IMG/VR virus record: IMGVR_UViG_3300029787_000052
Span: 1-57,432 of that record
Origin: a virus
Taxonomy: Duplodnaviria; Caudoviricetes
Reading direction: 5' to 3' (one strand)
DNA: 57,432 nucleotides
Program-made: the position numbers and the translations under genes
Notes under the pieces: model-generated
What the model was told of the DNA's origin: nothing
Databases searched by the model: none
Seen by the model: the letters and a program-made list of their open reading frames with translations, nothing else
Part shown: one piece after another, positions 1 to 57,432 of the stretch
How positions within the stretch are numbered: position 1 is the stretch's first letter
Layout: each line of letters starts with the position of its first letter

Positions 1-99
1 AAAGACTGGCCTAACTTTTTAGCCGCATGGCTTATGGCTAACCAACAGGCTAGTCCTTCGACAGCGGCTATGAATGCTGTTCGTTCAAGAGAGCAAGCC
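1..99. repeat. Terminal overlap with 57334-57432 (circular assembly signature)
   Basis: nt 1-98 are identical to 57334-57431; nt 99 is C versus G at 57432 (GCC/GCG, both Ala in the giant ORF). The repeat lies inside a continuous reading frame. Confidence 0.95.
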
Positions 100-3000
100 C
101 TTACGCAAGCGGCGCAAGCTCCTGTTTCACAAGAAGTAGAAGCTGGTTTAGCGGCAGATAGGTTGTTTGATTTCTGGATGGCGATGGAGGCAGGTGGGGA
201 ACTGCCTTCAGGGGGCGCACAGAAACTCTATGATTTTATAGACAGTGGGCTTCTGCGAGAAACGCGGTCATGGATGGGTGACGATGTACGCGGCGGGGCA
301 CCTGCCGTTGCAGACGTTCATTCTCTTAGAGACACTGGGTTTGTTGACGCAACTTACCAGCAGTTTTTGCAGGAAAACTACGGTGTGCGTGTTGAGACTG
401 ACACGTCAGGCTCACCGAGCGAAAATCAATACGAGCGTTCAGGCGACTTTATGAGGGCGCTTAGTGATCACCTCAATGACATAAACTACAAGGGCGGCGG
501 CTGGACGCCATATCAGGTGCAGTCTGTTGGCTGGATGGCGACGACTAAATTCCTTGGTAAGCCGGGACAAACAGCCGAAGAATCAATTCTGTTTAATATC
601 AGGAACTTGCCATTTGAGGTAGCTTTCGGAGAAGGCTCTCCTTACTCCGAGACCTTTGTAGATTATTATCAGCTACCTGCTATCGGACAAAAGGAAGTCA
701 CGGGTATAGCTGCCGAAGCTGCTGCTAATTTTGCCAGAGAAGTGACAGGCGTTGCTGAAATAAATCGCTATGTTTCTACGGGCGGTTGGCTTGACGATAG
801 TCTTAATCCAAACATGGTAGAGCAAGTTGTTGCTTCTCCAGAAGCAATGATGGATATGGCTAGTATTATCGGTTATGCGGTAGAGCAAACAGGAATGTTT
901 CCCTATCGGATTGTGCCTACCAAAACAGGCAAATCTAAGCTTGCTTTAAAAATTCGCCCCAGTGATGTGTCAAAAGATTTGTTGAATAACGACACAAACA
1001 TGGCCATACTGTGGGACAAAATACGCAATGCTGAATTAGCAGGAACTAAGAAAGCTGAAAAACAGTTAGCCAAAGAACGCAAAGCTGGAAAAGAAGATGC
1101 CCGGTTGCCTGATGAGGATAACATTATTACAGGGTACACTGGGACTATTGACGAGAATGGCAATTCTTCAATGCTTATTCTCTTTGATACAAAGAAAGCC
1201 GGTTTGTTGGCTAGGTTGGAGCCTGATGGAGATGTGATAAGCGCCATATCTAAAATTTCTGAGGAAATGGGTTTTGATTTAGATGTTGAGGCAGCTTATT
1301 ACGAAGGCGATTATATAGAAAATAACTGGACGGAGGACAAAGAAGGTGGTGGCTACTTACAAAGGATTCATCAAAGATACGGACCCGCTGTTACAGAGCG
1401 GATCAAGAATTTTAAGCGGGGCCAACTTGAGCCGCTACTCGAAGACTCCATCACAAGCGCAAGACTCAAGTATGGAAACAGAGAAAAGTTTAGTCGCCGG
1501 AGTACCGACAGCGCCGTCGAGAGCCGCATACCCGACAGAGCAGGACTATCTCGAAGCGAGAGACAGTTACAGGCACAGGATAGGTCGGGTGCTACCGCGC
1601 AAGAAGAAGTAAGGGTAGAGGGGCTACCAGCTTCCTACAACATACCCGGAACAGGCCCAGTTCCCACTGAGCCGTTTGCACCAGCAAGACAAGCTGCCCG
1701 TGAATACGGTCAAACCGTTGGGCGCAGTGTGCCTGAGCTTGTTGGTAATTACGTTTACGGACCAGTGGACGGAGAACGGGCAACTCGTATAGCGCAAGCA
1801 TACGAAGACATGCCGAACACTCCAGAGGATTCCTTTACGCAAGCGGCCTATGAAGCTTTGGCAGAAGAGGTCATGACGCAATATGACTTCATCAAAGACA
1901 CTGGTCTTGAGGTAGAGTTCTATCCATCTGACGTTGACCCTTACGCTGCCTCGCCGCGTGAGATGATCGAAGATGTGAAACAGAACAACCATATGTATGT
2001 CTTCCCCACTGACGCAGGGTACGGCATGGACGGGGTAACCGCTGAAGAAGTGGCTGATAACCCTATGCTGCGCCTTACTGACGAGTTTATATCAGGTCGT
2101 CGGGCTAGGGTGAATGACATCTTCCGGGCGGTTCATGATTACTTCGGGCACGTTAAGGAAGGCTTTGGGTTCAGGGCTGCTGGAGAAGATGCTGCATATG
2201 CCAGCCATGCGGTTATGTTTAGTCCGCTCGCTCGCGCAGCATTAGCGAGCGAGACCCGTGGCCAAAACTCTTGGGTCAACTTCGGACCAGCAGCCAAGCA
2301 AAATGAAAACGCTTCTGCTGTTGATACAGTTTATGCAGACCAGAAAGTTGGGATACTGCCAGAGTTTGTTATTAACGAAGGTATTGAAACCCTTGTAGAG
2401 CCTGTCAATCTTCAAGAGCTTCAGGATGAAACTGGCTTTAATACGCAAGAAAACTTTGTTCCTGATGAAAGGTTTTCTCGTAAGTACCCACAAGACCCCC
2501 GTAACGCTGCGCCAAACAGGTTTGTAAAAAGAGCAAGGGCAGACGGAACACGCAGTGATGTTTGGGGTAAGCTTCCATTTAACACTAAATTTTTAAATGT
2601 GCGTATGTCTGCTGGTCAGAATTACGAGACTGGTGGTTACGGTCAGGCTCACGCTGGTCTACACGATGATGATTTCAGGGGCATAGAAGATTTACCGTTT
2701 ACGAGTTCAGATGCTGCTGTTGCTGCTGCTTTAGACGCATACACCGAGGCACGGGTATCTGGTGTTGACAAGTCAAGATTTAAGTTTGTAGAGAACCGCC
2801 GTGCAGGGTCTCTTGAAATGTTGTGGAAACCCGTGGGTTCAAAGACACGGGTTAAAGTTGTTTTCGATACAGTGACCGATGCTAAGTCGGGGCAAGAGTT
2901 CCTTGGTATAACCACGGCCTATCCTGACAGCGAGGTTATGACAAGGGACAACCTCCGTGAGGACGTAGAAAATTACAGGAAAGCAAATCACTTAGGGCCA

Positions 3001-5922
3001 AAGTTTTCTTCCTTGTCTACTACGGCTCAGGAAACTGCGCTTACCTTCAAAACTAAGAAGCCAACTGATCGTCCTGTCTTGAAGCTTAACAAGGCTGCAA
3101 AGGAAAAGTTTTCTAGGGGCGGCACGGTCAAGGACGAAAGCCCTGAAGTTCAGGAAACAATCAACAGAACGCAAGCTGTTAATACAGAGGAGACCGCTGG
3201 TCAGGCTTGGCTTAGTGCAATCTTTGGTGATTACACAGACAGCGTATTGTTTAGCAACAACTGGGACTTGATTAAAAGTAAATTTAGAAAAAATATACTT
3301 AACAAGTATGAAGCTATATCTGTTCTTTCCAGAAAAGCAGCAAAGGTCGCGGGAGAAGTTTTAGCGGATGCCAACGCATTCTCTGCTGTTCTCATGGCTG
3401 AACAACATGCAGGGGTAACAAAGGCTGCTTTCTATGACGGGGTTCCTGTTTACGATAAGGAGCTAGGGTTTACCTATGTAACGAGTGATATCGAAGGGCA
3501 ATCAATTCGCGGCCTTGCTTTTATACTAAGCCCTGTCCTAGAGAACCGCGTTGTTTCTCAGTTTGGCACCTATGCTCAGGCAAGAAGGGCGCAAAGACTT
3601 AATGCAGAGGGTCGCGACTCTGGCATGACTGATCAGGACGTTGTTAACGGTTTGTCGCTTGGTGACAAGTATGATTACTTTGCAGAAGTCTTTGATGAAT
3701 ATCAGGTCTGGAACAGCTACCTAGTTAAGTACATGGTTGACACTGGGTTGATCACAGCCGAGATGGGCCAGACGTGGATTGATACTGCTGATTATACCCC
3801 CTACTACAGACAGTCTTTAGAGGGCGCTGACGGAACTCAAGACCTGACATACTTCTATCCCGGCGATCCTACGCTTGGACCCTCTGGTCAGGGCTTGGCC
3901 CCCCTAGAAGGAGAGAAAAGAACTCGCATTCCCCTAGACGGTAAGCGAGTTGACAAGCGTCTTGTTGGCGCTGGTAGGGTGTTCCAAATAGATGTAGACG
4001 GGCAGGTTCAGCCGGAACAGTACGACAGTTACAACAAAGCCGTCGCGTCTGTTCGTGCCCTAAGACAATCTAATCCAGATGTTTCGGTTGATCTTTATGC
4101 CGCCCCTCGCAGGGTAGATGATTTTCTGGATAACGTCGCAAGGAACACAGCTACAGCAATACAGGGCGGCATGAAAAATATAGCCGCTCAAAGGGTTATC
4201 AGAGACTCCTTGACCTTGGGAGTAGCTTCTGAGGTTGCTCCTGATAAGTCAGGAAACAAACCAAGGCAAACTGTTCAGATACGAGTGGACGGTGTTGATC
4301 GTTACTTTGAAATTGTTGATGAGTTTCTCTACACGAGCATGACAATTCTGGGGCAGAACACCGACAGTGTTATGGATAATGTGTTTGTCGGTTTTGCAGC
4401 AAGCCCAGCAAGGGTGTTGAGGGAACTTGTTACAAGAGACCCCGGATTTATGTTGCGTAATATGATGCGTGATACGTTAAGCGCGTGGGTTACATCGGGG
4501 CAAAATTACATACCAGTTATTGATAGCGCAAAAGGCGTTATGGACGTTATACGAGGCAGCGAGTCTTCCGAGGCTTTAAGGCTGGCTGGGGTTTTCGGGG
4601 GGTTTGATTTTGCCGGAACCCCTAAAGACATGGCTAAATACATTAAGAGTAAAACAAAAACTCAAAAACCATCTGGCGTTTTAGAGACAGCGGCTAGTCC
4701 TTTTAAAAAATTATGGGATGCAACTACCGTTGCAACCAATGCCTCAGAAGCAGCAACAAGAATTGCGGTCTATAAAAGGGTTTTGGAAAAAACTGGCAAT
4801 GAAGCCCAAGCTGTTTTTGAGGCGCTTGAAGTTCTTAACTTTAGCAGACGCGGGTCAAGCGCAACCATTCGCCTTATTACTGCTGTTACTCCCTTTTTGA
4901 ATGCACGATTGCAGGGGCTAGATGTCCTGTATAGGGCTGGTTTTAGCAAAGAAACGGCAAACCCAAACGCTTCTCGAAAGGCGGCTCTTGCGAAGGCTTC
5001 TCTTATTGTAGGCACAACAGCTTTGTATAGCGTGCTTATGAGAGATGCAGATTGTTACAAGAACGCAACTGCTGAAGCCAGAGATTTAAACTGGTTTGTG
5101 CCCACACCTTTTGGGGGGGCTTGTGTAAAAATACCAGTTCCGTTTGAGGTTGGTTTCTTATTTAAGACAATACCTGAGCGGATTATGCAATGGTCGTTTG
5201 ACTCTGACACAGGGCAAGATGTTCTAGATTCTTTGGGGCGAGGCATCACCTCAACACTAGCAGTTAACCCCCCTCAGATTATTACTCCTGCTGTAGAGGT
5301 GGTTACTAATCACTCGTTCTTTTCGGGGAGGGAGATTGTTCCTGCTTATATGAAGAACTTGGACCCTGACTACCAGAAGTTTCAAGGGACCAGCAGTCTT
5401 GCACTTAATCTCGGCAAACAATTAAATATGTCTCCGCTTCAAATTGATCAGCTTATTAAAGGGTACACCGGGACATTGGGAAGTTACGGTTTGTCAGCCG
5501 CAAGTCATATGATAGATGCGTTCCAATCTCCCGATAAGCCGCTCCCGCCCGATAAGAATTGGTACAGCCTTCCTATGGTGAGGAGCTTCTTCCAAGACCC
5601 CAACAGTCGCGGCACTGTCATTCAGTTCTATGAGCTAGACCAGCTTGTTAAAACAGCCGTTAATACTTTTAAGGCGGCTGAACGTGAAGGCGATGTCGAA
5701 AAGATTACAGAGATTGCGACTAAAAGAGGGGCGGTTCTTGCCTTGGAGAATGAGGTAAAGAAAATTCGTCAGCAGCTTAAAGAGGTGCGAGAACAGAAGA
5801 ACCAAATCCTCAGGTCACCGATGGACCCGGAAGCGAAGAGGGAGTTGCTTAACATCATTAGGCAGCAGGAATTAGCTATCACCGCAGCGGTGCCGATACT
5901 CAGACAGATAGCAGTGCAATGA
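1..5922 (+). CDS. C-terminal part of giant polyvalent internal-virion/ejection protein (continues from 54046; about 3069 aa total), with LPD38-like C-terminus
   Basis: In frame with 54046-57333 across the junction. Motifs: K..F/ADVHSLR/WTPYQVQSVGW (HhH-glycosylase-like), NDIFRAVHDYFGH..GE..ETRGQNSW, GGYGQAH..ITTAYP (BECR-like), and KIPVPFEVGFLFKTIPER (LPD38-like). Confidence 0.85.
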   Translation, partial: KDWPNFLAAWLMANQQASPSTAAMNAVRSREQALTQAAQAPVSQEVEAGLAADRLFDFWMAMEAGGELPSGGAQKLYDFIDSGLLRETRSWMGDDVRGGAPAVADVHSLRDTGFVDATYQQFLQENYGVRVETDTSGSPSENQYERSGDFMRALSDHLNDINYKGGGWTPYQVQSVGWMATTKFLGKPGQTAEESILFNIRNLPFEVAFGEGSPYSETFVDYYQLPAIGQKEVTGIAAEAAANFAREVTGVAEINRYVSTGGWLDDSLNPNMVEQVVASPEAMMDMASIIGYAVEQTGMFPYRIVPTKTGKSKLALKIRPSDVSKDLLNNDTNMAILWDKIRNAELAGTKKAEKQLAKERKAGKEDARLPDEDNIITGYTGTIDENGNSSMLILFDTKKAGLLARLEPDGDVISAISKISEEMGFDLDVEAAYYEGDYIENNWTEDKEGGGYLQRIHQRYGPAVTERIKNFKRGQLEPLLEDSITSARLKYGNREKFSRRSTDSAVESRIPDRAGLSRSERQLQAQDRSGATAQEEVRVEGLPASYNIPGTGPVPTEPFAPARQAAREYGQTVGRSVPELVGNYVYGPVDGERATRIAQAYEDMPNTPEDSFTQAAYEALAEEVMTQYDFIKDTGLEVEFYPSDVDPYAASPREMIEDVKQNNHMYVFPTDAGYGMDGVTAEEVADNPMLRLTDEFISGRRARVNDIFRAVHDYFGHVKEGFGFRAAGEDAAYASHAVMFSPLARAALASETRGQNSWVNFGPAAKQNENASAVDTVYADQKVGILPEFVINEGIETLVEPVNLQELQDETGFNTQENFVPDERFSRKYPQDPRNAAPNRFVKRARADGTRSDVWGKLPFNTKFLNVRMSAGQNYETGGYGQAHAGLHDDDFRGIEDLPFTSSDAAVAAALDAYTEARVSGVDKSRFKFVENRRAGSLEMLWKPVGSKTRVKVVFDTVTDAKSGQEFLGITTAYPDSEVMTRDNLREDVENYRKANHLGPKFSSLSTTAQETALTFKTKKPTDRPVLKLNKAAKEKFSRGGTVKDESPEVQETINRTQAVNTEETAGQAWLSAIFGDYTDSVLFSNNWDLIKSKFRKNILNKYEAISVLSRKAAKVAGEVLADANAFSAVLMAEQHAGVTKAAFYDGVPVYDKELGFTYVTSDIEGQSIRGLAFILSPVLENRVVSQFGTYAQARRAQRLNAEGRDSGMTDQDVVNGLSLGDKYDYFAEVFDEYQVWNSYLVKYMVDTGLITAEMGQTWIDTADYTPYYRQSLEGADGTQDLTYFYPGDPTLGPSGQGLAPLEGEKRTRIPLDGKRVDKRLVGAGRVFQIDVDGQVQPEQYDSYNKAVASVRALRQSNPDVSVDLYAAPRRVDDFLDNVARNTATAIQGGMKNIAAQRVIRDSLTLGVASEVAPDKSGNKPRQTVQIRVDGVDRYFEIVDEFLYTSMTILGQNTDSVMDNVFVGFAASPARVLRELVTRDPGFMLRNMMRDTLSAWVTSGQNYIPVIDSAKGVMDVIRGSESSEALRLAGVFGGFDFAGTPKDMAKYIKSKTKTQKPSGVLETAASPFKKLWDATTVATNASEAATRIAVYKRVLEKTGNEAQAVFEALEVLNFSRRGSSATIRLITAVTPFLNARLQGLDVLYRAGFSKETANPNASRKAALAKASLIVGTTALYSVLMRDADCYKNATAEARDLNWFVPTPFGGACVKIPVPFEVGFLFKTIPERIMQWSFDSDTGQDVLDSLGRGITSTLAVNPPQIITPAVEVVTNHSFFSGREIVPAYMKNLDPDYQKFQGTSSLALNLGKQLNMSPLQIDQLIKGYTGTLGSYGLSAASHMIDAFQSPDKPLPPDKNWYSLPMVRSFFQDPNSRGTVIQFYELDQLVKTAVNTFKAAEREGDVEKITEIATKRGAVLALENEVKKIRQQLKEVREQKNQILRSPMDPEAKRELLNIIRQQELAITAAVPILRQIAVQ

Positions 5923-6632
5923 GTGCGTACAGGCTTGCACAGATTGTGAAGAAACCCTTTCGCAAAGCCTGTCTGTGGGGGGACAAGAAGTTCTTCAATC
6001 CCTCCTCAACCCCGCTGTCTAGTGAGTTGGAGGAGAACTACTTCCTTATACTGGACGAGACCAAAAAAATTATGGAGCGGTACGATGACTTCGCGCCATT
6101 CCAAGATATATCCCCTGACCAGACTTACATAAGCAACGACGACAAGTGGCGCATGTTCTTTCTCAAGGGTGCTGGCATAACTTTTAAGAAGAACGCCTCT
6201 AATTTCCCCGCCCTCATGAACATACTCAACAAAGACAAGCGGGTTGTTTCTGCATACCTTTCTGTCTTAGGTCCAGAGAAGGCGCTCAACCCACACGAAG
6301 GGCCGTGGGCTGGGGTGCTGCGTATGCACATGGGTTTGATCATACCCGACTCAGAGAAGTGCCACATCAACGTAGAGGGCGATAAGTATCACTGGCAGAA
6401 TGGCAAGGTCGTTCTGTTTGATGACACCTACAATCACTACGCTGTCAATGAAACTGACGAGTTACGGGTGATACTGTTTATAGATTATATGAGACCTATG
6501 AGGTTCCCGTATAACCTGATTAACTCGACAGTCATGAAAATAAGCTGGGCCTTTCCATACATATGGAGACCGTTGCTAAGGCACAGGCGCTGGTCACGAA
6601 AATTTTATGACGACAAGTTACCAGTAACTTAA
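5919..6632 (+). CDS. Aspartyl/asparaginyl beta-hydroxylase family 2OG-Fe(II) dioxygenase (LpxO/AspH-like)
   Basis: PHEGPWAGVLRMHMGL, W..GK..LFDDTYNH.A.N and RVILFIDY.RP motifs; ATGA overlap with the upstream gene. Confidence 0.88.
   Translation: MSAYRLAQIVKKPFRKACLWGDKKFFNPSSTPLSSELEENYFLILDETKKIMERYDDFAPFQDISPDQTYISNDDKWRMFFLKGAGITFKKNASNFPALMNILNKDKRVVSAYLSVLGPEKALNPHEGPWAGVLRMHMGLIIPDSEKCHINVEGDKYHWQNGKVVLFDDTYNHYAVNETDELRVILFIDYMRPMRFPYNLINSTVMKISWAFPYIWRPLLRHRRWSRKFYDDKLPVT
6615..6630. promoter_or_regulatory. 16-bp palindromic element AAGTTACCAGTAACTT
   Basis: Perfect 7-bp arms; reaches the hydroxylase stop codon, just upstream of the endolysin; one of 8 copies. Confidence 0.7.
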
Positions 6633-6647
6633 ACGAGGCTAGGCATT

Positions 6648-7073
6648 ATGGATATTGACAGGTTAATAACACAGTTGAAGGTTCACGAAGGGGTGCGTAA
6701 GTTTGTTTACCTCGACACAGAAGGCATAGAAACCATCGGCGTTGGACGCAATCTGGTAGACCGTGGGCTGTCAGATGATGAGATTGAGTTGATGCTTGCC
6801 AATGACATCAGGGACTTTCAGGAAGAAGTAGAGAGAGCCTTCCCGTGGTGGTCTGATATGGATGACGTGCGTCAGAGGGTTGTGGTGGACATGGCTTTCA
6901 ACATGGGCCTTGGTTCCTTGTCTAAGTTTGTCAACACACTTGCTCACATTGAGAACGGGCGCTACGAAGAGGCTAGTGTTGAGATGCTTGACTCGAAGTG
7001 GGCAAGGCAAGTGGGTGATCGCGCAAATGTTTTGAGTGACATGATGAAGACGGGAGAGGACAATGGCTACTAA
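6648..7073 (+). CDS. Endolysin, T4-lysozyme-like (GH24)
   Basis: HEGVRKFVYLDTEGIETIGVGRNL has the E-x8-D-x5-T catalytic spacing; also DMAFNMG and DSKWARQVGDRA. Confidence 0.92.
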   Translation: MDIDRLITQLKVHEGVRKFVYLDTEGIETIGVGRNLVDRGLSDDEIELMLANDIRDFQEEVERAFPWWSDMDDVRQRVVVDMAFNMGLGSLSKFVNTLAHIENGRYEEASVEMLDSKWARQVGDRANVLSDMMKTGEDNGY

Positions 7074-7395
7074 GGGAAAGAAGACCCTCCAAAAGGACAG
7101 TGCCTACGAGGAGTACGACGTTGATGGGGATGGTGTGGTTAGCGATGCTGAACTTGCAACAGTCAAAGCCATACACGAAGCCGAAGTTGCAGAAGAAAAG
7201 GCAGACGCTCAAAGAAAGATGGCTTGGATTTCTATTATATCCATGCTCGTTTTCACTGCTTTTCTTTTCCTTCCTATTTTTCCTGATTCTCGGATTAAAG
7301 CTTTGGCTGATCTCTTTGGCCTTTTCTACATCGGAATGGCTGGTGTCGTCGGTGCGTACATGGGAATGACAGCCTATATGAGTGCTAAAAAATAG
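7063..7395 (+). CDS. Putative holin (2 TM) with N-terminal EF-hand-like loop
   Basis: DVDGDGVVSDAE loop, two hydrophobic helices, basic C-terminus; lies between endolysin and spanin-like genes. Confidence 0.6.
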   Translation: MATKGKKTLQKDSAYEEYDVDGDGVVSDAELATVKAIHEAEVAEEKADAQRKMAWISIISMLVFTAFLFLPIFPDSRIKALADLFGLFYIGMAGVVGAYMGMTAYMSAKK

Positions 7396-7407
7396 GAGCT
7401 TAGATCG

Positions 7408-7809
7408 ATGCTAAAGGTTTACGCTCTTATTGTGGTGCTGGGTCTTGTGGGTGGCGTGGGCTACGGTGGGTATTATTATTATAAGGACACTCAGCAAAGA
7501 ATTAAAACGCTGACAGAGAACAATGCTAAACTTGAAGTGGCCAAACAACTGCAAGACGATACAATCCAAACGCTTGTTGAGGATGCGGAAGACTTCCGTG
7601 TCCTGAATAAGAAGCTGGCAACTGATTTACAGAAGGCTGAAGAGTACAGGAATAACTTGATAGATAAATTACGGAAACACGATTTGACTAGGTTGAGCCA
7701 GAAGAAGCCTAACTTGGTGGAGAATAAGATTAACAATGGAACGAAGAAGCTTTTTGAGAGATTGGAAAGCCTTACTGCTTTGCCCCCCGACCCTGCTGCT
7801 GTTAAGTAG
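7408..7809 (+). CDS. Inner-membrane spanin (Rz-like)
   Basis: N-terminal TM followed by a long coiled coil; overlaps a lipoprotein gene in the lysis cassette. Confidence 0.65.
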   Translation: MLKVYALIVVLGLVGGVGYGGYYYYKDTQQRIKTLTENNAKLEVAKQLQDDTIQTLVEDAEDFRVLNKKLATDLQKAEEYRNNLIDKLRKHDLTRLSQKKPNLVENKINNGTKKLFERLESLTALPPDPAAVK

Positions 7810-8152
7810 TTGCGGTAGCTGGAACCCAATTAAGCAGGTAGAGGTAAAGACCGTTCAAGTTGAGCGGGTTATTCCCACACAGCAGCGGCCACGCCCACTG
7901 AAGCTGAGTGATATAACGTGGTATGTCGTAACAGATCAGAACTTTGATCAGTTCAAAAAGAAATACACCAAGAGAAATGGGGAGTTTTTGTTCTACGCAT
8001 TTAGTGTGAGGGACTACGAAACTCTTTCTCTTAATATGGCTGAGTTACAGAGATACATTGGCCAGCAAAAACAGATTATTATTTACTACGAGCAAGCGGT
8101 AGAGCCTAAGCCGAAGCCTGAGAAAGGCATTAATGACAAGCCGAAGAAATGA
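7736..8152 (+). CDS. Outer-membrane lipoprotein spanin (Rz1-like)
   Basis: Lipobox-like LLLLSSC, proline-rich, overlaps the 3' end of the Rz-like gene. Confidence 0.65.
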   Translation: MERRSFLRDWKALLLCPPTLLLLSSCGSWNPIKQVEVKTVQVERVIPTQQRPRPLKLSDITWYVVTDQNFDQFKKKYTKRNGEFLFYAFSVRDYETLSLNMAELQRYIGQQKQIIIYYEQAVEPKPKPEKGINDKPKK

Positions 8153-8700
8153 AACAGAACGCATTTGTTTTCATACTCCTCATTCTCTTTGCTGGGCTTG
8201 CGCCTCTTAGCGAAGCAACTTCTGCTGAGACAAACACAGTCAGTTCTACGGTGGTAACTGACAAGACGCCGCCTACAGCATCTGCTCCCAGCATCGTGGT
8301 AAACAATAATGATGTATGCCGATCAGGTATGAGTGTTGGGGCACAGACAGGGTTCTTGGGATTGTCCACGGGTCACACTGTCATCGATAAGAACTGCGAA
8401 AGAATTAAGCTGGCTCGTAGTCTCTACGGCATGGGTATGAAAGTCGCCGGGGTTAGTCTTCTGTGTCAGGACTCACGGGTGTTTGACGCCATGATGATGT
8501 CCGCAACACCGTGCCCATATCGCGGGAAAATTGGTAAGGATGCAGTAGTAGCTTGGGAAAAGAATTATCTCGAAGCCCCCAACCAGTCCATGTTCTATAT
8601 CGATTTAGTAAAGAAAGCGCAGGAAAAAGAAGAGGCCGAAAGGCTTAGTGAATCAGAAAACGAGTGGCGCGATGAAGACCCCAATCAAAACGCTGAGTAA
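8149..8700 (+). CDS. Exported Cys-containing protein of unknown function
   Basis: Signal-peptide-like N-terminus; PPTASAPS..C..G.S...NCERIKLAR.L...GMKVA.VSLLCQD motif; 4 Cys. Confidence 0.8.
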   Translation: MKQNAFVFILLILFAGLAPLSEATSAETNTVSSTVVTDKTPPTASAPSIVVNNNDVCRSGMSVGAQTGFLGLSTGHTVIDKNCERIKLARSLYGMGMKVAGVSLLCQDSRVFDAMMMSATPCPYRGKIGKDAVVAWEKNYLEAPNQSMFYIDLVKKAQEKEEAERLSESENEWRDEDPNQNAE

Positions 8701-10093
8701 TTATATTTACTCGTCAGTCTGTGCTGCTGTATGCGTCGTACTTTTTTCTGGCGCTGCGATATCTCAAAGCACAGAGGTCGTAGTCGGTTCAGAAACTACT
8801 GCCAATCAACTCCCCGGTATGAGTGAGTTTACTACGTCAGGTGGGACTAAGACGGGGGCTGGCACTGGCGCTCAACGAGGTTGCGAAGCTGGAAAGTTTT
8901 GCACAGCGGGTACTCAAGGACCGGGAGGAACTTACTCCACCACGTTTAATTTTGAAGACAACATGACCATCGATGATATCAATCGCGGGTTCACAATGGA
9001 CTACGGTGTAGACGTTGAGTCTCACCCCAGTAACTCTACTCTTTCGTCATGCGTAGGCGGAAACGTAATGCAGCGTTCAGATTGCAAGGACATCTTTAAT
9101 TTAACTCTGACGCTATCAGAGCAGAACTCTGTTGTTCACAAGTTTCAGCATGAGGTTGAGTTAGATTTTACAGGCGTTCGTTCTTTTGACTTCTCGCAGA
9201 TTATACCGTCAAACAATTTTACAGAGCTTACTGGGGGGTTCGAGTTGTTCGGCATTGACGCTGGCTTCTCGACCGGGTTTTTTGGACCTCGATTTGAGGC
9301 ACCCTTTCTTACAACTACGTTTGACCTTGTTACGTTGGTAGAGGCAGAAGTTATTGACTTGATTACCGAAGAGATTAGCGCCCCGATAGTCATCGCTGCT
9401 CCTGCTCCTGTGATCGCAGCACCTGCTCCTGAACCCGAGGTAGCGCCGCTTGCTCCTATCCAGATAGCTGAAGTACAAGAAATACCAACAATCGAATTAG
9501 CGCCGCCTGTTGTTGTAGCACCAGCGGCTCCCGAAGAAGTTTCAGTTTCAGAGTCGGTAGTTGCAGAAATAGAAGCAGAGGTTGAGGCACAACCGGAGCC
9601 GCAGCGAGAGCCGCAGCCAGAGCCGGAGCCGCAATCAGAGCCTGAACAAGCACAGCCTGACGAGTCAGAGCCTGAGGAGCAACCTGAGGAGCAGCCTGAA
9701 GAGCAACCGGAAGAGCAGCCTGAGGCAACAGAAGAGCGACCCGCAGATACTAGGGAAGCTAAGGAAGAGCAAGGCCCGGAAGAAAAAGCGGAGCCAAAAA
9801 AAGTCGTGGCACAAAAGGCAAAGGAGAAGGCCGGTAAAAAAATTATGGAGAAGATGAACGACAAGTCGCGCTACGATGCAACAAATCAGATTAGAACTCT
9901 GGCAGTTATGAATGTGATCTCAGCCAGCAGTGGTATATTCAAGCAGCAGTCAGCACTCAAAGATATACAGGGATTTTTCCAGCCTACAACTATCCCAGAC
10001 GGGTCTTTGCCTCAGAATAATTTTGCTGAGTACATGCTGTTCGGAGGCAGTGATGCAGGTCACAGTGCTTTGATAGGCACACAATACAGGTAG
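8672..10093 (+). CDS. Exported protein with Glu/Pro-rich extended linker
   Basis: Hydrophobic leader (CAAVCVVLFSGAAIS), Cys-containing beta-rich N-domain, EPQ/EEQP repeats; start could alternatively be GTG 8648. Confidence 0.8.
   Translation: MKTPIKTLSNYIYSSVCAAVCVVLFSGAAISQSTEVVVGSETTANQLPGMSEFTTSGGTKTGAGTGAQRGCEAGKFCTAGTQGPGGTYSTTFNFEDNMTIDDINRGFTMDYGVDVESHPSNSTLSSCVGGNVMQRSDCKDIFNLTLTLSEQNSVVHKFQHEVELDFTGVRSFDFSQIIPSNNFTELTGGFELFGIDAGFSTGFFGPRFEAPFLTTTFDLVTLVEAEVIDLITEEISAPIVIAAPAPVIAAPAPEPEVAPLAPIQIAEVQEIPTIELAPPVVVAPAAPEEVSVSESVVAEIEAEVEAQPEPQREPQPEPEPQSEPEQAQPDESEPEEQPEEQPEEQPEEQPEATEERPADTREAKEEQGPEEKAEPKKVVAQKAKEKAGKKIMEKMNDKSRYDATNQIRTLAVMNVISASSGIFKQQSALKDIQGFFQPTTIPDGSLPQNNFAEYMLFGGSDAGHSALIGTQYR
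9590..9725 (+). repeat. Coding tandem repeats (EPQx and EEQP x4, 12-bp units)
   Basis: gagccgcag... and cctgaggagca(a/g)-type units. Confidence 0.8.
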
Positions 10094-10098
10094 CAGAT

Positions 10099-10503
10099 AT
10101 GTATGAATACAAATGCAAAGTAGTCAGGGTAGTTGATGGAGACACGGTAGATGTAGACATCGACTTAGGGTTTGATGTTTGGCTGTCCAAGCAGCGAGTT
10201 CGTCTGTATGGAGTGGACACTCCTGAAAGCAGAACCCGTGACAAGGAAGAGAAGAAGTACGGCCTTCGAGCTAAAGCTTTTGTAGAGCATCACCTTCCGC
10301 TTGAAAGCTCTCAGATTTTGAGGACCAAGGTTGACAAGTCACGAGGAAAGTTTGGTCGCATCTTGGGCGAGTTTGTGGTGGATAACACCACTGTAAATAG
10401 CTTGCTTATCAAGACGCACAATGCTGTTGCGTACCACGGTCAAAGCAAGGAAGAGATCAAAGAAGCCCACAGAAATAATTGGTTGTTAATGGAAAGCGAG
10501 TGA
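10099..10503 (+). CDS. Thermonuclease (SNase-family) nuclease
   Basis: VVDGDTVD, RVRLYGVDTPE and KFGRILG motifs. Confidence 0.92.
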   Translation: MYEYKCKVVRVVDGDTVDVDIDLGFDVWLSKQRVRLYGVDTPESRTRDKEEKKYGLRAKAFVEHHLPLESSQILRTKVDKSRGKFGRILGEFVVDNTTVNSLLIKTHNAVAYHGQSKEEIKEAHRNNWLLMESE

Positions 10504-10504
10504 G

Positions 10505-11065
10505 ATGGCAGAGGTCGAGGTAGGCGGAGTTAAGTTTAGAGGCGGAAAGATAGCTGTCATTCTTACTGCTTTGTCTAGCTTGGGCGGCGCGATGTGGGGA
10601 GGGTTCGAGTTTTATAAAGATTACATGGACATGCGAGAGAAGATAGAAAGCTATGCTGCTCCTGACTTGTCAGGATTTGATAAGCGACTTGCAATCCTAA
10701 CTACAGATATGTCTGCTCTTCGTAAGGAGATGGTTGTTTTTGAAAAGCTAGAGCAGAATATCCAAGACTCTGCTGACGCAGCAAGAGACGAAGCAAGGAC
10801 AATCAAGCGCGATCTCAAGGGTGAGATCATTCGCATTGAAAGAATTGCAGAGAATATGGACCGCCGCATCAAAGCAATTCAGGACGACACTCGTAAGGTT
10901 CTTGAAAAAGAACAAGATCGTTTTGATGCTAGACGAGAAGCAGTCAGAAGAAATATGGACGCCCTCGAAAAAGATACAAAGGCGTCCATAAAAGATTTAG
11001 AAACATCGGTAGCAGATAGAATTAAGAAGGCTCTTGAGAACCCTCTTTCTCAGATGCGTCAGTAG
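10505..11065 (+). CDS. Membrane-anchored coiled-coil protein
   Basis: N-terminal hydrophobic segment (IAVILTALSSLGGAMWGGF) then heptad-rich helix ending KALENPL. Confidence 0.8.
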   Translation: MAEVEVGGVKFRGGKIAVILTALSSLGGAMWGGFEFYKDYMDMREKIESYAAPDLSGFDKRLAILTTDMSALRKEMVVFEKLEQNIQDSADAARDEARTIKRDLKGEIIRIERIAENMDRRIKAIQDDTRKVLEKEQDRFDARREAVRRNMDALEKDTKASIKDLETSVADRIKKALENPLSQMRQ

Positions 11066-11330
11066 CCTTCAAAGCAGAGGACATTTCATCACAAAGAAAC
11101 TCGTTGAATGTCCGACCGTCAGGCAAGTCTTTGCCATCAATGATGGTAGACTTACGCAACCACTGGCAGCAGTCACGAATGCCTTGCTCGTAACTACGAT
11201 TGGTTAAGATGTATTCGAGACCTTCTCTGATCAAAGACCCGATGCTCCTTTCCTCTTGCTTCGATCTTCGCCGCAATCGTTCAAGTTGATCAGCCTCAAC
11301 CACAAAATTAAATGTTGTTTTTTCACTCAT
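11022..11330 (-). CDS. Ribbon-helix-helix (Arc/CopG-like) DNA-binding protein
   Basis: KTTFNFVVEADQLERLRRRSKQEERSIGSLIREGL fits the strand-helix-helix pattern. Confidence 0.7.
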   Translation of the reverse strand: MSEKTTFNFVVEADQLERLRRRSKQEERSIGSLIREGLEYILTNRSYEQGIRDCCQWLRKSTIIDGKDLPDGRTFNEFLCDEMSSALKATDASEKEGSQEPS

Positions 11331-11341
11331 AACACCGCCTT

Positions 11342-11686
11342 TTAAAATGGAATGTCGTCGTCAAGATCGATGTCATTATCAACTGCTGGCTGCGGGCGCT
11401 GCGGTCCTTTATCCATCCATGACTCGTCATACTGTTGAACGGACAACCGAATGTTAGGACCGTACTGTCCTTCTTTCGCACGGTTAACTACGCCGTTGTC
11501 CCATCCCTGCACAGACAGCAGCGGTTCCTTGCCTTCTTTCGCACACTCAATAAGAAATTTTACGAGGTCTTTGGAGATGTGCAGGTTCCCTCGGAAGTCA
11601 GCTTGCGAGTCCTTCGTTTTGTTTTTTGCTGGACGAAGGTTGCAATTATTTTCCTTGGGTTTGTTCTCAAGTTTCCACGGTGCCAT
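11342..11686 (-). CDS. Putative single-stranded DNA-binding protein
   Basis: DFRG motif and acidic C-terminal DDDIPF tail; directly downstream of ERF. Confidence 0.6.
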   Translation of the reverse strand: MAPWKLENKPKENNCNLRPAKNKTKDSQADFRGNLHISKDLVKFLIECAKEGKEPLLSVQGWDNGVVNRAKEGQYGPNIRLSVQQYDESWMDKGPQRPQPAVDNDIDLDDDIPF

Positions 11687-11689
11687 TAG

Positions 11690-12400
11690 TTATATCTCCT
11701 CTAGGTTTGCAATGCGGGATTTAAGCCAGCCTTGAGTCAGCTTGACTTGGTTGGTTATAAACTCAAAGGCTTCGACGCTGGCCTTGTCGGTTCGCTGCTG
11801 TAGCTGTTGTCTTTGCTCAGAGTTATCCTTCCAAAATTTTACAAGGTTGCGCTTAGAGTCACGAGCGTCGTCAATGCCCATGTCATTCACAGCTTCTTCT
11901 GTCGCCGCTCCGATCTTGTCGAAGTGAACACAGTAGAGTTCCTTGATGCTCTCAGGATCAAGAAGATCAATGTCTTCTGCCGCTGACTTGTCAGGCGCTG
12001 GCTTGGCTACTCTCTTTTGAGGCAACTCTTTTTGCGGGGTAGCGCGTTGTCCGTCATCATCTTCTTCGCCACAAATCCCAAGCAAACTACACAATCCATA
12101 ACGACGTGCGTAAGTAATTGCTGATCCCATCTTCTGTGGGTTGTTATTATTCTCACACAATAGGGGAACGCCACCGTCTTCTAGAAATTCTCCTGACGAA
12201 TGAACGATGCGAGTAACCAACCTATCTGGATCAATCAACGTGATCTGCACCACACAAAGGTTATATTGTGCCAGTGTGGAACGAGCAGTCTCTAGACATG
12301 CTGGCAATGTGGCATACTTGCCGTAGTTAGCTCTACCATTTAAAGGTGGGTTGCTGATTTCAGACAACGCTGCCACTAGGTCTTCGTGAAATTTAGCCAT
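11690..12400 (-). CDS. erf: ERF-family single-strand annealing protein
   Basis: KYATL and PQKMGSAITYARRYGLCSLLGI..EEDDDG, the ERF signature. Confidence 0.9.
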   Translation of the reverse strand: MAKFHEDLVAALSEISNPPLNGRANYGKYATLPACLETARSTLAQYNLCVVQITLIDPDRLVTRIVHSSGEFLEDGGVPLLCENNNNPQKMGSAITYARRYGLCSLLGICGEEDDDGQRATPQKELPQKRVAKPAPDKSAAEDIDLLDPESIKELYCVHFDKIGAATEEAVNDMGIDDARDSKRNLVKFWKDNSEQRQQLQQRTDKASVEAFEFITNQVKLTQGWLKSRIANLEEI

Positions 12401-12403
12401 TCT

Positions 12404-12667
12404 TTAATTCCCCAACAGCCATTCCAAGAAAGTCTTCTTGCGCTTCAACTTTTTCTGTTCTTCCTGCTTATCAGCGACAGGCTTTACCTTCCGCCTTCCC
12501 CTGAGAATTTGTTTATATTTCTGATACCCCATGCTGTTGATAATGATTCGCCGCACCGCGCTGTACTGAATGTTGACGCTAGGGTTCGCCACAATATCAT
12601 TGATGCTTGCGCCTTCTTCAAACTCGTCAATGATAAATTGATTTCTATCTTTTCTATTCATTGTCAT
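12404..12667 (-). CDS. Small basic protein, possible HTH
   Basis: AGGAGG RBS before ATG 12667; RNQFII..F..G.SI..I pattern. Confidence 0.6.
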   Translation of the reverse strand: MTMNRKDRNQFIIDEFEEGASINDIVANPSVNIQYSAVRRIIINSMGYQKYKQILRGRRKVKPVADKQEEQKKLKRKKTFLEWLLGN

Positions 12668-13538
12668 TCCTGACCTCCTGTTGATATTGGTCGCAAAATT
12701 GCGCGACCTGACAGTAATTCCCAACGCACCGCATTGGCTCTCCTTTCCTTTCGACTATTTGGTACTCCTCTCTTGCTTTCATCTTGTCGTGAAACGATGC
12801 TGCTTCTTCTGGTGAGTCAAAGTTCTTCACTGACCTGACACCCCCAATCTTTTGAACAGCCCAGATCGAATCCCTTTTCCATCGATCTTCGTCACTGCAC
12901 AGTGGCAGAGACCCATCAATGTCGTATTCAAACCATGCATCTTGATGGGCGCTGACCCGCCGTAAGATAAACTTGTGCTGCTCCTCTCGTGACCACATTG
13001 GTATTTCGACCACATGGACCTGCGCTTGAGGGTAGCTGTTGCTGTTCATTGCTTTGCTTTTTTGCCAGTCACGAAGAATCGTAATCACCTGTAGCCTATC
13101 AATGTCGATGTCCAGATCATGGTGAGCGAGGTAGGCGTAACAATTTAATTGCTGCTCCCAACCCGACTGATTCTTTCCTATTGCGTAGGCGCTGGTGAAC
13201 TTCCAGTCCATCAGGAACTTCTGGTCGCCTTCCGTTCTAATGGCGTCACATTGCCCTGAGATTTTCCATCCGTTGATCTCTGCGAACATCCGCTTTTCAA
13301 TGATGTCATTATCGTCGGCACCTTCTTCCAGCACGGTGTGGATACATTTTCCAAGCAGCTTCCATACATCGTCGGAGATATCTGCGACGATGTCGTCCTC
13401 ATGTTTCTTCTGAAGCAACGAAATTCTTGGCGACGAAAGAAGGCGTGTTATAGTTATGCGGCTGTCCCCGGAATCATACTTGTCACGAGCCAAAAGGTTC
13501 TCGAACTGGTGTGGTAATCCGTATTTGTTTGTGACCAT
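12654..13538 (-). CDS. PD-(D/E)xK Cas4/AddB-like exonuclease
   Basis: G..IH, E.R, ISGQCD, LMDWK, QLNCY motifs and C-terminal C...YCQVAQFC cluster; adjacent to ERF. Confidence 0.85.
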   Translation of the reverse strand: MVTNKYGLPHQFENLLARDKYDSGDSRITITRLLSSPRISLLQKKHEDDIVADISDDVWKLLGKCIHTVLEEGADDNDIIEKRMFAEINGWKISGQCDAIRTEGDQKFLMDWKFTSAYAIGKNQSGWEQQLNCYAYLAHHDLDIDIDRLQVITILRDWQKSKAMNSNSYPQAQVHVVEIPMWSREEQHKFILRRVSAHQDAWFEYDIDGSLPLCSDEDRWKRDSIWAVQKIGGVRSVKNFDSPEEAASFHDKMKAREEYQIVERKGEPMRCVGNYCQVAQFCDQYQQEVRNDNE

Positions 13539-13562
13539 TAGATATCACGCTATGGGTTGTTG

Positions 13563-13600
13563 TTGCCATGAGTTATATAAGCCTGTATATAAATAGTCAA
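13563..13600. promoter_or_regulatory. Overlapping divergent sigma70-like promoters
   Basis: Minus strand TTGACT-N17-TATAAC (13600-13572); plus strand TTGCCA-N17-TATATA (13563-13591), which would make rusA nearly leaderless. Confidence 0.6.
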
Positions 13601-13977
13601 TGACCGAGATCAAGTTTGAAATCAAGGGACAGCCCCACAGCAAAGCCAACAGCAGAAGGCTGGTCTATTTTGGCAAGCGCCCTGCCTTCATTAAATCTCC
13701 ACAGGCCATAGAATACGAAAAGCTTTTTGCTGCTCAATGCCCTGTGCTTGACCCGATTATTCCATACAACAAAAAAGACAAGCAGAACGTGGCTGTTCAC
13801 ATGACAATCTATTATGCCAGTCGTCGCCCTGACCTTGATGAGTCGCTGATACTTGATTGTATGCAAGGGCGCATCTACGAGAATGACAGGTGTGTGAAGG
13901 AGAAGCACATCCGTTGGGGTCTCGACAAGGACAACCCCCGCTCTGAGATTAGAGTAATAAAAATACCGCCTCCGTGA
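13600..13977 (+). CDS. rusA: RusA-like Holliday junction resolvase
   Basis: G.P.SKANSR, RRPDLD...LD..QG..Y.NDR.V and D..NPR.EI motifs. Confidence 0.85.
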   Translation: MTEIKFEIKGQPHSKANSRRLVYFGKRPAFIKSPQAIEYEKLFAAQCPVLDPIIPYNKKDKQNVAVHMTIYYASRRPDLDESLILDCMQGRIYENDRCVKEKHIRWGLDKDNPRSEIRVIKIPPP

Positions 13978-13987
13978 GGAGGCGGTA
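13959..13987. terminator. Strong hairpin after rusA (terminator geometry on minus strand)
   Basis: TACCGCCTCC-GTGA-GGAGGCGGTA with an A-run on its left side. Confidence 0.55.
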
Positions 13988-14043
13988 GTTATCAGGGAGG
14001 TCACGTTCAAATTGGGAATCAGAACAAGACGTAAGGAATTATA

Positions 14044-15828
14044 ATGCAGATGAGTGATCAAGACAATTACATTCAAGACCAAATTGAAGTAAGGGCAAAC
14101 AGCGCAAGGTCGGGCTACTCGACCACCGCAAGGATCAGATGTCCGGTCTGTTCGGACTCAAGAAAGAAGGACGGCGAAAGGTCGATGGCCGTCACTTTTT
14201 TTAATGACCGTCTTGTCTATAAGTGCCATCACTGCGACGAGAAAGGCGTCATTGCTTATGACCGCAAGGAGGTAAAGCCTCGGCGCTCTTATCCTAAAGT
14301 CCAACGAGTGGACAGCCCCCCGCCTTCAGCCATCGACTGGCTTGTCAAAGAGAGAAAGATCAGCCCTCAGGTCGTCAAGGATTACGGAGTTGCCGCTTCA
14401 CGAAAATACTTTCAGAAACTACAGGCTGAAGCAGACTGCGTTGGCTTTCCGTTTTACAACAACGGGGAGGTATACGCAGTTAAGTACCGTACATCGGGTG
14501 GAGAGAAGGCGCATACCCAAGAGGGTGCTGGTGGTGCCCAAAGCTTCTTTGGCATTGAGCGGGTAGCAGCAGACGCCGACACGTTAGTGATATGCGAAGG
14601 TGAGATTGACCAGTTAAGCCTAGCGAGTGCCGGTGTCCTGAATGCTATCAGCGTCCCGAATGGTGCCCCGATGAAGGCATCGGAGGGCGAGGTTGATCCT
14701 GACAATGATCGTAAGTACGGCTTTGTCTGGGCGGCAAAGGACTTGCTGAAACAGGTTGATAAGGTTGTTCTGGCCGTTGACATCGATGGTCCGGGCCAAG
14801 CCCTCGCAGAGGAACTTGCTAGACGGATTGGCAAGATCAAGTGCTGGCAGGTTGAGTGGCCTGAGGAATGCAAAGACCCCAATGACGTACTGGTTAAGCA
14901 CGGCAGCGAGAAGTTAGCTGAAGTCATCGGTGACTCGAAGCCGTGGCCTATCACTGGTCTATTCGATGTCGATCATTACGCTGATCAGGTTGACCAGATA
15001 TATGAGCGCGGCCATCAGCGCGGATTGTCTACAGGTCTGGACTGCATAGATGAGCTATTCACAATCAGCCCCGGTCAGCTTTCGATTGTCACCGGGCACC
15101 CATCATCAGGTAAGTCTGAGTTTATAGATCAGATCATGGTGAATATGGCCGAGGCATACGGGTGGTCGTTTGCTGTATGCTCATTCGAGAACGATCCCCC
15201 AACCCACATCATCAAGCTTATGGAAAAGCATTCGGGCGTTCCCTTCCATGACGGTCCTAGCATGAGGATGACGCGGGAAGAACTTGCCGAAGCGAAGGAC
15301 TGGTGCGGTCGGCATTTCTTTTTTGTTGAGCAGAACGACGGAGAACCAGCGACTATCGAGTCGATATTAGAGAGGGCACAAGCCGCCATTCTGCGATATG
15401 GGGTGAGGGGTTTGATCATCGATCCCTACAACTATGTTGATATTGACAAGTCAAAGGTGAGCGAGACCGAAGCTATCAGTCAAATGCTGACACGGTGTCG
15501 TCTATTCGCACGGGCACATGACGTTCACGTCTGGTTCGTCGCGCACCCAGCAAAGATGATGCGAGATGGCGGAGAGTTTCCTGCGCCAAAGGGCTACGAC
15601 ATTTCAGGGTCAGCCGCGTGGTTTGCTAAGGCTGATCTTGGCGTGACGGTTCACAGAAAACCAGACACAAATTTGTCAGAAATCCACTGCTGGAAGGTGC
15701 GCTTCAAGTGGATCGGACAGCAAGGAGTAAGAGATGTCGAATACTTTAAATCAACAGGACAGTACAAAGAACCCTTCCAATACACAGGAGCCGTTCAATC
15801 CCCAGTCTACATTCAAGGCAGAGATTAG
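14044..15828 (+). CDS. Twinkle/T7 gp4-like primase-helicase
   Basis: Zn finger CPVC..CHHC, TOPRIM CEGEID and DID, KDPND, Walker A GHPSSGKS, IIDPYN, VAHP, GYDISGSA.W. Confidence 0.93.
   Translation: MQMSDQDNYIQDQIEVRANSARSGYSTTARIRCPVCSDSRKKDGERSMAVTFFNDRLVYKCHHCDEKGVIAYDRKEVKPRRSYPKVQRVDSPPPSAIDWLVKERKISPQVVKDYGVAASRKYFQKLQAEADCVGFPFYNNGEVYAVKYRTSGGEKAHTQEGAGGAQSFFGIERVAADADTLVICEGEIDQLSLASAGVLNAISVPNGAPMKASEGEVDPDNDRKYGFVWAAKDLLKQVDKVVLAVDIDGPGQALAEELARRIGKIKCWQVEWPEECKDPNDVLVKHGSEKLAEVIGDSKPWPITGLFDVDHYADQVDQIYERGHQRGLSTGLDCIDELFTISPGQLSIVTGHPSSGKSEFIDQIMVNMAEAYGWSFAVCSFENDPPTHIIKLMEKHSGVPFHDGPSMRMTREELAEAKDWCGRHFFFVEQNDGEPATIESILERAQAAILRYGVRGLIIDPYNYVDIDKSKVSETEAISQMLTRCRLFARAHDVHVWFVAHPAKMMRDGGEFPAPKGYDISGSAAWFAKADLGVTVHRKPDTNLSEIHCWKVRFKWIGQQGVRDVEYFKSTGQYKEPFQYTGAVQSPVYIQGRD
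14921..14936. promoter_or_regulatory. 16-bp palindromic element AAGTCATCGGTGACTC (intragenic)
   Basis: Exact match to RAGTYAYNNRTRACTY inside the primase-helicase gene. Confidence 0.5.
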
Positions 15829-16582
15829 AGCGCACTCTGTTGTAGATTTCTTTGTGCTTGAAACAAACCTGCCACCCGATTTCGTCGCCCTTCTTAACGA
15901 AGAGATTGACAAGTTACTGGCAGAAGAGAACGTCAAGGAAAAGGATTACTCTGGAAACCTTGTTGGGCAGATCAAGAACGGGGCACAGCTTCTTCTTGAG
16001 AAAGACAGATGCGAGGCGTTCCACGGTGTGTATGGCGTAGCGGAAAGCTTGGCCAAGGAATACGCCAAGAGGTTCATGATGATCGGTTCTGGAGATGCAA
16101 TACAGCAGGGTGCTGTCGATTATGTTCACGCAGATTGTTATGAGGCGTGGTCAGTTCATAGTTTCAGGGGGGATTATAATCCTATCCACGATCACGGTAA
16201 CCGTCTCGACGGTGCCATGAGTTTTGTGATCTACACGCAGGTGCCGCCTGACATGAGAAACAAGGAAGCATCAAATATGAAGAACGCTTCTGGGTGGATG
16301 GACGGGTGCATCAGCTTTGTTAACGGGCCTACCAGCCAGAAAGCTGCGGCATCGTTTCGCTGGCCGAAAGTTCTGAATATAATTCCAGAGGTGGGGAAAA
16401 TGGTGATCTTCCCACACTGGTTGAACCACATGGTCTACCCGTTCGATTGTGAGGGTGAGCGGCGTTCAATCAGTGGCAACATCACGATGATGACTGAAGA
16501 GCAGCATCAGATATTGACGAGTCAGATTATGAGTACTGAGGAAGAGGTGGTCTCCGCTCCCTCACAACAGGGAGCGGAGTAA
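15734..16582 (+). CDS. 2OG-Fe(II) oxygenase (TIGR02466-like)
   Basis: GDYNPIHDH, P.VG.MVIFP.WL.H.VYPF and ERRSISGN motifs; start uncertain because of a 95-nt overlap with the helicase. Confidence 0.85.
   Translation: MSNTLNQQDSTKNPSNTQEPFNPQSTFKAEIRAHSVVDFFVLETNLPPDFVALLNEEIDKLLAEENVKEKDYSGNLVGQIKNGAQLLLEKDRCEAFHGVYGVAESLAKEYAKRFMMIGSGDAIQQGAVDYVHADCYEAWSVHSFRGDYNPIHDHGNRLDGAMSFVIYTQVPPDMRNKEASNMKNASGWMDGCISFVNGPTSQKAAASFRWPKVLNIIPEVGKMVIFPHWLNHMVYPFDCEGERRSISGNITMMTEEQHQILTSQIMSTEEEVVSAPSQQGAE
16552..16579. terminator. 11-bp hairpin at convergence of rightward and leftward operons
   Basis: CTCCGCTCCCT-cacaac-AGGGAGCGGAG; no clear U-tract. Confidence 0.5.
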
Positions 16583-16602
16583 GTAGCCGTCGAGGTTGTG
16601 GG

Positions 16603-16869
16603 CTAGAGATGATTACGGATCAGGTATCTGATCTGGGCAGACGTGGTCCGCTCGTTATCATCACAGGCTTTCTTTAACTTAGAAAGACAGGTCTGGTCTA
16701 GAACGATGTGAAGTCGCGTGTTCTCACCATTCTCTGCCTGAATTGTTGAAGGCGTTGAAGGCGTTGAAGGCGTTGAGACGACGACGGAGGGCGTGTTCGA
16801 CTGATCCCCAATAGGTGCTGGCCCAGTCTTCACCTCGCTCGTCAGATTGTTCTCTTGTTCTTGTTGCAT
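16603..16869 (-). CDS. RHH-like DNA-binding protein with disordered N-terminal extension
   Basis: TRLHIVLDQTCLSKLKKACDDNERTTSAQIRYLI; GAGGAG RBS before ATG 16869. Confidence 0.6.
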   Translation of the reverse strand: MQQEQENNLTSEVKTGPAPIGDQSNTPSVVVSTPSTPSTPSTIQAENGENTRLHIVLDQTCLSKLKKACDDNERTTSAQIRYLIRNHL

Positions 16870-16927
16870 TGTGTAATCTCCTCAACACATTGATCGCCTG
16901 TTCAGACGAATTGGTTACGTTGTTCAT
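16724..16927 (-). CDS. Small hypothetical protein (DWASTYW motif)
   Basis: AAGGAG RBS before ATG 16927; 67 aa; overlaps the RHH ORF in another frame. Confidence 0.55.
   Translation of the reverse strand: MNNVTNSSEQAINVLRRLHNATRTREQSDERGEDWASTYWGSVEHALRRRLNAFNAFNAFNNSGREW
16745..16776. repeat. 9-bp tandem repeat GTTGAAGGC (3 full copies plus a partial one)
   Basis: gttgaaggcgttgaaggcgttgaaggcgttga; reads STP or NAF in the two overlapping frames. Confidence 0.85.
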
Positions 16928-16964
16928 AGATACTCCTTCTATCACACTGCGTGGGCCGGAGCAA

Positions 16965-17318
16965 TCACGCCCCCTCATCTGGTGTGTCCTTTTCTGGATA
17001 ATCTTTTGGCACCAGCTTAACGATGTCAGCCGATGGTAGCTTCTGACTGATCTCGTGAAACTCTGGAGATTGAAGCACGTCATCATAGGTCGCGGTCTCC
17101 AAATTTATTTGTATGCAATCACCATTTACGGTCACGCTCTCCACCTCGCTCGTTAGGCACACGCTGCCGCGCATACCTAGAAACACAAGCAACTGTTGAT
17201 GCTTGGCCTCCAAAAGCACAGCCATGTCAGCAAGGCTAAGTTGAGCAGCCAAGGTGCCCAAAGAATCCGCGTGGATTTCTTTTGGTTGTTTGAGAAAGTC
17301 ACTCGTCTGTATAAACAT
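16965..17318 (-). CDS. Hypothetical protein
   Basis: ORF co-directional with the early operon; start chosen at MFIQ (track start 17366). Confidence 0.6.
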   Translation of the reverse strand: MFIQTSDFLKQPKEIHADSLGTLAAQLSLADMAVLLEAKHQQLLVFLGMRGSVCLTSEVESVTVNGDCIQINLETATYDDVLQSPEFHEISQKLPSADIVKLVPKDYPEKDTPDEGA

Positions 17319-17628
17319 CTGGCACATCCTCCCATGCAATGTTTCCTTTACCCCAGCATCTCTCACACTCTATGTCTACGGGGTCGTAGCCTTGCCAAGG
17401 ACCGTTGGCGTTAACTCCTCCGACAGTCACCTCTCCCTCGACTTCTCCTGTTCCTTCGCAATCCAGACAGTCAAAATCAAAGTCGGGAATGATTTCATCC
17501 CAGTCGTTTCGCCAAGAGTAAATCACTGGAACTCGTACCGACGAGTCAATGCAAAGCTTGACTAAAGCCTTGACCGTTTGCGAATTGTCGGTGGCTTGTA
17601 TAGCTTCTTTTATGCTGCCGTCATTCAT
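17299..17628 (-). CDS. Small protein with DnaJ-type Zn-finger repeats
   Basis: CLDCEGTG and CERCWGKG (CxxCxGxG x2). Confidence 0.75.
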   Translation of the reverse strand: MNDGSIKEAIQATDNSQTVKALVKLCIDSSVRVPVIYSWRNDWDEIIPDFDFDCLDCEGTGEVEGEVTVGGVNANGPWQGYDPVDIECERCWGKGNIAWEDVPDVYTDE

Positions 17629-18592
17629 CTGCTTCCTCCTTTTTGTTAGGCGTCATCCAATTACGATCTGAAAATGGGCGCTGTTCCTCCCAAGAACTGT
17701 CCCAAGTTTCTTGTGCGTTATCAGTAACTGTATTGAACAAACGATCATCAGCTAAAAAATTCTTGAGCTTTTCAAGTTGTAAACAATTTAGCTTGAACCA
17801 TTCACCGCGCACGCACATTTCTTCCATTTTTCGATGCAGCCATTTCTCTAGGGAACAAGCTAGAGGACTGTCTTTTGTCTTGTAAACAAATTGTAATTCA
17901 AAGGGAGAACCGATTTGTAGGCCGCGTATTCTCTCGCTGGGGTTTGTCGAAACCCCTATCTTAATAAGACAATCATCAGATTCTTCGGGCTGCTCACACT
18001 CTACAATGTAAAGACTTTTGTAACCCCCCAAAGATTTAAAGGCTGGCAGCTTAGAACTTTTTGGTGGGCTTACGGCAGGTGACGCAAGGTTGCCGTAAAG
18101 CCCTTGCTGTTGGTTATTGATCGCCTGTTCAACAGTTTCGACCAAGGGTTGAGGTTGGCGTTGCAAGTTCTTATTAGACGGCGCGGCAGGGGCTGGATTG
18201 TTTTTTTTGTGCCATTCTTTTATTCCACGCTCAAATTCGCTAAGACGTGGCCTTGTATGGCCTTGTGTGATCCTTTCCTGCTGATCTTCTTTCCAGATAT
18301 TTATAGCTTTTTCATAGCCAGAAATTATTTTCCAGTTAGAAAGACTAGATTTAGCAATCTCGTGGTCTCTAGTTAATTTCCCAGACCAGTGATGATGCTT
18401 AAAGTATCTCAACCTCTGGTCTGCGCCTTCAAAATTATCATAGCACCGCTTATCAACGACTCCATCTCTCAGAACAAAGTAAACCTGCTGAACAGGGTCG
18501 CCTACAACTGCTTTATAGCCACTTGGATCGCTTACAAGTTGCGGAGGGTGACCCTTTGTGTTGTCTCGTGAAGATTTAACGCTGTAGATCAT
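17621..18592 (-). CDS. GIY-YIG/T5orf172-domain protein
   Basis: LYIV..IKIGVSTNPSERIRGLQ.GSP..LE..LH..RGEWF in the C-terminal half. Confidence 0.8.
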   Translation of the reverse strand: MIYSVKSSRDNTKGHPPQLVSDPSGYKAVVGDPVQQVYFVLRDGVVDKRCYDNFEGADQRLRYFKHHHWSGKLTRDHEIAKSSLSNWKIISGYEKAINIWKEDQQERITQGHTRPRLSEFERGIKEWHKKNNPAPAAPSNKNLQRQPQPLVETVEQAINNQQQGLYGNLASPAVSPPKSSKLPAFKSLGGYKSLYIVECEQPEESDDCLIKIGVSTNPSERIRGLQIGSPFELQFVYKTKDSPLACSLEKWLHRKMEEMCVRGEWFKLNCLQLEKLKNFLADDRLFNTVTDNAQETWDSSWEEQRPFSDRNWMTPNKKEEADE

Positions 18593-19869
18593 GATGACCT
18601 TCCTTTCGATTTGTTAGTTAAGAGATAGTCCTTGGTGATGGTGCCAAGTTCTTTGTTGCCGCGCTTGTGAGACTTGACCCACACTCGCCGACCGTCGTGC
18701 AGTTTGCGGAAGTGGCCGCGCACATCGTGCAATCTTTTCATTCCGCGCACTTCTTCTAGGTAGTCGTCAGGCGTTATCGACACGCCGTTTACTTTAGGCA
18801 AATCAATCTCAAGCACTATGTGTGAGTTGAACTTGATCGGCTTTCCATATCTCAAACCACCGCGACCTGTCATAGGTCTCGGTGATTTAATCACCCAGTC
18901 ATAGTTAAGAACGTGCAACAGACAGATCAGAAACCTTGCGTCACCAGCCGACGATATACTTCCAGACAATCTGGTGATTGCCTCGTGATCTTCTCCACTG
19001 TAGTCGGGGTCATCGCCCGACATGCGAGGCACCATCCAATCAATCGACCTCGACTGCACGGCATGGATATGATTCGTCAGTCCAATGAAAGGCCAGTCTG
19101 AATACCTGTCCTCAGGGACAGATTGTAACTGTTCGTTAAACCACTGAACGCCCAGCAACATGCGAACATTTTCCGCGTGGGTATTTAAGTGTTGCTTGTA
19201 TTCTTCTTCATACTCTCCACTGTCGGAAGGGGTGAAGGAAAAGTCCCGATGAAACGCCCGATGATCTTTGTCTGACCAAGGATGTGGTGACAGTTCAAAC
19301 GCAGACCCATCAAACATAATCCGTTGACGGGTAATCGCTTGCCCTTCCTTTCCCAATGGGTACACGGGAGAAAAGCAGTAGTGATCTTCCTCGCCCGTCC
19401 CGATAAAGGGATAGTCAAGTTCTTCTATAAAGTAGCCAACGTAATCGGACGAACCCGACAAACCTGCCGACCACATTGAATGAGCGGCAGTGTTATTGGT
19501 CGTGAGGTAGTGCTCGCCGATTGCTTCTTGTCTTACTCTCTCGTCCCACTCAATCCACATAGGTGTGTTGGGCGGCACGGCATCGCCGATAATAGCCAAC
19601 AGTTCATCTGCACTGATAGCCATCGAAAGAGTAACAGCGTGGCGAACCATCGATTCGTCTACTGTGTAACGAGTAGCTTTACGAAGTCCATTGTAAGCGC
19701 CCTTAATTCGCTCACGCGAGTGAGGGGTAAGTTTGACCCGTTCTCCCTTGCTGTTGCGTCGGGCGACACTGGGGCAAATGTTTGGCACACTTTCGTAGGA
19801 GATGAGGCCAACCTTTGGCGCAGATAAAGCGGCCAGCGTTTGATCGGCCAGATTATATTCACTGGTCAT
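18589..19869 (-). CDS. Hypothetical protein with C-terminal H.VRGH.R..VWV..H.RG motif
   Basis: 426 aa from ATG 19869 after a GAAAGGAAGG RBS. Confidence 0.8.
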   Translation of the reverse strand: MTSEYNLADQTLAALSAPKVGLISYESVPNICPSVARRNSKGERVKLTPHSRERIKGAYNGLRKATRYTVDESMVRHAVTLSMAISADELLAIIGDAVPPNTPMWIEWDERVRQEAIGEHYLTTNNTAAHSMWSAGLSGSSDYVGYFIEELDYPFIGTGEEDHYCFSPVYPLGKEGQAITRQRIMFDGSAFELSPHPWSDKDHRAFHRDFSFTPSDSGEYEEEYKQHLNTHAENVRMLLGVQWFNEQLQSVPEDRYSDWPFIGLTNHIHAVQSRSIDWMVPRMSGDDPDYSGEDHEAITRLSGSISSAGDARFLICLLHVLNYDWVIKSPRPMTGRGGLRYGKPIKFNSHIVLEIDLPKVNGVSITPDDYLEEVRGMKRLHDVRGHFRKLHDGRRVWVKSHKRGNKELGTITKDYLLTNKSKGRSS

Positions 19870-19884
19870 GATGACCTTCCTTTC
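18589..19884 (-). repeat. 19-bp direct repeat GAAAGGAAGGTCATCATGA (18589-18607 and 19866-19884)
   Basis: Identical RBS+start sequence at both ends of the 426-aa gene. Confidence 0.85.
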
Positions 19885-19894
19885 TGTGATTGAT

Positions 19895-19910
19895 GAGTCA
19901 CTGGTAACCT
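19895..19910. promoter_or_regulatory. 16-bp palindromic element GAGTCACTGGTAACCT (1 mismatch)
   Basis: Lies between a terminator and the RBS of the 426-aa gene. Confidence 0.65.
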
Positions 19911-19915
19911 GTAAG

Positions 19916-19948
19916 AAAAAGGGCGGCACCCATGATTAGGTGCCGCCC
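19916..19948 (-). terminator. Rho-independent terminator
   Basis: GGGCGGCACC-8 nt-GGTGCCGCCC followed by TTTTT on the minus strand. Confidence 0.8.
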
Positions 19949-20039
19949 GTGAGCCACGAGATTCCGAAAGGTTACCGTTTACATCTCCGCTCACTGACGG
20001 GGTTTTGAGTGGGGCACTCGCCGTCTGATCCCCCCACAG

Positions 20040-20372
20040 TCATGAGCCGACGTAACGCCAGACTTTTATCTCCCGACTGTGGTTAGACTTTCGAGAAGAC
20101 TTGATCCTTTCACCCGTAAACTCCCATTCCTTTCCCCGGAACAGAGAGCCAGCCGCATTGCCCAGCGACTCGGTGATGCCTTCCTTCTCGAATGCTTTGC
20201 CGACATCGTCAGCGGTTACGGTTCTGCTGCCGCGAAGCATGGCGATTTGTCTTGCGACGTGACGCGCATGGTCAAGCAACATATGCTTGCCGCCATACTC
20301 TGCGGCAGTCATGCCTTCTTGCTTAAGGCGATTGCTTTCCGCGATGTCGAACAGGTCTGGATCGTTGTTCAT
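20040..20372 (-). CDS. Hypothetical protein (possible wHTH)
   Basis: VTADDV...NAAGSLFR..W...S.R...H.R.I.VW pattern; co-directional with the operon. Confidence 0.7.
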   Translation of the reverse strand: MNNDPDLFDIAESNRLKQEGMTAAEYGGKHMLLDHARHVARQIAMLRGSRTVTADDVGKAFEKEGITESLGNAAGSLFRGKEWEFTGERIKSSRKSNHSREIKVWRYVGS

Positions 20373-20373
20373 G

Positions 20374-20526
20374 TCAATGGCCTTTCATTTCAATAATGAC
20401 TTGGTCGAATGCCGGTGCCAGAACGATGAAACCAGCGACCAAAACTGCTCCGATGAATGCGACGATGATGGACAATATGATTTCCTTCTTGTCGCGCTTT
20501 GCCCAGTCGGGACGGTGTTTATTCAT
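20374..20526 (-). CDS. Small single-TM membrane protein
   Basis: GGAGG RBS before ATG 20526; hydrophobic segment IILSIIVAFIGAVLVAGFIVLA. Confidence 0.65.
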   Translation of the reverse strand: MNKHRPDWAKRDKKEIILSIIVAFIGAVLVAGFIVLAPAFDQVIIEMKGH

Positions 20527-20550
20527 GATTTCCTCCAAAATAACGGCGAT

Positions 20551-20604
20551 TCTCATCGACCTCGTGAGTAGTTGGTGGTGCAACCACCCACGAGATCAAC
20601 GAGA
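20551..20604 (-). other. 24-bp RNA stem (RNase III-type processing site candidate)
   Basis: Fully paired only as minus-strand RNA, with 5 G-U pairs and a 6-nt loop; intergenic. Confidence 0.7.
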
Positions 20605-20614
20605 GAAGCCATGA

Positions 20615-21907
20615 TTATCGGCTGATCTGAACGACTTGCGCCCAGTCAGCCTGTTTCTCGATGGTCTCAAGCCAATGCTGATGCTGTATGCATGCAGCAA
20701 TCAGTGTCGGGCATGACGGCTCAGGGATTTCGTCGTAGTAATCCTCGCAATCACTGAACACGATGATCGCATCGACATCCAAGCCTTCTTCTTCGATATG
20801 CTCGAAAGCACCCTTGGTGTTTGTGCCACCATAGAAACGAGTGCGGTCGATCTCGTCACCAGCCTCGACCACCTGCGTGTCTCTCACATAGTGTGTGAAC
20901 TTGATGACGTGGCTGGTGATCTCGAACTCGGACGCGATCAACTGCAACTCCTCACAGAACTGGGCGAACATCTCGTCATCGACTGATGATGACACGTCAA
21001 GCAGAACTGCAATCTCACCGCCGACATCGACACGGCGGCTAGGCAGCGGCACACCCACTGCACGAGACCGGCGACCAAGCCGCTGGTATGTCGTGCCAGA
21101 TGGGCGACCGTCCAGCAGGAACCGACGCAACACCGACCGCCAGTCAACCTGTGGGCGGCGAAGCATATCAATGTGCTGCTTGAAGGGGCTGTCTTCCTTG
21201 CCAGCCTCGCCAGATATCATGGCGGCGTTCAGCACAATCTCAGTCCACTTGTCCTCTTGCTCCTGTATGTCAGAGGCAGAGAGAGCGGAGCCGTCATCGT
21301 TTGTGCCGTCGATCACCACTCCGTGGCCTTGCATGTCCACTGGCTGGTCGTCACCCGACTGAGCAGGTAAAGCGGGAGCGTCTTGAGAGTCGCCGTTCTC
21401 TGCGGCTTTCGCGTCGTTACCCTGAGCATTACCCTGAGCATCGCCCTCATCACCACCCTTTGGTGATTCGCCCTCGCCTTGCTGACCAGCGGCTGGTGGT
21501 TCTGGCTGATCCTCAAAGAGCTTTCCGTAGATGTCTTCTGCGGACTGTCCGTCCCAAGCCAGATCAACCAACCCGTCTTCGGGCAGAGAGAAACCGGCAG
21601 CAACCAAGATGGCGTTGATGGCGTAGTCGGCGGCGATGTTCCAGTTGTTCTGGTCACGCTGACCTCGACGCAGATGGTGCTTGAAGATGACGTGGCAAAC
21701 CTCATGGGCAACCACTCCCTTGAGGTGAGCGTTCGAGTGCTTGTCAACAAACGCGGGGTTGAACAGGATGCGCTTGCCATCGGTCGCCATCGTCTCAAAC
21801 TGATCGGTCTCGACCAGATCAAGACGCATGGCGATGTTACCGAAGAACGGATTGTCCAGCAGTAGCTGGGTCCGCGCCTTGGTGATCTTCTGATGTGCTA
21901 GTGACAT
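20615..21907 (-). CDS. Metallopeptidase-VWA protein (DUF2201-like)
   Basis: TMATDG, AHEVCH (HExxH), WNIAADYAIN, acidic linker, MIDAS DVSSS..GGT..FSD. Confidence 0.9.
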   Translation of the reverse strand: MSLAHQKITKARTQLLLDNPFFGNIAMRLDLVETDQFETMATDGKRILFNPAFVDKHSNAHLKGVVAHEVCHVIFKHHLRRGQRDQNNWNIAADYAINAILVAAGFSLPEDGLVDLAWDGQSAEDIYGKLFEDQPEPPAAGQQGEGESPKGGDEGDAQGNAQGNDAKAAENGDSQDAPALPAQSGDDQPVDMQGHGVVIDGTNDDGSALSASDIQEQEDKWTEIVLNAAMISGEAGKEDSPFKQHIDMLRRPQVDWRSVLRRFLLDGRPSGTTYQRLGRRSRAVGVPLPSRRVDVGGEIAVLLDVSSSVDDEMFAQFCEELQLIASEFEITSHVIKFTHYVRDTQVVEAGDEIDRTRFYGGTNTKGAFEHIEEEGLDVDAIIVFSDCEDYYDEIPEPSCPTLIAACIQHQHWLETIEKQADWAQVVQISR

Positions 21908-21919
21908 ATCAATACCTCC

Positions 21920-22786
21920 TTACTGACCGATGAAATCATCGATCTGGTTCATGATCTGACGAGCGTTGTCAGCGACTTCTTGACGCTTGCCCTCGTCTTT
22001 CTTGAGGGTAGAGGCATCGGTCTCGGTCAAGCGCAGCCCGATATCCTTGGCAAGTTGCTCAAGCCGTGGATCATCGCCGACGTTCAGCGATGGCAGCAGA
22101 TCGGCAATGTCACGCACGTTGCCGACCAGACTGTCGTAAAGCTTGGCACCTTTCTTGTCGGGATCGAAAGCTTCGAGACGCTCGACCATGTTGCTGATGG
22201 CAGAGTAGGCGCGGTCGAAACACTCGCTGGTCACCTGCGTGACACGCTCGTCATTCTTGCGCTGCATCTGCGTGACGATCTTCTGCTTGTCTTCAGCAGA
22301 CATGGCCACCCGAAAGTCGCCAGCCTCAGGGACAGGCCGAACCTCGACATCCGAATGAAACAACTCGGCACATGCCTCGACGCTGGGAAATATGTCAGCG
22401 TCGAACAGGTCGCCCAGTCGATGCGGTGCCTGATCAACCAACTCAGGATAGACCTTGAGGAAGTCAGCCACCGCGATGTCGAAGGCGTCGGTCTTCTCAC
22501 GCATCACTTCGGTGAAGCGGTCATAGCCCTTGGCCTTGATGATGTACCAGCCATCCTCGGACCACGGCGCAGTCTCGGCGGCGAACACATTGTAGAGCGC
22601 ACCACGAGCAGTCTTCACCGCCTTGTATGCGGGGTGGGTAGTATCGATCAGCGTCTTGATGACCTTGACCGCCCGTTGGTTGGCGTTCTTCTGGTCCGCG
22701 ACTTCGAGCGATACGCCCTTGTCAGTCTTGGAGAAGCTGGGGTATTTCACCGACAGCCTCACAAGCAGTGCTTTTTCTGAAAGCAT
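21920..22786 (-). CDS. Conserved helical protein (DUF3150-like) between AAA and VWA genes
   Basis: ALLV.LS...K.DK, T.PW, LGDLF...FP, LN...DP.L pattern; GAGGTG RBS. Confidence 0.75.
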   Translation of the reverse strand: MLSEKALLVRLSVKYPSFSKTDKGVSLEVADQKNANQRAVKVIKTLIDTTHPAYKAVKTARGALYNVFAAETAPWSEDGWYIIKAKGYDRFTEVMREKTDAFDIAVADFLKVYPELVDQAPHRLGDLFDADIFPSVEACAELFHSDVEVRPVPEAGDFRVAMSAEDKQKIVTQMQRKNDERVTQVTSECFDRAYSAISNMVERLEAFDPDKKGAKLYDSLVGNVRDIADLLPSLNVGDDPRLEQLAKDIGLRLTETDASTLKKDEGKRQEVADNARQIMNQIDDFIGQ

Positions 22787-22812
22787 AATTCACCTCTCGG
22801 ATTGATGTTGAC

Positions 22813-22828
22813 GAGTCACTGATGACTC
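22813..22828. promoter_or_regulatory. 16-bp palindromic element GAGTCACTGATGACTC
   Basis: Arms extend to ACGAGTCA/TGACTCGT; 21 bp identical to the 26308 copy. Confidence 0.7.
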
Positions 22829-22839
22829 GTAGATGCATT

Positions 22840-22895
22840 TGCATCTATCAGCACACCGGATGTGATGTGCTGGTAGATGCAGGGGCCGAAGCCCC
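22840..22895 (-). other. Intergenic 18-bp stem plus C(UUCG)G hairpin
   Basis: Stem 22840-22881 with one mismatch; GGGGC-UUCG-GCCCC at 22882-22895. Confidence 0.6.
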
Positions 22896-22902
22896 CACAC
22901 CG

Positions 22903-23889
22903 TTAGCCGAGTTCCACGTCGGCATTGTCTGCGCGGTACTGGCAGACCGCCTTGGTCTCAGCCAGATCGGGATGGCGCGAGAGAATGTCACGCACCAGCA
23001 CGACACCAAACTCACGGCCTAGTCGTTTGCCGTAGATCAGCGCAGCCTCGATGGTGTCCTCGTCCACCCGCTTGGCGATGTTGGCGACCAGCGCGATAGT
23101 CACGTCGGTATCCGTAGGCACCTCGCAGTTCTCAGGGTCATCGAACACCTTGCTGACCGGGATCAGCCGGTCGAAGATGCGGAGGAACCCGGCAAACTCA
23201 GCCGCACGTCCCTGCCCAATCAGACCGGATAGCGCGGGAAGATAGTCCCGGCTTTCGATATGCGGCAGCAGCGCAGACACCGCCGACCACGACCGTGCAG
23301 TCGGGCTGACCTCGGCCTTGGGGTCGAACTCTTGCAGGGCATCAGGGCGATGCCGCACATAGCCGACCACACGATGGTCGATACCGGACTGGCCAGCCCA
23401 TGCAGCCCAGTCGTCAACGTCTGCTTCGAGCGGCACGACAGTCAGGCGGTCACGCACATGGGTTGGCAGTGGGCGACAACCCGCCTTGTCTTTGGAGCGG
23501 TTGCCAGTGGCAATCACCGACCAGCCGTCAGGCAACTGATAGCCGTGCAACTCACGTTCCAGCAAGAGACGTGCGGCACCGTTGAGGACGCCTTCGTCAC
23601 CCTGCGGTAACTCGTCAATGAGAAGCACACCGACATCCCCGTCACGATCTGCACGGGGTAGCCAGTCCATTGGCTTGAAGGTGGTCATTGCCCCTGACAC
23701 GTCAGGAATGCCAGTCCAGTCTTCACGGGCCATCGTCGGCACCGGAGCGTAGATCAGGTTGCCGCCCAGTTGCTTGGCGATCTGTCGGGCCAAGGCAGTC
23801 TTGCCCAGTCCGGGTTCGCCTTCGAGATATGGAACGCCGCCGGACTTGAGGATGGCGAGGGTGATGCGTAAAGCTTGAGAGTATTTCAT
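22903..23889 (-). CDS. MoxR-like AAA+ ATPase
   Basis: Walker A GEPGLGKT, Walker B LLIDE, ATGN, RDRL, PTARSW. Confidence 0.92.
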   Translation of the reverse strand: MKYSQALRITLAILKSGGVPYLEGEPGLGKTALARQIAKQLGGNLIYAPVPTMAREDWTGIPDVSGAMTTFKPMDWLPRADRDGDVGVLLIDELPQGDEGVLNGAARLLLERELHGYQLPDGWSVIATGNRSKDKAGCRPLPTHVRDRLTVVPLEADVDDWAAWAGQSGIDHRVVGYVRHRPDALQEFDPKAEVSPTARSWSAVSALLPHIESRDYLPALSGLIGQGRAAEFAGFLRIFDRLIPVSKVFDDPENCEVPTDTDVTIALVANIAKRVDEDTIEAALIYGKRLGREFGVVLVRDILSRHPDLAETKAVCQYRADNADVELG

Positions 23890-23891
23890 GG

Positions 23892-24125
23892 TTAGCTTCC
23901 TTCCGGGTTGTGCTTGGTTTCAAAAATGGTGGACTGCCACGTCATCAGGGCGACTTTGGCAATGACGACTGACAGCGACTTGCGGGTTGGCAATCCGCGA
24001 TCAGCCAGTTCTTCTCTGGCCGCACGGGCAATCTCAGAGATAGACGACTGAGAATGCAGATCGCACTCGAAGCGAGACTGCATATCTGATGCAATCTCGG
24101 TGATAGTTTCGGCTGAAACAAACAT
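23892..24125 (-). CDS. Small hypothetical protein
   Basis: AGGAGG RBS, ATG 24125, 77 aa. Confidence 0.65.
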   Translation of the reverse strand: MFVSAETITEIASDMQSRFECDLHSQSSISEIARAAREELADRGLPTRKSLSVVIAKVALMTWQSTIFETKHNPEGS

Positions 24126-24138
24126 TTGATTTGCCTCC

Positions 24139-24330
24139 TTACTTACGGGCCGCGACCATTGCGCGGATATGACGCTCACGTTCACGAGCAAGTTTTTCCT
24201 CACGCTTGTGCTGGCGCTTGATGGCGGCGACCTGTTCGTCGCCAAAGACGCCTGTCGCCCACATCCCCATGATGGTGATGACAAAGAAGACGACGGTGGT
24301 GATGACGACGAAGCTTGCAAAGATTTCCAT
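24139..24330 (-). CDS. Small membrane protein
   Basis: N-terminal TM and charged C-terminus; preceded by the 18-nt shared leader. Confidence 0.7.
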   Translation of the reverse strand: MEIFASFVVITTVVFFVITIMGMWATGVFGDEQVAAIKRQHKREEKLARERERHIRAMVAARK

Positions 24331-24358
24331 GATAGTTCCCTTCGGAGTTGATGTTGAT

Positions 24359-24374
24359 GAGTCACTGGTAACTT
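24359..24374. promoter_or_regulatory. 16-bp palindromic element GAGTCACTGGTAACTT
   Basis: Exact consensus match abutting the 3' end of hammerhead 2. Confidence 0.7.
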
Positions 24375-24445
24375 CTGGCTACCCAGACCGCCGCCTGATG
24401 GCGACGGTTTCGACCCCTGCCAGAGGGTCATCGTCAGTGGGCTAG
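24375..24445 (-). ncRNA. Hammerhead ribozyme, type I
   Basis: CUAg-CCCA|CUGACGA|U|GACCCU-cuggca-GGGGUC|GAA|ACCGUCGCC-auca-GGCGGCGGU|C|UGGG-UAG; GUC triplet with C17 at 24386; loop II CUGGC is complementary to the 3' GCCAG. Confidence 0.88.
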
Positions 24446-24627
24446 TCGTTCCCAAGAACACATTTCCTCAGGGTCTCCAGAGACTGATCGGGAAGATCAG
24501 CAATGAAGCGCAGGTCTTCGTCGTGACGAAGACGTTTGCGGATAACGTCAAGCACGGGTATCGGCTTGATGTCGCCACGCTCATGCGCGGCTTGAATGAT
24601 CCGATTAGATCGGGAGTGGTCAACCAT
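24442..24627 (-). CDS. Small hypothetical protein
   Basis: AAGGAG RBS; 61 aa; its stop codon forms part of hammerhead stem I. Confidence 0.65.
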   Translation of the reverse strand: MVDHSRSNRIIQAAHERGDIKPIPVLDVIRKRLRHDEDLRFIADLPDQSLETLRKCVLGND

Positions 24628-24654
24628 GTGTGTCTCCTTTGGTTGGTGTTGGGA

Positions 24655-24798
24655 TTAGTCGGTCCAGCGGTCGATCATGGCCTTCGCTTCGCGCAGCAAC
24701 TCTGCGCCATCGGTCCAGCATTCTTCGGTGGCGGGGCGCATGTTGAAGTGACCGGCTTCCATGCGCTCGATGATCCAGCCTTTGTAGTGATGTTCCAT
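24655..24798 (-). CDS. Small hypothetical protein (47 aa, not in ORF track)
   Basis: MEHHYKGWIIER...LREAKAMIDRWTD; GGGGAG RBS. Confidence 0.65.
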   Translation of the reverse strand: MEHHYKGWIIERMEAGHFNMRPATEECWTDGAELLREAKAMIDRWTD

Positions 24799-24817
24799 GT
24801 CAGTCTCCCCAGTTGGT

Positions 24818-24839
24818 GCCGGGAGCCGAAGCCCCCGGC
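24818..24839 (-). other. C(UUCG)G stable hairpin after first early gene
   Basis: GCCGGGGGC-UUCG-GCUCCCGGC; the G-U pair and loop favour the minus strand. Confidence 0.65.
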
Positions 24840-24845
24840 GATTGG

Positions 24846-25490
24846 TTACGCTGCCTGTTTGAGGACAGTCACGTTCTCATGACCGTTCGAGATTGCGACG
24901 GCGGCAGATGTTGACCGCTCCAGCAATTCCCAGACAGCGGTCATGCCCTCGACAGTGTCGAGGTCGAGACCGTTTGCCTTCACCAGTTTCTGGGCGAGGG
25001 CGACCAGCTTCTCTTCGTCGCTGACCTCTTCCACCGGGTTGAGGTGTTGGACCAGCTTGTTGTAGCTGTTGATCTCAAGGGCATCGCAAATGTCAGCGAC
25101 TTCGCGGCTGACCTCAGCAATCGCGTTGACCCACGCACTGCTTTCCTGAGTGGTCCTGCTGATCGCGACAGCCCCGTCTCCGATGACCTCGGCGAAGTCG
25201 TCGGACTTGGCAAGCTTCTGAGCATTCTCAGCAAGCTTCTTGCCCTTGCCCGACTTGTTCTTCTGGCCGAGCACGTCGAAGCAGACCGTTTCGAGGAATG
25301 CACCGGCATCGGCCTTGCGGCCTTTGCGGTTGCGAAGGATGTCAGCGTTGATCGCCTCGACTGCGATCAGGGCGATCAGGCTGAACTTGTCTGCTTCAAC
25401 ATTCAGTTCGGAGCGGAGGCTGGAAATCTCACCCTCTTTGACGGAGATGGTGTTGGCGACGTTGGCGGCTTCTTGGATAAGGTAGGTCAT
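24846..25490 (-). CDS. First early protein, unknown function
   Basis: 214-aa helical ORF downstream of the promoter and hammerhead 1. Confidence 0.8.
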   Translation of the reverse strand: MTYLIQEAANVANTISVKEGEISSLRSELNVEADKFSLIALIAVEAINADILRNRKGRKADAGAFLETVCFDVLGQKNKSGKGKKLAENAQKLAKSDDFAEVIGDGAVAISRTTQESSAWVNAIAEVSREVADICDALEINSYNKLVQHLNPVEEVSDEEKLVALAQKLVKANGLDLDTVEGMTAVWELLERSTSAAVAISNGHENVTVLKQAA

Positions 25491-25516
25491 GTTGTAGTTC
25501 CCTTCGGAGTTGTGTG

Positions 25517-25571
25517 TGTGTTTCGATCCTGCTGGATCATCATCAGCGGTGCAGCATCAGCACCGGACACA
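25517..25571 (-). ncRNA. Hammerhead ribozyme, type III
   Basis: UGUGU|C|CGGUGC-ugaugcu-GCACCG|CUGAUGA|U|GAUCC-agca-GGAUC|GAA|ACACA; GUC triplet with C17 at 25566; loop I UGCU is complementary to loop II AGCA. Confidence 0.9.
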
Positions 25572-25676
25572 ATTTTTCTTTCGGCTGGGTCTGATCAGGT
25601 GCCCTGCGCTTCGAGGATGCCTTGTGTCCCCCTGCGTTGTGGTCCGCGTTGTTTTTGCCTCGCGATGGCCGTGAGC

Positions 25677-25730
25677 ATTATATAGGCCCATCGGCTCCCA
25701 TCGTCAACACATCATTTCAAATTAATTTGA
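25677..25730 (-). promoter_or_regulatory. Early sigma70-like promoter with upstream perfect palindrome
   Basis: TTGACG-N17-TATATAAT (25707-25677); TCAAATTAATTTGA at 25717-25730. Confidence 0.65.
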
Positions 25731-25829
25731 GGGGGTGATTCTCCCGTATCGATGGCCAGCAAATCACACTGACAGAACAGCGGGTGTGAGCTACCATCTG
25801 ATGGTGATCAATCAGCATGAGGTGACGAC

Positions 25830-26327
25830 GTGGCACAGGATGGTTTGAAGGTGGTCGGCGGGACCGAGAGCGGCAAGTCGTCGGGCAAGGGGCGGCGATC
25901 GCTGACGAGTAAGCAACAGGCATTCGCTGATGGGGTGGTGTCGGGACTGAGCCAGAGCGAGGCTTACCGCCGCGCATACTCTGCGGAGGGCATGAAGCCA
26001 TCGGCGGTCCACACTGAGGCAAGCACGTTGGCTGCACACCCTGAGGTATCCCGAAGGATAGATGCTGGATTAGGGGAGAAGGAGAGGGCAGCACAGCGCA
26101 GCGGCCTCTCCCGGAGGGCGATGGTTCTCGAACGGCTGGAGGTGGAGGCAATGACTGCTGAAGCAGATGCCGCTCGTATCAGGGCGCTTGAACTGCTGGG
26201 AAAACATGAACGGTTATTCGTGGACGTGGTGGAAAATCAGGAGGACACTCGCAGCGCAGATGAACTGCGCGGGGAGTTGGAAGACAAGCTTGCCGATCTG
26301 ATCGGTCGAGTCACTGATGACTCGTAG
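25830..26327 (+). CDS. terS: Terminase small subunit
   Basis: LTSKQQAFA....G.SQSEAYRRAY, AS.L...P.V..RI and RIRALELLGKH motifs; GAGGTG RBS with GTG start. Confidence 0.85.
   Translation: MAQDGLKVVGGTESGKSSGKGRRSLTSKQQAFADGVVSGLSQSEAYRRAYSAEGMKPSAVHTEASTLAAHPEVSRRIDAGLGEKERAAQRSGLSRRAMVLERLEVEAMTAEADAARIRALELLGKHERLFVDVVENQEDTRSADELRGELEDKLADLIGRVTDDS
26308..26323. promoter_or_regulatory. 16-bp palindromic element GAGTCACTGATGACTC
   Basis: At the 3' end of terS. Confidence 0.7.
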
Positions 26328-26581
26328 CAGGGCAGTCGGTGGGCTGGCAGCGGGCAGTGGGTCGTCTAGGTCAAAAGACCCCACCCCTAAAAGGCCAACT
26401 GTTCTGACGGCCAGACGCCGAGGGGCCACCCCCTGAGGCGGCTAGGCGTGTCGGCTGGGCCACCATACACGCTGTTTCACTCAAACGATTAGCTGGATTT
26501 GATAGCCCCCCCCATTACCTGTTTCTGTAATGGCCTTGAGTGTGCCCCCACCCTTATACAACTGAAACAAAGGGAGGTAGG

Positions 26582-26744
26582 TTTACAGTGGGCTATGGGT
26601 GTGCTATATAATTCTACAGGAAAGGAGCCTGTTATTAACAGTTGCTATTAACTGTTAAGTTAACTGTTAAGGTTTTAATAGTTAATAGCAATTAACAGCT
26701 AGTAACTGCTAACAGTTGATAACAGGCTACCTAAATATCATAAT
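26582..26744 (+). promoter_or_regulatory. Two sigma70-like promoters around an AT-rich repeat block
   Basis: TTTACA-N17-TATATAAT (26582-26612) and TTGATA-N17-CATAAT (26716-26744). Confidence 0.5.
26626..26728. repeat. AT-rich nested inverted and direct repeats (origin or packaging-site candidate)
   Basis: AGCCTGTTAT/ATAACAGGCT, TTGCTATTAACT/AGTTAATAGCAA, tandem TTAACTGTTAAG x2, many TAAC(A/T)G units. Confidence 0.8.
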
Positions 26745-26767
26745 TCTGAGCATTCGGCAAGGGGCAT

Positions 26768-27259
26768 ATGAGAAAAGAATTTGATTACTACCCCACCCCC
26801 ATTTCGATAGTTGAGCAGATAGGCAGAAGGCTGGACTGGGGGCCGTGTAGTTTCTGGGAGCCGTGCAATGGTGGTGGGCACCTGAGTAATTCTCTGGAGT
26901 ATCTAGGCTACACCCCGATACGCACGGACATTCAACATGGCAAAGACTTCTTTGACTTCGATGGCGCTCTCCATGAGAACCTGATTACCAATCCACCCTT
27001 CAAGTATATCCGTGAGTTTATCGATCATGCGTTTCTGATAGGGGTGAAGCGGATGGTACTGGTGTCGCCGGAAAGGTTGTGGGCTTGTGCCAAGGGGAGG
27101 AAGCAGTTTGTCAAGCACAGGCCGAGTGAGTTTGCCATGATGGACTGGCGCGAGGATTATCTGGGTAAGGGCGGTAAACCGGATCGGGCACTTGCCGTAT
27201 CGGTGTGGCATTCCCCCTGTGCAAGAACGTGTAATTTTGATATATGGACAAGGGTATGA
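26768..27259 (+). CDS. Small amino (N6-adenine-type) DNA methyltransferase
   Basis: DYYPTP, WEPCNGGGHL (SAM binding), TDI..G.DFF, ITNPPF (catalytic). Confidence 0.85.
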   Translation: MRKEFDYYPTPISIVEQIGRRLDWGPCSFWEPCNGGGHLSNSLEYLGYTPIRTDIQHGKDFFDFDGALHENLITNPPFKYIREFIDHAFLIGVKRMVLVSPERLWACAKGRKQFVKHRPSEFAMMDWREDYLGKGGKPDRALAVSVWHSPCARTCNFDIWTRV

Positions 27260-27450
27260 GTATGACTGATCAGGATGACGATCTTCTGATCGGGTTTGAG
27301 AAGGAGTTACTGGAACGTATTCAGGTTCTGGAGGATGCGTTACAGGAGATACTGGATATAGCAAATGTTTCCGATGGAAGGGCGGCTGCGTTCTACGGAA
27401 TGTTAGCAAATCGCGCCCTCAAGGGAGGGAAGATTGAAGGGGAAATTTAA
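27256..27450 (+). CDS. Small coiled-coil hypothetical protein
   Basis: ATGA coupling with the methyltransferase stop. Confidence 0.6.
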   Translation: MSMTDQDDDLLIGFEKELLERIQVLEDALQEILDIANVSDGRAAAFYGMLANRALKGGKIEGEI

Positions 27451-27916
27451 CGCTAAGATAGCGGCAGAGTTTACGCCGCCAAAAACGTGGGTGTTGCAGA
27501 AGCCTTTGTCGTTCAGTTCGCGGCTTATTGCCAAGGACGAGGTTAGCCTCCTGCGTCAGATCGGGGTAAATGTTTCCTCGCACAAGAGCCTTGTTATGGG
27601 AAAGGTGACGTGCGTCGAAGGTATGCAGACTGATCTGGCTTCGGTGCCCCGTATTGTGTGGGCTGTGATATCTCCGTGGGATGTGGCGAGAGCGGCTGTC
27701 ATCCATGATCATCTGTATGCTTCCCTTAGAAAATACTTCCATTCATCCAACCCCAGAAAGTCCACATGGCGGAAGGCGCGGAAGCTTTCGGACAATATCT
27801 TTCTGTGGGGTATGCAGAGTGCGGAACCGCCTGTCCCCGCTTACAAGATGTGGTCAGCTTACTGGTCAGTGCGTTTGTTTGGTCGGTGGCCAGCTTCTGC
27901 CAAGGAAAAGAACTAG
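27434..27916 (+). CDS. DUF1353-like protein
   Basis: TDLASVPR, AAVIHDHLY, D.IF..M and VRLFG motifs. Confidence 0.8.
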   Translation: MKGKFNAKIAAEFTPPKTWVLQKPLSFSSRLIAKDEVSLLRQIGVNVSSHKSLVMGKVTCVEGMQTDLASVPRIVWAVISPWDVARAAVIHDHLYASLRKYFHSSNPRKSTWRKARKLSDNIFLWGMQSAEPPVPAYKMWSAYWSVRLFGRWPASAKEKN

Positions 27917-27919
27917 ACC

Positions 27920-29407
27920 ATGAATTTAGCCGCTGTCGATATTGACAAGATAAGTCATGATGACAGGGTCGAGCTTCTTGCGCTTGTAGACAAAATTAAA
28001 AAAGCAGAGACGCGGGAAAACTGTCAAAGCGAATATATCACTTTCGTTAAGTCTGTGTGGCCAGCGTTTATCGAAGGACGGCACCATGAGATTATGGGCG
28101 AGGCGTTCGAGCGTGTCGCACGGGGTGAACTCAAGCGTCTGATTATCAACATGCCACCCCGTCATACCAAATCTGAGTTTGCAAGTTATCTGCTTCCTGC
28201 TTGGTTTCTAGGGCAGTACCCGGAAAAGAAAGTTATCCAGACCGCACATACCGCCGAACTCGCTACAGGCTTTGGCCGAAAGGTCAGGAACCTTTTTCAG
28301 GATGAGTCCTTCAAGGATATATTTCCAAATGTTTCATTAAGGGCTGACTCAAAAGCAGCCGGTCGGTGGAATACAAACCTTGGCGGCGACTACTTCTCTA
28401 TCGGTGTCGGCGGTGCTGTAACTGGTAAAGGTGCTGACCTCCTGATTATCGATGATCCGCACTCCGAACAGGATGCCCAGCAGGGGGCATATAACGCTGA
28501 CGTGTTTGATCGTGTGTATGAATGGTACACCTCAGGCCCACGCCAGCGTCTCCAGCCCGGAGGAGCCATCGTTATCGTTATGACGCGGTGGCACCAGCGT
28601 GACCTTACGGGCCAGATTATCAAGGCGTCGATTGAGCGGCAGGGTTCTGATGAGTGGGAGCTTATTGAGTTACCCGCAATCATGCCGTCAGGTAGCGCGT
28701 TGTGGCCTGAGTTCTGGCAGCTTGAGGAACTCGAAACCCTTAGGAATGAATTGCCTGTAAGCAAGTGGTCGGCTCAGTATCAGCAAGACCCGACAAGTGA
28801 GCAGGGCGCTATTATCAAAAGGGAATGGTGGCAGGAGTGGGAGCGCGAAGACCCTCCCCCTTGTGATTTTATTATTCAGTCTTGGGACACGGCTTTCCTC
28901 AAAACACAACGAAGCGACTTTTCTGCGTGTACGACATGGGGTGTGTGGTTCAATGAAGAAGCTAACAACCATCACCTGATACTGTTAAATGCATTCCAAG
29001 ACAGGATGGAGTTTCCAGAACTCAAAGCAAAAGCTTATGAGCATTACTGTGACTGGACACCAGACGCATTTATAGTCGAAGGAAAAGCAACAGGAATGCC
29101 TTTGATATTTGAATTAAGGCAAATGGGTATACCAGTAACGGACTTTACGCCGAGTCGCGGTAACGATAAGATTGCACGGGTAAATGCGGTTGCTGACCTT
29201 TTCCATTCTGGAATTGTTTGGGCACCACAGACCCGATGGGCTGAAGAGGTTATAGAGCAGTTTGCTTCATTTCCTTCCGGGTCTAATGATGATCTGGTGG
29301 ACTCCAGCACTCAGGCATTACTGCGTTTCAGGCAGGGTGGGTTTGTCCGCGCTGCCGGTGATGAAGTGGAGCAGGAGCATTGGCGTGACACTGTAGAGTA
29401 TTACTGA
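27920..29407 (+). CDS. terL: Terminase large subunit
   Basis: RLIINMPPRHTKSE, LLIIDDP, MTRW, YQQDP, SWDTA and DDLVDSSTQAL motifs. Confidence 0.95.
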   Translation: MNLAAVDIDKISHDDRVELLALVDKIKKAETRENCQSEYITFVKSVWPAFIEGRHHEIMGEAFERVARGELKRLIINMPPRHTKSEFASYLLPAWFLGQYPEKKVIQTAHTAELATGFGRKVRNLFQDESFKDIFPNVSLRADSKAAGRWNTNLGGDYFSIGVGGAVTGKGADLLIIDDPHSEQDAQQGAYNADVFDRVYEWYTSGPRQRLQPGGAIVIVMTRWHQRDLTGQIIKASIERQGSDEWELIELPAIMPSGSALWPEFWQLEELETLRNELPVSKWSAQYQQDPTSEQGAIIKREWWQEWEREDPPPCDFIIQSWDTAFLKTQRSDFSACTTWGVWFNEEANNHHLILLNAFQDRMEFPELKAKAYEHYCDWTPDAFIVEGKATGMPLIFELRQMGIPVTDFTPSRGNDKIARVNAVADLFHSGIVWAPQTRWAEEVIEQFASFPSGSNDDLVDSSTQALLRFRQGGFVRAAGDEVEQEHWRDTVEYY

Positions 29408-29423
29408 TCGGAAGGACGGGCTA

Positions 29424-31952
29424 ATGGCTATAGAGAAACCCTTGGTGAGTGGACCGTTTCCAGAAGAAACGGAAGAAGTAATCGAGGTTGATACCGAGCA
29501 GGACGAGGCTGACGTATCAATAGGTGTTCTCAATCCTGAGGCTGTTTCGATTGAAACCGAGGACGGCGGCGTGATCATTGAGTTTGATCCGCGCTCTGAA
29601 GACGAAGACCCAGACGCCAGCGCACACAATGCAAACCTTGCCGAGTTCATGGAAGACGGTGACTTGCAACATCTTGCGATGGAGTTGATGGGTCAATATG
29701 AGTCAGACCGTATGTCCCGCAAAGACTGGGAAACAACATACATCAAGGGTCTTGATCTTCTCGGTCTCAAAATCGAAGACAGAACACAGCCGTTTCCCGG
29801 TGCCTGTGGTGTCTTCCATCCCGTGCTGACAGAAAGCATTATTCGCTATCAGGCGCACTCCATGATGGAAACCTTTCCTTCTTCCGGTCCCGTCAAGACG
29901 CAGGTGCTTGGCAACATAGATACGGAAAAAGAAGAACAGGCTCTTCGTGTGCAGAATGAAATGAACTTCCAGATCACGGAAGTCATGACTGACTATCGCA
30001 GCGAGCATGAGCAGCTATTGTTTCATCTGCCGCTCGCGGGATCAGCCTTCAAGAAAATTTATTACGACGTAGATATGGGCAGGGCGTGTGCCGTGTTTGT
30101 ACCAGCGGAAGACTTGGTTGTGGCGTATGGCGCGACTGACCTGAGAAGCTGTCAGCGGTTCACCCATGTAATGAAGAAGACGACCAACGAAGTCAGAAAG
30201 CTACAGGTGGCGGGGTTCTACAGGGATGTTGATCTTCCTGAGCCAAGCCCTGATTACAGCCAGATACAATCTGCCTATGATCGCATTCAGGGTGATGATC
30301 CGTCTGTCGAGTATGATGATCGCTATACCCTTCTTGAAATGCACGTTGACCTTGATCTTGAAGGATACGAAGACGAGAAGGACGGTGAGCCGACAGGGAT
30401 TGCGTGTCCGTATGTTGTGACCATCGATAGCCAGTCTCGCGACATTCTTTCAATTCGCAAGAACTGGAACAAGGGCGACGAGCGCAAGATGCGGCGTATG
30501 CACTTCTCGCACTACAAATTTATGCCGGGACTTGGGTTCTACGGGATTGGACTGACCCACATGATCGGTGGCATGGCAAAGTCTGCCACGTCTATTCTGC
30601 GCCAGCTAGTTGATGCCGGAACCCTGAGCAATCTTCCCGCAGGTCTGAAGACGCGAGGCTTGCGGATTAAGGGTGACGATTCACCGATAGCTCCCGGCGA
30701 GTTTCGTGACGTTGATGTACCCGGAGGCTCGATCCGCGACAACATAAGCTTCATGCCATACAAGGAACCGTCTGGAACTCTTTACCAGTTGCTTGGCACA
30801 ATCGTTGACGAAGCCCGTAAATATGCGGCTGTTCCCGATATGAATATCGGAGAGATGAGCAATCAGGCTCCCGTTGGCTCCACGCTTGCTATCCTTGAAC
30901 GATCCATGAAAGTCATGTCTGCGTGTCAGGCGCGGCTACATGCTTCCTTGCGTAACGAGTTCAAGATACTAGCGGGTGTTATCAAAGACTTCCTTCCCGC
31001 CGTCTATGACTACGAAGTCAATGGAGACGCCAATCGTAAGACGGACTTTGATGACCGCATTGATGTAATTCCTGTTTCGGACCCCAACGCTACGACAATG
31101 GCGCAGCGGATTATGCAGTATCAGGCTGCGCTCCAACTCGCCCAGCAAGCCCCACAAATGTATGACTTGCCCCAGCTTCACAAGCAAATGCTGGAAACTC
31201 TGGGTATCCAGAACGTAGACAAGATTATTCCTGTCGGCGCGGAGGTTATGCCGGAAGACCCTGTCAGCGAAAACATGAACATAATTAACATGAAGCCCGT
31301 CAAGGCTTTCGCTTATCAGGATCATGAAGCACACATCCGTACCCATATGGCAGCTATACAAGACCCGAAGATACTGGCTCTCGTACAGCAGTCGCCTAAC
31401 GCTGCTGCAATACAAGCTGCGCTTGAGGCTCATCTTCGTGAACATCTGGCGTTCCAGTATCGTTCTGAAATTGAAGAGCAGCTTGGTGTCGAGCTTCCCC
31501 CGATTGGAGAGCCGCTGCCACGCGACGTGGAGCAAAGGCTTGCAGGTCTTGTGGCCGCTGCCGCAGAGAAGCTTCTGCAAAAAGATATCGCGGAAGCTCA
31601 GGCCGAAGAAAACCGCAAAAGAATGGAAGACCCCGTTGTTCAGATGCAGCAGGAAGAGCTTCGATTGCAAGCGGCGGATATCGAGCGGAAAGCCAAGGGA
31701 GACCAGATGCGTGTCGAAGCTGACCTTCTCAAAACCCAGACAACGGCAGAGACAGAGCGGATGCGTATTTCATCTCAGGAGAAAACGACGGGCGCTCAGA
31801 TTGGGGCCAAGATTGCAACGGAAAGCATGAAGGCTGCTGTCGATGACAATGAGACCTCGTCTAAGGAGAAGATCGAAGGTGCCAAGCTAGGGGCCAAGAT
31901 TGCTGAAGACATTGTGGAGGCCGCAGGTAATGCCAGCAAAAAAGAAGACTAA
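29424..31952 (+). CDS. Portal protein
   Basis: 842 aa directly after terL; LPLAGSAFKKIYYD, PGLGFYG.GL.H, PYKEPS; coiled-coil C-terminus. Confidence 0.88.
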   Translation: MAIEKPLVSGPFPEETEEVIEVDTEQDEADVSIGVLNPEAVSIETEDGGVIIEFDPRSEDEDPDASAHNANLAEFMEDGDLQHLAMELMGQYESDRMSRKDWETTYIKGLDLLGLKIEDRTQPFPGACGVFHPVLTESIIRYQAHSMMETFPSSGPVKTQVLGNIDTEKEEQALRVQNEMNFQITEVMTDYRSEHEQLLFHLPLAGSAFKKIYYDVDMGRACAVFVPAEDLVVAYGATDLRSCQRFTHVMKKTTNEVRKLQVAGFYRDVDLPEPSPDYSQIQSAYDRIQGDDPSVEYDDRYTLLEMHVDLDLEGYEDEKDGEPTGIACPYVVTIDSQSRDILSIRKNWNKGDERKMRRMHFSHYKFMPGLGFYGIGLTHMIGGMAKSATSILRQLVDAGTLSNLPAGLKTRGLRIKGDDSPIAPGEFRDVDVPGGSIRDNISFMPYKEPSGTLYQLLGTIVDEARKYAAVPDMNIGEMSNQAPVGSTLAILERSMKVMSACQARLHASLRNEFKILAGVIKDFLPAVYDYEVNGDANRKTDFDDRIDVIPVSDPNATTMAQRIMQYQAALQLAQQAPQMYDLPQLHKQMLETLGIQNVDKIIPVGAEVMPEDPVSENMNIINMKPVKAFAYQDHEAHIRTHMAAIQDPKILALVQQSPNAAAIQAALEAHLREHLAFQYRSEIEEQLGVELPPIGEPLPRDVEQRLAGLVAAAAEKLLQKDIAEAQAEENRKRMEDPVVQMQQEELRLQAADIERKAKGDQMRVEADLLKTQTTAETERMRISSQEKTTGAQIGAKIATESMKAAVDDNETSSKEKIEGAKLGAKIAEDIVEAAGNASKKED

Positions 31953-32118
31953 GTCACGAGTTAACGAAGCGGGAAACTACACAAAGCCCACCATGCGTAA
32001 ACGCCTGTTCAATAAGATTAAGGCGGGAGGCAAAGGCGGAAAACCGGGACAGTGGTCGGCAAGAAAGGCCCAGATGCTGGCTTCCCAGTACAAGAAAGCT
32101 GGTGGAGGTTATAAATAA
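31930..32118 (+). CDS. Small basic protein (KPGQWSARKAQ)
   Basis: Lys/Gly-rich; TAATG coupling to the next ORF. Confidence 0.75.
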   Translation: MPAKKKTKSRVNEAGNYTKPTMRKRLFNKIKAGGKGGKPGQWSARKAQMLASQYKKAGGGYK

Positions 32119-32291
32119 TGGCCGTCAAAAAGAAAGCTCCCGGCAAGCTGACCAAGCGTCAGGAAGACACCCTGAAGAAACACGCCGTTCACCACACCAA
32201 AAAACACATGACTGAAATGAGAAAGGTCATGCGAAACGGTGGCACCTTTACCGCAGCGCACAAGCAAGCGATGAAAAAGGTCGGCAAGTAA
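32118..32291 (+). CDS. Small basic His-rich protein (57 aa, not in ORF track)
   Basis: MAVKKKAPGKLTKRQEDTLKKHAVHHTKKHM...AHKQAMKKVGK; TAATG coupling at both ends. Confidence 0.75.
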   Translation: MAVKKKAPGKLTKRQEDTLKKHAVHHTKKHMTEMRKVMRNGGTFTAAHKQAMKKVGK

Positions 32292-32542
32292 TGGCCCTTA
32301 AAAAATCCCAGAAATCCCTGAAGAATTGGACAAAGCAGAAGTGGCGAACCAAGTCTGGCAAGCCGTCCACGCAGGGGAAGAAGGCAACAGGGGAAAGGTA
32401 TCTTCCAGAAAAAGCTATCAAGAAATTAAGCTCCAAGGAATACGCGGCTACCACAAAGGCTAAACGCAAAGGTACAAAGAAAGGTAAGCAGCACGTCGCG
32501 CAACCCAAAAAAATTGCAAAGAAAACAAGGAGGTATCGTTAG
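32291..32542 (+). CDS. Small basic protein (W..QKW.TKSG..GERYLP)
   Basis: Very K/R-rich; translationally coupled. Confidence 0.75.
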   Translation: MALKKSQKSLKNWTKQKWRTKSGKPSTQGKKATGERYLPEKAIKKLSSKEYAATTKAKRKGTKKGKQHVAQPKKIAKKTRRYR

Positions 32543-32742
32543 TGAGTATACAAGGCGACCACATATTGACTCGTCTACAGAAGTTCATGCGAGAACAGAT
32601 GAACGACGGGGCAGACCATCTTGCGTCTGGTGGTGCAAAGGATATGGCTGAGTACAGTCGCATGGTCGGACGCATAGAAGGAATAGCTATGGTAGAGAGG
32701 GAGATGGTTGATCTCTCTAGCAAGCTTCAAGACGATGACTAA
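32542..32742 (+). CDS. Small hypothetical protein
   Basis: GGAGG RBS, GTG start; L..G..D...Y...VG.I.G motif. Confidence 0.7.
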   Translation: MSIQGDHILTRLQKFMREQMNDGADHLASGGAKDMAEYSRMVGRIEGIAMVEREMVDLSSKLQDDD

Positions 32743-32807
32743 ACAGGATACCGCTGTGCCTGTAATAATTCAGCGCGAATCGAGCATTGCTCGCGGAGAC
32801 AGAAAGA

Positions 32808-33212
32808 ATGACGAAGACGTTAGAGAAGGAGCGCCCGTCGCTCAAAGAGGTAGTTGAAGAAGAAACAGCCTCTCAGTTACCCAAGCCCTGTGGCTATAAA
32901 ATACTGATAGCCCTCCCCGAAATCGAAGAAACCACTGAAGGTGGCATCATCAAGCCCGACATAGTCAGGGAGCTTGAAGAGTATTCTACAGTGGTAGGCT
33001 TTGTGCTGAAGTTGGGTCCAGATTGTTACGACCAGACGGCAGATCAGAGCAAGAAGTTCCCTACGGGAGCTTACTGTAAGGAAGGGGACTTTATCCTGTT
33101 CCGTGCTTTTCAGGGAACCCGCATCCGTATCCACGGTAAAGAGTTTCGTCTTATTAACGACGATAATGTTGAAGCTGTTGTGGAAGACCCACGCGGCATT
33201 ACGAGGGCTTAG
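32808..33212 (+). CDS. groES: Co-chaperonin GroES-like
   Basis: PKP.GYKILI, TEGGII mobile loop, V.KLGPD.Y, K.GD.ILF, RLINDDNV.AVV. Confidence 0.88.
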   Translation: MTKTLEKERPSLKEVVEEETASQLPKPCGYKILIALPEIEETTEGGIIKPDIVRELEEYSTVVGFVLKLGPDCYDQTADQSKKFPTGAYCKEGDFILFRAFQGTRIRIHGKEFRLINDDNVEAVVEDPRGITRA

Positions 33213-33214
33213 AG

Positions 33215-34195
33215 ATGGCTGAAGAAAAACCCGAAGTATCGAAAGAACCTCAAGAAGAGCTTTTTGAGATTGAGGTTATTGATGACACCCCGGAAGAAGA
33301 TCGTCCTTTCTTGGACAAGGGCGCTTCTGATGATGAAGACGAAATCAAGGGTGTCGGTCAACGAGCGCAGGACAGGATTGGTCAGCTTAAGCGTGAGTTT
33401 CATGACAAGCGGCGTGAAGCTGAAGCAGCGCAACGTATGCAGACTGAAGCTATCAATGTTGCCCAGACCATACGTCAGGAGAATGAACAGCTTAAGGCTT
33501 TGTTAAAAAGCGGTAATTCGGCTTTGTTCGATGTGACCAAAGCAAAGAACGACGCTGATCTTGCTCAGGCACAGTCAGACTTGACTAAAGCTTATGACGA
33601 AGGAAACGCTGAAGAAATTGTTTCTGCTCAGACACAGCTTAACGAGTTAATGTTTGACGGACGCAAGCTTCAGGAAGCGATTAGTCAGCGAGAGGTTCTT
33701 GCCCAAACCCCGGCCCCTGCCGCTGCCGCACCGCAAAAACCTGATATTACTCTGACAGAGCGGGACGCGGATTGGATAAGGAAAAACCCGTGGTTCCAGA
33801 AAGATCAAAAGCTAACTGCTTATGCAATGGGTTTGCATTATGAGCTTACGCAGCAAAAGGGAGTTCATCCCAATGGTTCAGAGTATTACGAGATGATCGA
33901 TGAGGAAATGCGAAAACATTTCCCTATTGACGAAATTAACAATAACTACCAAAATGGTTCTACAGAAAGTTCTGTTTCTTCTGATGTTCGTGAGTCAACG
34001 GATGCTGAAAGTATTTCAGTAGAAGTTGAATCGGAAGAAACAGTGGCCCCCGTGGTTGCGCCAGCTACTCGTAGCAGTAACAAAAAACCAACGCGAGCCA
34101 AACTCACGAAGACCCAAGTGGACCTCGCTAGAAAGCTTGGGATTACTAACGAACAGTACGCGAAGCAGCTTTTGAAGGAGCAAGCGAATGGCTAA
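33215..34195 (+). CDS. Putative capsid scaffolding protein
   Basis: Acidic N-terminus, coiled coil, W..KNPWF, C-terminal LT..QV.LARKLG....YAK; upstream of the capsid genes. Confidence 0.7.
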   Translation: MAEEKPEVSKEPQEELFEIEVIDDTPEEDRPFLDKGASDDEDEIKGVGQRAQDRIGQLKREFHDKRREAEAAQRMQTEAINVAQTIRQENEQLKALLKSGNSALFDVTKAKNDADLAQAQSDLTKAYDEGNAEEIVSAQTQLNELMFDGRKLQEAISQREVLAQTPAPAAAAPQKPDITLTERDADWIRKNPWFQKDQKLTAYAMGLHYELTQQKGVHPNGSEYYEMIDEEMRKHFPIDEINNNYQNGSTESSVSSDVRESTDAESISVEVESEETVAPVVAPATRSSNKKPTRAKLTKTQVDLARKLGITNEQYAKQLLKEQANG

Positions 34196-34694
34196 AGATA
34201 AAGATGATAGTGAACTGTTCGACGGTGATAAGCGCGAATCGAGAACCGCCGCCAGCTTGGGTGATAGAGAAACCCGCGAGATGAGTGAGCGCGAAAAAAG
34301 CTGGGCACCTCCGTCACTTCTGCCTGAGCCAACTCCTGTAGACGGTTATGTGTATCGATGGATACGCACGGCCACTTTAGGGGAAGCCGACAACACGAAT
34401 GTTTCTCAACGCTTTAGAGAGGGTTGGGAACCTGTTCCTGTTGACGACCATCCTGAAATGCAAGTCCTGACTGACCACAACTCGCGGTTTGAAGGGTCTA
34501 TTGAAGTTGGTGGTTTATTGCTTTGTCGCACCGCTGAAGAAAATATGCGGAAGCGGGATGACTACTATGCAAGCAAAACCAAACAGCAGATTGATGCAGT
34601 TGACCAGAGCTATCTAAGAGAAAGCGACCCACGGATGCCTGTTCTCCGTCCAGAGAACTCGACGCGGGTTGGTTTCGGAAATGGCCGCTCATAG
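34188..34694 (+). CDS. Conserved head-cluster protein
   Basis: W.PP..LP.P, YRWIR, REGWEPV, IEVGGLLLC motifs. Confidence 0.75.
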   Translation: MAKDKDDSELFDGDKRESRTAASLGDRETREMSEREKSWAPPSLLPEPTPVDGYVYRWIRTATLGEADNTNVSQRFREGWEPVPVDDHPEMQVLTDHNSRFEGSIEVGGLLLCRTAEENMRKRDDYYASKTKQQIDAVDQSYLRESDPRMPVLRPENSTRVGFGNGRS

Positions 34695-34714
34695 TAAGTC
34701 CTATGGGTTTTTTT
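34688..34714 (+). terminator. Rho-independent terminator (weak)
   Basis: CTCATAG-taagtc-CTATGGG followed by a T-run. Confidence 0.5.
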
Positions 34715-34742
34715 CAACTGAAGATGCGAAAAGGAGACAGAA

Positions 34743-35345
34743 ATGTCCTCAACTGCTGCACCCTTCGGTCTGCGCCCCATTGGTCGGTTGGATAGTGGTT
34801 CGTTAGAAGTATCGCGCCAGTATCCAATAGCCTCAGGCTATGGCACAGCTATCTGCGTAGGTGACATTGTTCAACTAGTAGATGGCGGAACCGCCACCAC
34901 CATTGAGAAGCAGTCCGCAACGGGCGACGACTCAACCGCCATTGATATGGTCGGTATTTTCATGGGCTGTAAATATACAGACCCCAACTCTGGACAACTT
35001 ACGTTTAGTCAAAAGTGGCCAGCCAGTTTGGTTGCCTCTGATGCTATGGCGTATGTGGTTGATGATCCTAATGTTCTGTTCACCATCCAAGCGGATGCTG
35101 CGCCTACTAACGTAGGGGACATTTACGGGAAAAACACTCTTCTAATCCAGACTGCGCCTAACACCACTTTGAATGTTAGCCGTGTTGCTCTGGATATTTC
35201 TGAACTTTCTACCGATGCTCAGAACCCAATTCGGGTAATTGACTATCTCGGCGGAAACGAAGGGGATGAGAAGGGTACGACTTTCCCAATTCTGGTGTGC
35301 AAGTTTAACTATCACCAGCATTCATCCACAACTGGTTCGGCATAG
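34743..35345 (+). CDS. Capsid decoration/auxiliary protein
   Basis: APFGLRP, GD.V, GIF.GC.YTDP, AYV.DDP; immediately before the major capsid gene. Confidence 0.65.
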   Translation: MSSTAAPFGLRPIGRLDSGSLEVSRQYPIASGYGTAICVGDIVQLVDGGTATTIEKQSATGDDSTAIDMVGIFMGCKYTDPNSGQLTFSQKWPASLVASDAMAYVVDDPNVLFTIQADAAPTNVGDIYGKNTLLIQTAPNTTLNVSRVALDISELSTDAQNPIRVIDYLGGNEGDEKGTTFPILVCKFNYHQHSSTTGSA

Positions 35346-35357
35346 GGGGATTGAGTT

Positions 35358-36266
35358 ATGGCTATTGCAAGAACACAACTCCTTAAAGAACTTCTTCCGG
35401 GCCTAAACGCCCTGTTCGGTTTGGAGTACGAAAAGTACGAAGACGAACACACGATGATCTACGAGACAGAAAGTTCTGATCGTAGCTTTGAGGAAGAAGT
35501 TAAGTTGTCTGGATTTGGTTCCGCCCCGGTTAAGCCCGAAGGCGAAGCTATTTCTTACGACAGCGCACAAGAGTCATTTACGGCTCGGTATAACCATGAG
35601 ACGGTTGCTATGGGCTTTTCCATTACCGAAGAGGCAATGGAAGACAACCTGTATGACTCGCTCTCGGCTCGTTATACCAAGGCTCTGGCTCGTGGCATGG
35701 CTTACAGCAAGCAGACCAAGGCTGTTACTCCCCTGAATACGGGGTTTGACACCTACCAGTCTGGTGATGGTGTAACGCTGTTTAATGCTTCTCACCCAAC
35801 GGTTGCGGGTGGCACGAACTCCAACCGTCCAGCAACAGCGGCTGACTTGAACGAAACCACTCTTGAGAATGCGGTAATTGATATTGCTGCATACGTTGAT
35901 GAGCGTGGTCTTCTTATTGCAGCCCGTCCGCGTAGGTTGATTATTCCACCTGCACTGACATTTGTTGCAACTCGTATTCTCCAGTCGGAGCTTCGGGTTG
36001 GAACTGCTGATAACGACATCAATGCTATTCGTAGCAACGGTTCGATTCCAGAAGGCTATGAGGTCAACCACTACCTGACCGATACCAATGCCTTCTTTAT
36101 CGTTACCGATGTTCCTAATGGCATGAAGCACTTCGAGCGCACTCCCATGCAGACCAGCATGGACGGTGACTTCGATACTGGTAATGTTCGTTACAAGGCA
36201 CGGGAACGCTACTCCTTCGGAGTATCTGACCCTCTCGGAATTTACGGTTCTCCGGGTTCTTCCTAA
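35358..36266 (+). CDS. Major capsid protein (Mu gpT-like, HK97 fold)
   Basis: MAIARTQLLKELLPGLNALFGLEY, SDRSFEE, GDG..LF...HP, DFDTGNVRYKARERYSFG.SD; followed by a strong terminator. Confidence 0.9.
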   Translation: MAIARTQLLKELLPGLNALFGLEYEKYEDEHTMIYETESSDRSFEEEVKLSGFGSAPVKPEGEAISYDSAQESFTARYNHETVAMGFSITEEAMEDNLYDSLSARYTKALARGMAYSKQTKAVTPLNTGFDTYQSGDGVTLFNASHPTVAGGTNSNRPATAADLNETTLENAVIDIAAYVDERGLLIAARPRRLIIPPALTFVATRILQSELRVGTADNDINAIRSNGSIPEGYEVNHYLTDTNAFFIVTDVPNGMKHFERTPMQTSMDGDFDTGNVRYKARERYSFGVSDPLGIYGSPGSS

Positions 36267-36275
36267 AACCGTAGG

Positions 36276-36303
36276 GGGGAGGGGTTCGCCCCTCCCCTTT
36301 TTT
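36276..36303 (+). terminator. Rho-independent terminator after capsid gene
   Basis: GGGGAGGGG-TTCG-CCCCTCCCC-TTTTTT. Confidence 0.9.
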
Positions 36304-36352
36304 ATACATCCTGACGGCGAAAGCCGACACTAGCCACGACAGGAGATATAAC

Positions 36353-37069
36353 ATGGCTGTGCATTTTACTGGACCGATCCTTCATGCAGGTAAGGATGGA
36401 AGCCGCAAATGGTTTTCTAACCTGCCCATCACCGCAAGCCCTGACTATGTCGTTTATATGGACGACTTCACGGGTATTGCTCTAGATTCAACAAATGACT
36501 GGACAGTGATCAAAGACAGCAGTGCTTCTGCTGCTCTTGGTGCTGACGCTGAAAGCGGGACATTGGTCCTGTCAAGTCAGGCAACCACCGACAATGATGG
36601 TGCTTCTGTACAAGGCAACGAAATTTTTGCCGTTAACGCAGATCGCGACATCTGGTTTGAGACCAAGCTTACCCCTACGGATGCAGAGGGTAGCAACATG
36701 GATATCTGTGTTGGTCTGACGGTTAACTTTGCGACCAACCCCGAAGCAATGCTTACTGCTGCTGACCGTATTGTGTTTCAGGTAAACGATGGTGACAGCA
36801 ACATTCTCTGCAAGACGGAGAAAGACGGTACGGAAACTTCAACGGATTCGGGGATTGATATTGCCAGCGGTACGGCAGTGACGCTCGGTTTCCATGTAAT
36901 CAACACATCAAGTGTTGAGTTTTTTGTAAACCGGCTTCTTGTAGCTACGCATACTGCCAATATCCCTGACGATGAGAATATGACTATTGGCGCTATGGAG
37001 CTTTCTGGTTCTGCTACAGGCACGAAGTCTATGGCGGTAGATTACCTGTTCGCTTCTCAAACTCGTTAG
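36353..37069 (+). CDS. Putative virion protein (beta-sandwich)
   Basis: HFTGP N-terminus, YMDDF, beta-rich; AGGAG RBS. Confidence 0.7.
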   Translation: MAVHFTGPILHAGKDGSRKWFSNLPITASPDYVVYMDDFTGIALDSTNDWTVIKDSSASAALGADAESGTLVLSSQATTDNDGASVQGNEIFAVNADRDIWFETKLTPTDAEGSNMDICVGLTVNFATNPEAMLTAADRIVFQVNDGDSNILCKTEKDGTETSTDSGIDIASGTAVTLGFHVINTSSVEFFVNRLLVATHTANIPDDENMTIGAMELSGSATGTKSMAVDYLFASQTR

Positions 37070-37079
37070 GAGATAGAAC

Positions 37080-37223
37080 ATGGCGACGAAACCAAAGGTT
37101 AAGGCTGCGGAAAAAAAGTCTGCACCTAAAGCTTCTGCAAAAAAGGCCGTTGCTGCCAGCACTCCCCCTGTGGGGAGTGCTGAGTACAAGTCCCTTGTCT
37201 TGCAGGGCAAGATAAAGGAGTAA
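37080..37223 (+). CDS. Small Lys/Ala-rich protein (47 aa, not in ORF track)
   Basis: MATKPKVKAAEKKSAPKASAKKA...; AGGAG RBS. Confidence 0.65.
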   Translation: MATKPKVKAAEKKSAPKASAKKAVAASTPPVGSAEYKSLVLQGKIKE

Positions 37224-37227
37224 GCTC

Positions 37228-37632
37228 GTGGCAGATGCGGTAACAACCCAAACGATTGTTGATGGCCAGAAAAACGCTGCGTTTAAGTTTACGAACATTA
37301 GTGACGGCTCAGGCGAAGCTGCCGTTGTCAAAGTTGATGTATCGGCACTTGAGAAAGAGCATGTGACTCAAAACGCATGTACCAAATTTACCATTGAACA
37401 GATTTGGTGGCAGTGTGTGGGGATGAAGGTTCAGTTGCTTTTTGACGCAACGAGCAATGCCTTTGTTATTGAGTTGGGTGAGACTTCTTCCGGTCATCAT
37501 GATTACAGGGATTTTGGCGGTATCTGGAACAATGCAGGTTCTGGTGTAACTGGTGACGTTCTGTTTACGACAGTTGGTCATGCCAGTAACGATACCTACA
37601 CAATTCTTATTTCCGGCAGAAAAAGTTACTGA
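37228..37632 (+). CDS. Putative virion protein
   Basis: MADAVTTQTI.DG..KFTNISDG.GE..V.KVDVSAL, DFGGI, TGD. Confidence 0.75.
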   Translation: MADAVTTQTIVDGQKNAAFKFTNISDGSGEAAVVKVDVSALEKEHVTQNACTKFTIEQIWWQCVGMKVQLLFDATSNAFVIELGETSSGHHDYRDFGGIWNNAGSGVTGDVLFTTVGHASNDTYTILISGRKSY

Positions 37633-37634
37633 TA

Positions 37635-37994
37635 ATGGCTAAGGCTTATCCCGGCGTAAAAAGGCTACCTAGTGGCGGCATTGAGTATCGCGGCACTAAG
37701 TTTGCTGGGTTTAATAAGCCAAAGCGGTCTAATCGTTCCGGCAAGAAAGGAATGGTTCTTGCTAAAGACGGCGATAAGATCAAGCTTATTCATTACGGTG
37801 ACTCGTCAATGGGGCACAACTATTCCCCTGAAGCTCGGAAAAGTTTTAAGGCTCGTCACGCAAAGAACATCAAAAAGGGCAAGATGTCTGCTGCGTACTG
37901 GGCTAATAAAGAGCTTTGGGGTGGCCCCGGAAAATCAAAGAAGTCTCCTCCTAAATCACAGAAATCTGTGAAGGGCGTTAAGAGGCGGTCATGA
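37635..37994 (+). CDS. Small basic protein (ARKSFKARH..SAAYWA)
   Basis: Highly basic, in the late operon. Confidence 0.75.
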   Translation: MAKAYPGVKRLPSGGIEYRGTKFAGFNKPKRSNRSGKKGMVLAKDGDKIKLIHYGDSSMGHNYSPEARKSFKARHAKNIKKGKMSAAYWANKELWGGPGKSKKSPPKSQKSVKGVKRRS

Positions 37995-38212
37995 GAGGGC
38001 ACTTGGTAACTGTTTTAACATCTTGCTGTTTAGCCATTGGCGGCTGGGCTATTTTGCTTTTGGTTGATATGGACAAGAAAGTAGCAGTGCTGGAAACTTC
38101 AGTTGCGGAAACAAACAAAAAGGTTGGAAAGAATTACGACCTTATAAAAATTGTTTTAACTGAGGTTCGTCCTGTAAGCGAAGTTTCTCACATTCCAATA
38201 AAAGGAAACTAA
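37991..38212 (+). CDS. Small TM/coiled-coil protein
   Basis: N-terminal hydrophobic helix; ATGA coupling. Confidence 0.6.
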   Translation: MRGHLVTVLTSCCLAIGGWAILLLVDMDKKVAVLETSVAETNKKVGKNYDLIKIVLTEVRPVSEVSHIPIKGN

Positions 38213-38213
38213 G

Positions 38214-38447
38214 ATGAAATACAAAGACCAGAGCAAGAAGATGAAAATGGCTGGCGGCGGTGTTGCTGAAGACATAAAGCCTATGGGAAAAGATATGGGC
38301 GGGTTACTGAAAACATTCTCTCCAGCAGCAATGCTTTATGACAAGCTTGGGAAGGAAAACCGAGGGTTCATGTTTGGTCTTCTGCCCGGAATGGTAATGA
38401 AAGACAGGTATCGGAAGAAGAAGTCTGAAGAGGAAAACATCTCATGA
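38214..38447 (+). CDS. Small protein with KMKMAGGGV motif
   Basis: N-terminus paralogous to 38444 and to part of 40139. Confidence 0.7.
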   Translation: MKYKDQSKKMKMAGGGVAEDIKPMGKDMGGLLKTFSPAAMLYDKLGKENRGFMFGLLPGMVMKDRYRKKKSEEENIS

Positions 38448-38734
38448 AATATAAAGATCAACAGAAGAAAATGAAAATGCAAGCCGGTGGAGTATCCGCT
38501 GATGTTGCAGCAGCCGGTCCTGACTACAGTGGGTTTGAAAAAAGATTGCAGGAAATTGGCAAGTTTGCTGAAGGAATTGGCACTGCGGGAGACAGACAAA
38601 TTCTTGAAGACATTCTTGCGTCAAGGCAAGCTCAGGAATTTTTAAGCGGTGTTGGAGGAGTAGCTATTCCTGATAGTAAACAGGTCCGAAAACCTCGTCC
38701 CATTGAAGGGGCAAGAGGACCAAGGATGGACTGA
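38444..38734 (+). CDS. Small protein with KMKMQAGGV motif
   Basis: MKYKDQ.KKMKM shared with 38214; ATGA coupling. Confidence 0.7.
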   Translation: MKYKDQQKKMKMQAGGVSADVAAAGPDYSGFEKRLQEIGKFAEGIGTAGDRQILEDILASRQAQEFLSGVGGVAIPDSKQVRKPRPIEGARGPRMD

Positions 38735-38892
38735 TGCCTCTTACAGTAAAGGGGGAGAAAACTTTAACGACTATGAAAAATCGTTACGGTGCAAAAAAAG
38801 GAAAAGAGATATTTTATGCTGGGGTAAACTCTGGCAAGCTAAAGGGGATGGAGTCTAAAACGGTTTCTACCAGAAGAAAGAAAAAGGCATAG
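38734..38892 (+). CDS. Small basic protein (52 aa, not in ORF track)
   Basis: MPLTVKGEK...MK..YG.KKG..IFYA..N.GK..G.E; TGATG coupling. Confidence 0.7.
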   Translation: MPLTVKGEKTLTTMKNRYGAKKGKEIFYAGVNSGKLKGMESKTVSTRRKKKA

Positions 38893-38895
38893 TGA

Positions 38896-39594
38896 ATGGC
38901 GGTTAGCGGAACATCTACATTTAATCTCGACATAGCAGAGCTTTGTGAGGAAGCTTACGAACGGGCTGGTCTTGAGATGCGTAGTGGATATGACCTTGCT
39001 ACTGCAAGGCGCAGCCTGAACTTGATGGGTTTGGAGTGGGCTAACCGTGGAATAAATCTGTGGCTTGTCGAGGAAGGCAGCGTCACACTTGTTACAGGCA
39101 CTGCTACTTACACGCTACCGTCTGACACTATTGATCTTTTAGAGCATACGCTCAGAACGGATAGTGGTGAAACAGATCAGACAGATACAGCATTATACAG
39201 GATGTCTGTCAGTACTTACTCTCAGATAACTAATAAATTAACTCAGGGTAAGCCAACACAAATATATATCAACCGTTTGCGGGATGCTCCGACTGTTACT
39301 CTTTGGCCCATCCCAAGCAGCACTTACAACGGTGACTTTGTTCGTTATTTTAGGCTGCGTCGAGTTGAGGACACGGGAGCAAAGTCCAGTAACACCTCAG
39401 ACATTCCAGCGCGGTTTCTTCCCTGCATGGTTGCCGGTCTCGCATATCATATAGCTATGAAGCGCCCAGAAGCTGCGCCTAGAATACAAATGCTTAAGTC
39501 TGTTTATGATGAGCAGTTTGAGCTTGCGGCACAAGAAGATAGAGAAAAGGCTTCTTATTCGTTCACGCCTCAGATGGATTCGTATTCATTATGA
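38896..39594 (+). CDS. Putative head-tail adaptor / tail tubular protein
   Basis: EEAYER.G...RSGYDL.TARRSLN, EWANRG.NLW, P.RF.PC..AGLAY, L...Y.E.F..A..EDR. Confidence 0.7.
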   Translation: MAVSGTSTFNLDIAELCEEAYERAGLEMRSGYDLATARRSLNLMGLEWANRGINLWLVEEGSVTLVTGTATYTLPSDTIDLLEHTLRTDSGETDQTDTALYRMSVSTYSQITNKLTQGKPTQIYINRLRDAPTVTLWPIPSSTYNGDFVRYFRLRRVEDTGAKSSNTSDIPARFLPCMVAGLAYHIAMKRPEAAPRIQMLKSVYDEQFELAAQEDREKASYSFTPQMDSYSL

Positions 39595-39935
39595 CTGGGC
39601 CATACGCAAGAGCTAAGTATGCATTTGGGTTTTGTGACCGTACTGGTTTTAGATATCCCTTGGAAAAGCTTGTGTACGAGGTTCAGAATGGTGTGAGGAC
39701 TGGGCTTCGTGTGGGATACGATGTGGTAGACCCAGACCAGCCTCAGAACTTTCTGGGGCGCATTAGGATATTCGATCCTCAGTCATTGCGTGATCCGCGC
39801 CCTGACAAAGGTCTAGAGGCGAGTAGGGAGTTTTTTGGCTGGAACCCTGTGGGGGATGGCGGAACAGCACCTGACGGTACTGACAGCCTGTCTTTAGCGG
39901 GTTCTGTCGGTGATGTAACAATAACTGTTGCCTAG
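39591..39935 (+). CDS. Small virion-cluster protein
   Basis: A.G.CDRTGF.Y, DP..PQ, DPQ.L.DPRPD; C-terminal GSVGDVTI. Confidence 0.75.
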   Translation: MTGPYARAKYAFGFCDRTGFRYPLEKLVYEVQNGVRTGLRVGYDVVDPDQPQNFLGRIRIFDPQSLRDPRPDKGLEASREFFGWNPVGDGGTAPDGTDSLSLAGSVGDVTITVA

Positions 39936-39944
39936 GAGGAAACT

Positions 39945-40112
39945 ATGAACTGGATTAAATCACGCATTGTTGAGCCTACGACTTGGTTGGCTGTAGGCGT
40001 TGGTGCCATTCTTCTTTCGACTGTCGTGCCTGTTATGGCGGTGTGGCTGATGATTGCGGCAGCTATAACGGTAGCTGCTGGTGTTGTCTTGAAAGAAAAA
40101 GGCGGTCGATAA
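39945..40112 (+). CDS. Small 2-TM membrane protein (55 aa, not in ORF track)
   Basis: MNWIKSRIVEPTTWLAVGVG...VLKEKGGR; AGGAGG RBS. Confidence 0.7.
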   Translation: MNWIKSRIVEPTTWLAVGVGAILLSTVVPVMAVWLMIAAAITVAAGVVLKEKGGR

Positions 40113-40126
40113 GTTACTGGTAACTT
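40111..40126. promoter_or_regulatory. 16-bp palindromic element AAGTTACTGGTAACTT
   Basis: Perfect arms; between a stop codon and a GAGGAGG RBS. Confidence 0.7.
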
Positions 40127-40138
40127 GAGGAGGGTGCT

Positions 40139-40540
40139 ATGCCAAAGATGAACGGAAAGAAAATACCTTACCCAGATGCGGAAAAGCGCATGGGTGGCGG
40201 TGGCCTTAAGATGGTCAAAAACAAGCAGGGAGATAAAGTTCCCTTTTATGCTGCTGACGGTAAGGGAAAGATGATGGGCGGCGGTAAGGTTATGTATATG
40301 GGTGGCGGAAGTCTCTCTTATGGCAAGATGAAGATGGGCGGTGGCGGCGTTGCTGAAGACATTGCTGCTGCTGGTATTGGAGAAGATAAAAAAGATACAA
40401 TTCAACTTCAAACCGCCCCTTCGGAACGAGTGGAAGGGGCTAACCAAGCTTCTAAGCGTAAAGAGAAAAAGGGTATGGGCGGTTCTATTGCCCGTGGCAG
40501 TGGTGCGGCTCGCGCTCAACAGTTTCGTAAAAACGGCTAA
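40139..40540 (+). CDS. Basic Gly/Met-rich protein with repeated MGGG motifs
   Basis: KRMGGGG, KMMGGG, MYMGGG, KMKMGGGG, GMGG..ARGSGAA. Confidence 0.75.
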   Translation: MPKMNGKKIPYPDAEKRMGGGGLKMVKNKQGDKVPFYAADGKGKMMGGGKVMYMGGGSLSYGKMKMGGGGVAEDIAAAGIGEDKKDTIQLQTAPSERVEGANQASKRKEKKGMGGSIARGSGAARAQQFRKNG

Positions 40541-40546
40541 TGGATT

Positions 40547-41191
40547 ATGGCTTGGACATTTACCACACTTAAAACGGCTATACAGGATTATGTAGATAAT
40601 ACTGAAACGACGTTTGTGAACAATCTGGATGAGATGATACGGATTGTTGAAACGCGCATATTTTATGCCGTTCAGCTACCCATGTTCAGAAGAAACGTAA
40701 CGGGTAGTTTCACGAGTGGTGGTCAATATCTTTCTCAGCCTACTGACTTTATTGCCGCTTTAAGTCTTGCTGTTACTAGCGGTAACAACAGGACATATCT
40801 TCTTCCTAAAGATGTAAATTATATTAACGAGGCTTATCCTGACTCGACCGAAACAGGACTGCCTAAGTACTACGGCATCTTTGATGATGACTTTTTTATT
40901 GTAGGGCCGACACCAGACTCCGGTTACTCAACAGAGCTTCATTACGCATTTCAACCTGAAAGCATTACGGTTTCTTCTAGTGGCACAAGTTGGCTTGGAG
41001 ACAATGCTGAAGATGCGTTGCTGTACGGATGTCTTGTTGAGGCTTACACTTTTATGAAGGGTGAGCCTGATCTTATTACCAACTACACTGAAAGATTTGC
41101 CGCTGCTATTCAAAGGCTTGGTAACTTGGGTGAAGCTAGAAACAGGCGCGATCAATACCGTAACGGTGCCTTACAGATACAGGAGACCTGA
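40547..41191 (+). CDS. Putative adaptor/neck protein
   Basis: LKTAIQDY.N.ETTFV, G.PKYY, PTPD, WL..NA...LLYG.LVEAY.FMKG. Confidence 0.7.
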   Translation: MAWTFTTLKTAIQDYVDNTETTFVNNLDEMIRIVETRIFYAVQLPMFRRNVTGSFTSGGQYLSQPTDFIAALSLAVTSGNNRTYLLPKDVNYINEAYPDSTETGLPKYYGIFDDDFFIVGPTPDSGYSTELHYAFQPESITVSSSGTSWLGDNAEDALLYGCLVEAYTFMKGEPDLITNYTERFAAAIQRLGNLGEARNRRDQYRNGALQIQET

Positions 41192-41484
41192 TGTTATCTA
41201 TCAAAACAACCATGCCGGATGACTTTAAGGTGACTGTTGGCACTACCAATAACCGTGGTCATACGCCTTCTGAAGTAGCTGAGATGTGCGTAAACAAGCT
41301 TATGTATGTTTCCGAAAACGCTCCACCTGCGATCCGTGATCAAGCCGTGTTTTATAAAAATGAGCTTTTTGTTTTAATAGAGCATTACATGAAACAAGCG
41401 GTGGCAAGCGACAGAACTAATGTTATCAATGCGTTAACTAATGCTGGCTCCCCCCAGTTAGCAGAAATGATAAGGAGACTTTAA
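41191..41484 (+). CDS. Hypothetical protein
   Basis: TT.NRGHTP.EVAE.C motif; TGATG coupling. Confidence 0.7.
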   Translation: MLSIKTTMPDDFKVTVGTTNNRGHTPSEVAEMCVNKLMYVSENAPPAIRDQAVFYKNELFVLIEHYMKQAVASDRTNVINALTNAGSPQLAEMIRRL

Positions 41485-41916
41485 ATGGCTATCACGCAAG
41501 CAATGTGTACGTCTTTCAAAGTAGAGCTTTTGAAAGGTGTCCACAATTTAACCGCCTCGACAGGCAATACAATTAACATGGCGTTGTACCAAAGCACTGC
41601 CTCTCTCGATGCAACAACGACAGCTTATACGACTAGCGGAGAAGCAAGCGGTACAGGCTACACTGCCAAGGGTGCTGCGCTTACAAGCGTTACGCCGGTT
41701 GCAAGTGGGACTACGGCAGTATGCGACTTTGCGGACCTGACATTCTCGTCTGTAAGCATTACCGCTCGTGGTGGCATGATCTTTAACGAAACAGCAACAG
41801 GCGACCCTTCTCTTGTAATTCTTGATTTTGGCGCAGACAAAACCGCGACTGCTGGAGACATGACGATTACGTTTCCAACAGCAAGCGCAACGGCTGCAAT
41901 TATACGGATTGCTTAA
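41485..41916 (+). CDS. Putative tail/virion structural protein
   Basis: MAITQAMCTSFK.ELL, ALY, DFAD, ITARG..I.N, LDFG.DK, AIIRIA. Confidence 0.75.
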   Translation: MAITQAMCTSFKVELLKGVHNLTASTGNTINMALYQSTASLDATTTAYTTSGEASGTGYTAKGAALTSVTPVASGTTAVCDFADLTFSSVSITARGGMIFNETATGDPSLVILDFGADKTATAGDMTITFPTASATAAIIRIA

Positions 41917-41925
41917 GGCGTAGTA

Positions 41926-42465
41926 ATGGCAAACGTCACAGGTTGGGGCAGAGGAACATGGGGTAGCGGTCCTTGGGGCCAGCCCATACCTGTGGAAGTT
42001 ACCGGAACTGCTGGCACAAGTGCTGTTGGTAGCGTTACTGTTGCTGGCGGTTCTGCATTTTCAGTAACAGGCAATGCTGCTACTGGAAGTGTAGGCAGCG
42101 TAAGCGTTGGCATTGATGCTACGATTTCGGTTACGGGGATTGCTGCTACTGGGGGTATTGGCTCCGTTACAGCGGCTGGTGGTTCTGCATTTGCTGTAAC
42201 AGGTAATGCTGGAACTGGTTCGGTTGGAAGCGTAACGACTTCGATTAGTGACGATGTAACCCTTGTTGGGTTTGACATAGAAGGAGAAGTTGGCTCCGTA
42301 ACGGTTAGTGAGGGCAGCGGGGTAATAATTATTGAAACGGGCCTTCAGGGCACAGGCGCAGTAGGCAGCGTTAACGTCTGGGGAGAAATAGTTCCGTCAC
42401 AAGATGCTTCGTGGTCTTCGATTTCTCCTGATCAAGACGCAAGCTGGATCGATATAGCTGCTTAA
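41926..42465 (+). CDS. Gly/Val/Thr-rich fibrous virion protein
   Basis: GWGRGTWGSGPWG then repeated VTG.A.TG.VGSV.V units. Confidence 0.75.
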   Translation: MANVTGWGRGTWGSGPWGQPIPVEVTGTAGTSAVGSVTVAGGSAFSVTGNAATGSVGSVSVGIDATISVTGIAATGGIGSVTAAGGSAFAVTGNAGTGSVGSVTTSISDDVTLVGFDIEGEVGSVTVSEGSGVIIIETGLQGTGAVGSVNVWGEIVPSQDASWSSISPDQDASWIDIAA

Positions 42466-42478
42466 AAGGATTAGATAA

Positions 42479-43816
42479 ATGACTTCAACATACACAAGCA
42501 ACTCTGGAATTGAGAAGCCCGGAACAGGTGACCAGTCAGGCACATGGGGCGATACCACCAATACCAACATGGACATCATAGATCGCGCTATTAGTGGCGT
42601 GGTTTCTTTGAGCCTAACCGGAACCTCTACAACGCTAACCACCACCGATGGTTCTCTTACAGATGGCATGTATAAGGTTCTTGTGTTAGCCGGAAGCCCG
42701 ACAGGAACAAACACAATTACGATTGCTCCGAATGATGCTGATAAATTTTATCTGGTCAAAAACGGTAGCGGTCAAAGCGCGGTGTTTAGTCAAGGTACTG
42801 GCGCAAATGTTACAATTCCTAACGGCGGCGCAGACATTATTTTTTCAGACGGTGCTGGCACTGGCGCTGCTGTATCAAGTATTTTTGCTAACTCTCTTTC
42901 TTTTGGCAAAGTAAACCTGACTTCGGACACAGCATCTGGAGATGCAGCGGCTCTTGGATATACCGCTGCTGAAGGTTTGATATTGACAGGTCAGGGTTCG
43001 ACCAATGACGTGACAATTAAGAACGATGCCGATGCAGATGTTTTGGAAATTCCCACAGGAAGCACAAACGTCACCGTAGTGGGCGATATTACTGCTGGTG
43101 GAACCTTAAATGCTGCGGGTGATACTTCAGCAGGGGATGATGCAGCTATTGGCTACACGGCTGCTTTGGGTCTTATCTTAACGGGACAAGGCTCAACCAA
43201 TGACGTAACGATTGTTAACGATGCTGATGCAACGGTTTTGTCCGTTGCTACTGGCGGTACTGACGTTGATATCGTGGGCGACGTGACAGCCGCTACAGTA
43301 AACGCGGATGGCGACACCTCTGCCGGTGACAATGCGGCTATGGGGTACACGGCTGCGGAGGGTTTGATCCTAACGGGTCAAGGCTCGACCAACGATGTCA
43401 CAATCAAGAACGATGCTGATGCGGATGTCATTGAGATTCCGACAGGCACCACGAATGTGACGGTCGCTGGGCAGTTCAATGGTGGCACGATTATTCTTGC
43501 AGAGACTGACACCGACACGTCAAACACAGGCAGTGTAACGATTGACTTCTCGGCTCATCAGAACTTTGTGCTTACCCTTACGGGTAACGTGACTTTGGCT
43601 AACCCAAGCACGGAATCAGTAGGCCAAGCTGGGGTGTTCGTGTTCATCCAAGACGGAACGGGTTCGAGAACTCTCAGCCTTGGGACAGATTACGAAAGCC
43701 CTGCTGGGGGCGGCATTACACTAAGTACCGCAGCAAATGCAGTCGATGTGGTCCCATACTTCGTCAAGGCGTCAGGCAGTATCCAGCTAGGCGCACCGCA
43801 GTTGGCGTTCAGCTAA
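42479..43816 (+). CDS. Tail fibre-like protein with three internal repeats
   Basis: G.QSGTWG.TTNTN N-terminus; three ~64-aa repeats; QDGTGSRTL C-domain. Confidence 0.75.
   Translation: MTSTYTSNSGIEKPGTGDQSGTWGDTTNTNMDIIDRAISGVVSLSLTGTSTTLTTTDGSLTDGMYKVLVLAGSPTGTNTITIAPNDADKFYLVKNGSGQSAVFSQGTGANVTIPNGGADIIFSDGAGTGAAVSSIFANSLSFGKVNLTSDTASGDAAALGYTAAEGLILTGQGSTNDVTIKNDADADVLEIPTGSTNVTVVGDITAGGTLNAAGDTSAGDDAAIGYTAALGLILTGQGSTNDVTIVNDADATVLSVATGGTDVDIVGDVTAATVNADGDTSAGDNAAMGYTAAEGLILTGQGSTNDVTIKNDADADVIEIPTGTTNVTVAGQFNGGTIILAETDTDTSNTGSVTIDFSAHQNFVLTLTGNVTLANPSTESVGQAGVFVFIQDGTGSRTLSLGTDYESPAGGGITLSTAANAVDVVPYFVKASGSIQLGAPQLAFS
42923..43470 (+). repeat. Three ~192-195-nt coding repeats (DT..GD.AA.GYTAA.GLILTGQGSTNDVTI.NDADA)
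   Basis: Near-identical peptides with diverged synonymous codons, starting about 42923, 43118 and 43310. Confidence 0.85.
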
Positions 43817-46137
43817 TGACAATGTTCGGCTCACAATGGCTGGCTAACGCTGGGGCTAGCTACGAGATAGATCAGTCTATTCGTTTTAATGACGATGATT
43901 CTGCTTACCTAGAAAATGCAAATTACAGCAGTTCGCCAACGAGCGGCACTGATTGCACGTTTTCGTTTTGGGTAAAGCGTTGCAGATTAGGCGCAACGCA
44001 AATTTGTATATATGGCGGCGATGCAAGCGGCTCGACCTATGAGGGTATACGATTTGACTCTGACGATCAGTTCAGAGTTTTCCAAGCAAGCAGCGCCTAC
44101 GACATAATTAGCACTCAAGTTTTTCGTGATGTTTCGGCGTGGAGTCATTTTGTAGTTGCTTTTAACACCGACGATTCAACCGCTGCCGACAGAATAAAAA
44201 TATATCACAACGGGTCGCGCATTACTGATTTCAGTCTGCAAACAAACCCGTCGTCTGGATACGTCACCAACTTTAATACTGGTGGTTCCGGTGAAGCAAT
44301 TCAGATTGGTCGAGAAGGAGGCAACTCACAATTCCTTGATGGCTACATGGCTGAAATTGTTTTTATTGATGGACAGGCTCTAACACCTGCAAGTTTTGGT
44401 GAAACTAACGATGATGGTGTGTGGATACCGAAAAATTCGTCAAGTCTGACGTTTGGAACTAACGGCTATTACCTAAAAGGACAGGACAGTTCTGCACTTG
44501 GTGACGACACTAGCGGCAACGGCAACGACTTTACTAGCAGTGGCCTAGCAGCGGCGGATCAGATGTCCGATAGTCCGACTAACAATCACTGCACCCTTAA
44601 CCCCCTTTGGGTAGACGGTCACACACTAAGCGATGGCAATCTAGTTGCTTCCGCTGCGGCAGACAGTGCAGCTATCGGCACAATGGCTTTCGATCCTACC
44701 GACAGCGCCGGTTTTTATTTCGAGGCTAAAGTCACCACCGCCGCCACTTACCCTAATGTGGGCATCCGCACAATTGAAAGCCCCTCGCAAGTTGGAGCGG
44801 TTACAAGCCTGTCTGGTAACAGCACAGGTCGCTTCTCTTTTACCGGCAGCAATGGGCAATTCAGCGATGCGGGGTCAGGCTCAAGCTATGGGTCGGCTTG
44901 GGCGGGAACAGCCGACAAAGTCATCGGCGTTCTTGTCAAGGCCGGGGCTTTGTATTTCAGCATCGACGGTACAATTCAAAACTCAGGCACAGCGGCCAAG
45001 ACGGGCTTAACTGGTTTGATGTTGCCGACAGTTTTCTACGATGCTGGCAGCGGCACCACAGCGTCGTGGGAAATGAGATTTGACGCATCCGATTGGTCAA
45101 CGACGCCGAGCGGATATAAAGCTATCACTACCGACAACCTTGCCACACCATCGATCAAAGATGGGTCAGAGTATTTTCATTCACAACTTTACACAGGTAA
45201 TGGCAGCAGTGGCCTAGCTATTACAAACGACGCAAATGCCGGGGATTTTGAACCGGACCTTCTCATTATCGCACCCCGATCCAACGGCGATAATAAAGTC
45301 TGGCTTGATGATGTACGAGGTACAACAAAGCGGATTAAGTCAAATAGTGCTGATCCCGGTGATACGGACAGTCCCGCGCAAATCACCTTTGAGAGTGATG
45401 GCTTTGACCTCGACACGACAGATGTAAATTTTAATGGCTCAGGGAGAACCTATGTCGCGTGGCAATGGAAAAAAGGAGCAACCCCCGGCTTTGATATTGT
45501 CGAGTACACGGGCAACGCAACAAACCGCACAATTTCGCATTCGTTAGGAGTTGCCCCAGAGTGGATTGTTATTAAAGACACTTCAAACACTGAGAGTTGG
45601 GTTGTTGGTCACAATTCGATTGGCTTCACAAAAAACCTTTTTCTCAATCTGACAAATGCAGAAGCAAGCAGTTCTACGATTTGGCAAGACACTGCGCCGA
45701 CAAGTTCTGTTTTCTCAATCGGAACGTCCGACGGCGTAAACAAAAGCTCCGGCGCTCATATAGCGTATCTTTGGGCATCGGTTGATGGATTTTCAAAGTT
45801 TGGTTCCTACACAGGAAATGGAAATGCAGACGGTCCTTTTGTGTACACAGGATTCAAACCTGCTCTTGTAATACTTAAAGTATCTAGTAATTCACCAACT
45901 GGTTGGATTATTTTAGATAATAAAAGAGATACTTTTAATTCAGTAAATCATGTCCTTCAACCTAATAATTCCGAAACTGAAGTTAGTGGCTCTGATAACT
46001 GGGACTTTAATAGCAATGGATTCAAAGTAAGAACAACTTGGGCCGCTGCTAACGGTTCGGGTTACACAGTAACATACGTGGCCTTCGCAGAGCATCCGTT
46101 TGCGAACCCAGACGGCGCACCAGCGACAGCAAGATAG
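43816..46137 (+). CDS. Tail/receptor-binding protein with ConA/LamG-like and YTGNG-repeat domains
   Basis: SIRFND, TFSFWVKR, FRD.SAW.H.VV, G.D.SGNGN.F, repeated YTGNG, GFKPA. Confidence 0.8.
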   Translation: MTMFGSQWLANAGASYEIDQSIRFNDDDSAYLENANYSSSPTSGTDCTFSFWVKRCRLGATQICIYGGDASGSTYEGIRFDSDDQFRVFQASSAYDIISTQVFRDVSAWSHFVVAFNTDDSTAADRIKIYHNGSRITDFSLQTNPSSGYVTNFNTGGSGEAIQIGREGGNSQFLDGYMAEIVFIDGQALTPASFGETNDDGVWIPKNSSSLTFGTNGYYLKGQDSSALGDDTSGNGNDFTSSGLAAADQMSDSPTNNHCTLNPLWVDGHTLSDGNLVASAAADSAAIGTMAFDPTDSAGFYFEAKVTTAATYPNVGIRTIESPSQVGAVTSLSGNSTGRFSFTGSNGQFSDAGSGSSYGSAWAGTADKVIGVLVKAGALYFSIDGTIQNSGTAAKTGLTGLMLPTVFYDAGSGTTASWEMRFDASDWSTTPSGYKAITTDNLATPSIKDGSEYFHSQLYTGNGSSGLAITNDANAGDFEPDLLIIAPRSNGDNKVWLDDVRGTTKRIKSNSADPGDTDSPAQITFESDGFDLDTTDVNFNGSGRTYVAWQWKKGATPGFDIVEYTGNATNRTISHSLGVAPEWIVIKDTSNTESWVVGHNSIGFTKNLFLNLTNAEASSSTIWQDTAPTSSVFSIGTSDGVNKSSGAHIAYLWASVDGFSKFGSYTGNGNADGPFVYTGFKPALVILKVSSNSPTGWIILDNKRDTFNSVNHVLQPNNSETEVSGSDNWDFNSNGFKVRTTWAAANGSGYTVTYVAFAEHPFANPDGAPATAR

Positions 46138-46146
46138 GATAAGATT

Positions 46147-46710
46147 ATGTGGAAATACTCCGGCAGAACTATTAAGGAACACAAGGCGTGGACCGATGAC
46201 AACGGCATCACGCATCCTCAGAACTGGCACATCTGGTCGCCATCAGAAAAAGCTGCTGCTGGTTTAACTGAGGTAACACCAGAGACGCCACCTGATAGCC
46301 GCCTCTACACTTGGGGCTACCAAGCTGATGGTGTAACAATCTCCAAGACAGCTAGAAGTTTGACCGATGTAGGTTTGGTGGACGGCGACGGGAATGCGGT
46401 TAACGATGATGACGGCAATCAAATCATGCAGCCGGGAGTTCGGTCTGATCTAAAGGCTGAAGTAAAGTCTCAGCAAGGTTCTTTGCTTGCTCAAACGGAT
46501 TGGGCTGTCGTTCGGAAGGCTGATAAGGGAACTGCTATTCCGTCAAACATTCAGACCTATCGTGATGCGATCCGCACCAAAGCAACTGCAATGGAAAGCG
46601 CAATTGATGGTGCGGCAAACACTGATGCTGTAGCCGCGCTGTTTCTTACCATTGACTTAGAAGGAAATAAGTCCGGTATTCTTTATGATTGGCCTGTGTT
46701 GGGAAGCTAG
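46147..46710 (+). CDS. Tail fibre assembly/chaperone-like protein
   Basis: P.NW..WS, LL.QTDW.V.RK, YR..IR, terminal WP; follows the fibre gene. Confidence 0.7.
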   Translation: MWKYSGRTIKEHKAWTDDNGITHPQNWHIWSPSEKAAAGLTEVTPETPPDSRLYTWGYQADGVTISKTARSLTDVGLVDGDGNAVNDDDGNQIMQPGVRSDLKAEVKSQQGSLLAQTDWAVVRKADKGTAIPSNIQTYRDAIRTKATAMESAIDGAANTDAVAALFLTIDLEGNKSGILYDWPVLGS

Positions 46711-46713
46711 TAA

Positions 46714-48573
46714 ATGCCGTTAAAAGAATTAAAGTTCCGCGCTGGTATTAACAGGGAGTCTACGTCTTACTCCAATGAAGGCGGCTGGTTTGATTCTGAT
46801 AAGGTCCGATTTCGAGATAATTTTCCCGAAAAAATAGGCGGCTGGCAAAAGTATTCTGAGGCTCAGTTTCTTGGAACTTGTCGCTCTCTTTATTCATGGG
46901 TTGCTCTTGACGGGTCAATATATCTAGGCGTTGGCACTAATCTTAAGTTTTATGTGGAAGAGGGTGAGACCTATTCTGATATTACGCCTATCCGCAAAAC
47001 GACAACAAACAGCACAACTTTTGCAGCCACCAATGGCTCCGCGACAATTACAGTTACAGACAATACGCACGGGGCAAAAGAAGGCGACTTTGTTACCTTT
47101 AGTGGTGCCTCTAGTTTAGGCGGCAATGTCACAGCCGCGATCTTAAATGCAGAGCATCAAATTGTTAGCGTTCCTACTGGCAATACATACACGATTACTG
47201 TTTCAGTTACCGCTAACGCTAGTGACTCTGGAAACGGCGGCGGTTCCGTAACGTCTGTTTATCAAATAAATGTTGGTCTTGATACTGGGGTTACTGGAAC
47301 GGGCTGGGGTATTGGAACTTGGGGGCGCGGTACGTGGGGTTCCGGTGCTTCAAGTTCGGGTGCGGAAGCTCAACTAGGGCTGTGGACGCAGGATAACTTT
47401 GGAGAAGACCTGCTTATAAATCAGAGACAAGGAAATATTTATTACTGGGATTCATCTGCCGGGGTGAGCAATAGGGCCGTTGTCTTATCGGGTTTAACGG
47501 GGTCTAACAAAGCTCCCACAATAGCTAAACAGATCATGGTGTCGGACAGAGACAGGCACGTCATAGCTTTTGGGTGTGATGATGAATCTTCGATAGGAAC
47601 TCAAGACCCCCTACTTATAAGGTTTGCAGATCAGGAGTCTCTTACTGATTGGGAAACCAGAACCGACAACACAGCGGGTAGCCTTAAGCTGGGTACGGGT
47701 TCGGAGATCGTGTGCGCTAAAGAAGCTAGGGAAGAAATACTGGTTTGGACCGATGTGTCTTTGCATTCATTAAGGTTTCTTGGGCCACCGTTTACGTTTG
47801 GCATTACACAAATATCTGGTTTAATTACGATTATTTCTCCGAATGCCGCAATAGCCGTTGAAGATTTTTCTGTGTGGATGGGGCGGGATGATTTTTACGT
47901 TTATAAAGGTGGCGTGAGTACGCTGCCCTGTTCAGTCAAGCAGTATGTATTTAGTGATATGAACTTAACGCAAATACAGAAAATAGTTTGCGGCGTTAAT
48001 TCTGCATTTAGTGAAGTCTGGTGGTTCTATCCTTCTTCCGGGGCGACAGAAAATGACAGGTATGTTGTTTGGAATTACACAAATAATCTGTGGTACTACG
48101 GAACGCTTCCAAGAACAGCTTGGTTGGATCGCGGAATTAAAGATTTCCCTGTAGCTGCATCTAATGATCAGTATCTTTATAGTCATGAATTTGGTTTAGA
48201 CGACGGTTCAACAGTGCCAGCGTCCGCAATCTCTTCTTATATTGAGTCGTCTCAAGTTGATATCGGAGAAGGGGATAGATTTTCTTTTGTAAGCAGAATT
48301 ATTCCTGACATCTCTTTTACCACCAGCAGCGTGTCGGACCCTAGCGCCAACCTGATACTAAAGAGCAGAAACTTCCCCGGCGCTAATTATGAGCAGACTG
48401 ATACATCTGGTGTCACGCAAACATCATCGTCTCCTGTAGAGTTGTACACAGAAAAAGCAGATGTGCGCTTGCGAGGTAGGTCGATGACGTTGCGAGTAGA
48501 GTCAAGCGACGTGGGTGTGCAGTGGAAGTTAGGAACGCCCCGCATGGATGTGCGTCCTGATGGTAGGCGCTAA
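46714..48573 (+). CDS. Tail nozzle / packaged-DNA stabilization protein
   Basis: GI.RE.T.Y..EG.W...DKVRFR...PEKIGGW; propeller-like repeats; ends PDGRR. Confidence 0.7.
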   Translation: MPLKELKFRAGINRESTSYSNEGGWFDSDKVRFRDNFPEKIGGWQKYSEAQFLGTCRSLYSWVALDGSIYLGVGTNLKFYVEEGETYSDITPIRKTTTNSTTFAATNGSATITVTDNTHGAKEGDFVTFSGASSLGGNVTAAILNAEHQIVSVPTGNTYTITVSVTANASDSGNGGGSVTSVYQINVGLDTGVTGTGWGIGTWGRGTWGSGASSSGAEAQLGLWTQDNFGEDLLINQRQGNIYYWDSSAGVSNRAVVLSGLTGSNKAPTIAKQIMVSDRDRHVIAFGCDDESSIGTQDPLLIRFADQESLTDWETRTDNTAGSLKLGTGSEIVCAKEAREEILVWTDVSLHSLRFLGPPFTFGITQISGLITIISPNAAIAVEDFSVWMGRDDFYVYKGGVSTLPCSVKQYVFSDMNLTQIQKIVCGVNSAFSEVWWFYPSSGATENDRYVVWNYTNNLWYYGTLPRTAWLDRGIKDFPVAASNDQYLYSHEFGLDDGSTVPASAISSYIESSQVDIGEGDRFSFVSRIIPDISFTTSSVSDPSANLILKSRNFPGANYEQTDTSGVTQTSSSPVELYTEKADVRLRGRSMTLRVESSDVGVQWKLGTPRMDVRPDGRR

Positions 48574-48878
48574 TGACAAGCCGCCCAATAGCTCCCACTA
48601 AGCCGACATTCTTGTCGCCCCCGTTTACTTACGACGTTGGGTATTTCGGAACCCTTTCTGCTAACTTAAACATTCTGGTGGCGCAGATAGAGAATCCGGG
48701 GCTTGTGCAGACTTCGGGTTTAAATATCACAAATCTACTTAACAATGATTCAACTCTGGCTGTTGGTGACGTTTTTGAGGTGGATGGATTTTTAAAAGTC
48801 AGTAGAATAAATAATCCAAATGTTGCTGGAAATAGTGGGACAATGTCAGTTGGTTCCGTAACGGTAACAATTAGTTAG
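48573..48878 (+). CDS. Small virion protein
   Basis: TAATG coupling; C-terminal SVGSVTVTIS. Confidence 0.7.
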   Translation: MTSRPIAPTKPTFLSPPFTYDVGYFGTLSANLNILVAQIENPGLVQTSGLNITNLLNNDSTLAVGDVFEVDGFLKVSRINNPNVAGNSGTMSVGSVTVTIS

Positions 48879-48914
48879 CGGGATCATGACAAGTCAATAC
48901 GATTGGAGGATGCT

Positions 48915-50510
48915 ATGAGCCTAGTAGAAGCAGCGGAAGCCGTAAGACAAAGGGGACGGTTTGGCGATAGCGTCCTGATGCATGTAAACCCTCAGGAAGC
49001 AGAGGCTCTGGCGGCTGGCTCAGGTGGTTATCTAACCACTAACCCAGACACCGGATTACCCGAAGCGTTCCTTCCTGCGCTCCTTCCGATACTTGGCGGT
49101 ATAGGAGGAACAGCTTTGGCGACCTCTGGCGCTCTTGCTGGTCTGGGCGGCTTGGGGGCTTTTTTTGCCGCAAACCCCGCCCTAGCGGGGGCTGTCGGCT
49201 CAGGACTAGGAAAGACAATAGCTACTGGTGATCTCGGCGAAGGTCTTAAAACCGGACTGATATCAGGCGTAACTGGCACTTTATTGCAGGGTCTGACGAG
49301 CGGTGGTGATTTTATAAGATCAGCGGAGTCTATTGGGGGAGCGGATGCACTGGCAGCGGCTAGGGCTGCGGACGCTACTGCTAATGTGGTGCCCAGTATT
49401 GATGCTGCTGATTCTGCCTTAGCTTTACAGGCAGGTCCGGGGGGTGATTTAATCTATGGCTCAGGGAGTACGGGAAGTCTAGAAGCCCTTGATCTTGCGC
49501 GTGCGGCCAATCCAGCAGGATATGCCCCCGACGCAAGCATAACAACAAGGTTGCCAACATCTTCTTCGCTGGGGGTAGGGGAGTTTGCTGGCCAATCAGC
49601 CAAAGACATAGGCACAATCGATAGAATTTTAGAGCCTCCGCGTCCCGCTTATGTAGACCCAACAACGGGAGAATTTGTTAAAGGACAAATAAATCCACTG
49701 GGCCAAGCGGTAGGCGGCGTTGGTAGTTCGATCCTAGAAGAGGCTGCGTTCCCAACAACAGTTAACTTTGATGAAGAAGAAGAAAAAGTATACAGACCCC
49801 AACGGTTTGGAACACGGGATCGGTTTACTCCAGATGCCGACTATCGTGGCGGCATAGACCCAGAGTTTAATTACTTCTCACCCACTCGGTTTGTTGCTGA
49901 TGGCGGGGCTATGCGTATGCAAATGGGTGGTCTTGCAGCTTTGGAAGAAATGCAGGGCATGGACCCTACCGCATCAGGATTAGGCGCAATGGCTGGTGTC
50001 ATGGAGGGTGCTGATCCTGACTCATCAATGATGCAGATACAATCAATGATGATGGAGGGGGCTTCTCCTGATGGAGACACCCAAGACATAATTGTTGAGG
50101 AAGCTATTTCAGCTATTCGTGGTGAACATGCAAACCCAGACGTAGCCATTCAATCTTTTGTCGCGCAGTACGGTGAAGCGGCCCTTAATGTTTTGGTCGA
50201 ACAAGTCGGTCAAGAAATGATGATGGAGCAAATGGGTCAAAATCAAGACATGCTTGTCGAGGGCGATGGGATAGTTGAGGGTATCGGCAAGGGCCGTGAT
50301 GACATGGTTCAGGCAAGCTTAGAGGGTGAGAAGGACGTTCTTCTTTCTCGTGACGAGTTTGTTTTACCCGCTGATGTTGTTTCTGGTTTGGGAGATGGCA
50401 GCACACGGGCTGGAGAAGAAGAACTAATGAAGCTAATTGATCGTGTACGTACACGGCGCACAGGAACAAAAGAGCCGCCGAACATGGTCGGGCAGGTAAT
50501 GCCAGCATGA
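48915..50510 (+). CDS. Internal virion/ejection protein
   Basis: GR.GD..L.H.NP.E, LT.NP.TGLPEAF, Gly/Ala hydrophobic segment, C-terminal G.G.G.DD...LS..EFV.PADVV domain. Confidence 0.75.
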   Translation: MSLVEAAEAVRQRGRFGDSVLMHVNPQEAEALAAGSGGYLTTNPDTGLPEAFLPALLPILGGIGGTALATSGALAGLGGLGAFFAANPALAGAVGSGLGKTIATGDLGEGLKTGLISGVTGTLLQGLTSGGDFIRSAESIGGADALAAARAADATANVVPSIDAADSALALQAGPGGDLIYGSGSTGSLEALDLARAANPAGYAPDASITTRLPTSSSLGVGEFAGQSAKDIGTIDRILEPPRPAYVDPTTGEFVKGQINPLGQAVGGVGSSILEEAAFPTTVNFDEEEEKVYRPQRFGTRDRFTPDADYRGGIDPEFNYFSPTRFVADGGAMRMQMGGLAALEEMQGMDPTASGLGAMAGVMEGADPDSSMMQIQSMMMEGASPDGDTQDIIVEEAISAIRGEHANPDVAIQSFVAQYGEAALNVLVEQVGQEMMMEQMGQNQDMLVEGDGIVEGIGKGRDDMVQASLEGEKDVLLSRDEFVLPADVVSGLGDGSTRAGEEELMKLIDRVRTRRTGTKEPPNMVGQVMPA

Positions 50511-50923
50511 TTGTATCCCTTGTCCCACCTGAATACGTTGACAAAGAGTGGCCGCATGTAGCTGATCTCTTGTTAAAAGCTATTCTATTTTCAGGGGGAC
50601 GCTGGGATATTGAGTCTGTACGCGAAGAGGTAAGAGCAGGTCGGCAGCATTTATTTCTTGTTTATGACGAAGACAAGAAAGAAACAAAGGCCGCTTGGAC
50701 ATCTAAGTTTGTAGAGTACCCCGGCTCTAAGGCTTTGCAGACATTGTTTATAGGCGGCTCTGGGTACGATGAGTGGTTTGGAGAAGTAAACAATTTTATC
50801 AAAAGCTGGGCTGAAGATAACGATTGTAATTTTGTTGAATTTATTGGCCGTAAGGGTTGGGAAAGAAAGCTGAAAAAGATTGGCTGGACTTCTGAGTATT
50901 GTTCTTATCGGATGGAGGTTTAG
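50507..50923 (+). CDS. GNAT-fold-like small protein of the ejection cluster
   Basis: W..V, YP..K.L....GG, WA....C...E..GRKGW.R.L motifs. Confidence 0.6.
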   Translation: MIVSLVPPEYVDKEWPHVADLLLKAILFSGGRWDIESVREEVRAGRQHLFLVYDEDKKETKAAWTSKFVEYPGSKALQTLFIGGSGYDEWFGEVNNFIKSWAEDNDCNFVEFIGRKGWERKLKKIGWTSEYCSYRMEV

Positions 50924-50925
50924 TT

Positions 50926-51984
50926 ATGGGAAAAGGCGCACCACCCTCACCGGGGCCGCAGACATCACAGGTTACTCAGACAACGAGCAATCTTCCTGAT
51001 TATGTAGAACCGTATTTTACGAGACTGCTAGACAGGACCGAGGTTCAAACTAATCTGCCGTATGAAACTTATACTGACTCTAGGATAGCAGAGCCGACAA
51101 CGTCAGGTATTGCTTCTGAACAGCTAACTCGTGACATAGCGACAGACACTGCTTTGCAGCGTAGCTTTGATACGGCAGGTGCTGAATTTGCTGAACAGGT
51201 TGCTCGTCCAACTCAATTTACAGGCACTGATCTTGCGGGACAGTTTGATCCAGCAACTTCATTTGCCCAGTATGCAGCGCCTACCGAAGCTGTCTTAGCT
51301 GCAAGAGACCCCCGCACTCAGGTGCAGAGTTTCGTAAATCCTTATTTAGAAAACGTGCTGGCACAGCAAGAAGCTTCCGCCAAGCGACGGTTTGATGAGG
51401 CTAAGGCAGGAAGAGATGCAGCGGCAATCGAAGCGGATGCGTTTGGCAGTAGCAGAAGGTTTGTTACTGAACAACTAGCGCAACGTGATCTTGATGAAAG
51501 GCTTGATCAAATGGGCGCTGAAGCAAGGGCTAATGCTTTTAATCAAGCCCTTCAGGCGGCGACTGGTCAACAAGAGCTTGCTGTTAAAACAAGGGCGCAA
51601 GCTTTATCTGACGCGGCGGCGCAGCAAGAACGAAGATTGGCAGCAGCAGAAACCGCTGATCGTCTTGGTCTTGCTGGAGCCGAAGCAATGCTGGGTGCTG
51701 CCCCGGTTTTACAGAAGACTCGACTAGAACAGGCTGCTGCTTTAGCGGGTGTAGGTGAGTCAGAAAGATTAAGGCGACAGGCAGAACTTGATCTTAGTTT
51801 CCAAGATTTCATTAACCAGCGTGACTACGAAAGAGGTCAGCTACAGTATCTGTCTTCAATTCTTCGTGGTGTGCCTATCACGCCAGAATCAGAAGTGCGC
51901 CGTATGGAGCCGCCGCCCAGTCCGTATGCTCCTCTTCTAAGTCTTGGCTTGGGCGCTGCTGGCCTGTCTAAGCTGCTGGGGTAA
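50926..51984 (+). CDS. Internal virion/pilot protein
   Basis: MGKG, LP.Y..PY, NPY..NV, AFG.SR, Q..LD...QDF, hydrophobic C-terminus. Confidence 0.75.
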   Translation: MGKGAPPSPGPQTSQVTQTTSNLPDYVEPYFTRLLDRTEVQTNLPYETYTDSRIAEPTTSGIASEQLTRDIATDTALQRSFDTAGAEFAEQVARPTQFTGTDLAGQFDPATSFAQYAAPTEAVLAARDPRTQVQSFVNPYLENVLAQQEASAKRRFDEAKAGRDAAAIEADAFGSSRRFVTEQLAQRDLDERLDQMGAEARANAFNQALQAATGQQELAVKTRAQALSDAAAQQERRLAAAETADRLGLAGAEAMLGAAPVLQKTRLEQAAALAGVGESERLRRQAELDLSFQDFINQRDYERGQLQYLSSILRGVPITPESEVRRMEPPPSPYAPLLSLGLGAAGLSKLLG

Positions 51985-51996
51985 AGGGGAAGTAAG

Positions 51997-54042
51997 ATGG
52001 TAGCAAACCTTGTTCAAATTCAAGATAAGCTGAAAGACCTAAGCGATAATCAGCTTAGGACCGCTTATTCTCAAGGCACTGTTCCTCAGTTTCTGGTTAT
52101 GACCGAGATGGGTCGTCGCAAGGAAATGAAGGAAGAGTACCAGAAGAATCAAGCTCAAGGTTCTACGACTGTTGCGGAGGACATACTTTCTCCTGCCGCT
52201 AACATGGCGCGTGGTCTAGGTGCTATGGCGCAGCCTCAGAACAGGATGGCTACCCAGCCACAAAATCTGCCCATTGAGCAGTCAATGGCAACCATGCCGC
52301 CGTCTCCTCAACCAATGGCTAATAAGTTACCAGTAACTCGTATGGCTGATGGTGGCCTTGCAAAGATCAAGGCGCGTAATGGTATGAGCCTTGGTTATGA
52401 CCCCTCCTATCTTGGTGCCTTATTTCCGGGCGGGAGTTTTAGTCCTGAGGCTTTTCGGGAACTTTACCTTGGCCAAGTACCTGCTAATCAACAAAGACAG
52501 AGCAGCGTGAGAAGTGGACTTAGAGCAGGTTCTGATATTGGGGCTGGAACCTTTTTTACTCCAAGAGGCGCGATGGAAGCAGCGTTCCCTAGTGATATGG
52601 ATGCGCGTACCAAGGCTATCGAAGCAGTTGCTGCTACTTATAAGCAGCCCAGTATTTTTAGTAGAATTTTTAGCGGTACATCTCCATCAAGCAGCGGACA
52701 AATGGGGCGGGGTTCTAGGTCAGCCGTTAAACCGGCTCCCCCTTCAGTGGTTGAGCAAACTGGTTTTCCGGTCGATGCAGCAGGGCTTCTCATCGGTGAA
52801 TCTCCTGTAAAGAAGGTCGAACCCACTTCCCCTCCTGTTGTTCCTGTTTCGGTTGGTGGGGCTAAACCATCTACTGTAGATATATCTTCATTGCTGCCTA
52901 AGCCTCAGGCCAGTCCCGCTGCTGGGTTTAATACTCCTCTGTCTTTGTATGAAGACAGGTTAAGGGCAGCAGCAGCAAGACAGCAGCCAGAGGTTACTTA
53001 TAGCTCGTCCCTTACTAGCGCCGAAGCGGCGGCGAAGAAAGCGTTAACAGATGCACAGGCGGGATTAACGGCTGACTCTGCGTATAAAGATTTAGCTACG
53101 GCTTTGACTGATAGGAGAGATGCTATTGGTGGCCAGCGCGATGAGGCTGCTGGACTGGCTCTTCTCGAAGCCGCCGCTAGAATTGCTGGTTCTAAAAGCC
53201 CGTTCATTACTCAAGCTATTGGCGAAGCAGCCCCTGCGATTGCAAGCTACGGTAAAAGCTTAAGCGAAGTTAGAAAGCAAGAGAATGCTTTGTTTGACGC
53301 AGAAGCAAAGCTTACGCAGCTAGAAGTAGCAGAAGCTGCTGGCAGAAAAGACGAGGTTTCAAAGTTGCGTGGAGAGCTTCGTGATCTTGACAAGGTGCGT
53401 CGAGATATTGATGAAAAAGCTTTCAATAGATTTGAAAAGACGCGCAACCTTGAGATCAATGTAATTAAAGCCGAACAGCAGTTTGCTACTGCAAGAACCA
53501 CTGAGGCTCGTGAGAACGCAAGATTTCAACTTTCAGCAGCAAAGGATGAAAGAGAAAAAAACTCTCTTGCGAACCAGCTTGGAGAAACTCAAGCTAACAT
53601 TATTGAGCTTGAAGACTTGCTTCGTAGTGGGAAAAGCAGGGGTGGTCAACCTTTGACTGATGCTGAGAAAGCAGCGGTGCAAGATCGCATTGGAGAATTA
53701 AAAACCAGAGGAAAAGATATAGCTGGTTTAGTTAAGTCAATGAAGGGTGATGATCTTTTAACGGCTACAAGAAAGCAAGAGCTAGTTAAGAAATACAATG
53801 CCCAAATTGATAGTATTAAAAAGACACTAGGTTATGGGGTCGATACTTATATTTCACAGGCAAAGATAAAGGGTCTTACAGAAGAAGAGGCCAGAAAAGA
53901 GTTTGATAACTTGAAACAACAGCAAGCTGTCATGCAAAGAGAAATTAACAGCTTGTTGAATCTGAGTGGGGTAGCACCGGCTGGCACTTCGACTGGTGCC
54001 CTACCAAACGTAAATTTCAAAGTTAAGAAACCAAGTTCTTAG
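51997..54042 (+). CDS. Internal virion/ejection protein (coiled coil)
   Basis: Q..LK.LSD.QL..P..LV..E..RR, TVAE, RMADGGLA; lies before the giant protein. Confidence 0.75.
   Translation: MVANLVQIQDKLKDLSDNQLRTAYSQGTVPQFLVMTEMGRRKEMKEEYQKNQAQGSTTVAEDILSPAANMARGLGAMAQPQNRMATQPQNLPIEQSMATMPPSPQPMANKLPVTRMADGGLAKIKARNGMSLGYDPSYLGALFPGGSFSPEAFRELYLGQVPANQQRQSSVRSGLRAGSDIGAGTFFTPRGAMEAAFPSDMDARTKAIEAVAATYKQPSIFSRIFSGTSPSSSGQMGRGSRSAVKPAPPSVVEQTGFPVDAAGLLIGESPVKKVEPTSPPVVPVSVGGAKPSTVDISSLLPKPQASPAAGFNTPLSLYEDRLRAAAARQQPEVTYSSSLTSAEAAAKKALTDAQAGLTADSAYKDLATALTDRRDAIGGQRDEAAGLALLEAAARIAGSKSPFITQAIGEAAPAIASYGKSLSEVRKQENALFDAEAKLTQLEVAEAAGRKDEVSKLRGELRDLDKVRRDIDEKAFNRFEKTRNLEINVIKAEQQFATARTTEARENARFQLSAAKDEREKNSLANQLGETQANIIELEDLLRSGKSRGGQPLTDAEKAAVQDRIGELKTRGKDIAGLVKSMKGDDLLTATRKQELVKKYNAQIDSIKKTLGYGVDTYISQAKIKGLTEEEARKEFDNLKQQQAVMQREINSLLNLSGVAPAGTSTGALPNVNFKVKKPSS
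52324..52339. promoter_or_regulatory. 16-bp palindromic element AAGTTACCAGTAACTC (intragenic)
   Basis: Exact consensus match encoding KLPVT in a low-complexity linker. Confidence 0.6.
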
Positions 54043-54045
54043 ATA

Positions 54046-57000
54046 ATGGCTGAGATTACGATAGAAGGTATTGGTGATGTGGAGGTGGGTGATGAATTTT
54101 TCACCCTAGACGCTGCTGGTCAGCAAGCATATGCAAACGAAGTCGCAAGGCAAATATCTTTAGGCCAAACTGCTGTTGGCACATTTGCACCATCCGTCTA
54201 CCCCTATGCCGCACGAGACAAAGCAGGTTTTTTTGATCGTGTGGGCGAGTCTTTTGAGTCTGGCGTTAGCAAGGTTCGTGGCCTTAGTGCCAGTGCTGTT
54301 GAGGCTACGGGTGAGCTAACAGGGTCCGAAGACCTTACAGGCTTTGGCCGAGAAGGTCGCGAAGCTTTTGTTAAAAGAGAACAAGAGCGCGAAATTCCTG
54401 CCATACAATTTACCGACATTGATAACTTAGGTGACGTTGGCGAGTGGCTTACGGACACCATCCCCGAACAAACTGTAATGTTTGCTCCTTCGATTGCTGG
54501 TGGTCTGGTAGGAGCAAAGCTTGGGGCAAAAGCAGGGGCAGCAGCGGGTGCGTTTTTTGGCGGCGTTGGTGCAATACCGGGAGCCGCAATAGGCGGAACG
54601 ATTGGTGGTTTGCTGGGCGCATTTATTCCTTCGCTTACCCTTGGTGTAGGAGAAGTTCAAGAGTCAATTAAGTCGAAAGACTCATCCGTTGTAAATCCTG
54701 AAGCAGCATTTGCTGGAGGTACTGCAATAGCGGCGCTTGATTCAATCCTGCCCGGAAAGATTGGAGGTCAGCTTGTTAGGCGATTAGGAACAGAATCTGC
54801 TGAAGAGGTAGCAAAAAGAACGCTACTCAAGCCTATCAAGCGGGAGTATCTCAAAGCCGCTGGTAAGGGTATGGCTGTTGAGGGAATTACCGAGGCTATG
54901 CAGGAAGCAATAGCAGAGGTAACAGCGGTTGAGGCCACCGGACAGGAACTGGATGGCGCTGAACTAAGAAAGATGATGATCAATGCTGGTGCTGCTGGCG
55001 CATTGATGGGCGGTGGCGTTAGAACCGCGTCTGAAAGATTTAAGAAAACCAGAACTCAAGACGAAGTAGATCAGATACAAAAGCTTTTAGACAAGAAGGA
55101 AGCAGAGCGGGAAGCTCGCGCTCGTGAAACTATTACTCCCGATCCAGATGGTCCTCTTCTTTTAAGTTACAACGAAGCAGAGTTTACGACTGATAGCCCC
55201 TCTCAAGTTGTAGAAACTATCATTGACGAGTCAGTCAACGATGTTGCCCCCACAGGTTTGGGAGAAGATATCGGAGCGGGTGCGCCTCTCGGCCCATTCA
55301 CTGTACGCGAAATGCCTAACGGTGGGTTTGCAGTTGTTAATGCTGCGGGTGAGGTGCGGACACCGTCTTTCCAAACTCTTGACCTTGCTCAAGAAGCTGC
55401 CAATCTTTTAACAGAAAGAGTGCCGACAGCTATTGAAGCTGCTGAAGTTGAGTTCACACAAGCGGCAGCAAGTCGTGCGCTTGAAGATAATAAGATTGAA
55501 GAAACCGCTGCTACTCTAGATGCTGCTAGAGAAACAGTGACTCCTCTGGGATTTTTTAGCCGTGAGGAAGTTGGTAAAAAAATTGCTTCCCAAATAGACC
55601 GCAAGCGGACTATGGCTGTTTCTCTCAGGCCGGGAGAGATCGTGCAAAACGATGGCCTCTATACCATTGAAGAGGTGGCTGAAACAGGAGCATCCAACAA
55701 AGCCTTAAGCGCCATCATTGCTAAGAAAAAACCACTTACAGAAGACGCATCTCTTAATGTCACGGTCAGAGACATAGAAGACCTAGCGTCGACTAAGAAC
55801 ATTCGCTTTGGCGATGAGTCGTTTAAGACGTTTGCGTTGCGGACGACAGGCAAATCAATGCCACAAAATATGTCGCAGGTGCAGAGGAATGCTTTGTTTG
55901 AGCGGCTGGACGCGATGCCGGAGTTCAAAGAAGAAACTTCTATCCCTGTTATTAAGTATCCTCATTTCACGGCACAGCAGATTGCTGACGTAGCGAAAGC
56001 AATTAGGGAAACAGGTACAGCAGAGGTTTGGAAAGACACTTCAAAGCCTCCCCCTAAGGCAGCTAAAGTTTCAGATAAGTTAATTCTAGAAGCAGTTGGC
56101 GCACCTAATATAAAGGGCGCTCGACGGAAAGAAGTGGCTGGTGAAATTAGGCGAGAGCTTATTCGTCGCGGAATACTAGATAAGAACGGGACAATCAAGC
56201 GTCGTTTGGTTCTGAGGGGCAGTCCCGAAAGAACGGCCCCACCCAGTGTAAAAAAACAAGAACTGTTGCAGCGGCTTAAGCCTTTAGCTAGGGCAATTAA
56301 CGATAGGTTCCAAGCAAGGGTAAAAGCCAATCCTGCGCTGGAGGGTGTCAGGCTTAAGTTTAACAACTTAATTGAAAGTATAGAGAGCGGGGAAATCCAA
56401 GCTGACGCTGAAGGTGTGTTTAGAGCCGAGGAAGAAGCTGGTCAGCTTATTAAGACTATACGATTGGCGCTTGACCCTGTTGTTGATCCGTCAAAGTCAG
56501 ATCAAGAAAACATATCCGCTCTTGCTGAAGTGCTTGATCACGAGTTTATTCACGCAGCTTACGAGGCTGGTGTTGTTACTGATCAGGAAAAGGCGGCATT
56601 AGAGTCTTTTGTGAAGAAGGCCAAGCGTCCCGGTACTGACAAAACATATTACGAGGACAGGGTCGAAGCTCTTAGAGATAATCCTCCTAGTGAAGAGATA
56701 CTTGTAGAAGAAGCTGTAGCGGAAGCGTTCCGAGATTACGCCGCAGGTCGTCGCGTGTTCCCGCCTAAGACGCGAAACATTTTCCGTAAGATTGCTGAGT
56801 TCTTTAGGCTTGTCAAAGAAGCGGCGGCAGACGCGGACATCATAACTGGTAACGAGATATTCCAGCGTCTTGATGCTGGTGTGGCACCCCTTCGAGGGAG
56901 GCGGTCTGGCGGCAGGGCTACAGAGACAACCGCTACTCCAGTTAATCTTAACGCAGCAGAGACAGCTACGGTTGAAAGAGAGGGTCGTGTTCCCGACTTT

Positions 57001-57432
57001 CCAACAGCCGAAAAGTTCTCTAGAAAACGTGCCCGTAAGACACCTGCTCCAGTTGGAGATAACCCGTTCCCCACCCCTCCCGAAGACGAAATACAAGCAC
57101 GTCTAGGCAGGAAGGCAAAGAGGACAGATGTTGCGGGTGCTACCGAGTCTACAGGACCACGAAACCCACGCCAAGAAATCGTAAACGATGATGGGGAAGT
57201 AGTCGCTGTTGTTGGCAAGATTACATTTGACGACTGGATCAATCAGACAGAAACTCGTCTTGATGATGCCGGAATAGCGGCGGCACGGGAATGGTATCCA
57301 GAAGCAGCCAAATCGTATCAAAAGTATTTTGGCAAAGACTGGCCTAACTTTTTAGCCGCATGGCTTATGGCTAACCAACAGGCTAGTCCTTCGACAGCGG
57401 CTATGAATGCTGTTCGTTCAAGAGAGCAAGCG
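54046..57432 (+). CDS. N-terminal part of giant polyvalent ejection protein (absent from ORF track; runs off the end into 1-5922)
   Basis: ATG 54046; I found no stop when translating this frame by hand to 57432. Gly-zipper hydrophobic segment about 54480-54650, EG.TE..QE, zincin HEFIH (56539-56553) with EEAVAE (56707-56724). Confidence 0.9.
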   Translation, partial: MAEITIEGIGDVEVGDEFFTLDAAGQQAYANEVARQISLGQTAVGTFAPSVYPYAARDKAGFFDRVGESFESGVSKVRGLSASAVEATGELTGSEDLTGFGREGREAFVKREQEREIPAIQFTDIDNLGDVGEWLTDTIPEQTVMFAPSIAGGLVGAKLGAKAGAAAGAFFGGVGAIPGAAIGGTIGGLLGAFIPSLTLGVGEVQESIKSKDSSVVNPEAAFAGGTAIAALDSILPGKIGGQLVRRLGTESAEEVAKRTLLKPIKREYLKAAGKGMAVEGITEAMQEAIAEVTAVEATGQELDGAELRKMMINAGAAGALMGGGVRTASERFKKTRTQDEVDQIQKLLDKKEAEREARARETITPDPDGPLLLSYNEAEFTTDSPSQVVETIIDESVNDVAPTGLGEDIGAGAPLGPFTVREMPNGGFAVVNAAGEVRTPSFQTLDLAQEAANLLTERVPTAIEAAEVEFTQAAASRALEDNKIEETAATLDAARETVTPLGFFSREEVGKKIASQIDRKRTMAVSLRPGEIVQNDGLYTIEEVAETGASNKALSAIIAKKKPLTEDASLNVTVRDIEDLASTKNIRFGDESFKTFALRTTGKSMPQNMSQVQRNALFERLDAMPEFKEETSIPVIKYPHFTAQQIADVAKAIRETGTAEVWKDTSKPPPKAAKVSDKLILEAVGAPNIKGARRKEVAGEIRRELIRRGILDKNGTIKRRLVLRGSPERTAPPSVKKQELLQRLKPLARAINDRFQARVKANPALEGVRLKFNNLIESIESGEIQADAEGVFRAEEEAGQLIKTIRLALDPVVDPSKSDQENISALAEVLDHEFIHAAYEAGVVTDQEKAALESFVKKAKRPGTDKTYYEDRVEALRDNPPSEEILVEEAVAEAFRDYAAGRRVFPPKTRNIFRKIAEFFRLVKEAAADADIITGNEIFQRLDAGVAPLRGRRSGGRATETTATPVNLNAAETATVEREGRVPDFPTAEKFSRKRARKTPAPVGDNPFPTPPEDEIQARLGRKAKRTDVAGATESTGPRNPRQEIVNDDGEVVAVVGKITFDDWINQTETRLDDAGIAAAREWYPEAAKSYQKYFGKDWPNFLAAWLMANQQASPSTAAMNAVRSREQA

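What the first reader, a model, noticed from the sequence alone, without database searches (positions are those of the whole stretch)
24333..25707. Paired hammerhead ribozymes with a shared translation leader punctuate the early transcript
Seen: downstream of a TTGACG-N17-TATATAAT promoter, the minus-strand RNA carries a complete type III hammerhead (25571-25517) and, 1.1 kb later, a complete type I hammerhead (24445-24375). Each is followed by the identical 18-nt RBS leader CAACTCCGAAGGGAACTA and a start codon. The ribozymes differ in topology and stem sequences, so they are not a simple duplication, yet the leader is identical. Known: hammerheads leave 5'-OH and 2',3'-cyclic phosphate ends and have been reported in phage DNA with largely unknown function. 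Inference: this is a protein-independent mRNA maturation system that gives the first-expressed genes 5'-OH ends, which are poor substrates for 5'-monophosphate-stimulated RNase E decay, and couples cleavage to translation.
Basis: partly seen in the sequence, partly recalled or inferred. Interest (0 to 1): 0.92.

Follow-up and report, generated by a model that had tools for sequence, protein, structure and literature searches.

The report
Two hammerhead ribozymes in phage operon
Two genuine-looking self-cutting hammerhead RNAs sit at gene boundaries at the head of a phage's leftward (probably early) operon, each just before a ribosome-binding leader; this arrangement has been known in phages since 2011, so this is a solid but fairly ordinary example.

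Summary
The minus strand carries a complete type III hammerhead (25571-25517) and a complete type I hammerhead (24442-24381, with a pseudoknot arm reaching 24374). Each is followed by the same 18-nt leader and a start codon. A strict descriptor finds 2 such motifs in the genome and 0 in 1000 shuffles. Both belong to widespread phage hammerhead families whose stems covary strongly. A covariance model built without the window or its close relatives hits the type I copy at E=1.4e-11. Rfam 15 does not reach its gathering score for either copy.

Across 98 distinct type I contexts, the ribozyme starts a median of 0 nt after a stop codon. The next start codon lies a median of 29 nt after the cleavage site. 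The likely job is therefore to cut a polycistronic RNA at cistron junctions.

That idea, and clustered phage hammerheads, were published in 2011 and reviewed in 2019. The claim of RNase E evasion through 5'-OH ends is untested, and the host is unknown. New details are: an extra U after A9 in both cores; a relative 99.8% identical over 941 nt that carries one more ribozyme+leader+ORF cassette; and shared leaders after different ribozymes. Earlier notes of this scan describe many phage hammerheads on other DNA.

The parts
25677..25707 (-). Promoter-like element: TTGACG, 17-nt spacer, TATATA(AT). It heads the leftward operon and faces away from the terminase small subunit gene on the plus strand.
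   Evidence: Sequence read. Conserved in L003 and L114 as GTGTTGACA-N17-TATAnn and more loosely in L108. Not listed by the consensus scan. TerS-like ORF 25830-26327 on the plus strand.
25517..25571 (-). Type III hammerhead ribozyme. The predicted cut is between 25566 and 25565. An extra U (25539) lies between A9 and stem II. Loop I UGAUGCU and loop II AGCA could kiss through UGCU:AGCA.
   Evidence: Descriptor hit. The MFE fold is the three-way hammerhead fold. 28 distinct family members were parsed, with 12 versions of stem II and 10 of stem III. Pair count on A7. No Rfam match with E up to 10.
25495..25512 (-). Leader copy 1, CAACUCCGAAGGGAACUA (SD-like AAGGGA), 4 nt upstream of the ATG at 25490.
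   Evidence: Exact repeat. It lies in an unstructured A/C-rich stretch of the predicted 3' cleavage product.
24846..25490 (-). ORF A, 214 aa, a viral hypothetical protein and the first gene after the type III ribozyme.
   Evidence: Relatives at 86% and 54% identity in viral contigs. No Pfam or PHROG family. Only unnamed viral clusters in the Atlas.
24818..24839 (-). 9-bp hairpin with a UUCG loop just after ORF A, with no U tract.
   Evidence: Sequence. The same hairpin with compensatory changes is in L003 and L004.
24442..24798 (-). Two small ORFs, B (24798-24655, 47 aa) and C (24627-24442, 61 aa). The last G of ORF C's UAG stop codon is the first base of the ribozyme's stem I.
   Evidence: ORF list. 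Both are conserved in L003 and L105.
24374..24442 (-). Type I hammerhead ribozyme. The predicted cut is between 24386 and 24385. An extra U lies at 24430. Loop II (UCUGGC) can form a 6-bp pseudoknot with the 3' flank GCCAGA (24379-24374).
   Evidence: Descriptor. Model R1, built without the window's clade, gives 44 bits and E=1.4e-11, and the next best hit in the genome has E=2.8. Covariation. Pseudoknot test. Rfam RF03152 gives only 25 bits against a gathering score of 56.3.
24358..24373 (-). One of seven genome-wide copies of the near-palindrome AGTYAYCAGTRACT, here between the ribozyme and the leader.
   Evidence: 7 matches at up to 3 mismatches, against a mean of 0.42 in shuffles. The copies lie just upstream of gene starts.
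24333..24350 (-). Leader copy 2, identical 18-mer, 2 nt upstream of the ATG at 24330.
   Evidence: The predicted 3' cleavage product is nearly unstructured (centroid -1.6 kcal/mol, z +1.25).
24139..24330 (-). ORF D, 63 aa, a small membrane protein.
   Evidence: Weak match to PHROG 14464, annotated as membrane protein (E=0.0032). Conserved in L003 and L105.

Best explanation
Both elements are functional cis-cleaving hammerhead ribozymes transcribed as part of the phage's leftward operon. That operon is probably the early or replication operon.

The type III copy lies in the 5' untranslated region, roughly 105 nt after a conserved sigma-70-like promoter. When it cuts, it removes the primary 5' end. 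The ORF A message then begins with a 5'-OH, the two ribozyme hairpins, an A/C-rich single strand and the SD-like motif.

The type I copy begins at the last base of ORF C's stop codon and cuts 55 nt before the ORF D start. The upstream RNA then ends in the stable stems II and III with a 2',3'-cyclic phosphate. The downstream RNA begins with a 5'-OH, an unstructured leader and the same SD-like motif.

The net effect is that one polycistronic RNA becomes separate units with defined ends. Their translation start regions do not depend on what lies upstream, much like a natural version of the synthetic RiboJ insulator (recalled, not read here).

Shown here: the motifs, their conservation and covariation, their placement at cistron junctions across the family, and the shared leader.

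Inferred: transcription, cleavage in the cell, and any effect on stability or translation.
For: Motif and chance:
- Both cores are complete: CUGANGA, GAAA, GUC, G10.1-C11.1 and A15.1-U16.1.
- The strict descriptor finds 2 in the genome and 0 in 1000 shuffles.

Type I family:
- A pattern that fixes only the core and stem I found 79 viral stretches, with 51 distinct cores.
- The unconstrained inserts form a stem II of at least 4 bp in 48 of 51 and a stem III of at least 4 bp in 50 of 51. Shuffled inserts do so in 6.5% and 3.3%.
- Model R1, from 27 seeds without the window's clade, hits the window at 44 bits, E=1.4e-11.
- R1 gave 107 hits in 85 sources. Of their pair cells, 98.5% are paired against 75.2% in shuffles, 14 of 16 pairs change on both sides, and slid controls reach at most 42.3%.
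- The pseudoknot between loop II and the 3' flank covaries, for example CUGGC:GCCAG, GUUGC:GCAAC and GGGAU:AUUCC. The mean best helix is 3.93 against 3.42 +/- 0.10 in 300 permutations, whose highest mean was 3.70.

Type III family:
- 28 distinct members.
- On a MAFFT alignment of ten members, 96.5% of cells are paired against 86.2% in shuffles, and 7 of 20 pairs change on both sides.

Architecture:
- Of 98 distinct type I contexts, 93 have a start codon within 200 nt. The median is 29 nt after the cut, and 86 of those 93 have an SD-like motif.
- 92 of the 98 have an upstream ORF whose stop lies a median of 0 nt before stem I.
- Leaders are A-rich, 40.5% A against 26.8% in the contigs.
- L090, L091, L004 and L003 repeat the order type III, then a first gene (an ORF A relative in L003 and L004), then type I.
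- The promoter is conserved.

Literature:
- An extra residue between A9 and G10.1 is tolerated in a viroid hammerhead, and U at that place raised the cleavage rate 3-4 fold (passage of PMC3705267).
- Clustered prophage hammerheads cleaved in vitro, and one set also cleaved in E. coli (passages of PMC3088659).
Against: - No run on record as RNA holds this DNA, so there is no direct evidence of transcription or cleavage.
- Neither ribozyme reaches an Rfam gathering score.
- Both cores carry an extra U that departs from the strict consensus.
- The type III kissing contact never varies, so covariation cannot confirm it.
- The promoter fails the tool's simple consensus rule.
- The seeds of model R1 were fetched with a pattern taken from the window. 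Its core and stem I agreement is therefore by construction, and alignment A3 is fitted to the model.
- The window has lost, or never gained, the middle ribozyme that its relative L105, 99.8% identical over 941 nt, carries. Each single ribozyme is therefore dispensable.
- A gapped relative of the leader stands before the gene at 22786 without a ribozyme.
- Within-contig sharing of leaders is not general: mean identity is 0.53 against 0.39 between contigs.
Confidence: 0.7

Rival explanations
1. The ribozymes serve timing and decay rather than protection. Cutting removes the triphosphate end and separates cistrons so that early messages are short-lived or unequally expressed. The 5'-OH ends give no stabilisation.
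For: [quoted passage not shown] RNase E cuts many sites by direct entry whatever the state of the 5' end (PMC4191395). The host is unknown: a scan of genome contigs found this type I family in 10 records from diverse phyla.
Against: The retained structures look protective: the two hairpins at the new 5' end of the ORF A message, and stems II and III at the new 3' end of the ORF C message. In the passage read, cleavage of a 5'-hydroxylated substrate through the 5' sensor was low.
Confidence: 0.15
2. The main product of the type III ribozyme is the RNA upstream of it. Cleavage releases the 5' leader as a separate small RNA with a cyclic phosphate end. The effect on ORF A is secondary.
For: Relatives L003, L114 and L108 carry about 250 more conserved non-coding bases between the promoter and the ribozyme. 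Another branch of the family (L011, L012, L107, L110, L112, L120) has GC-rich folded-looking RNA rather than an ORF next to the ribozyme. Earlier notes of this scan describe hammerheads that head non-coding RNAs in other phages.
Against: The window has lost most of that leader and keeps only about 105 nt, yet it keeps the ribozyme and the ORF A leader intact. No Rfam family matches the leader region.
Confidence: 0.08
3. Double cleavage excises a 1180-nt RNA (25565-24386) carrying ORFs A, B and C, and that RNA is then circularised.
For: The two cuts would leave a 5'-OH and a 2',3'-cyclic phosphate on one molecule. Those ends suit an RtcB-type ligase (recalled, not tested).
Against: The new 5' end (CGGUGC...) cannot pair with the CCCA arm or loop II of the type I ribozyme, so ribozyme-mediated ligation is not set up. 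Perreault et al. looked for circular or spliced products of clustered phage hammerheads and found none, as data not shown. The spacing is not conserved: L105 has a further cut site inside the segment.
Confidence: 0.04
4. The motifs are chance matches or dead relics with no activity.
For: No Rfam gathering hit. An extra U in both cores.
Against: 0 of 1000 shuffles give even one such motif. Stems covary while the cores stay invariant across dozens of distinct relatives. The extra-U form recurs in 6 of 51 distinct type I cores and 7 of 28 type III members.
Confidence: 0.03

Closest known systems
Clustered hammerhead ribozymes flanking single genes or short gene blocks in prophages (Perreault et al. 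2011, PMC3088659; passages read)
   Same: Several cis hammerheads of mixed types lie on one strand of a phage operon, at gene boundaries. Some have pseudoknot tertiary contacts. The proposed role, cutting long phage RNAs into gene-length messages, is the same.
   Different: This is a different phage and different genes. Both cores carry an extra U after A9. The same leader follows ribozymes of different topology.
Rfam hammerhead models: Hammerhead_3 (RF00008), Hammerhead_1 (RF00163; accession recalled) and RAGATH-1-hammerhead (RF03152)
   Same: Same catalytic core and three-helix junction. A relative's type III copy scores 31 bits, E=3.5e-4, against RF00008. The window's type I copy aligns end to end with RF03152.
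   Different: All scores fall below gathering: 25 against 56.3 for the window, and 31 against 48.5 for L003. The window's type III copy gets no hit at E up to 10. Twelve loci chosen because they hold members of these families give 0 gathering hits. The upstream hairpin of RAGATH-1 is replaced here by a pseudoknot with the 3' flank.
CChMVd (+) viroid hammerhead with an extra residue between A9 and G10.1 (De la Pena and Flores 2001, as described in PMC3705267; passage read)
   Same: An extra nucleotide at the same core position. U at that position was the most active variant in that study.
   Different: That one is a viroid replication ribozyme, not a phage mRNA element. In relatives of the window's type III family the same position can hold a whole 12-19-nt insert that contains a hairpin.
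RiboJ-type synthetic ribozyme insulators (recalled; only reference-list mentions seen)
   Same: A hammerhead placed before a ribosome binding site cuts off the variable upstream RNA and leaves a defined 5'-OH leader.
   Different: RiboJ is engineered. Here the arrangement is natural, is repeated within an operon, and its effect is untested.

Membership tests
Hammerhead ribozyme (class) | Conserved core C3-U4-G5-A6-N7-G8-A9 and G12-A13-A14 | tested here: met
   CUGAUGA with GAAA at 25546-25521, and CUGACGA with GAAA at 24437-24408. These are the only two matches to CTGANGA-N(10-40)-CGAAAC in the genome.
Hammerhead ribozyme (class) | Three helices around the core, supported by covariation, with G10.1-C11.1 and A15.1-U16.1 closing pairs | tested here: met
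   Type I: 14 of 16 pairs change on both sides, and G10.1-C11.1 and A15.1-U16.1 are invariant in 79 of 79 distinct sequences. Type III: 7 of 20 pairs change on both sides.
Hammerhead ribozyme (class) | Cleavage triplet N-U-H (H is not G) 5' of the scissile bond | tested here: met
   GUC at 25568-25566 and at 24388-24386.
Hammerhead ribozyme (class) | No insertion inside the core | tested here: not met
   One extra U between A9 and G10.1 in both copies (25539, 24430). The same variant recurs in 6 of 51 distinct type I cores and 7 of 28 type III members. An extra residue at this position is tolerated in a viroid hammerhead. I therefore treat this as a known variant and not as an exclusion.
Hammerhead ribozyme (class) | [quoted passage not shown] | tested here: inconclusive
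   Type I: a 6-bp pseudoknot between loop II and the 3' flank, covarying across the family, so the feature is met. Type III: UGCU:AGCA is possible but invariant, with no covariation.
Hammerhead ribozyme (class) | Self-cleavage giving 5'-OH and 2',3'-cyclic phosphate ends | not testable with these tools
   No listed run is on record as RNA, and no bench work was possible.
Rfam hammerhead families (RF00008, RF00163, RF02275-7, RF03152; accessions other than RF00008, RF02276 and RF03152 recalled) | Score at or above the curated gathering score | tested here: not met
   0 gathering hits in the window. The best hit is RF03152 at 25 bits against 56.3.
Clustered phage/prophage hammerheads at gene boundaries (Perreault 2011) | Two or more hammerheads on one strand of a phage operon, flanking genes | tested here: met
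   Two copies 1.1 kb apart on the minus strand flank ORFs A to C. Relatives have three. 22 contigs carry two or more type I copies that each have a downstream start.

The most novel reading that the evidence does not exclude
Ribozyme + standard leader + ORF is a natural, self-insulating expression cassette, and the cassette is the unit of gene gain and loss in these phages' early operons. The ribozyme guarantees that any newly inserted small gene is translated from the same defined 5'-OH leader, whatever lies upstream.

Evidence that points this way:
- L105 is 99.8% identical to the window over 941 nt and differs by exactly one 233-nt cassette: a type I ribozyme, the leader and a 51-aa ORF.
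- The same leader follows ribozymes of different sequence or topology in at least three unrelated lineages: the window's clade, L036 and L063.
- Identity drops from 99.8% to 95% at the cassette junction, which suggests recombination there.
Probability: 0.3. Interest if true: 0.6.

Novelty: new member of a known kind. Interest (0 to 1): 0.38.

Why it matters
The biological role of the many bacterial and phage hammerheads is still called unresolved in the 2019 review. This locus does not answer that question, but it makes a clean test case.

- It has two ribozymes of different topology, one shared leader and a conserved promoter.
- Natural variants in metagenomes carry two or three ribozymes (window versus L105). 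They could be compared for message stability and translation.
- Across 98 distinct type I contexts the stop codon lies a median of 0 nt before the ribozyme, and the start codon a median of 29 nt after the cut. This argues that the family is selected for cistron-junction processing.
- Two large phage hammerhead families fall below Rfam's gathering scores, so they are missed by annotation that relies on those thresholds.

Tried and rejected
Expression data. The look-up of sequencing runs listed four runs that hold the DNA. None is on record as RNA: 'no RNA holder listed'. I did not use read laying, because contigs cannot show RNA ends.

Known phages. blastn of 23800-26200 against the phage collection found nothing.

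Leader elsewhere.
- The exact 18-mer occurs in six viral stretches. Three are close relatives. Three (L006, L007, L010) are unrelated: in L007 and L010 it lies inside what reads as coding sequence, and in L006 it lies before a terminator-like hairpin. I dropped these three.
- An ungapped degenerate search for a longer leader found only the copy at 24338-24357.
- CCGAAGGGAA at up to 1 mismatch is no more frequent than chance.

One ribozyme with many remote sites. Earlier notes of this scan describe this on other genomes. Here both ribozymes are complete in cis. GTCTGGGTAGCC at up to 2 mismatches gives 7 matches against a mean of 3.19 by chance, and none of the extra matches lies in the leftward operon. 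I rejected this reading.

Other ribozymes in the window.
- Rfam at E up to 5 gave no ribozyme hit over the whole window.
- R1 with filters off gave no second hit with E below 2.8.

Type III covariance model. The MAFFT alignments A5 and A6 were not in structural register, because of the variable insert after A9 and three rows without the insert. I built no model. I counted pairs only on the ten sequences with a 1-nt insert (A7). The 13 long-insert and 5 no-insert members were left out of that count. In the parse-based table stems are counted only while they pair, so it shows the variety of pair types and not the percentage paired. L106 was dropped as a chance match to the pattern, and L113 because the match lies at the contig edge.

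Host. The genome-contig scan gave 10 records from diverse phyla, with no host inference.

ORF A function. No Pfam or PHROG family was found, and the Atlas shows only unnamed viral clusters.

Literature on a hairpin inserted between A9 and G10.1. One search listed three papers, none relevant by title or abstract. This is one search of the held library and not proof that the feature is unpublished. Figures S1-S7 and the sequence lists of PMC3088659 may contain these families.
Full report
WHAT IS THERE

The window is the whole assembly, 57,432 bases in one contig, and it is a tailed-phage genome.
- The terminase small and large subunits and the portal gene run rightward from 25830.
- A leftward block runs from about 25700 down to about 11000.
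- That block holds ORF A, small ORFs, an AAA ATPase, a DUF2201 metallopeptidase/VWA protein, an endonuclease, an exonuclease and an Erf-like annealing protein.
- The finding lies at the head of this leftward block, which is probably the early or replication operon.

On the minus strand I read two complete hammerheads.

The type III copy has these parts:
- Stem III: 25571-25567 paired with 25521-25517.
- C17 at 25566.
- Stem I: 6 bp with loop UGAUGCU.
- Core CUGAUGA at 25546-25540.
- Stem II: GAUCC-AGCA-GGAUC.
- GAAA at 25524-25521.

The type I copy has these parts:
- Stem I: GCCCA (24442-24438) paired with UGGGU (24385-24381). Its first base is the last base of ORF C's UAG stop codon.
- Core CUGACGA.
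- Stem II of 6 bp and stem III of 9 bp.
- C17 at 24386.

Both copies carry one extra U between A9 and stem II. The 18-mer CAACTCCGAAGGGAACTA follows both and occurs nowhere else in the genome.

IS IT MORE THAN CHANCE?

- My descriptor with loose stems gives 2 hits, against a mean of 0.11 in 300 dinucleotide shuffles.
- With all stems of at least 5 bp it gives 2 hits and none in 1000 shuffles.
- The MFE fold of the type III sequence is the hammerhead fold. The fold of the type I sequence shows stems II and III.
- Rfam 15 finds nothing at gathering scores.
- In E-value mode the type I copy aligns end to end with RAGATH-1-hammerhead at 25 bits (gathering score 56.3, E=0.2). The type III copy gets no hit.

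RELATIVES: THE TYPE I FAMILY

Four viral contigs encode ORF A relatives at 86%, 86%, 86% and 54% identity. All four carry hammerheads at the same places.

A pattern that fixes only the core and stem I of the type I copy found 79 viral stretches, with 51 distinct cores.
- The free inserts close into a stem II of at least 4 bp in 48 of 51 and a stem III of at least 4 bp in 50 of 51.
- Shuffled inserts do so in 6.5% and 3.3%.

I built covariance model R1 from 27 of these, leaving out the window and its close relatives.
- R1 hits the window's type I copy at 44 bits, E=1.4e-11. The next best hit in the genome has E=2.8.
- Over 85 sources R1 found 107 copies.
- On their alignment, 98.5% of 1228 pair cells are paired, against 75.2% in shuffles.
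- 14 of 16 pairs change on both sides.
- G10.1-C11.1 and A15.1-U16.1 never vary.
- Slid controls reach at most 42.3%.

Two caveats apply. The seeds came from a pattern derived from the window, so core and stem I agree by construction. The alignment is also fitted to the model.

A pseudoknot between loop II and the bases just 3' of stem I is 6 bp in the window (UCUGGC:GCCAGA) and covaries across subfamilies. The mean best helix is 3.93, against 3.42 +/- 0.10 in 300 permutations, whose highest mean was 3.70. One subfamily, with loop UGAGAUU, shows no such pairing.

RELATIVES: THE TYPE III FAMILY

A pattern on stem I plus the core found 9 viral and 30 metagenome stretches. I parsed 28 distinct ribozymes, after dropping one chance match (L106) and one edge match (L113).
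- Stem II occurs in 12 versions and stem III in 10.
- On a MAFFT alignment of the ten members with a 1-nt insert, 96.5% of cells are paired against 86.2% in shuffles, and 7 of 20 pairs change on both sides.
- The possible loop-loop contact UGCU:AGCA is conserved but never varies, so it stays unproven.
- Between A9 and stem II the family has nothing in 5 of 28 members, one base in 10 of 28 (U in 7, G in 3), and a 12-19-nt insert holding its own covarying hairpin in 13 of 28.
- The extra U also occurs in 6 of 51 distinct type I cores.
- A review passage reports that a viroid hammerhead tolerates an extra base at this place and that U there raised the rate 3-4 fold (PMC3705267).

ARCHITECTURE

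Across 98 distinct type I contexts:
- 92 have an upstream ORF of at least 35 codons whose stop lies a median of 0 nt before stem I.
- 93 have a start codon within 200 nt. The median is 29 nt after the cut, with an interquartile range of 27-36.
- 86 of those 93 have an SD-like motif.

Leaders are A-rich and poor in G and U. The window's spacer of 55 nt is long because it also holds one of seven genome-wide copies of a near-palindrome.

The predicted 3' products fit easy translation. The ORF D leader is almost unstructured. The ORF A message starts with the two ribozyme hairpins and then an open A/C-rich stretch.

The order type III, first gene (an ORF A relative in L003 and L004), then type I recurs in L003, L004, L090 and L091.

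The promoter-like element upstream is conserved in three relatives, although the simple scan does not list it.

THE SHARED LEADER

- In L003, L105 and their kin, three ribozymes are each followed by CAACUCCGAAGGGAAYUA.
- L105 is 99.8% identical to the window over 941 nt. It then carries a 233-nt cassette that the window lacks: a type I ribozyme, the leader and a 51-aa ORF. After the cassette, identity is 95%.
- Near-identical leaders after different ribozymes also occur in L036 and L063. The pattern is not general, though: mean within-contig identity is 0.53 against 0.39 between contigs, by a crude ungapped measure.
- In the more distant L004 the two leaders differ.
- A gapped relative of the leader precedes the gene at 22786 with no ribozyme.
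- The leader is therefore a clade-specific translation start region. It is spread by duplication or gene conversion and often, but not only, stands next to ribozymes.

HOW IT MOST LIKELY WORKS

Constitutive self-cleavage at two points of the leftward polycistronic RNA gives units with defined ends.
- The 5' unit, the primary leader, is discarded.
- The unit with ORFs A to C gains a 5'-OH with 5' hairpins and a structured 3' end carrying a cyclic phosphate.
- The unit starting with ORF D gains a 5'-OH and an open leader.

This is inference from anatomy and from published work on similar clusters. Perreault et al. 2011 reported clustered hammerheads flanking genes in prophages, cleavage of three such clusters in vitro and of one in E. 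coli, and proposed processing into gene-length messages (passages). The 2019 review repeats the idea and calls the purpose unresolved (passage).

The passages I read confirm low cleavage of 5'-hydroxylated substrate. They also show that direct entry is a major route (PMC4191395). The host of this phage is unknown.

VERDICT

- The locus is a new member of a known kind.
- Points of some interest: two large phage hammerhead families fall below Rfam's gathering scores, with 0 gathering hits in 12 loci that hold members; the insert site after A9; and the cassette polymorphism.
- Earlier notes of this scan list many phage hammerheads on other DNA. Some are read as one ribozyme with many remote targets. 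I tested that reading here and found no support.

Noticed in passing
window 6616-6631, 19894-19909, 22812-22827, 24358-24373, 26307-26322, 40110-40125, 52325-52340: A 16-nt near-palindrome AGTYAYCAGTRACT occurs 7 times at up to 3 mismatches, against a mean of 0.42 by chance. Copies lie 1-30 nt upstream of gene starts on both strands. It could be a protein-binding site on DNA or a small hairpin with a CCAG or UCAG loop on RNA. An inverted copy lies before a gene in L004 (about 4647-4662).
   Followed up: partly
L003 3686-3905, L114, L108 (aligned in A4); the window has only 25671-25572: Relatives carry about 250 more conserved non-coding bases between the promoter and the type III ribozyme. The window has lost most of them. 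This may be a separate RNA released by the ribozyme. No Rfam match.
   Followed up: partly
L001/L003, L004, L012, L089, L090, L097, L101, L107, L110, L115, L117, L118 (type III ribozymes): 13 of 28 distinct members of the type III family carry a 12-19-nt insert between A9 and stem II. The insert has its own covarying hairpin (for example GGGCA/UGCCC, GCGCA/UGCGC, GAGCA/UGCUC). The window has a single U at that place. One literature search found no description of this.
   Followed up: partly
L011, L012, L107, L110, L112, L118, L120: A branch of the same type III family is followed by GC-rich, folded-looking RNA and not by a ribosome binding site and ORF.
   Followed up: no
window 24818-24839 (minus strand): A 9-bp hairpin with a UUCG loop and no U tract lies right after ORF A. 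It is kept through compensatory changes in L003 and L004. It may be a 3' stabiliser or a processing site inside the operon.
   Followed up: no
window 36309-36355 (plus strand): A near-threshold match to Rfam Mu-gpT-DE RNA (45.8 bits, gathering score 49, E=2e-7) in the late region.
   Followed up: no
type I family, 24 of the 92 contexts with an upstream ORF: In these contexts the upstream ORF, as my simple scan calls it, ends 8 nt inside the ribozyme, at the UGA of the core CUGA. The stop codon and the catalytic core would then overlap. I did not check whether those reading frames are real.
   Followed up: no
window 22903-23889 and 20615-21907 (minus strand): An AAA (MoxR-like) ATPase and a DUF2201 metallopeptidase/VWA protein lie downstream in the same operon.
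   Followed up: no

Follow-up and report, generated by a model that had tools for sequence, protein, structure and literature searches.

Two hammerhead ribozymes of different type bracket a three-ORF segment in a marine tailed phage: candidate portable RNA-processing modules

Clustered hammerhead ribozymes that flank phage genes cleave both in vitro and in E. coli (PMC3088659). For phages and prophages, Perreault et al. (2011) reported several hammerhead types lying on one strand, flanking variable genes or short blocks and forming loop-flank pseudoknots, and proposed that they cut phage transcripts into gene-length mRNAs; the general idea, circular products included, was already published there (PMC3088659). 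A 2019 review suggests the processing of polycistronic transcripts as a role, and in its wording the role of phage and bacterial hammerheads is largely elusive (PMC6765202).

The window, that is, the whole 57,432-nt stretch of viral DNA analyzed here, carries two hammerheads on one strand of a viral record, 1180 nt apart, as expected of clustered phage hammerheads. It differs from the loci of Perreault et al. in coming from a marine phage that has not been cultured and whose orphan genes are unrelated, in having its ribozymes at mosaic joints and at the boundaries of cassette insertions and deletions, in the one shared leader that follows each ribozyme, and in an extra U after A9 in both copies. 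These marine sequences may already be among the hammerhead alignments of that work (Dataset S1). The virus record carries terminase, Mu gpT-like capsid, and primase-helicase genes.

In phage T7, RNase III cuts the early polycistronic mRNA between genes, giving mRNAs with hairpin-protected ends. The RNA of the window is instead predicted to cut itself, without a host enzyme, and its ends would be 5'-OH and 2',3'-cyclic phosphate whereas those in T7 are 5'-phosphate and 3'-OH. In the RiboJ insulators attributed to Lou et al. (2012), a 5'-UTR hammerhead reportedly removes a promoter-dependent leader and leaves a constant 5' end. The first ribozyme of the window likewise lies where unrelated upstream sequence meets conserved downstream sequence; it is, however, a natural one, and an insulating effect is proposed for it by analogy. 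A further likeness is to the PeSL cassettes of T4-type phages, as described in PMC2839356 and PMC4122927, in which short conserved motifs flank small orphan ORFs and mark modular shuffling, although the motif here is a catalytic RNA and not a promoter-terminator pair.

Hammerhead motifs and their families

Both motifs have a complete catalytic core and three helices, all on the minus strand, and both agree with the core definition C3 U4 G5 A6 N7 G8 A9, G12 A13 A14, A15.1-U16.1, with a cut after H17. As read from the sequence, they are:

about 25571-25517, minus strand: ribozyme 1, a type III hammerhead, GUC/C cut after C25566
about 24445-24375, minus strand: ribozyme 2, a type I hammerhead, GUC/U cut after C24386

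In ribozyme 1, stem III pairs 25571-25567 with 25521-25517 (5 bp), C17 is 25566, and the predicted cut (25566/25565) is followed directly by the stem I hairpin (25565-25547). The core CUGAUGA (25546-25540) is followed by the extra U (25539, between A9 and G10.1), stem II (GAUCC-AGCA-GGAUC, 25538-25525), and GAAA (25524-25521). Loop I (UGCU) and loop II (AGCA) could make a 4-bp contact, for which 96.9% of cells are paired, with no double changes. For the long form of this ribozyme, an alternative fold with an outer GCC/GGC stem II, which the Rfam alignment shows, was rejected because it fails in L005, L075, and L077, whereas a model with an inserted hairpin fits them all.

In ribozyme 2, the strands of stem I are 24445-24438 (5') and 24385-24379 (3'), the core CUGACGA (24437-24431) is followed by the extra U (24430), stem II (24429-24412), and GAAA (24411-24408), and a 9-bp stem III (24408-24387) leads to C17 (24386) and the predicted cut (24386/24385). 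A pseudoknot is possible between loop II (CUGGC) and GCCAG (24379-24375), which lies 3' of the cut; read by eye, such loop II/3'-flank complements occur in three type I subfamilies (CUGGC/GCCAG, UGGU/ACCA, and AUGAU/AUCAU). Ribozyme 2 resembles the Rfam RAGATH-1-hammerhead (RF03152) in being type I with a 9-bp stem III, a 5' hairpin, and a GUC/U site, and the inner stem III has nearly the same sequence (cgcca..aggcg). At 25 bits against a threshold of 56.3 it is a relative rather than a member by Rfam's rule, as is the related contig L008 at 23-28 bits. An Rfam scan gave neither motif a gathering score. For ribozyme 1, no Rfam model matched at E values up to 10, and its long-form relative in L008 reached 31 bits on Hammerhead_3, for which the gathering score is 48.5.

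Covariance models of the two ribozymes, R1 and R2, were run over the whole window with filters off and matched only these two places (74.9 bits at 25576-25502 and 99.1 bits, respectively; next best 14.3 and 9.4 bits), the window's own sequences having belonged to both training sets. A loose CTGANGA...GAAA expression matched 18 times in the window, and only these two matches have three helices. Among the matches rejected, one (23948-23918) lies inside a coding frame and has no stem II beside the GAAA, and another (15109-15080) also lacks stem II.

Base pairing is conserved across both families. Across the 8 sequences of the type III family, pairing holds in 96.2% of cells and 10 pairs are changed on both sides, a result equaled by none of 500 shuffles; alignments slid out of register had 30-51% of cells paired. 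The type I family (19 matches, 13 distinct sequences, including a middle ribozyme outside the training set that scores 30-34 bits) has 94.1% of cells paired and likewise 10 pairs changed on both sides; again none of 500 shuffles was equal. The shuffle counts overstate independence, since the type I alignment came from fitting to the model and the sequences are relatives of one another. Together, these sequence comparisons confirm both motifs as credible hammerheads, beyond a chance match.

That one or both motifs are inactive relics, or misfold in this context so that no 1180-nt RNA is made, appears highly unlikely. Such a failure might be read from the extra U in the core region of each, from the subthreshold Rfam scores, and from the predicted fold of the window's leader, in which an 8-bp helix (25629-25622 with 25572-25565) covers cut 1 (P 0.98). 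That helix is not kept in L068. The extra U is shared by several lineages (L002, L067, L068, L071, L072, and one L076 copy), and apart from it the cores do not vary and are surrounded by compensatory changes. Moreover, according to PMC3705267, a natural (viroid) hammerhead tolerates one additional nucleotide between A9 and G10.1, and a U there makes its cleavage 3-4-fold faster, which is compatible with fast cleavage. Two-dimensional folding was uninformative on the effect of the leader. Stem III of ribozyme 1 is weak even when the ribozyme is folded alone (P 0.09), too weak for the energy model, and with shuffled upstream sequence its probability was at or below the native value in 16 of 30 cases.

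The segment between the predicted cuts

The first-pass annotation had placed three ORFs and a C(UUCG)G hairpin exactly between cuts after 25566 and 24386, and this holds to the nucleotide: the interval 25565..24386 on the minus strand is 1180 nt. The features of the segment and its surroundings are:

25677..25707, minus strand: promoter-like site, TTGACG (25707-25702) and TATATAAT (25684-25677) with a 17- or 19-nt spacer
25498..25511, minus strand: leader AACUCCGAAGGGAA, lying after ribozyme 1 and before the AUG of the 214-aa ORF
25490-24846, minus strand: ORF of 214 aa, orphan, predicted all-helical, of a phage-only family
24838-24819, minus strand: 8-bp hairpin with a C(UUCG)G tetraloop, separating the 214-aa ORF from the 47-aa ORF and lacking a U tract downstream
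24798-24655, minus strand: ORF of 47 aa, orphan, no Pfam or PHROG family
24627-24442, minus strand: ORF of 61 aa, orphan
24139..24349, minus strand: second leader copy (24349-24336) and ORF of 63 aa (24330-24139), the first gene of the 3' cleavage product
19921..19948, minus strand: terminator-like hairpin, 12 bp and then a T run

Searches of the 214-aa ORF found no Pfam or PHROG family; the nearest atlas clusters of its protein are viral hypothetical proteins, and the structure model has a mean pLDDT of 64. Its differences from relatives concentrate at third codon positions, as most do in the 61-aa ORF, whose relatives also show an in-frame 27-nt insertion. The 47-aa ORF occurs in 6 of the clustered loci, with too few differences to judge coding. 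The 63-aa ORF matches PHROG 14464 (membrane protein) weakly (E 0.0032). In relatives, the C(UUCG)G hairpin is kept as a 7-bp form.

The promoter-like site is conserved in L068 and lies below the criteria of the promoter scan; from its sequence we infer that a leftward operon starts near 25700, which would put a leader of ~105 nt before cut 1. The hairpin at 19921..19948 is likely the end of this unit, which is G+C-rich (0.55-0.59 across 20-26 kb, 0.46-0.52 elsewhere). The terminator scan did not list the C(UUCG)G hairpin, nor any terminator-like site between the two ribozymes. With credible hammerheads on the same strand, the earlier proposal that double cleavage would yield a discrete 1180-nt RNA is borne out as far as sequence can tell. 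That annotation had also called the ORFs early and their products the earliest proteins: they are indeed the first genes of the leftward operon, while their timing was an assumption.

We consider it probable that both motifs are working hammerheads that serve a group of marine tailed phages as portable RNA-processing modules and divide transcripts into linear mRNA segments. Whereas the motifs, their covariation, the polymorphic cassettes, and the mosaic joints are direct observations, we infer cleavage in vivo, the limits of the transcripts, and the effects on stability and translation, which would run as follows. The leftward operon would be transcribed from the promoter-like site near 25700 to the terminator-like hairpin near 19930. 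Ribozyme 1 would strip the context-dependent leader, and ribozyme 2 would cut 4 nt plus one ribozyme length past the third ORF's stop codon. The product would be a linear, tricistronic mRNA of 1180 nt. It would open with a 5'-OH that is itself part of the ribozyme 1 stem I hairpin and finish in a 2',3'-cyclic phosphate at the base of ribozyme 2's 9-bp stem III. Ends of this kind, structured and bearing 5'-OH and cyclic phosphate, should resist 5'-end-dependent and 3'-exonucleolytic decay. The downstream product would begin with a 5'-OH and an unstructured C/A-rich leader, followed by the ribosome-binding leader common to both ribozymes. Because it would start with its own 5'-OH end and this shared leader, the ribozymes may uncouple neighboring cassettes in stability and 5'-UTR context.

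The leader 14-mer AACUCCGAAGGGAA has two exact copies in the window, one after each ribozyme, and in three related viral contigs all nine copies of the 15-mer leader follow a hammerhead core. A wider search of viral contigs with the 15-mer gave 61 matches at 55 loci, of which the nine in the three close relatives are real and the rest chance-like.

The position of ribozyme 2 relative to the third ORF bears on a different view of its function. As the first-pass annotation noted, the stop codon of this ORF (TAG, 24444-24442) lies in stem I, within the 5' strand, and the suggestion made there, that a terminating ribosome could modulate ribozyme 2 folding, has gained family-wide support: at each of the 13 type I hammerheads examined in this phage group, an upstream ORF (47-133 aa) stops -4 to +9 nt from the core (at -4 the stop codon falls on U4-G5-A6 of the core itself), and the ORFs concerned belong to at least five different families. 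A translation-coupled switch could be built on this arrangement, with the ribosome on the upstream ORF covering stem I and the core, so that both the cut and what becomes of the genes downstream would depend on translation of the upstream cassette. In uncut RNA, moreover, the flanks of ribozyme 2 would pair in a helix that encloses the ribozyme and masks the ribosome-binding site of the 63-aa ORF (centroid structure). We regard such a switch as unlikely to be the main explanation. The stop-to-core spacing may simply reflect the tight packing of genes and signals usual in phages, and the flanking helix is marginally above shuffles (z -1.85; 9 of 200 fold as well). Its strands hardly vary, so that covariation cannot test it, and the flanks of the middle ribozyme, inspected by eye, have no such complement.

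The linear product is also to be weighed against a circular one, which the first-pass annotation raised as a possibility. In that scheme a host RtcB-type ligase would join the 5'-OH and 2',3'-cyclic phosphate to give an exonuclease-proof, translatable 1180-nt circular mRNA for the three proteins. Bacterial ribosomes initiate internally, and a circle could be translated. The chemistry on which the scheme relies is established, RtcB joining exactly such ends (PMC3458531), and circular products were among the outcomes that Perreault et al. thought possible (PMC3088659). The predicted fold brings nt 51-66 of the segment together with nt 1093-1108 (P about 0.5-0.6). The remaining evidence makes circularization very improbable. 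The termini come from different ribozymes, of type III and type I, and the junction rebuilds the body of neither, so self-ligation is not expected. In the predicted fold the two ends sit in separate hairpins: a 6-bp hairpin takes in the first nucleotide, and 2 nt separate the last one from a 9-bp helix. No helix closes the termini, the nearest long-range one being 50 and 72 nt from the ends. Neither RtcB (PF01139) nor RNA_ligase (PF09414) was found in the 57-kb virus record, and the bracketed unit is not conserved among relatives, as detailed below. Circular or spliced products of triple arrangements were sought and, by a data-not-shown statement in PMC3088659, not detected.

Viroids, retrozymes, and engineered twister-flanked circles share the 5'-OH and cyclic-phosphate ends, joinable by tRNA or RtcB ligases; as presented in PMC5680766 and PMC7229834, these rely on one ribozyme in repeated copies or on closing stems made by design, and are mostly non-coding and eukaryotic. 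The window, by contrast, has two different ribozymes and no closing stem at the termini. A circular mRNA would be striking if true, long shot though it is, and the neighboring ribozyme-bounded cassettes of relatives would then give circles of other sizes. As a natural, ribozyme-made circular mRNA that codes for protein, it would to our knowledge be without precedent among bacterial viruses.

Cassettes and mosaic joints

The relatives of the locus are marine viral and metagenomic contigs. A blastn search with 2.4 kb against 50,697 phage records gave no match, and neither the profile of the 214-aa protein nor a 31-nt ribozyme pattern found a relative in 185,579 species genomes. The stretch is contained in 20 of the 23 sequencing runs listed, none of them recorded as RNA.

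A hammerhead lies directly upstream of the 214-aa gene in all 13 of the 13 records that cover its upstream side, and 10 records (counting a 3'-cut match in L075) have two or three hammerheads. The three-ORF unit itself is not conserved. A third hammerhead interrupts it in five records, the downstream hammerhead is missing from L071, and two close relatives have an extra ORF and hammerhead in front of the unit. One case of cassette polymorphism is L067, whose 214-aa protein is 100% identical to that of the window and which carries a cassette of a hammerhead and a 57-aa ORF that is absent from the window. In a contig from run X20, about 252 extra bases lie at the joint of this cassette.

From genome to genome, similarity upstream of ribozyme 1 does not go with similarity downstream of it. 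Over the 200 nt upstream and downstream of cut 1, respectively, identity is 29 and 80% between the window and L008, 81 and 56% between the window and L068, 88 and 51% between L008 and L071, and 32 and 85% between L009 and L073. This uncoupling places the ribozymes at the joints of exchangeable cassettes. The same joint is seen in assemblies: in the comparison of contigs from four runs (three of DNA and one of unknown kind), contigs from metagenomes have breaks within ribozyme 1, from which they run on into several different flanks, and in run X1 the depth is 258-344 at the ribozyme 1 break compared with 79.5.

Since mosaic joints coincide with ribozyme 1, and ribozyme-bounded cassettes are gained and lost between genomes, the hammerheads might matter mainly as DNA linkers for homologous recombination, RNA cleavage being of little consequence. 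The promoter-terminator motifs of the PeSL cassettes are a precedent (PMC2839356, PMC4122927). As a full account this is improbable. Double changes that preserve base pairs in all three helices, around an invariant core, would be needless in a pure DNA linker, and stems I and II differ between lineages, which makes them less useful as recombination homology. Rather than competing with RNA processing, the linker role is better taken as an additional one: at the DNA level, the conserved ribozyme sequences mark the joints at which cassettes are gained, lost, and exchanged.

The phage group offers a compact natural series in which the number of ribozymes accompanying the same genes ranges from one to three, with ribozymes at mosaic joints, a shared leader after every cut, and a stop codon at most 9 nt from every type I core. 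Such a series allows hammerheads to be tested as insulators that let cassettes work in any context, a role that, if true, would link RNA-level function to modular phage evolution.

Two minus-strand hammerheads in a leftward block

Two hammerhead motifs, ribozyme 1 (type III) and ribozyme 2 (type I), sit at the head of a leftward block, and their predicted cuts bracket a 1180-nt piece containing ORFs of 214, 47 and 61 aa.

Features of the locus (window coordinates)
~25700 to 19948-19921, minus: leftward block, with a strong terminator-like hairpin at its end
Upstream of ribozyme 1, minus: promoter-like site TTGACG...TATATAAT, kept in the related contig L068; fails the promoter-scan spacing rule
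25571-25567 with 25521-25517, minus: ribozyme 1 stem III, UGUGU:ACACA, 5 bp
After 25566, minus: ribozyme 1 predicted cut, GUC/C
25565-25547, minus: ribozyme 1 stem I, a closed hairpin
Ribozyme 1, minus: core CUGAUGA plus an extra U; stem II GAUCC-AGCA-GGAUC, then GAAA
24838-24819, minus: C(UUCG)G hairpin, 8 bp, inside the inter-cut piece
24445-24438 with 24385-24379, minus: ribozyme 2 stem I, CUAGCCCA:UGGGUAG, one bulge or wobble
Ribozyme 2, minus: core CUGACGA plus an extra U; stem II of 6 bp, then GAAA; stem III of 9 bp
After 24386, minus: ribozyme 2 predicted cut, GUC/U

The TAG of the 61-aa ORF falls within stem I of ribozyme 2. This layout, from the cuts and the three ORFs to the hairpin and the stop codon, had been described in the first-pass annotation, and every coordinate proved correct.

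The 20000-26000 block, which holds the ribozymes, the ATPase and DUF2201/VWA genes, has a G+C content of 0.55-0.59 versus 0.46-0.52 elsewhere in the genome, which suggests that it is a module of different origin. The 57,432-base record looks complete (CheckV 100%) and includes genes for a terminase, a Mu gpT-like capsid protein, a primase-helicase, an ERF recombinase and a large polyvalent protein. Open frames run off both record ends (1-5922 and 54046-57432, plus strand) in phase with each other and, if joined, would encode a single protein of ~3,100 aa that has an LPD38 domain, so that circular permutation fits the record better than a truly linear form. Just 3' of the Mu gpT-like capsid gene (35358-36266) lies an Rfam Mu-gpT-DE RNA match (36309-36355, plus strand; 45.8 bits, E 2e-07) below the gathering score of 49.

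Support from related contigs

An Rfam search at gathering scores matched neither ribozyme; with E-value thresholds, ribozyme 2 resembled the RAGATH-1 hammerhead (25 bits versus a threshold of 56.3) and ribozyme 1 was not found. That both motifs are real hammerheads, with predicted cleavage, is settled by relatives. These were reached via the 214-aa protein and the downstream ATPase (4-5 viral and 10 metagenome contigs), and all have hammerheads at the corresponding places, with invariant catalytic cores. The type III family (eight sequences) pairs in 96.2% of cells, with both partners changed in 10 of its 25 pairs; none of 500 shuffles attained these values, and sliding the partner strands lowered pairing to 30-51%. 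A type I covariance model trained on ten sequences gave 19 matches (13 distinct) among 15 sources, recovering at 30-34 bits a 'middle' ribozyme from outside the training set. In the type I alignment 94.1% of cells pair, 10/22 pairs change on both sides and 0/500 shuffles equal this; the shuffle figures are not probabilities, because the alignment is model-fitted and the sequences are related. Run unfiltered over the whole window, the two custom covariance models, one per family, matched only ribozymes 1 and 2.

The U added after A9 is found in several lineages; its precedent is a chrysanthemum viroid hammerhead with an extra A10, at which position a U raised the rate 3-4-fold (PMC3705267). Loop II can pair with a sequence a few bases 3' of stem I in every type I subfamily, using three different complements, which matches the phage-hammerhead pseudoknots reported by Perreault et al. 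(PMC3088659).

The 5-bp stem III of ribozyme 1 is weak in two-dimensional folding. Across cut 1, GGACACAA in the window's own promoter-side leader (25629-25622, minus strand) can pair with UUGUGUCC (25572-25565) at P 0.98, a predicted 8-bp helix that would compete with stem III. L068 shares that leader but lacks the helix, and stem III fares no better with shuffled leaders, so we take the helix as a caution only.

Six contigs have a ribozyme 1 with an insertion of 14-20 nt between A9 and G10.1, exactly the position of the single extra U in the window. The insertion forms its own hairpin, which covaries across lineages (GCCGC/GCGGC, GGGCA/UGCCC, GAGCA/UGCUC, GCC/GGC); a different stem II, from the Rfam alignment, fails in three lineages. 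A degenerate ribozyme 1 pattern also matches two more viral contigs that are otherwise unrelated. L076 (74.6 kb), one of the two, has two type III copies 5 kb apart; a C(UUCG)G hairpin lies just before the second copy, with a ribosome-binding site and then a 67-aa ORF behind it.

Examples of ribozyme 1-type hammerheads outside the window
L004:2932-2975, with hairpin insertion
L005:2931-2973, with hairpin insertion
L073:591-634, with hairpin insertion
L074:194-237, with hairpin insertion
L075:764-806, with hairpin insertion
L077:10708-10793, with hairpin insertion
L076:2804-2879 and 7861-7933, one strand, two type III hammerheads

Cassette variation and mosaic joints

The three-ORF unit between the cuts is not a conserved entity.

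Cassette layouts in the window and related contigs
Window: ribozyme 1, 214-aa, 47-aa, 61-aa, ribozyme 2, 63-aa, ..., ATPase
L006, L007, L008, L067, L070: added type I ribozyme and 57-aa ORF between the 47-aa and 61-aa genes
L068, L071: ribozyme 1, small unrelated ORF, type I ribozyme, then 214-aa gene; L068 also lacks the 47-aa gene, and L071 has no ribozyme after the 214-aa gene
L009, L073, L074, L075: different small ORFs between the 214-aa gene and the next ribozyme

The 214-aa protein of L067 is 100% identical to that of the window, yet L067 carries the extra cassette, and the indel is therefore recent. Among metagenome runs, a contig of X20 has ~252 extra bases at the L067-type insertion joint; X1 and X8 have the window's form. 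A hammerhead directly precedes the 214-aa gene in all 13 records that reach upstream of it, and the shared leader CAACUCCGAAGGGAA follows the cuts in 2/2 cases in the window and 9/9 in three related contigs. Short common linkers, CACCAAC and then a GGAG-type ribosome-binding site, precede small ORFs in the block (window 24630-24655 and 24800-24820, minus strand; L068:3160-3200). In L068 such a linker joins the UUCG hairpin straight to the 61-aa ORF; cassette loss occurs at non-ribozyme joints too.

Identities upstream and downstream of cut 1 are uncoupled among genomes: 29% and 80% for the window versus L008, 81% and 56% for the window versus L068, 88% and 51% for L008 versus L071, and 32% and 85% for L009 versus L073. 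In the full alignment, the 5' strand of stem III is where window-L004 homology starts. Assembly graphs break within ribozyme 1 in four metagenome runs, with several different flanks beyond, and depth in X1 across 25472-25599 is 258-344 over a baseline of 79.5. At the DNA level the ribozymes resemble the PeSL motifs of T4-type phages in their behaviour (PMC2839356, PMC4122927).

Arrangements of this kind were described in 2011 (Perreault et al.), and this one is a new example; PMC6765202 still terms the role of phage and bacterial hammerheads elusive. What the locus contributes is a natural series of cassette variants, ribozymes coinciding with mosaic joints, a common post-cleavage leader and a stop-codon rule at type I cores. 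Our searches, which were aimed elsewhere, found no report of hammerheads at phage mosaic joints, so novelty is not implied.

Proposed processing and translation coupling

The ribozymes are most likely portable processing and insulating modules, similar to engineered ribozyme insulators; the proposed segment cutting resembles RNase III processing of T7 early mRNA. Ribozyme 1 would strip whatever leader the local promoter supplies, its own body remaining as a structured 5'-OH end. The upstream segment would keep the ribozyme 2 body at its 3' end, terminating in a 9-bp helix and a cyclic phosphate, and the cut would give the next segment a 5'-OH start and the shared leader. Ends of this kind are expected to be nuclease-resistant, and the 1180-nt RNA would be a linear, well-protected tricistronic mRNA.

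The circular mRNA envisaged in the first-pass annotation found no support. Neither RtcB nor an RNA ligase is encoded in the 57,432-base phage record. The ends derive from different ribozyme types, so that neither ribozyme can re-join them; each is buried in its own hairpin in the predicted fold, and the sole helix predicted between the two end regions is set 50 and 72 nt in from the termini (P ~0.5-0.6). The bracketing pair of ribozymes, moreover, is not conserved among relatives. On these several points the evidence counts against circularisation as a designed function, and we consider a circle very improbable rather than impossible, RtcB being common among bacteria. For clustered phage hammerheads, Perreault et al. 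(PMC3088659) regarded spliced or circular products as possible and detected neither.

The stop codon of the upstream ORF lies at -4 to +9 nt of the type I core in 13/13 cases, involving at least five unrelated ORF families. Given this adjacency, coupling of upstream-ORF translation to ribozyme folding is plausible, in line with the earlier suggestion that a terminating ribosome could modulate the folding of ribozyme 2; alternatively, simple compaction may account for stop codons adjoining type I cores. In uncut RNA (24322-24500, minus strand) the sequences on either side of ribozyme 2 would form a predicted helix (centroid structure, z -1.85) that covers the AUG of the 63-aa ORF and its ribosome-binding site and whose strands cleavage would part.
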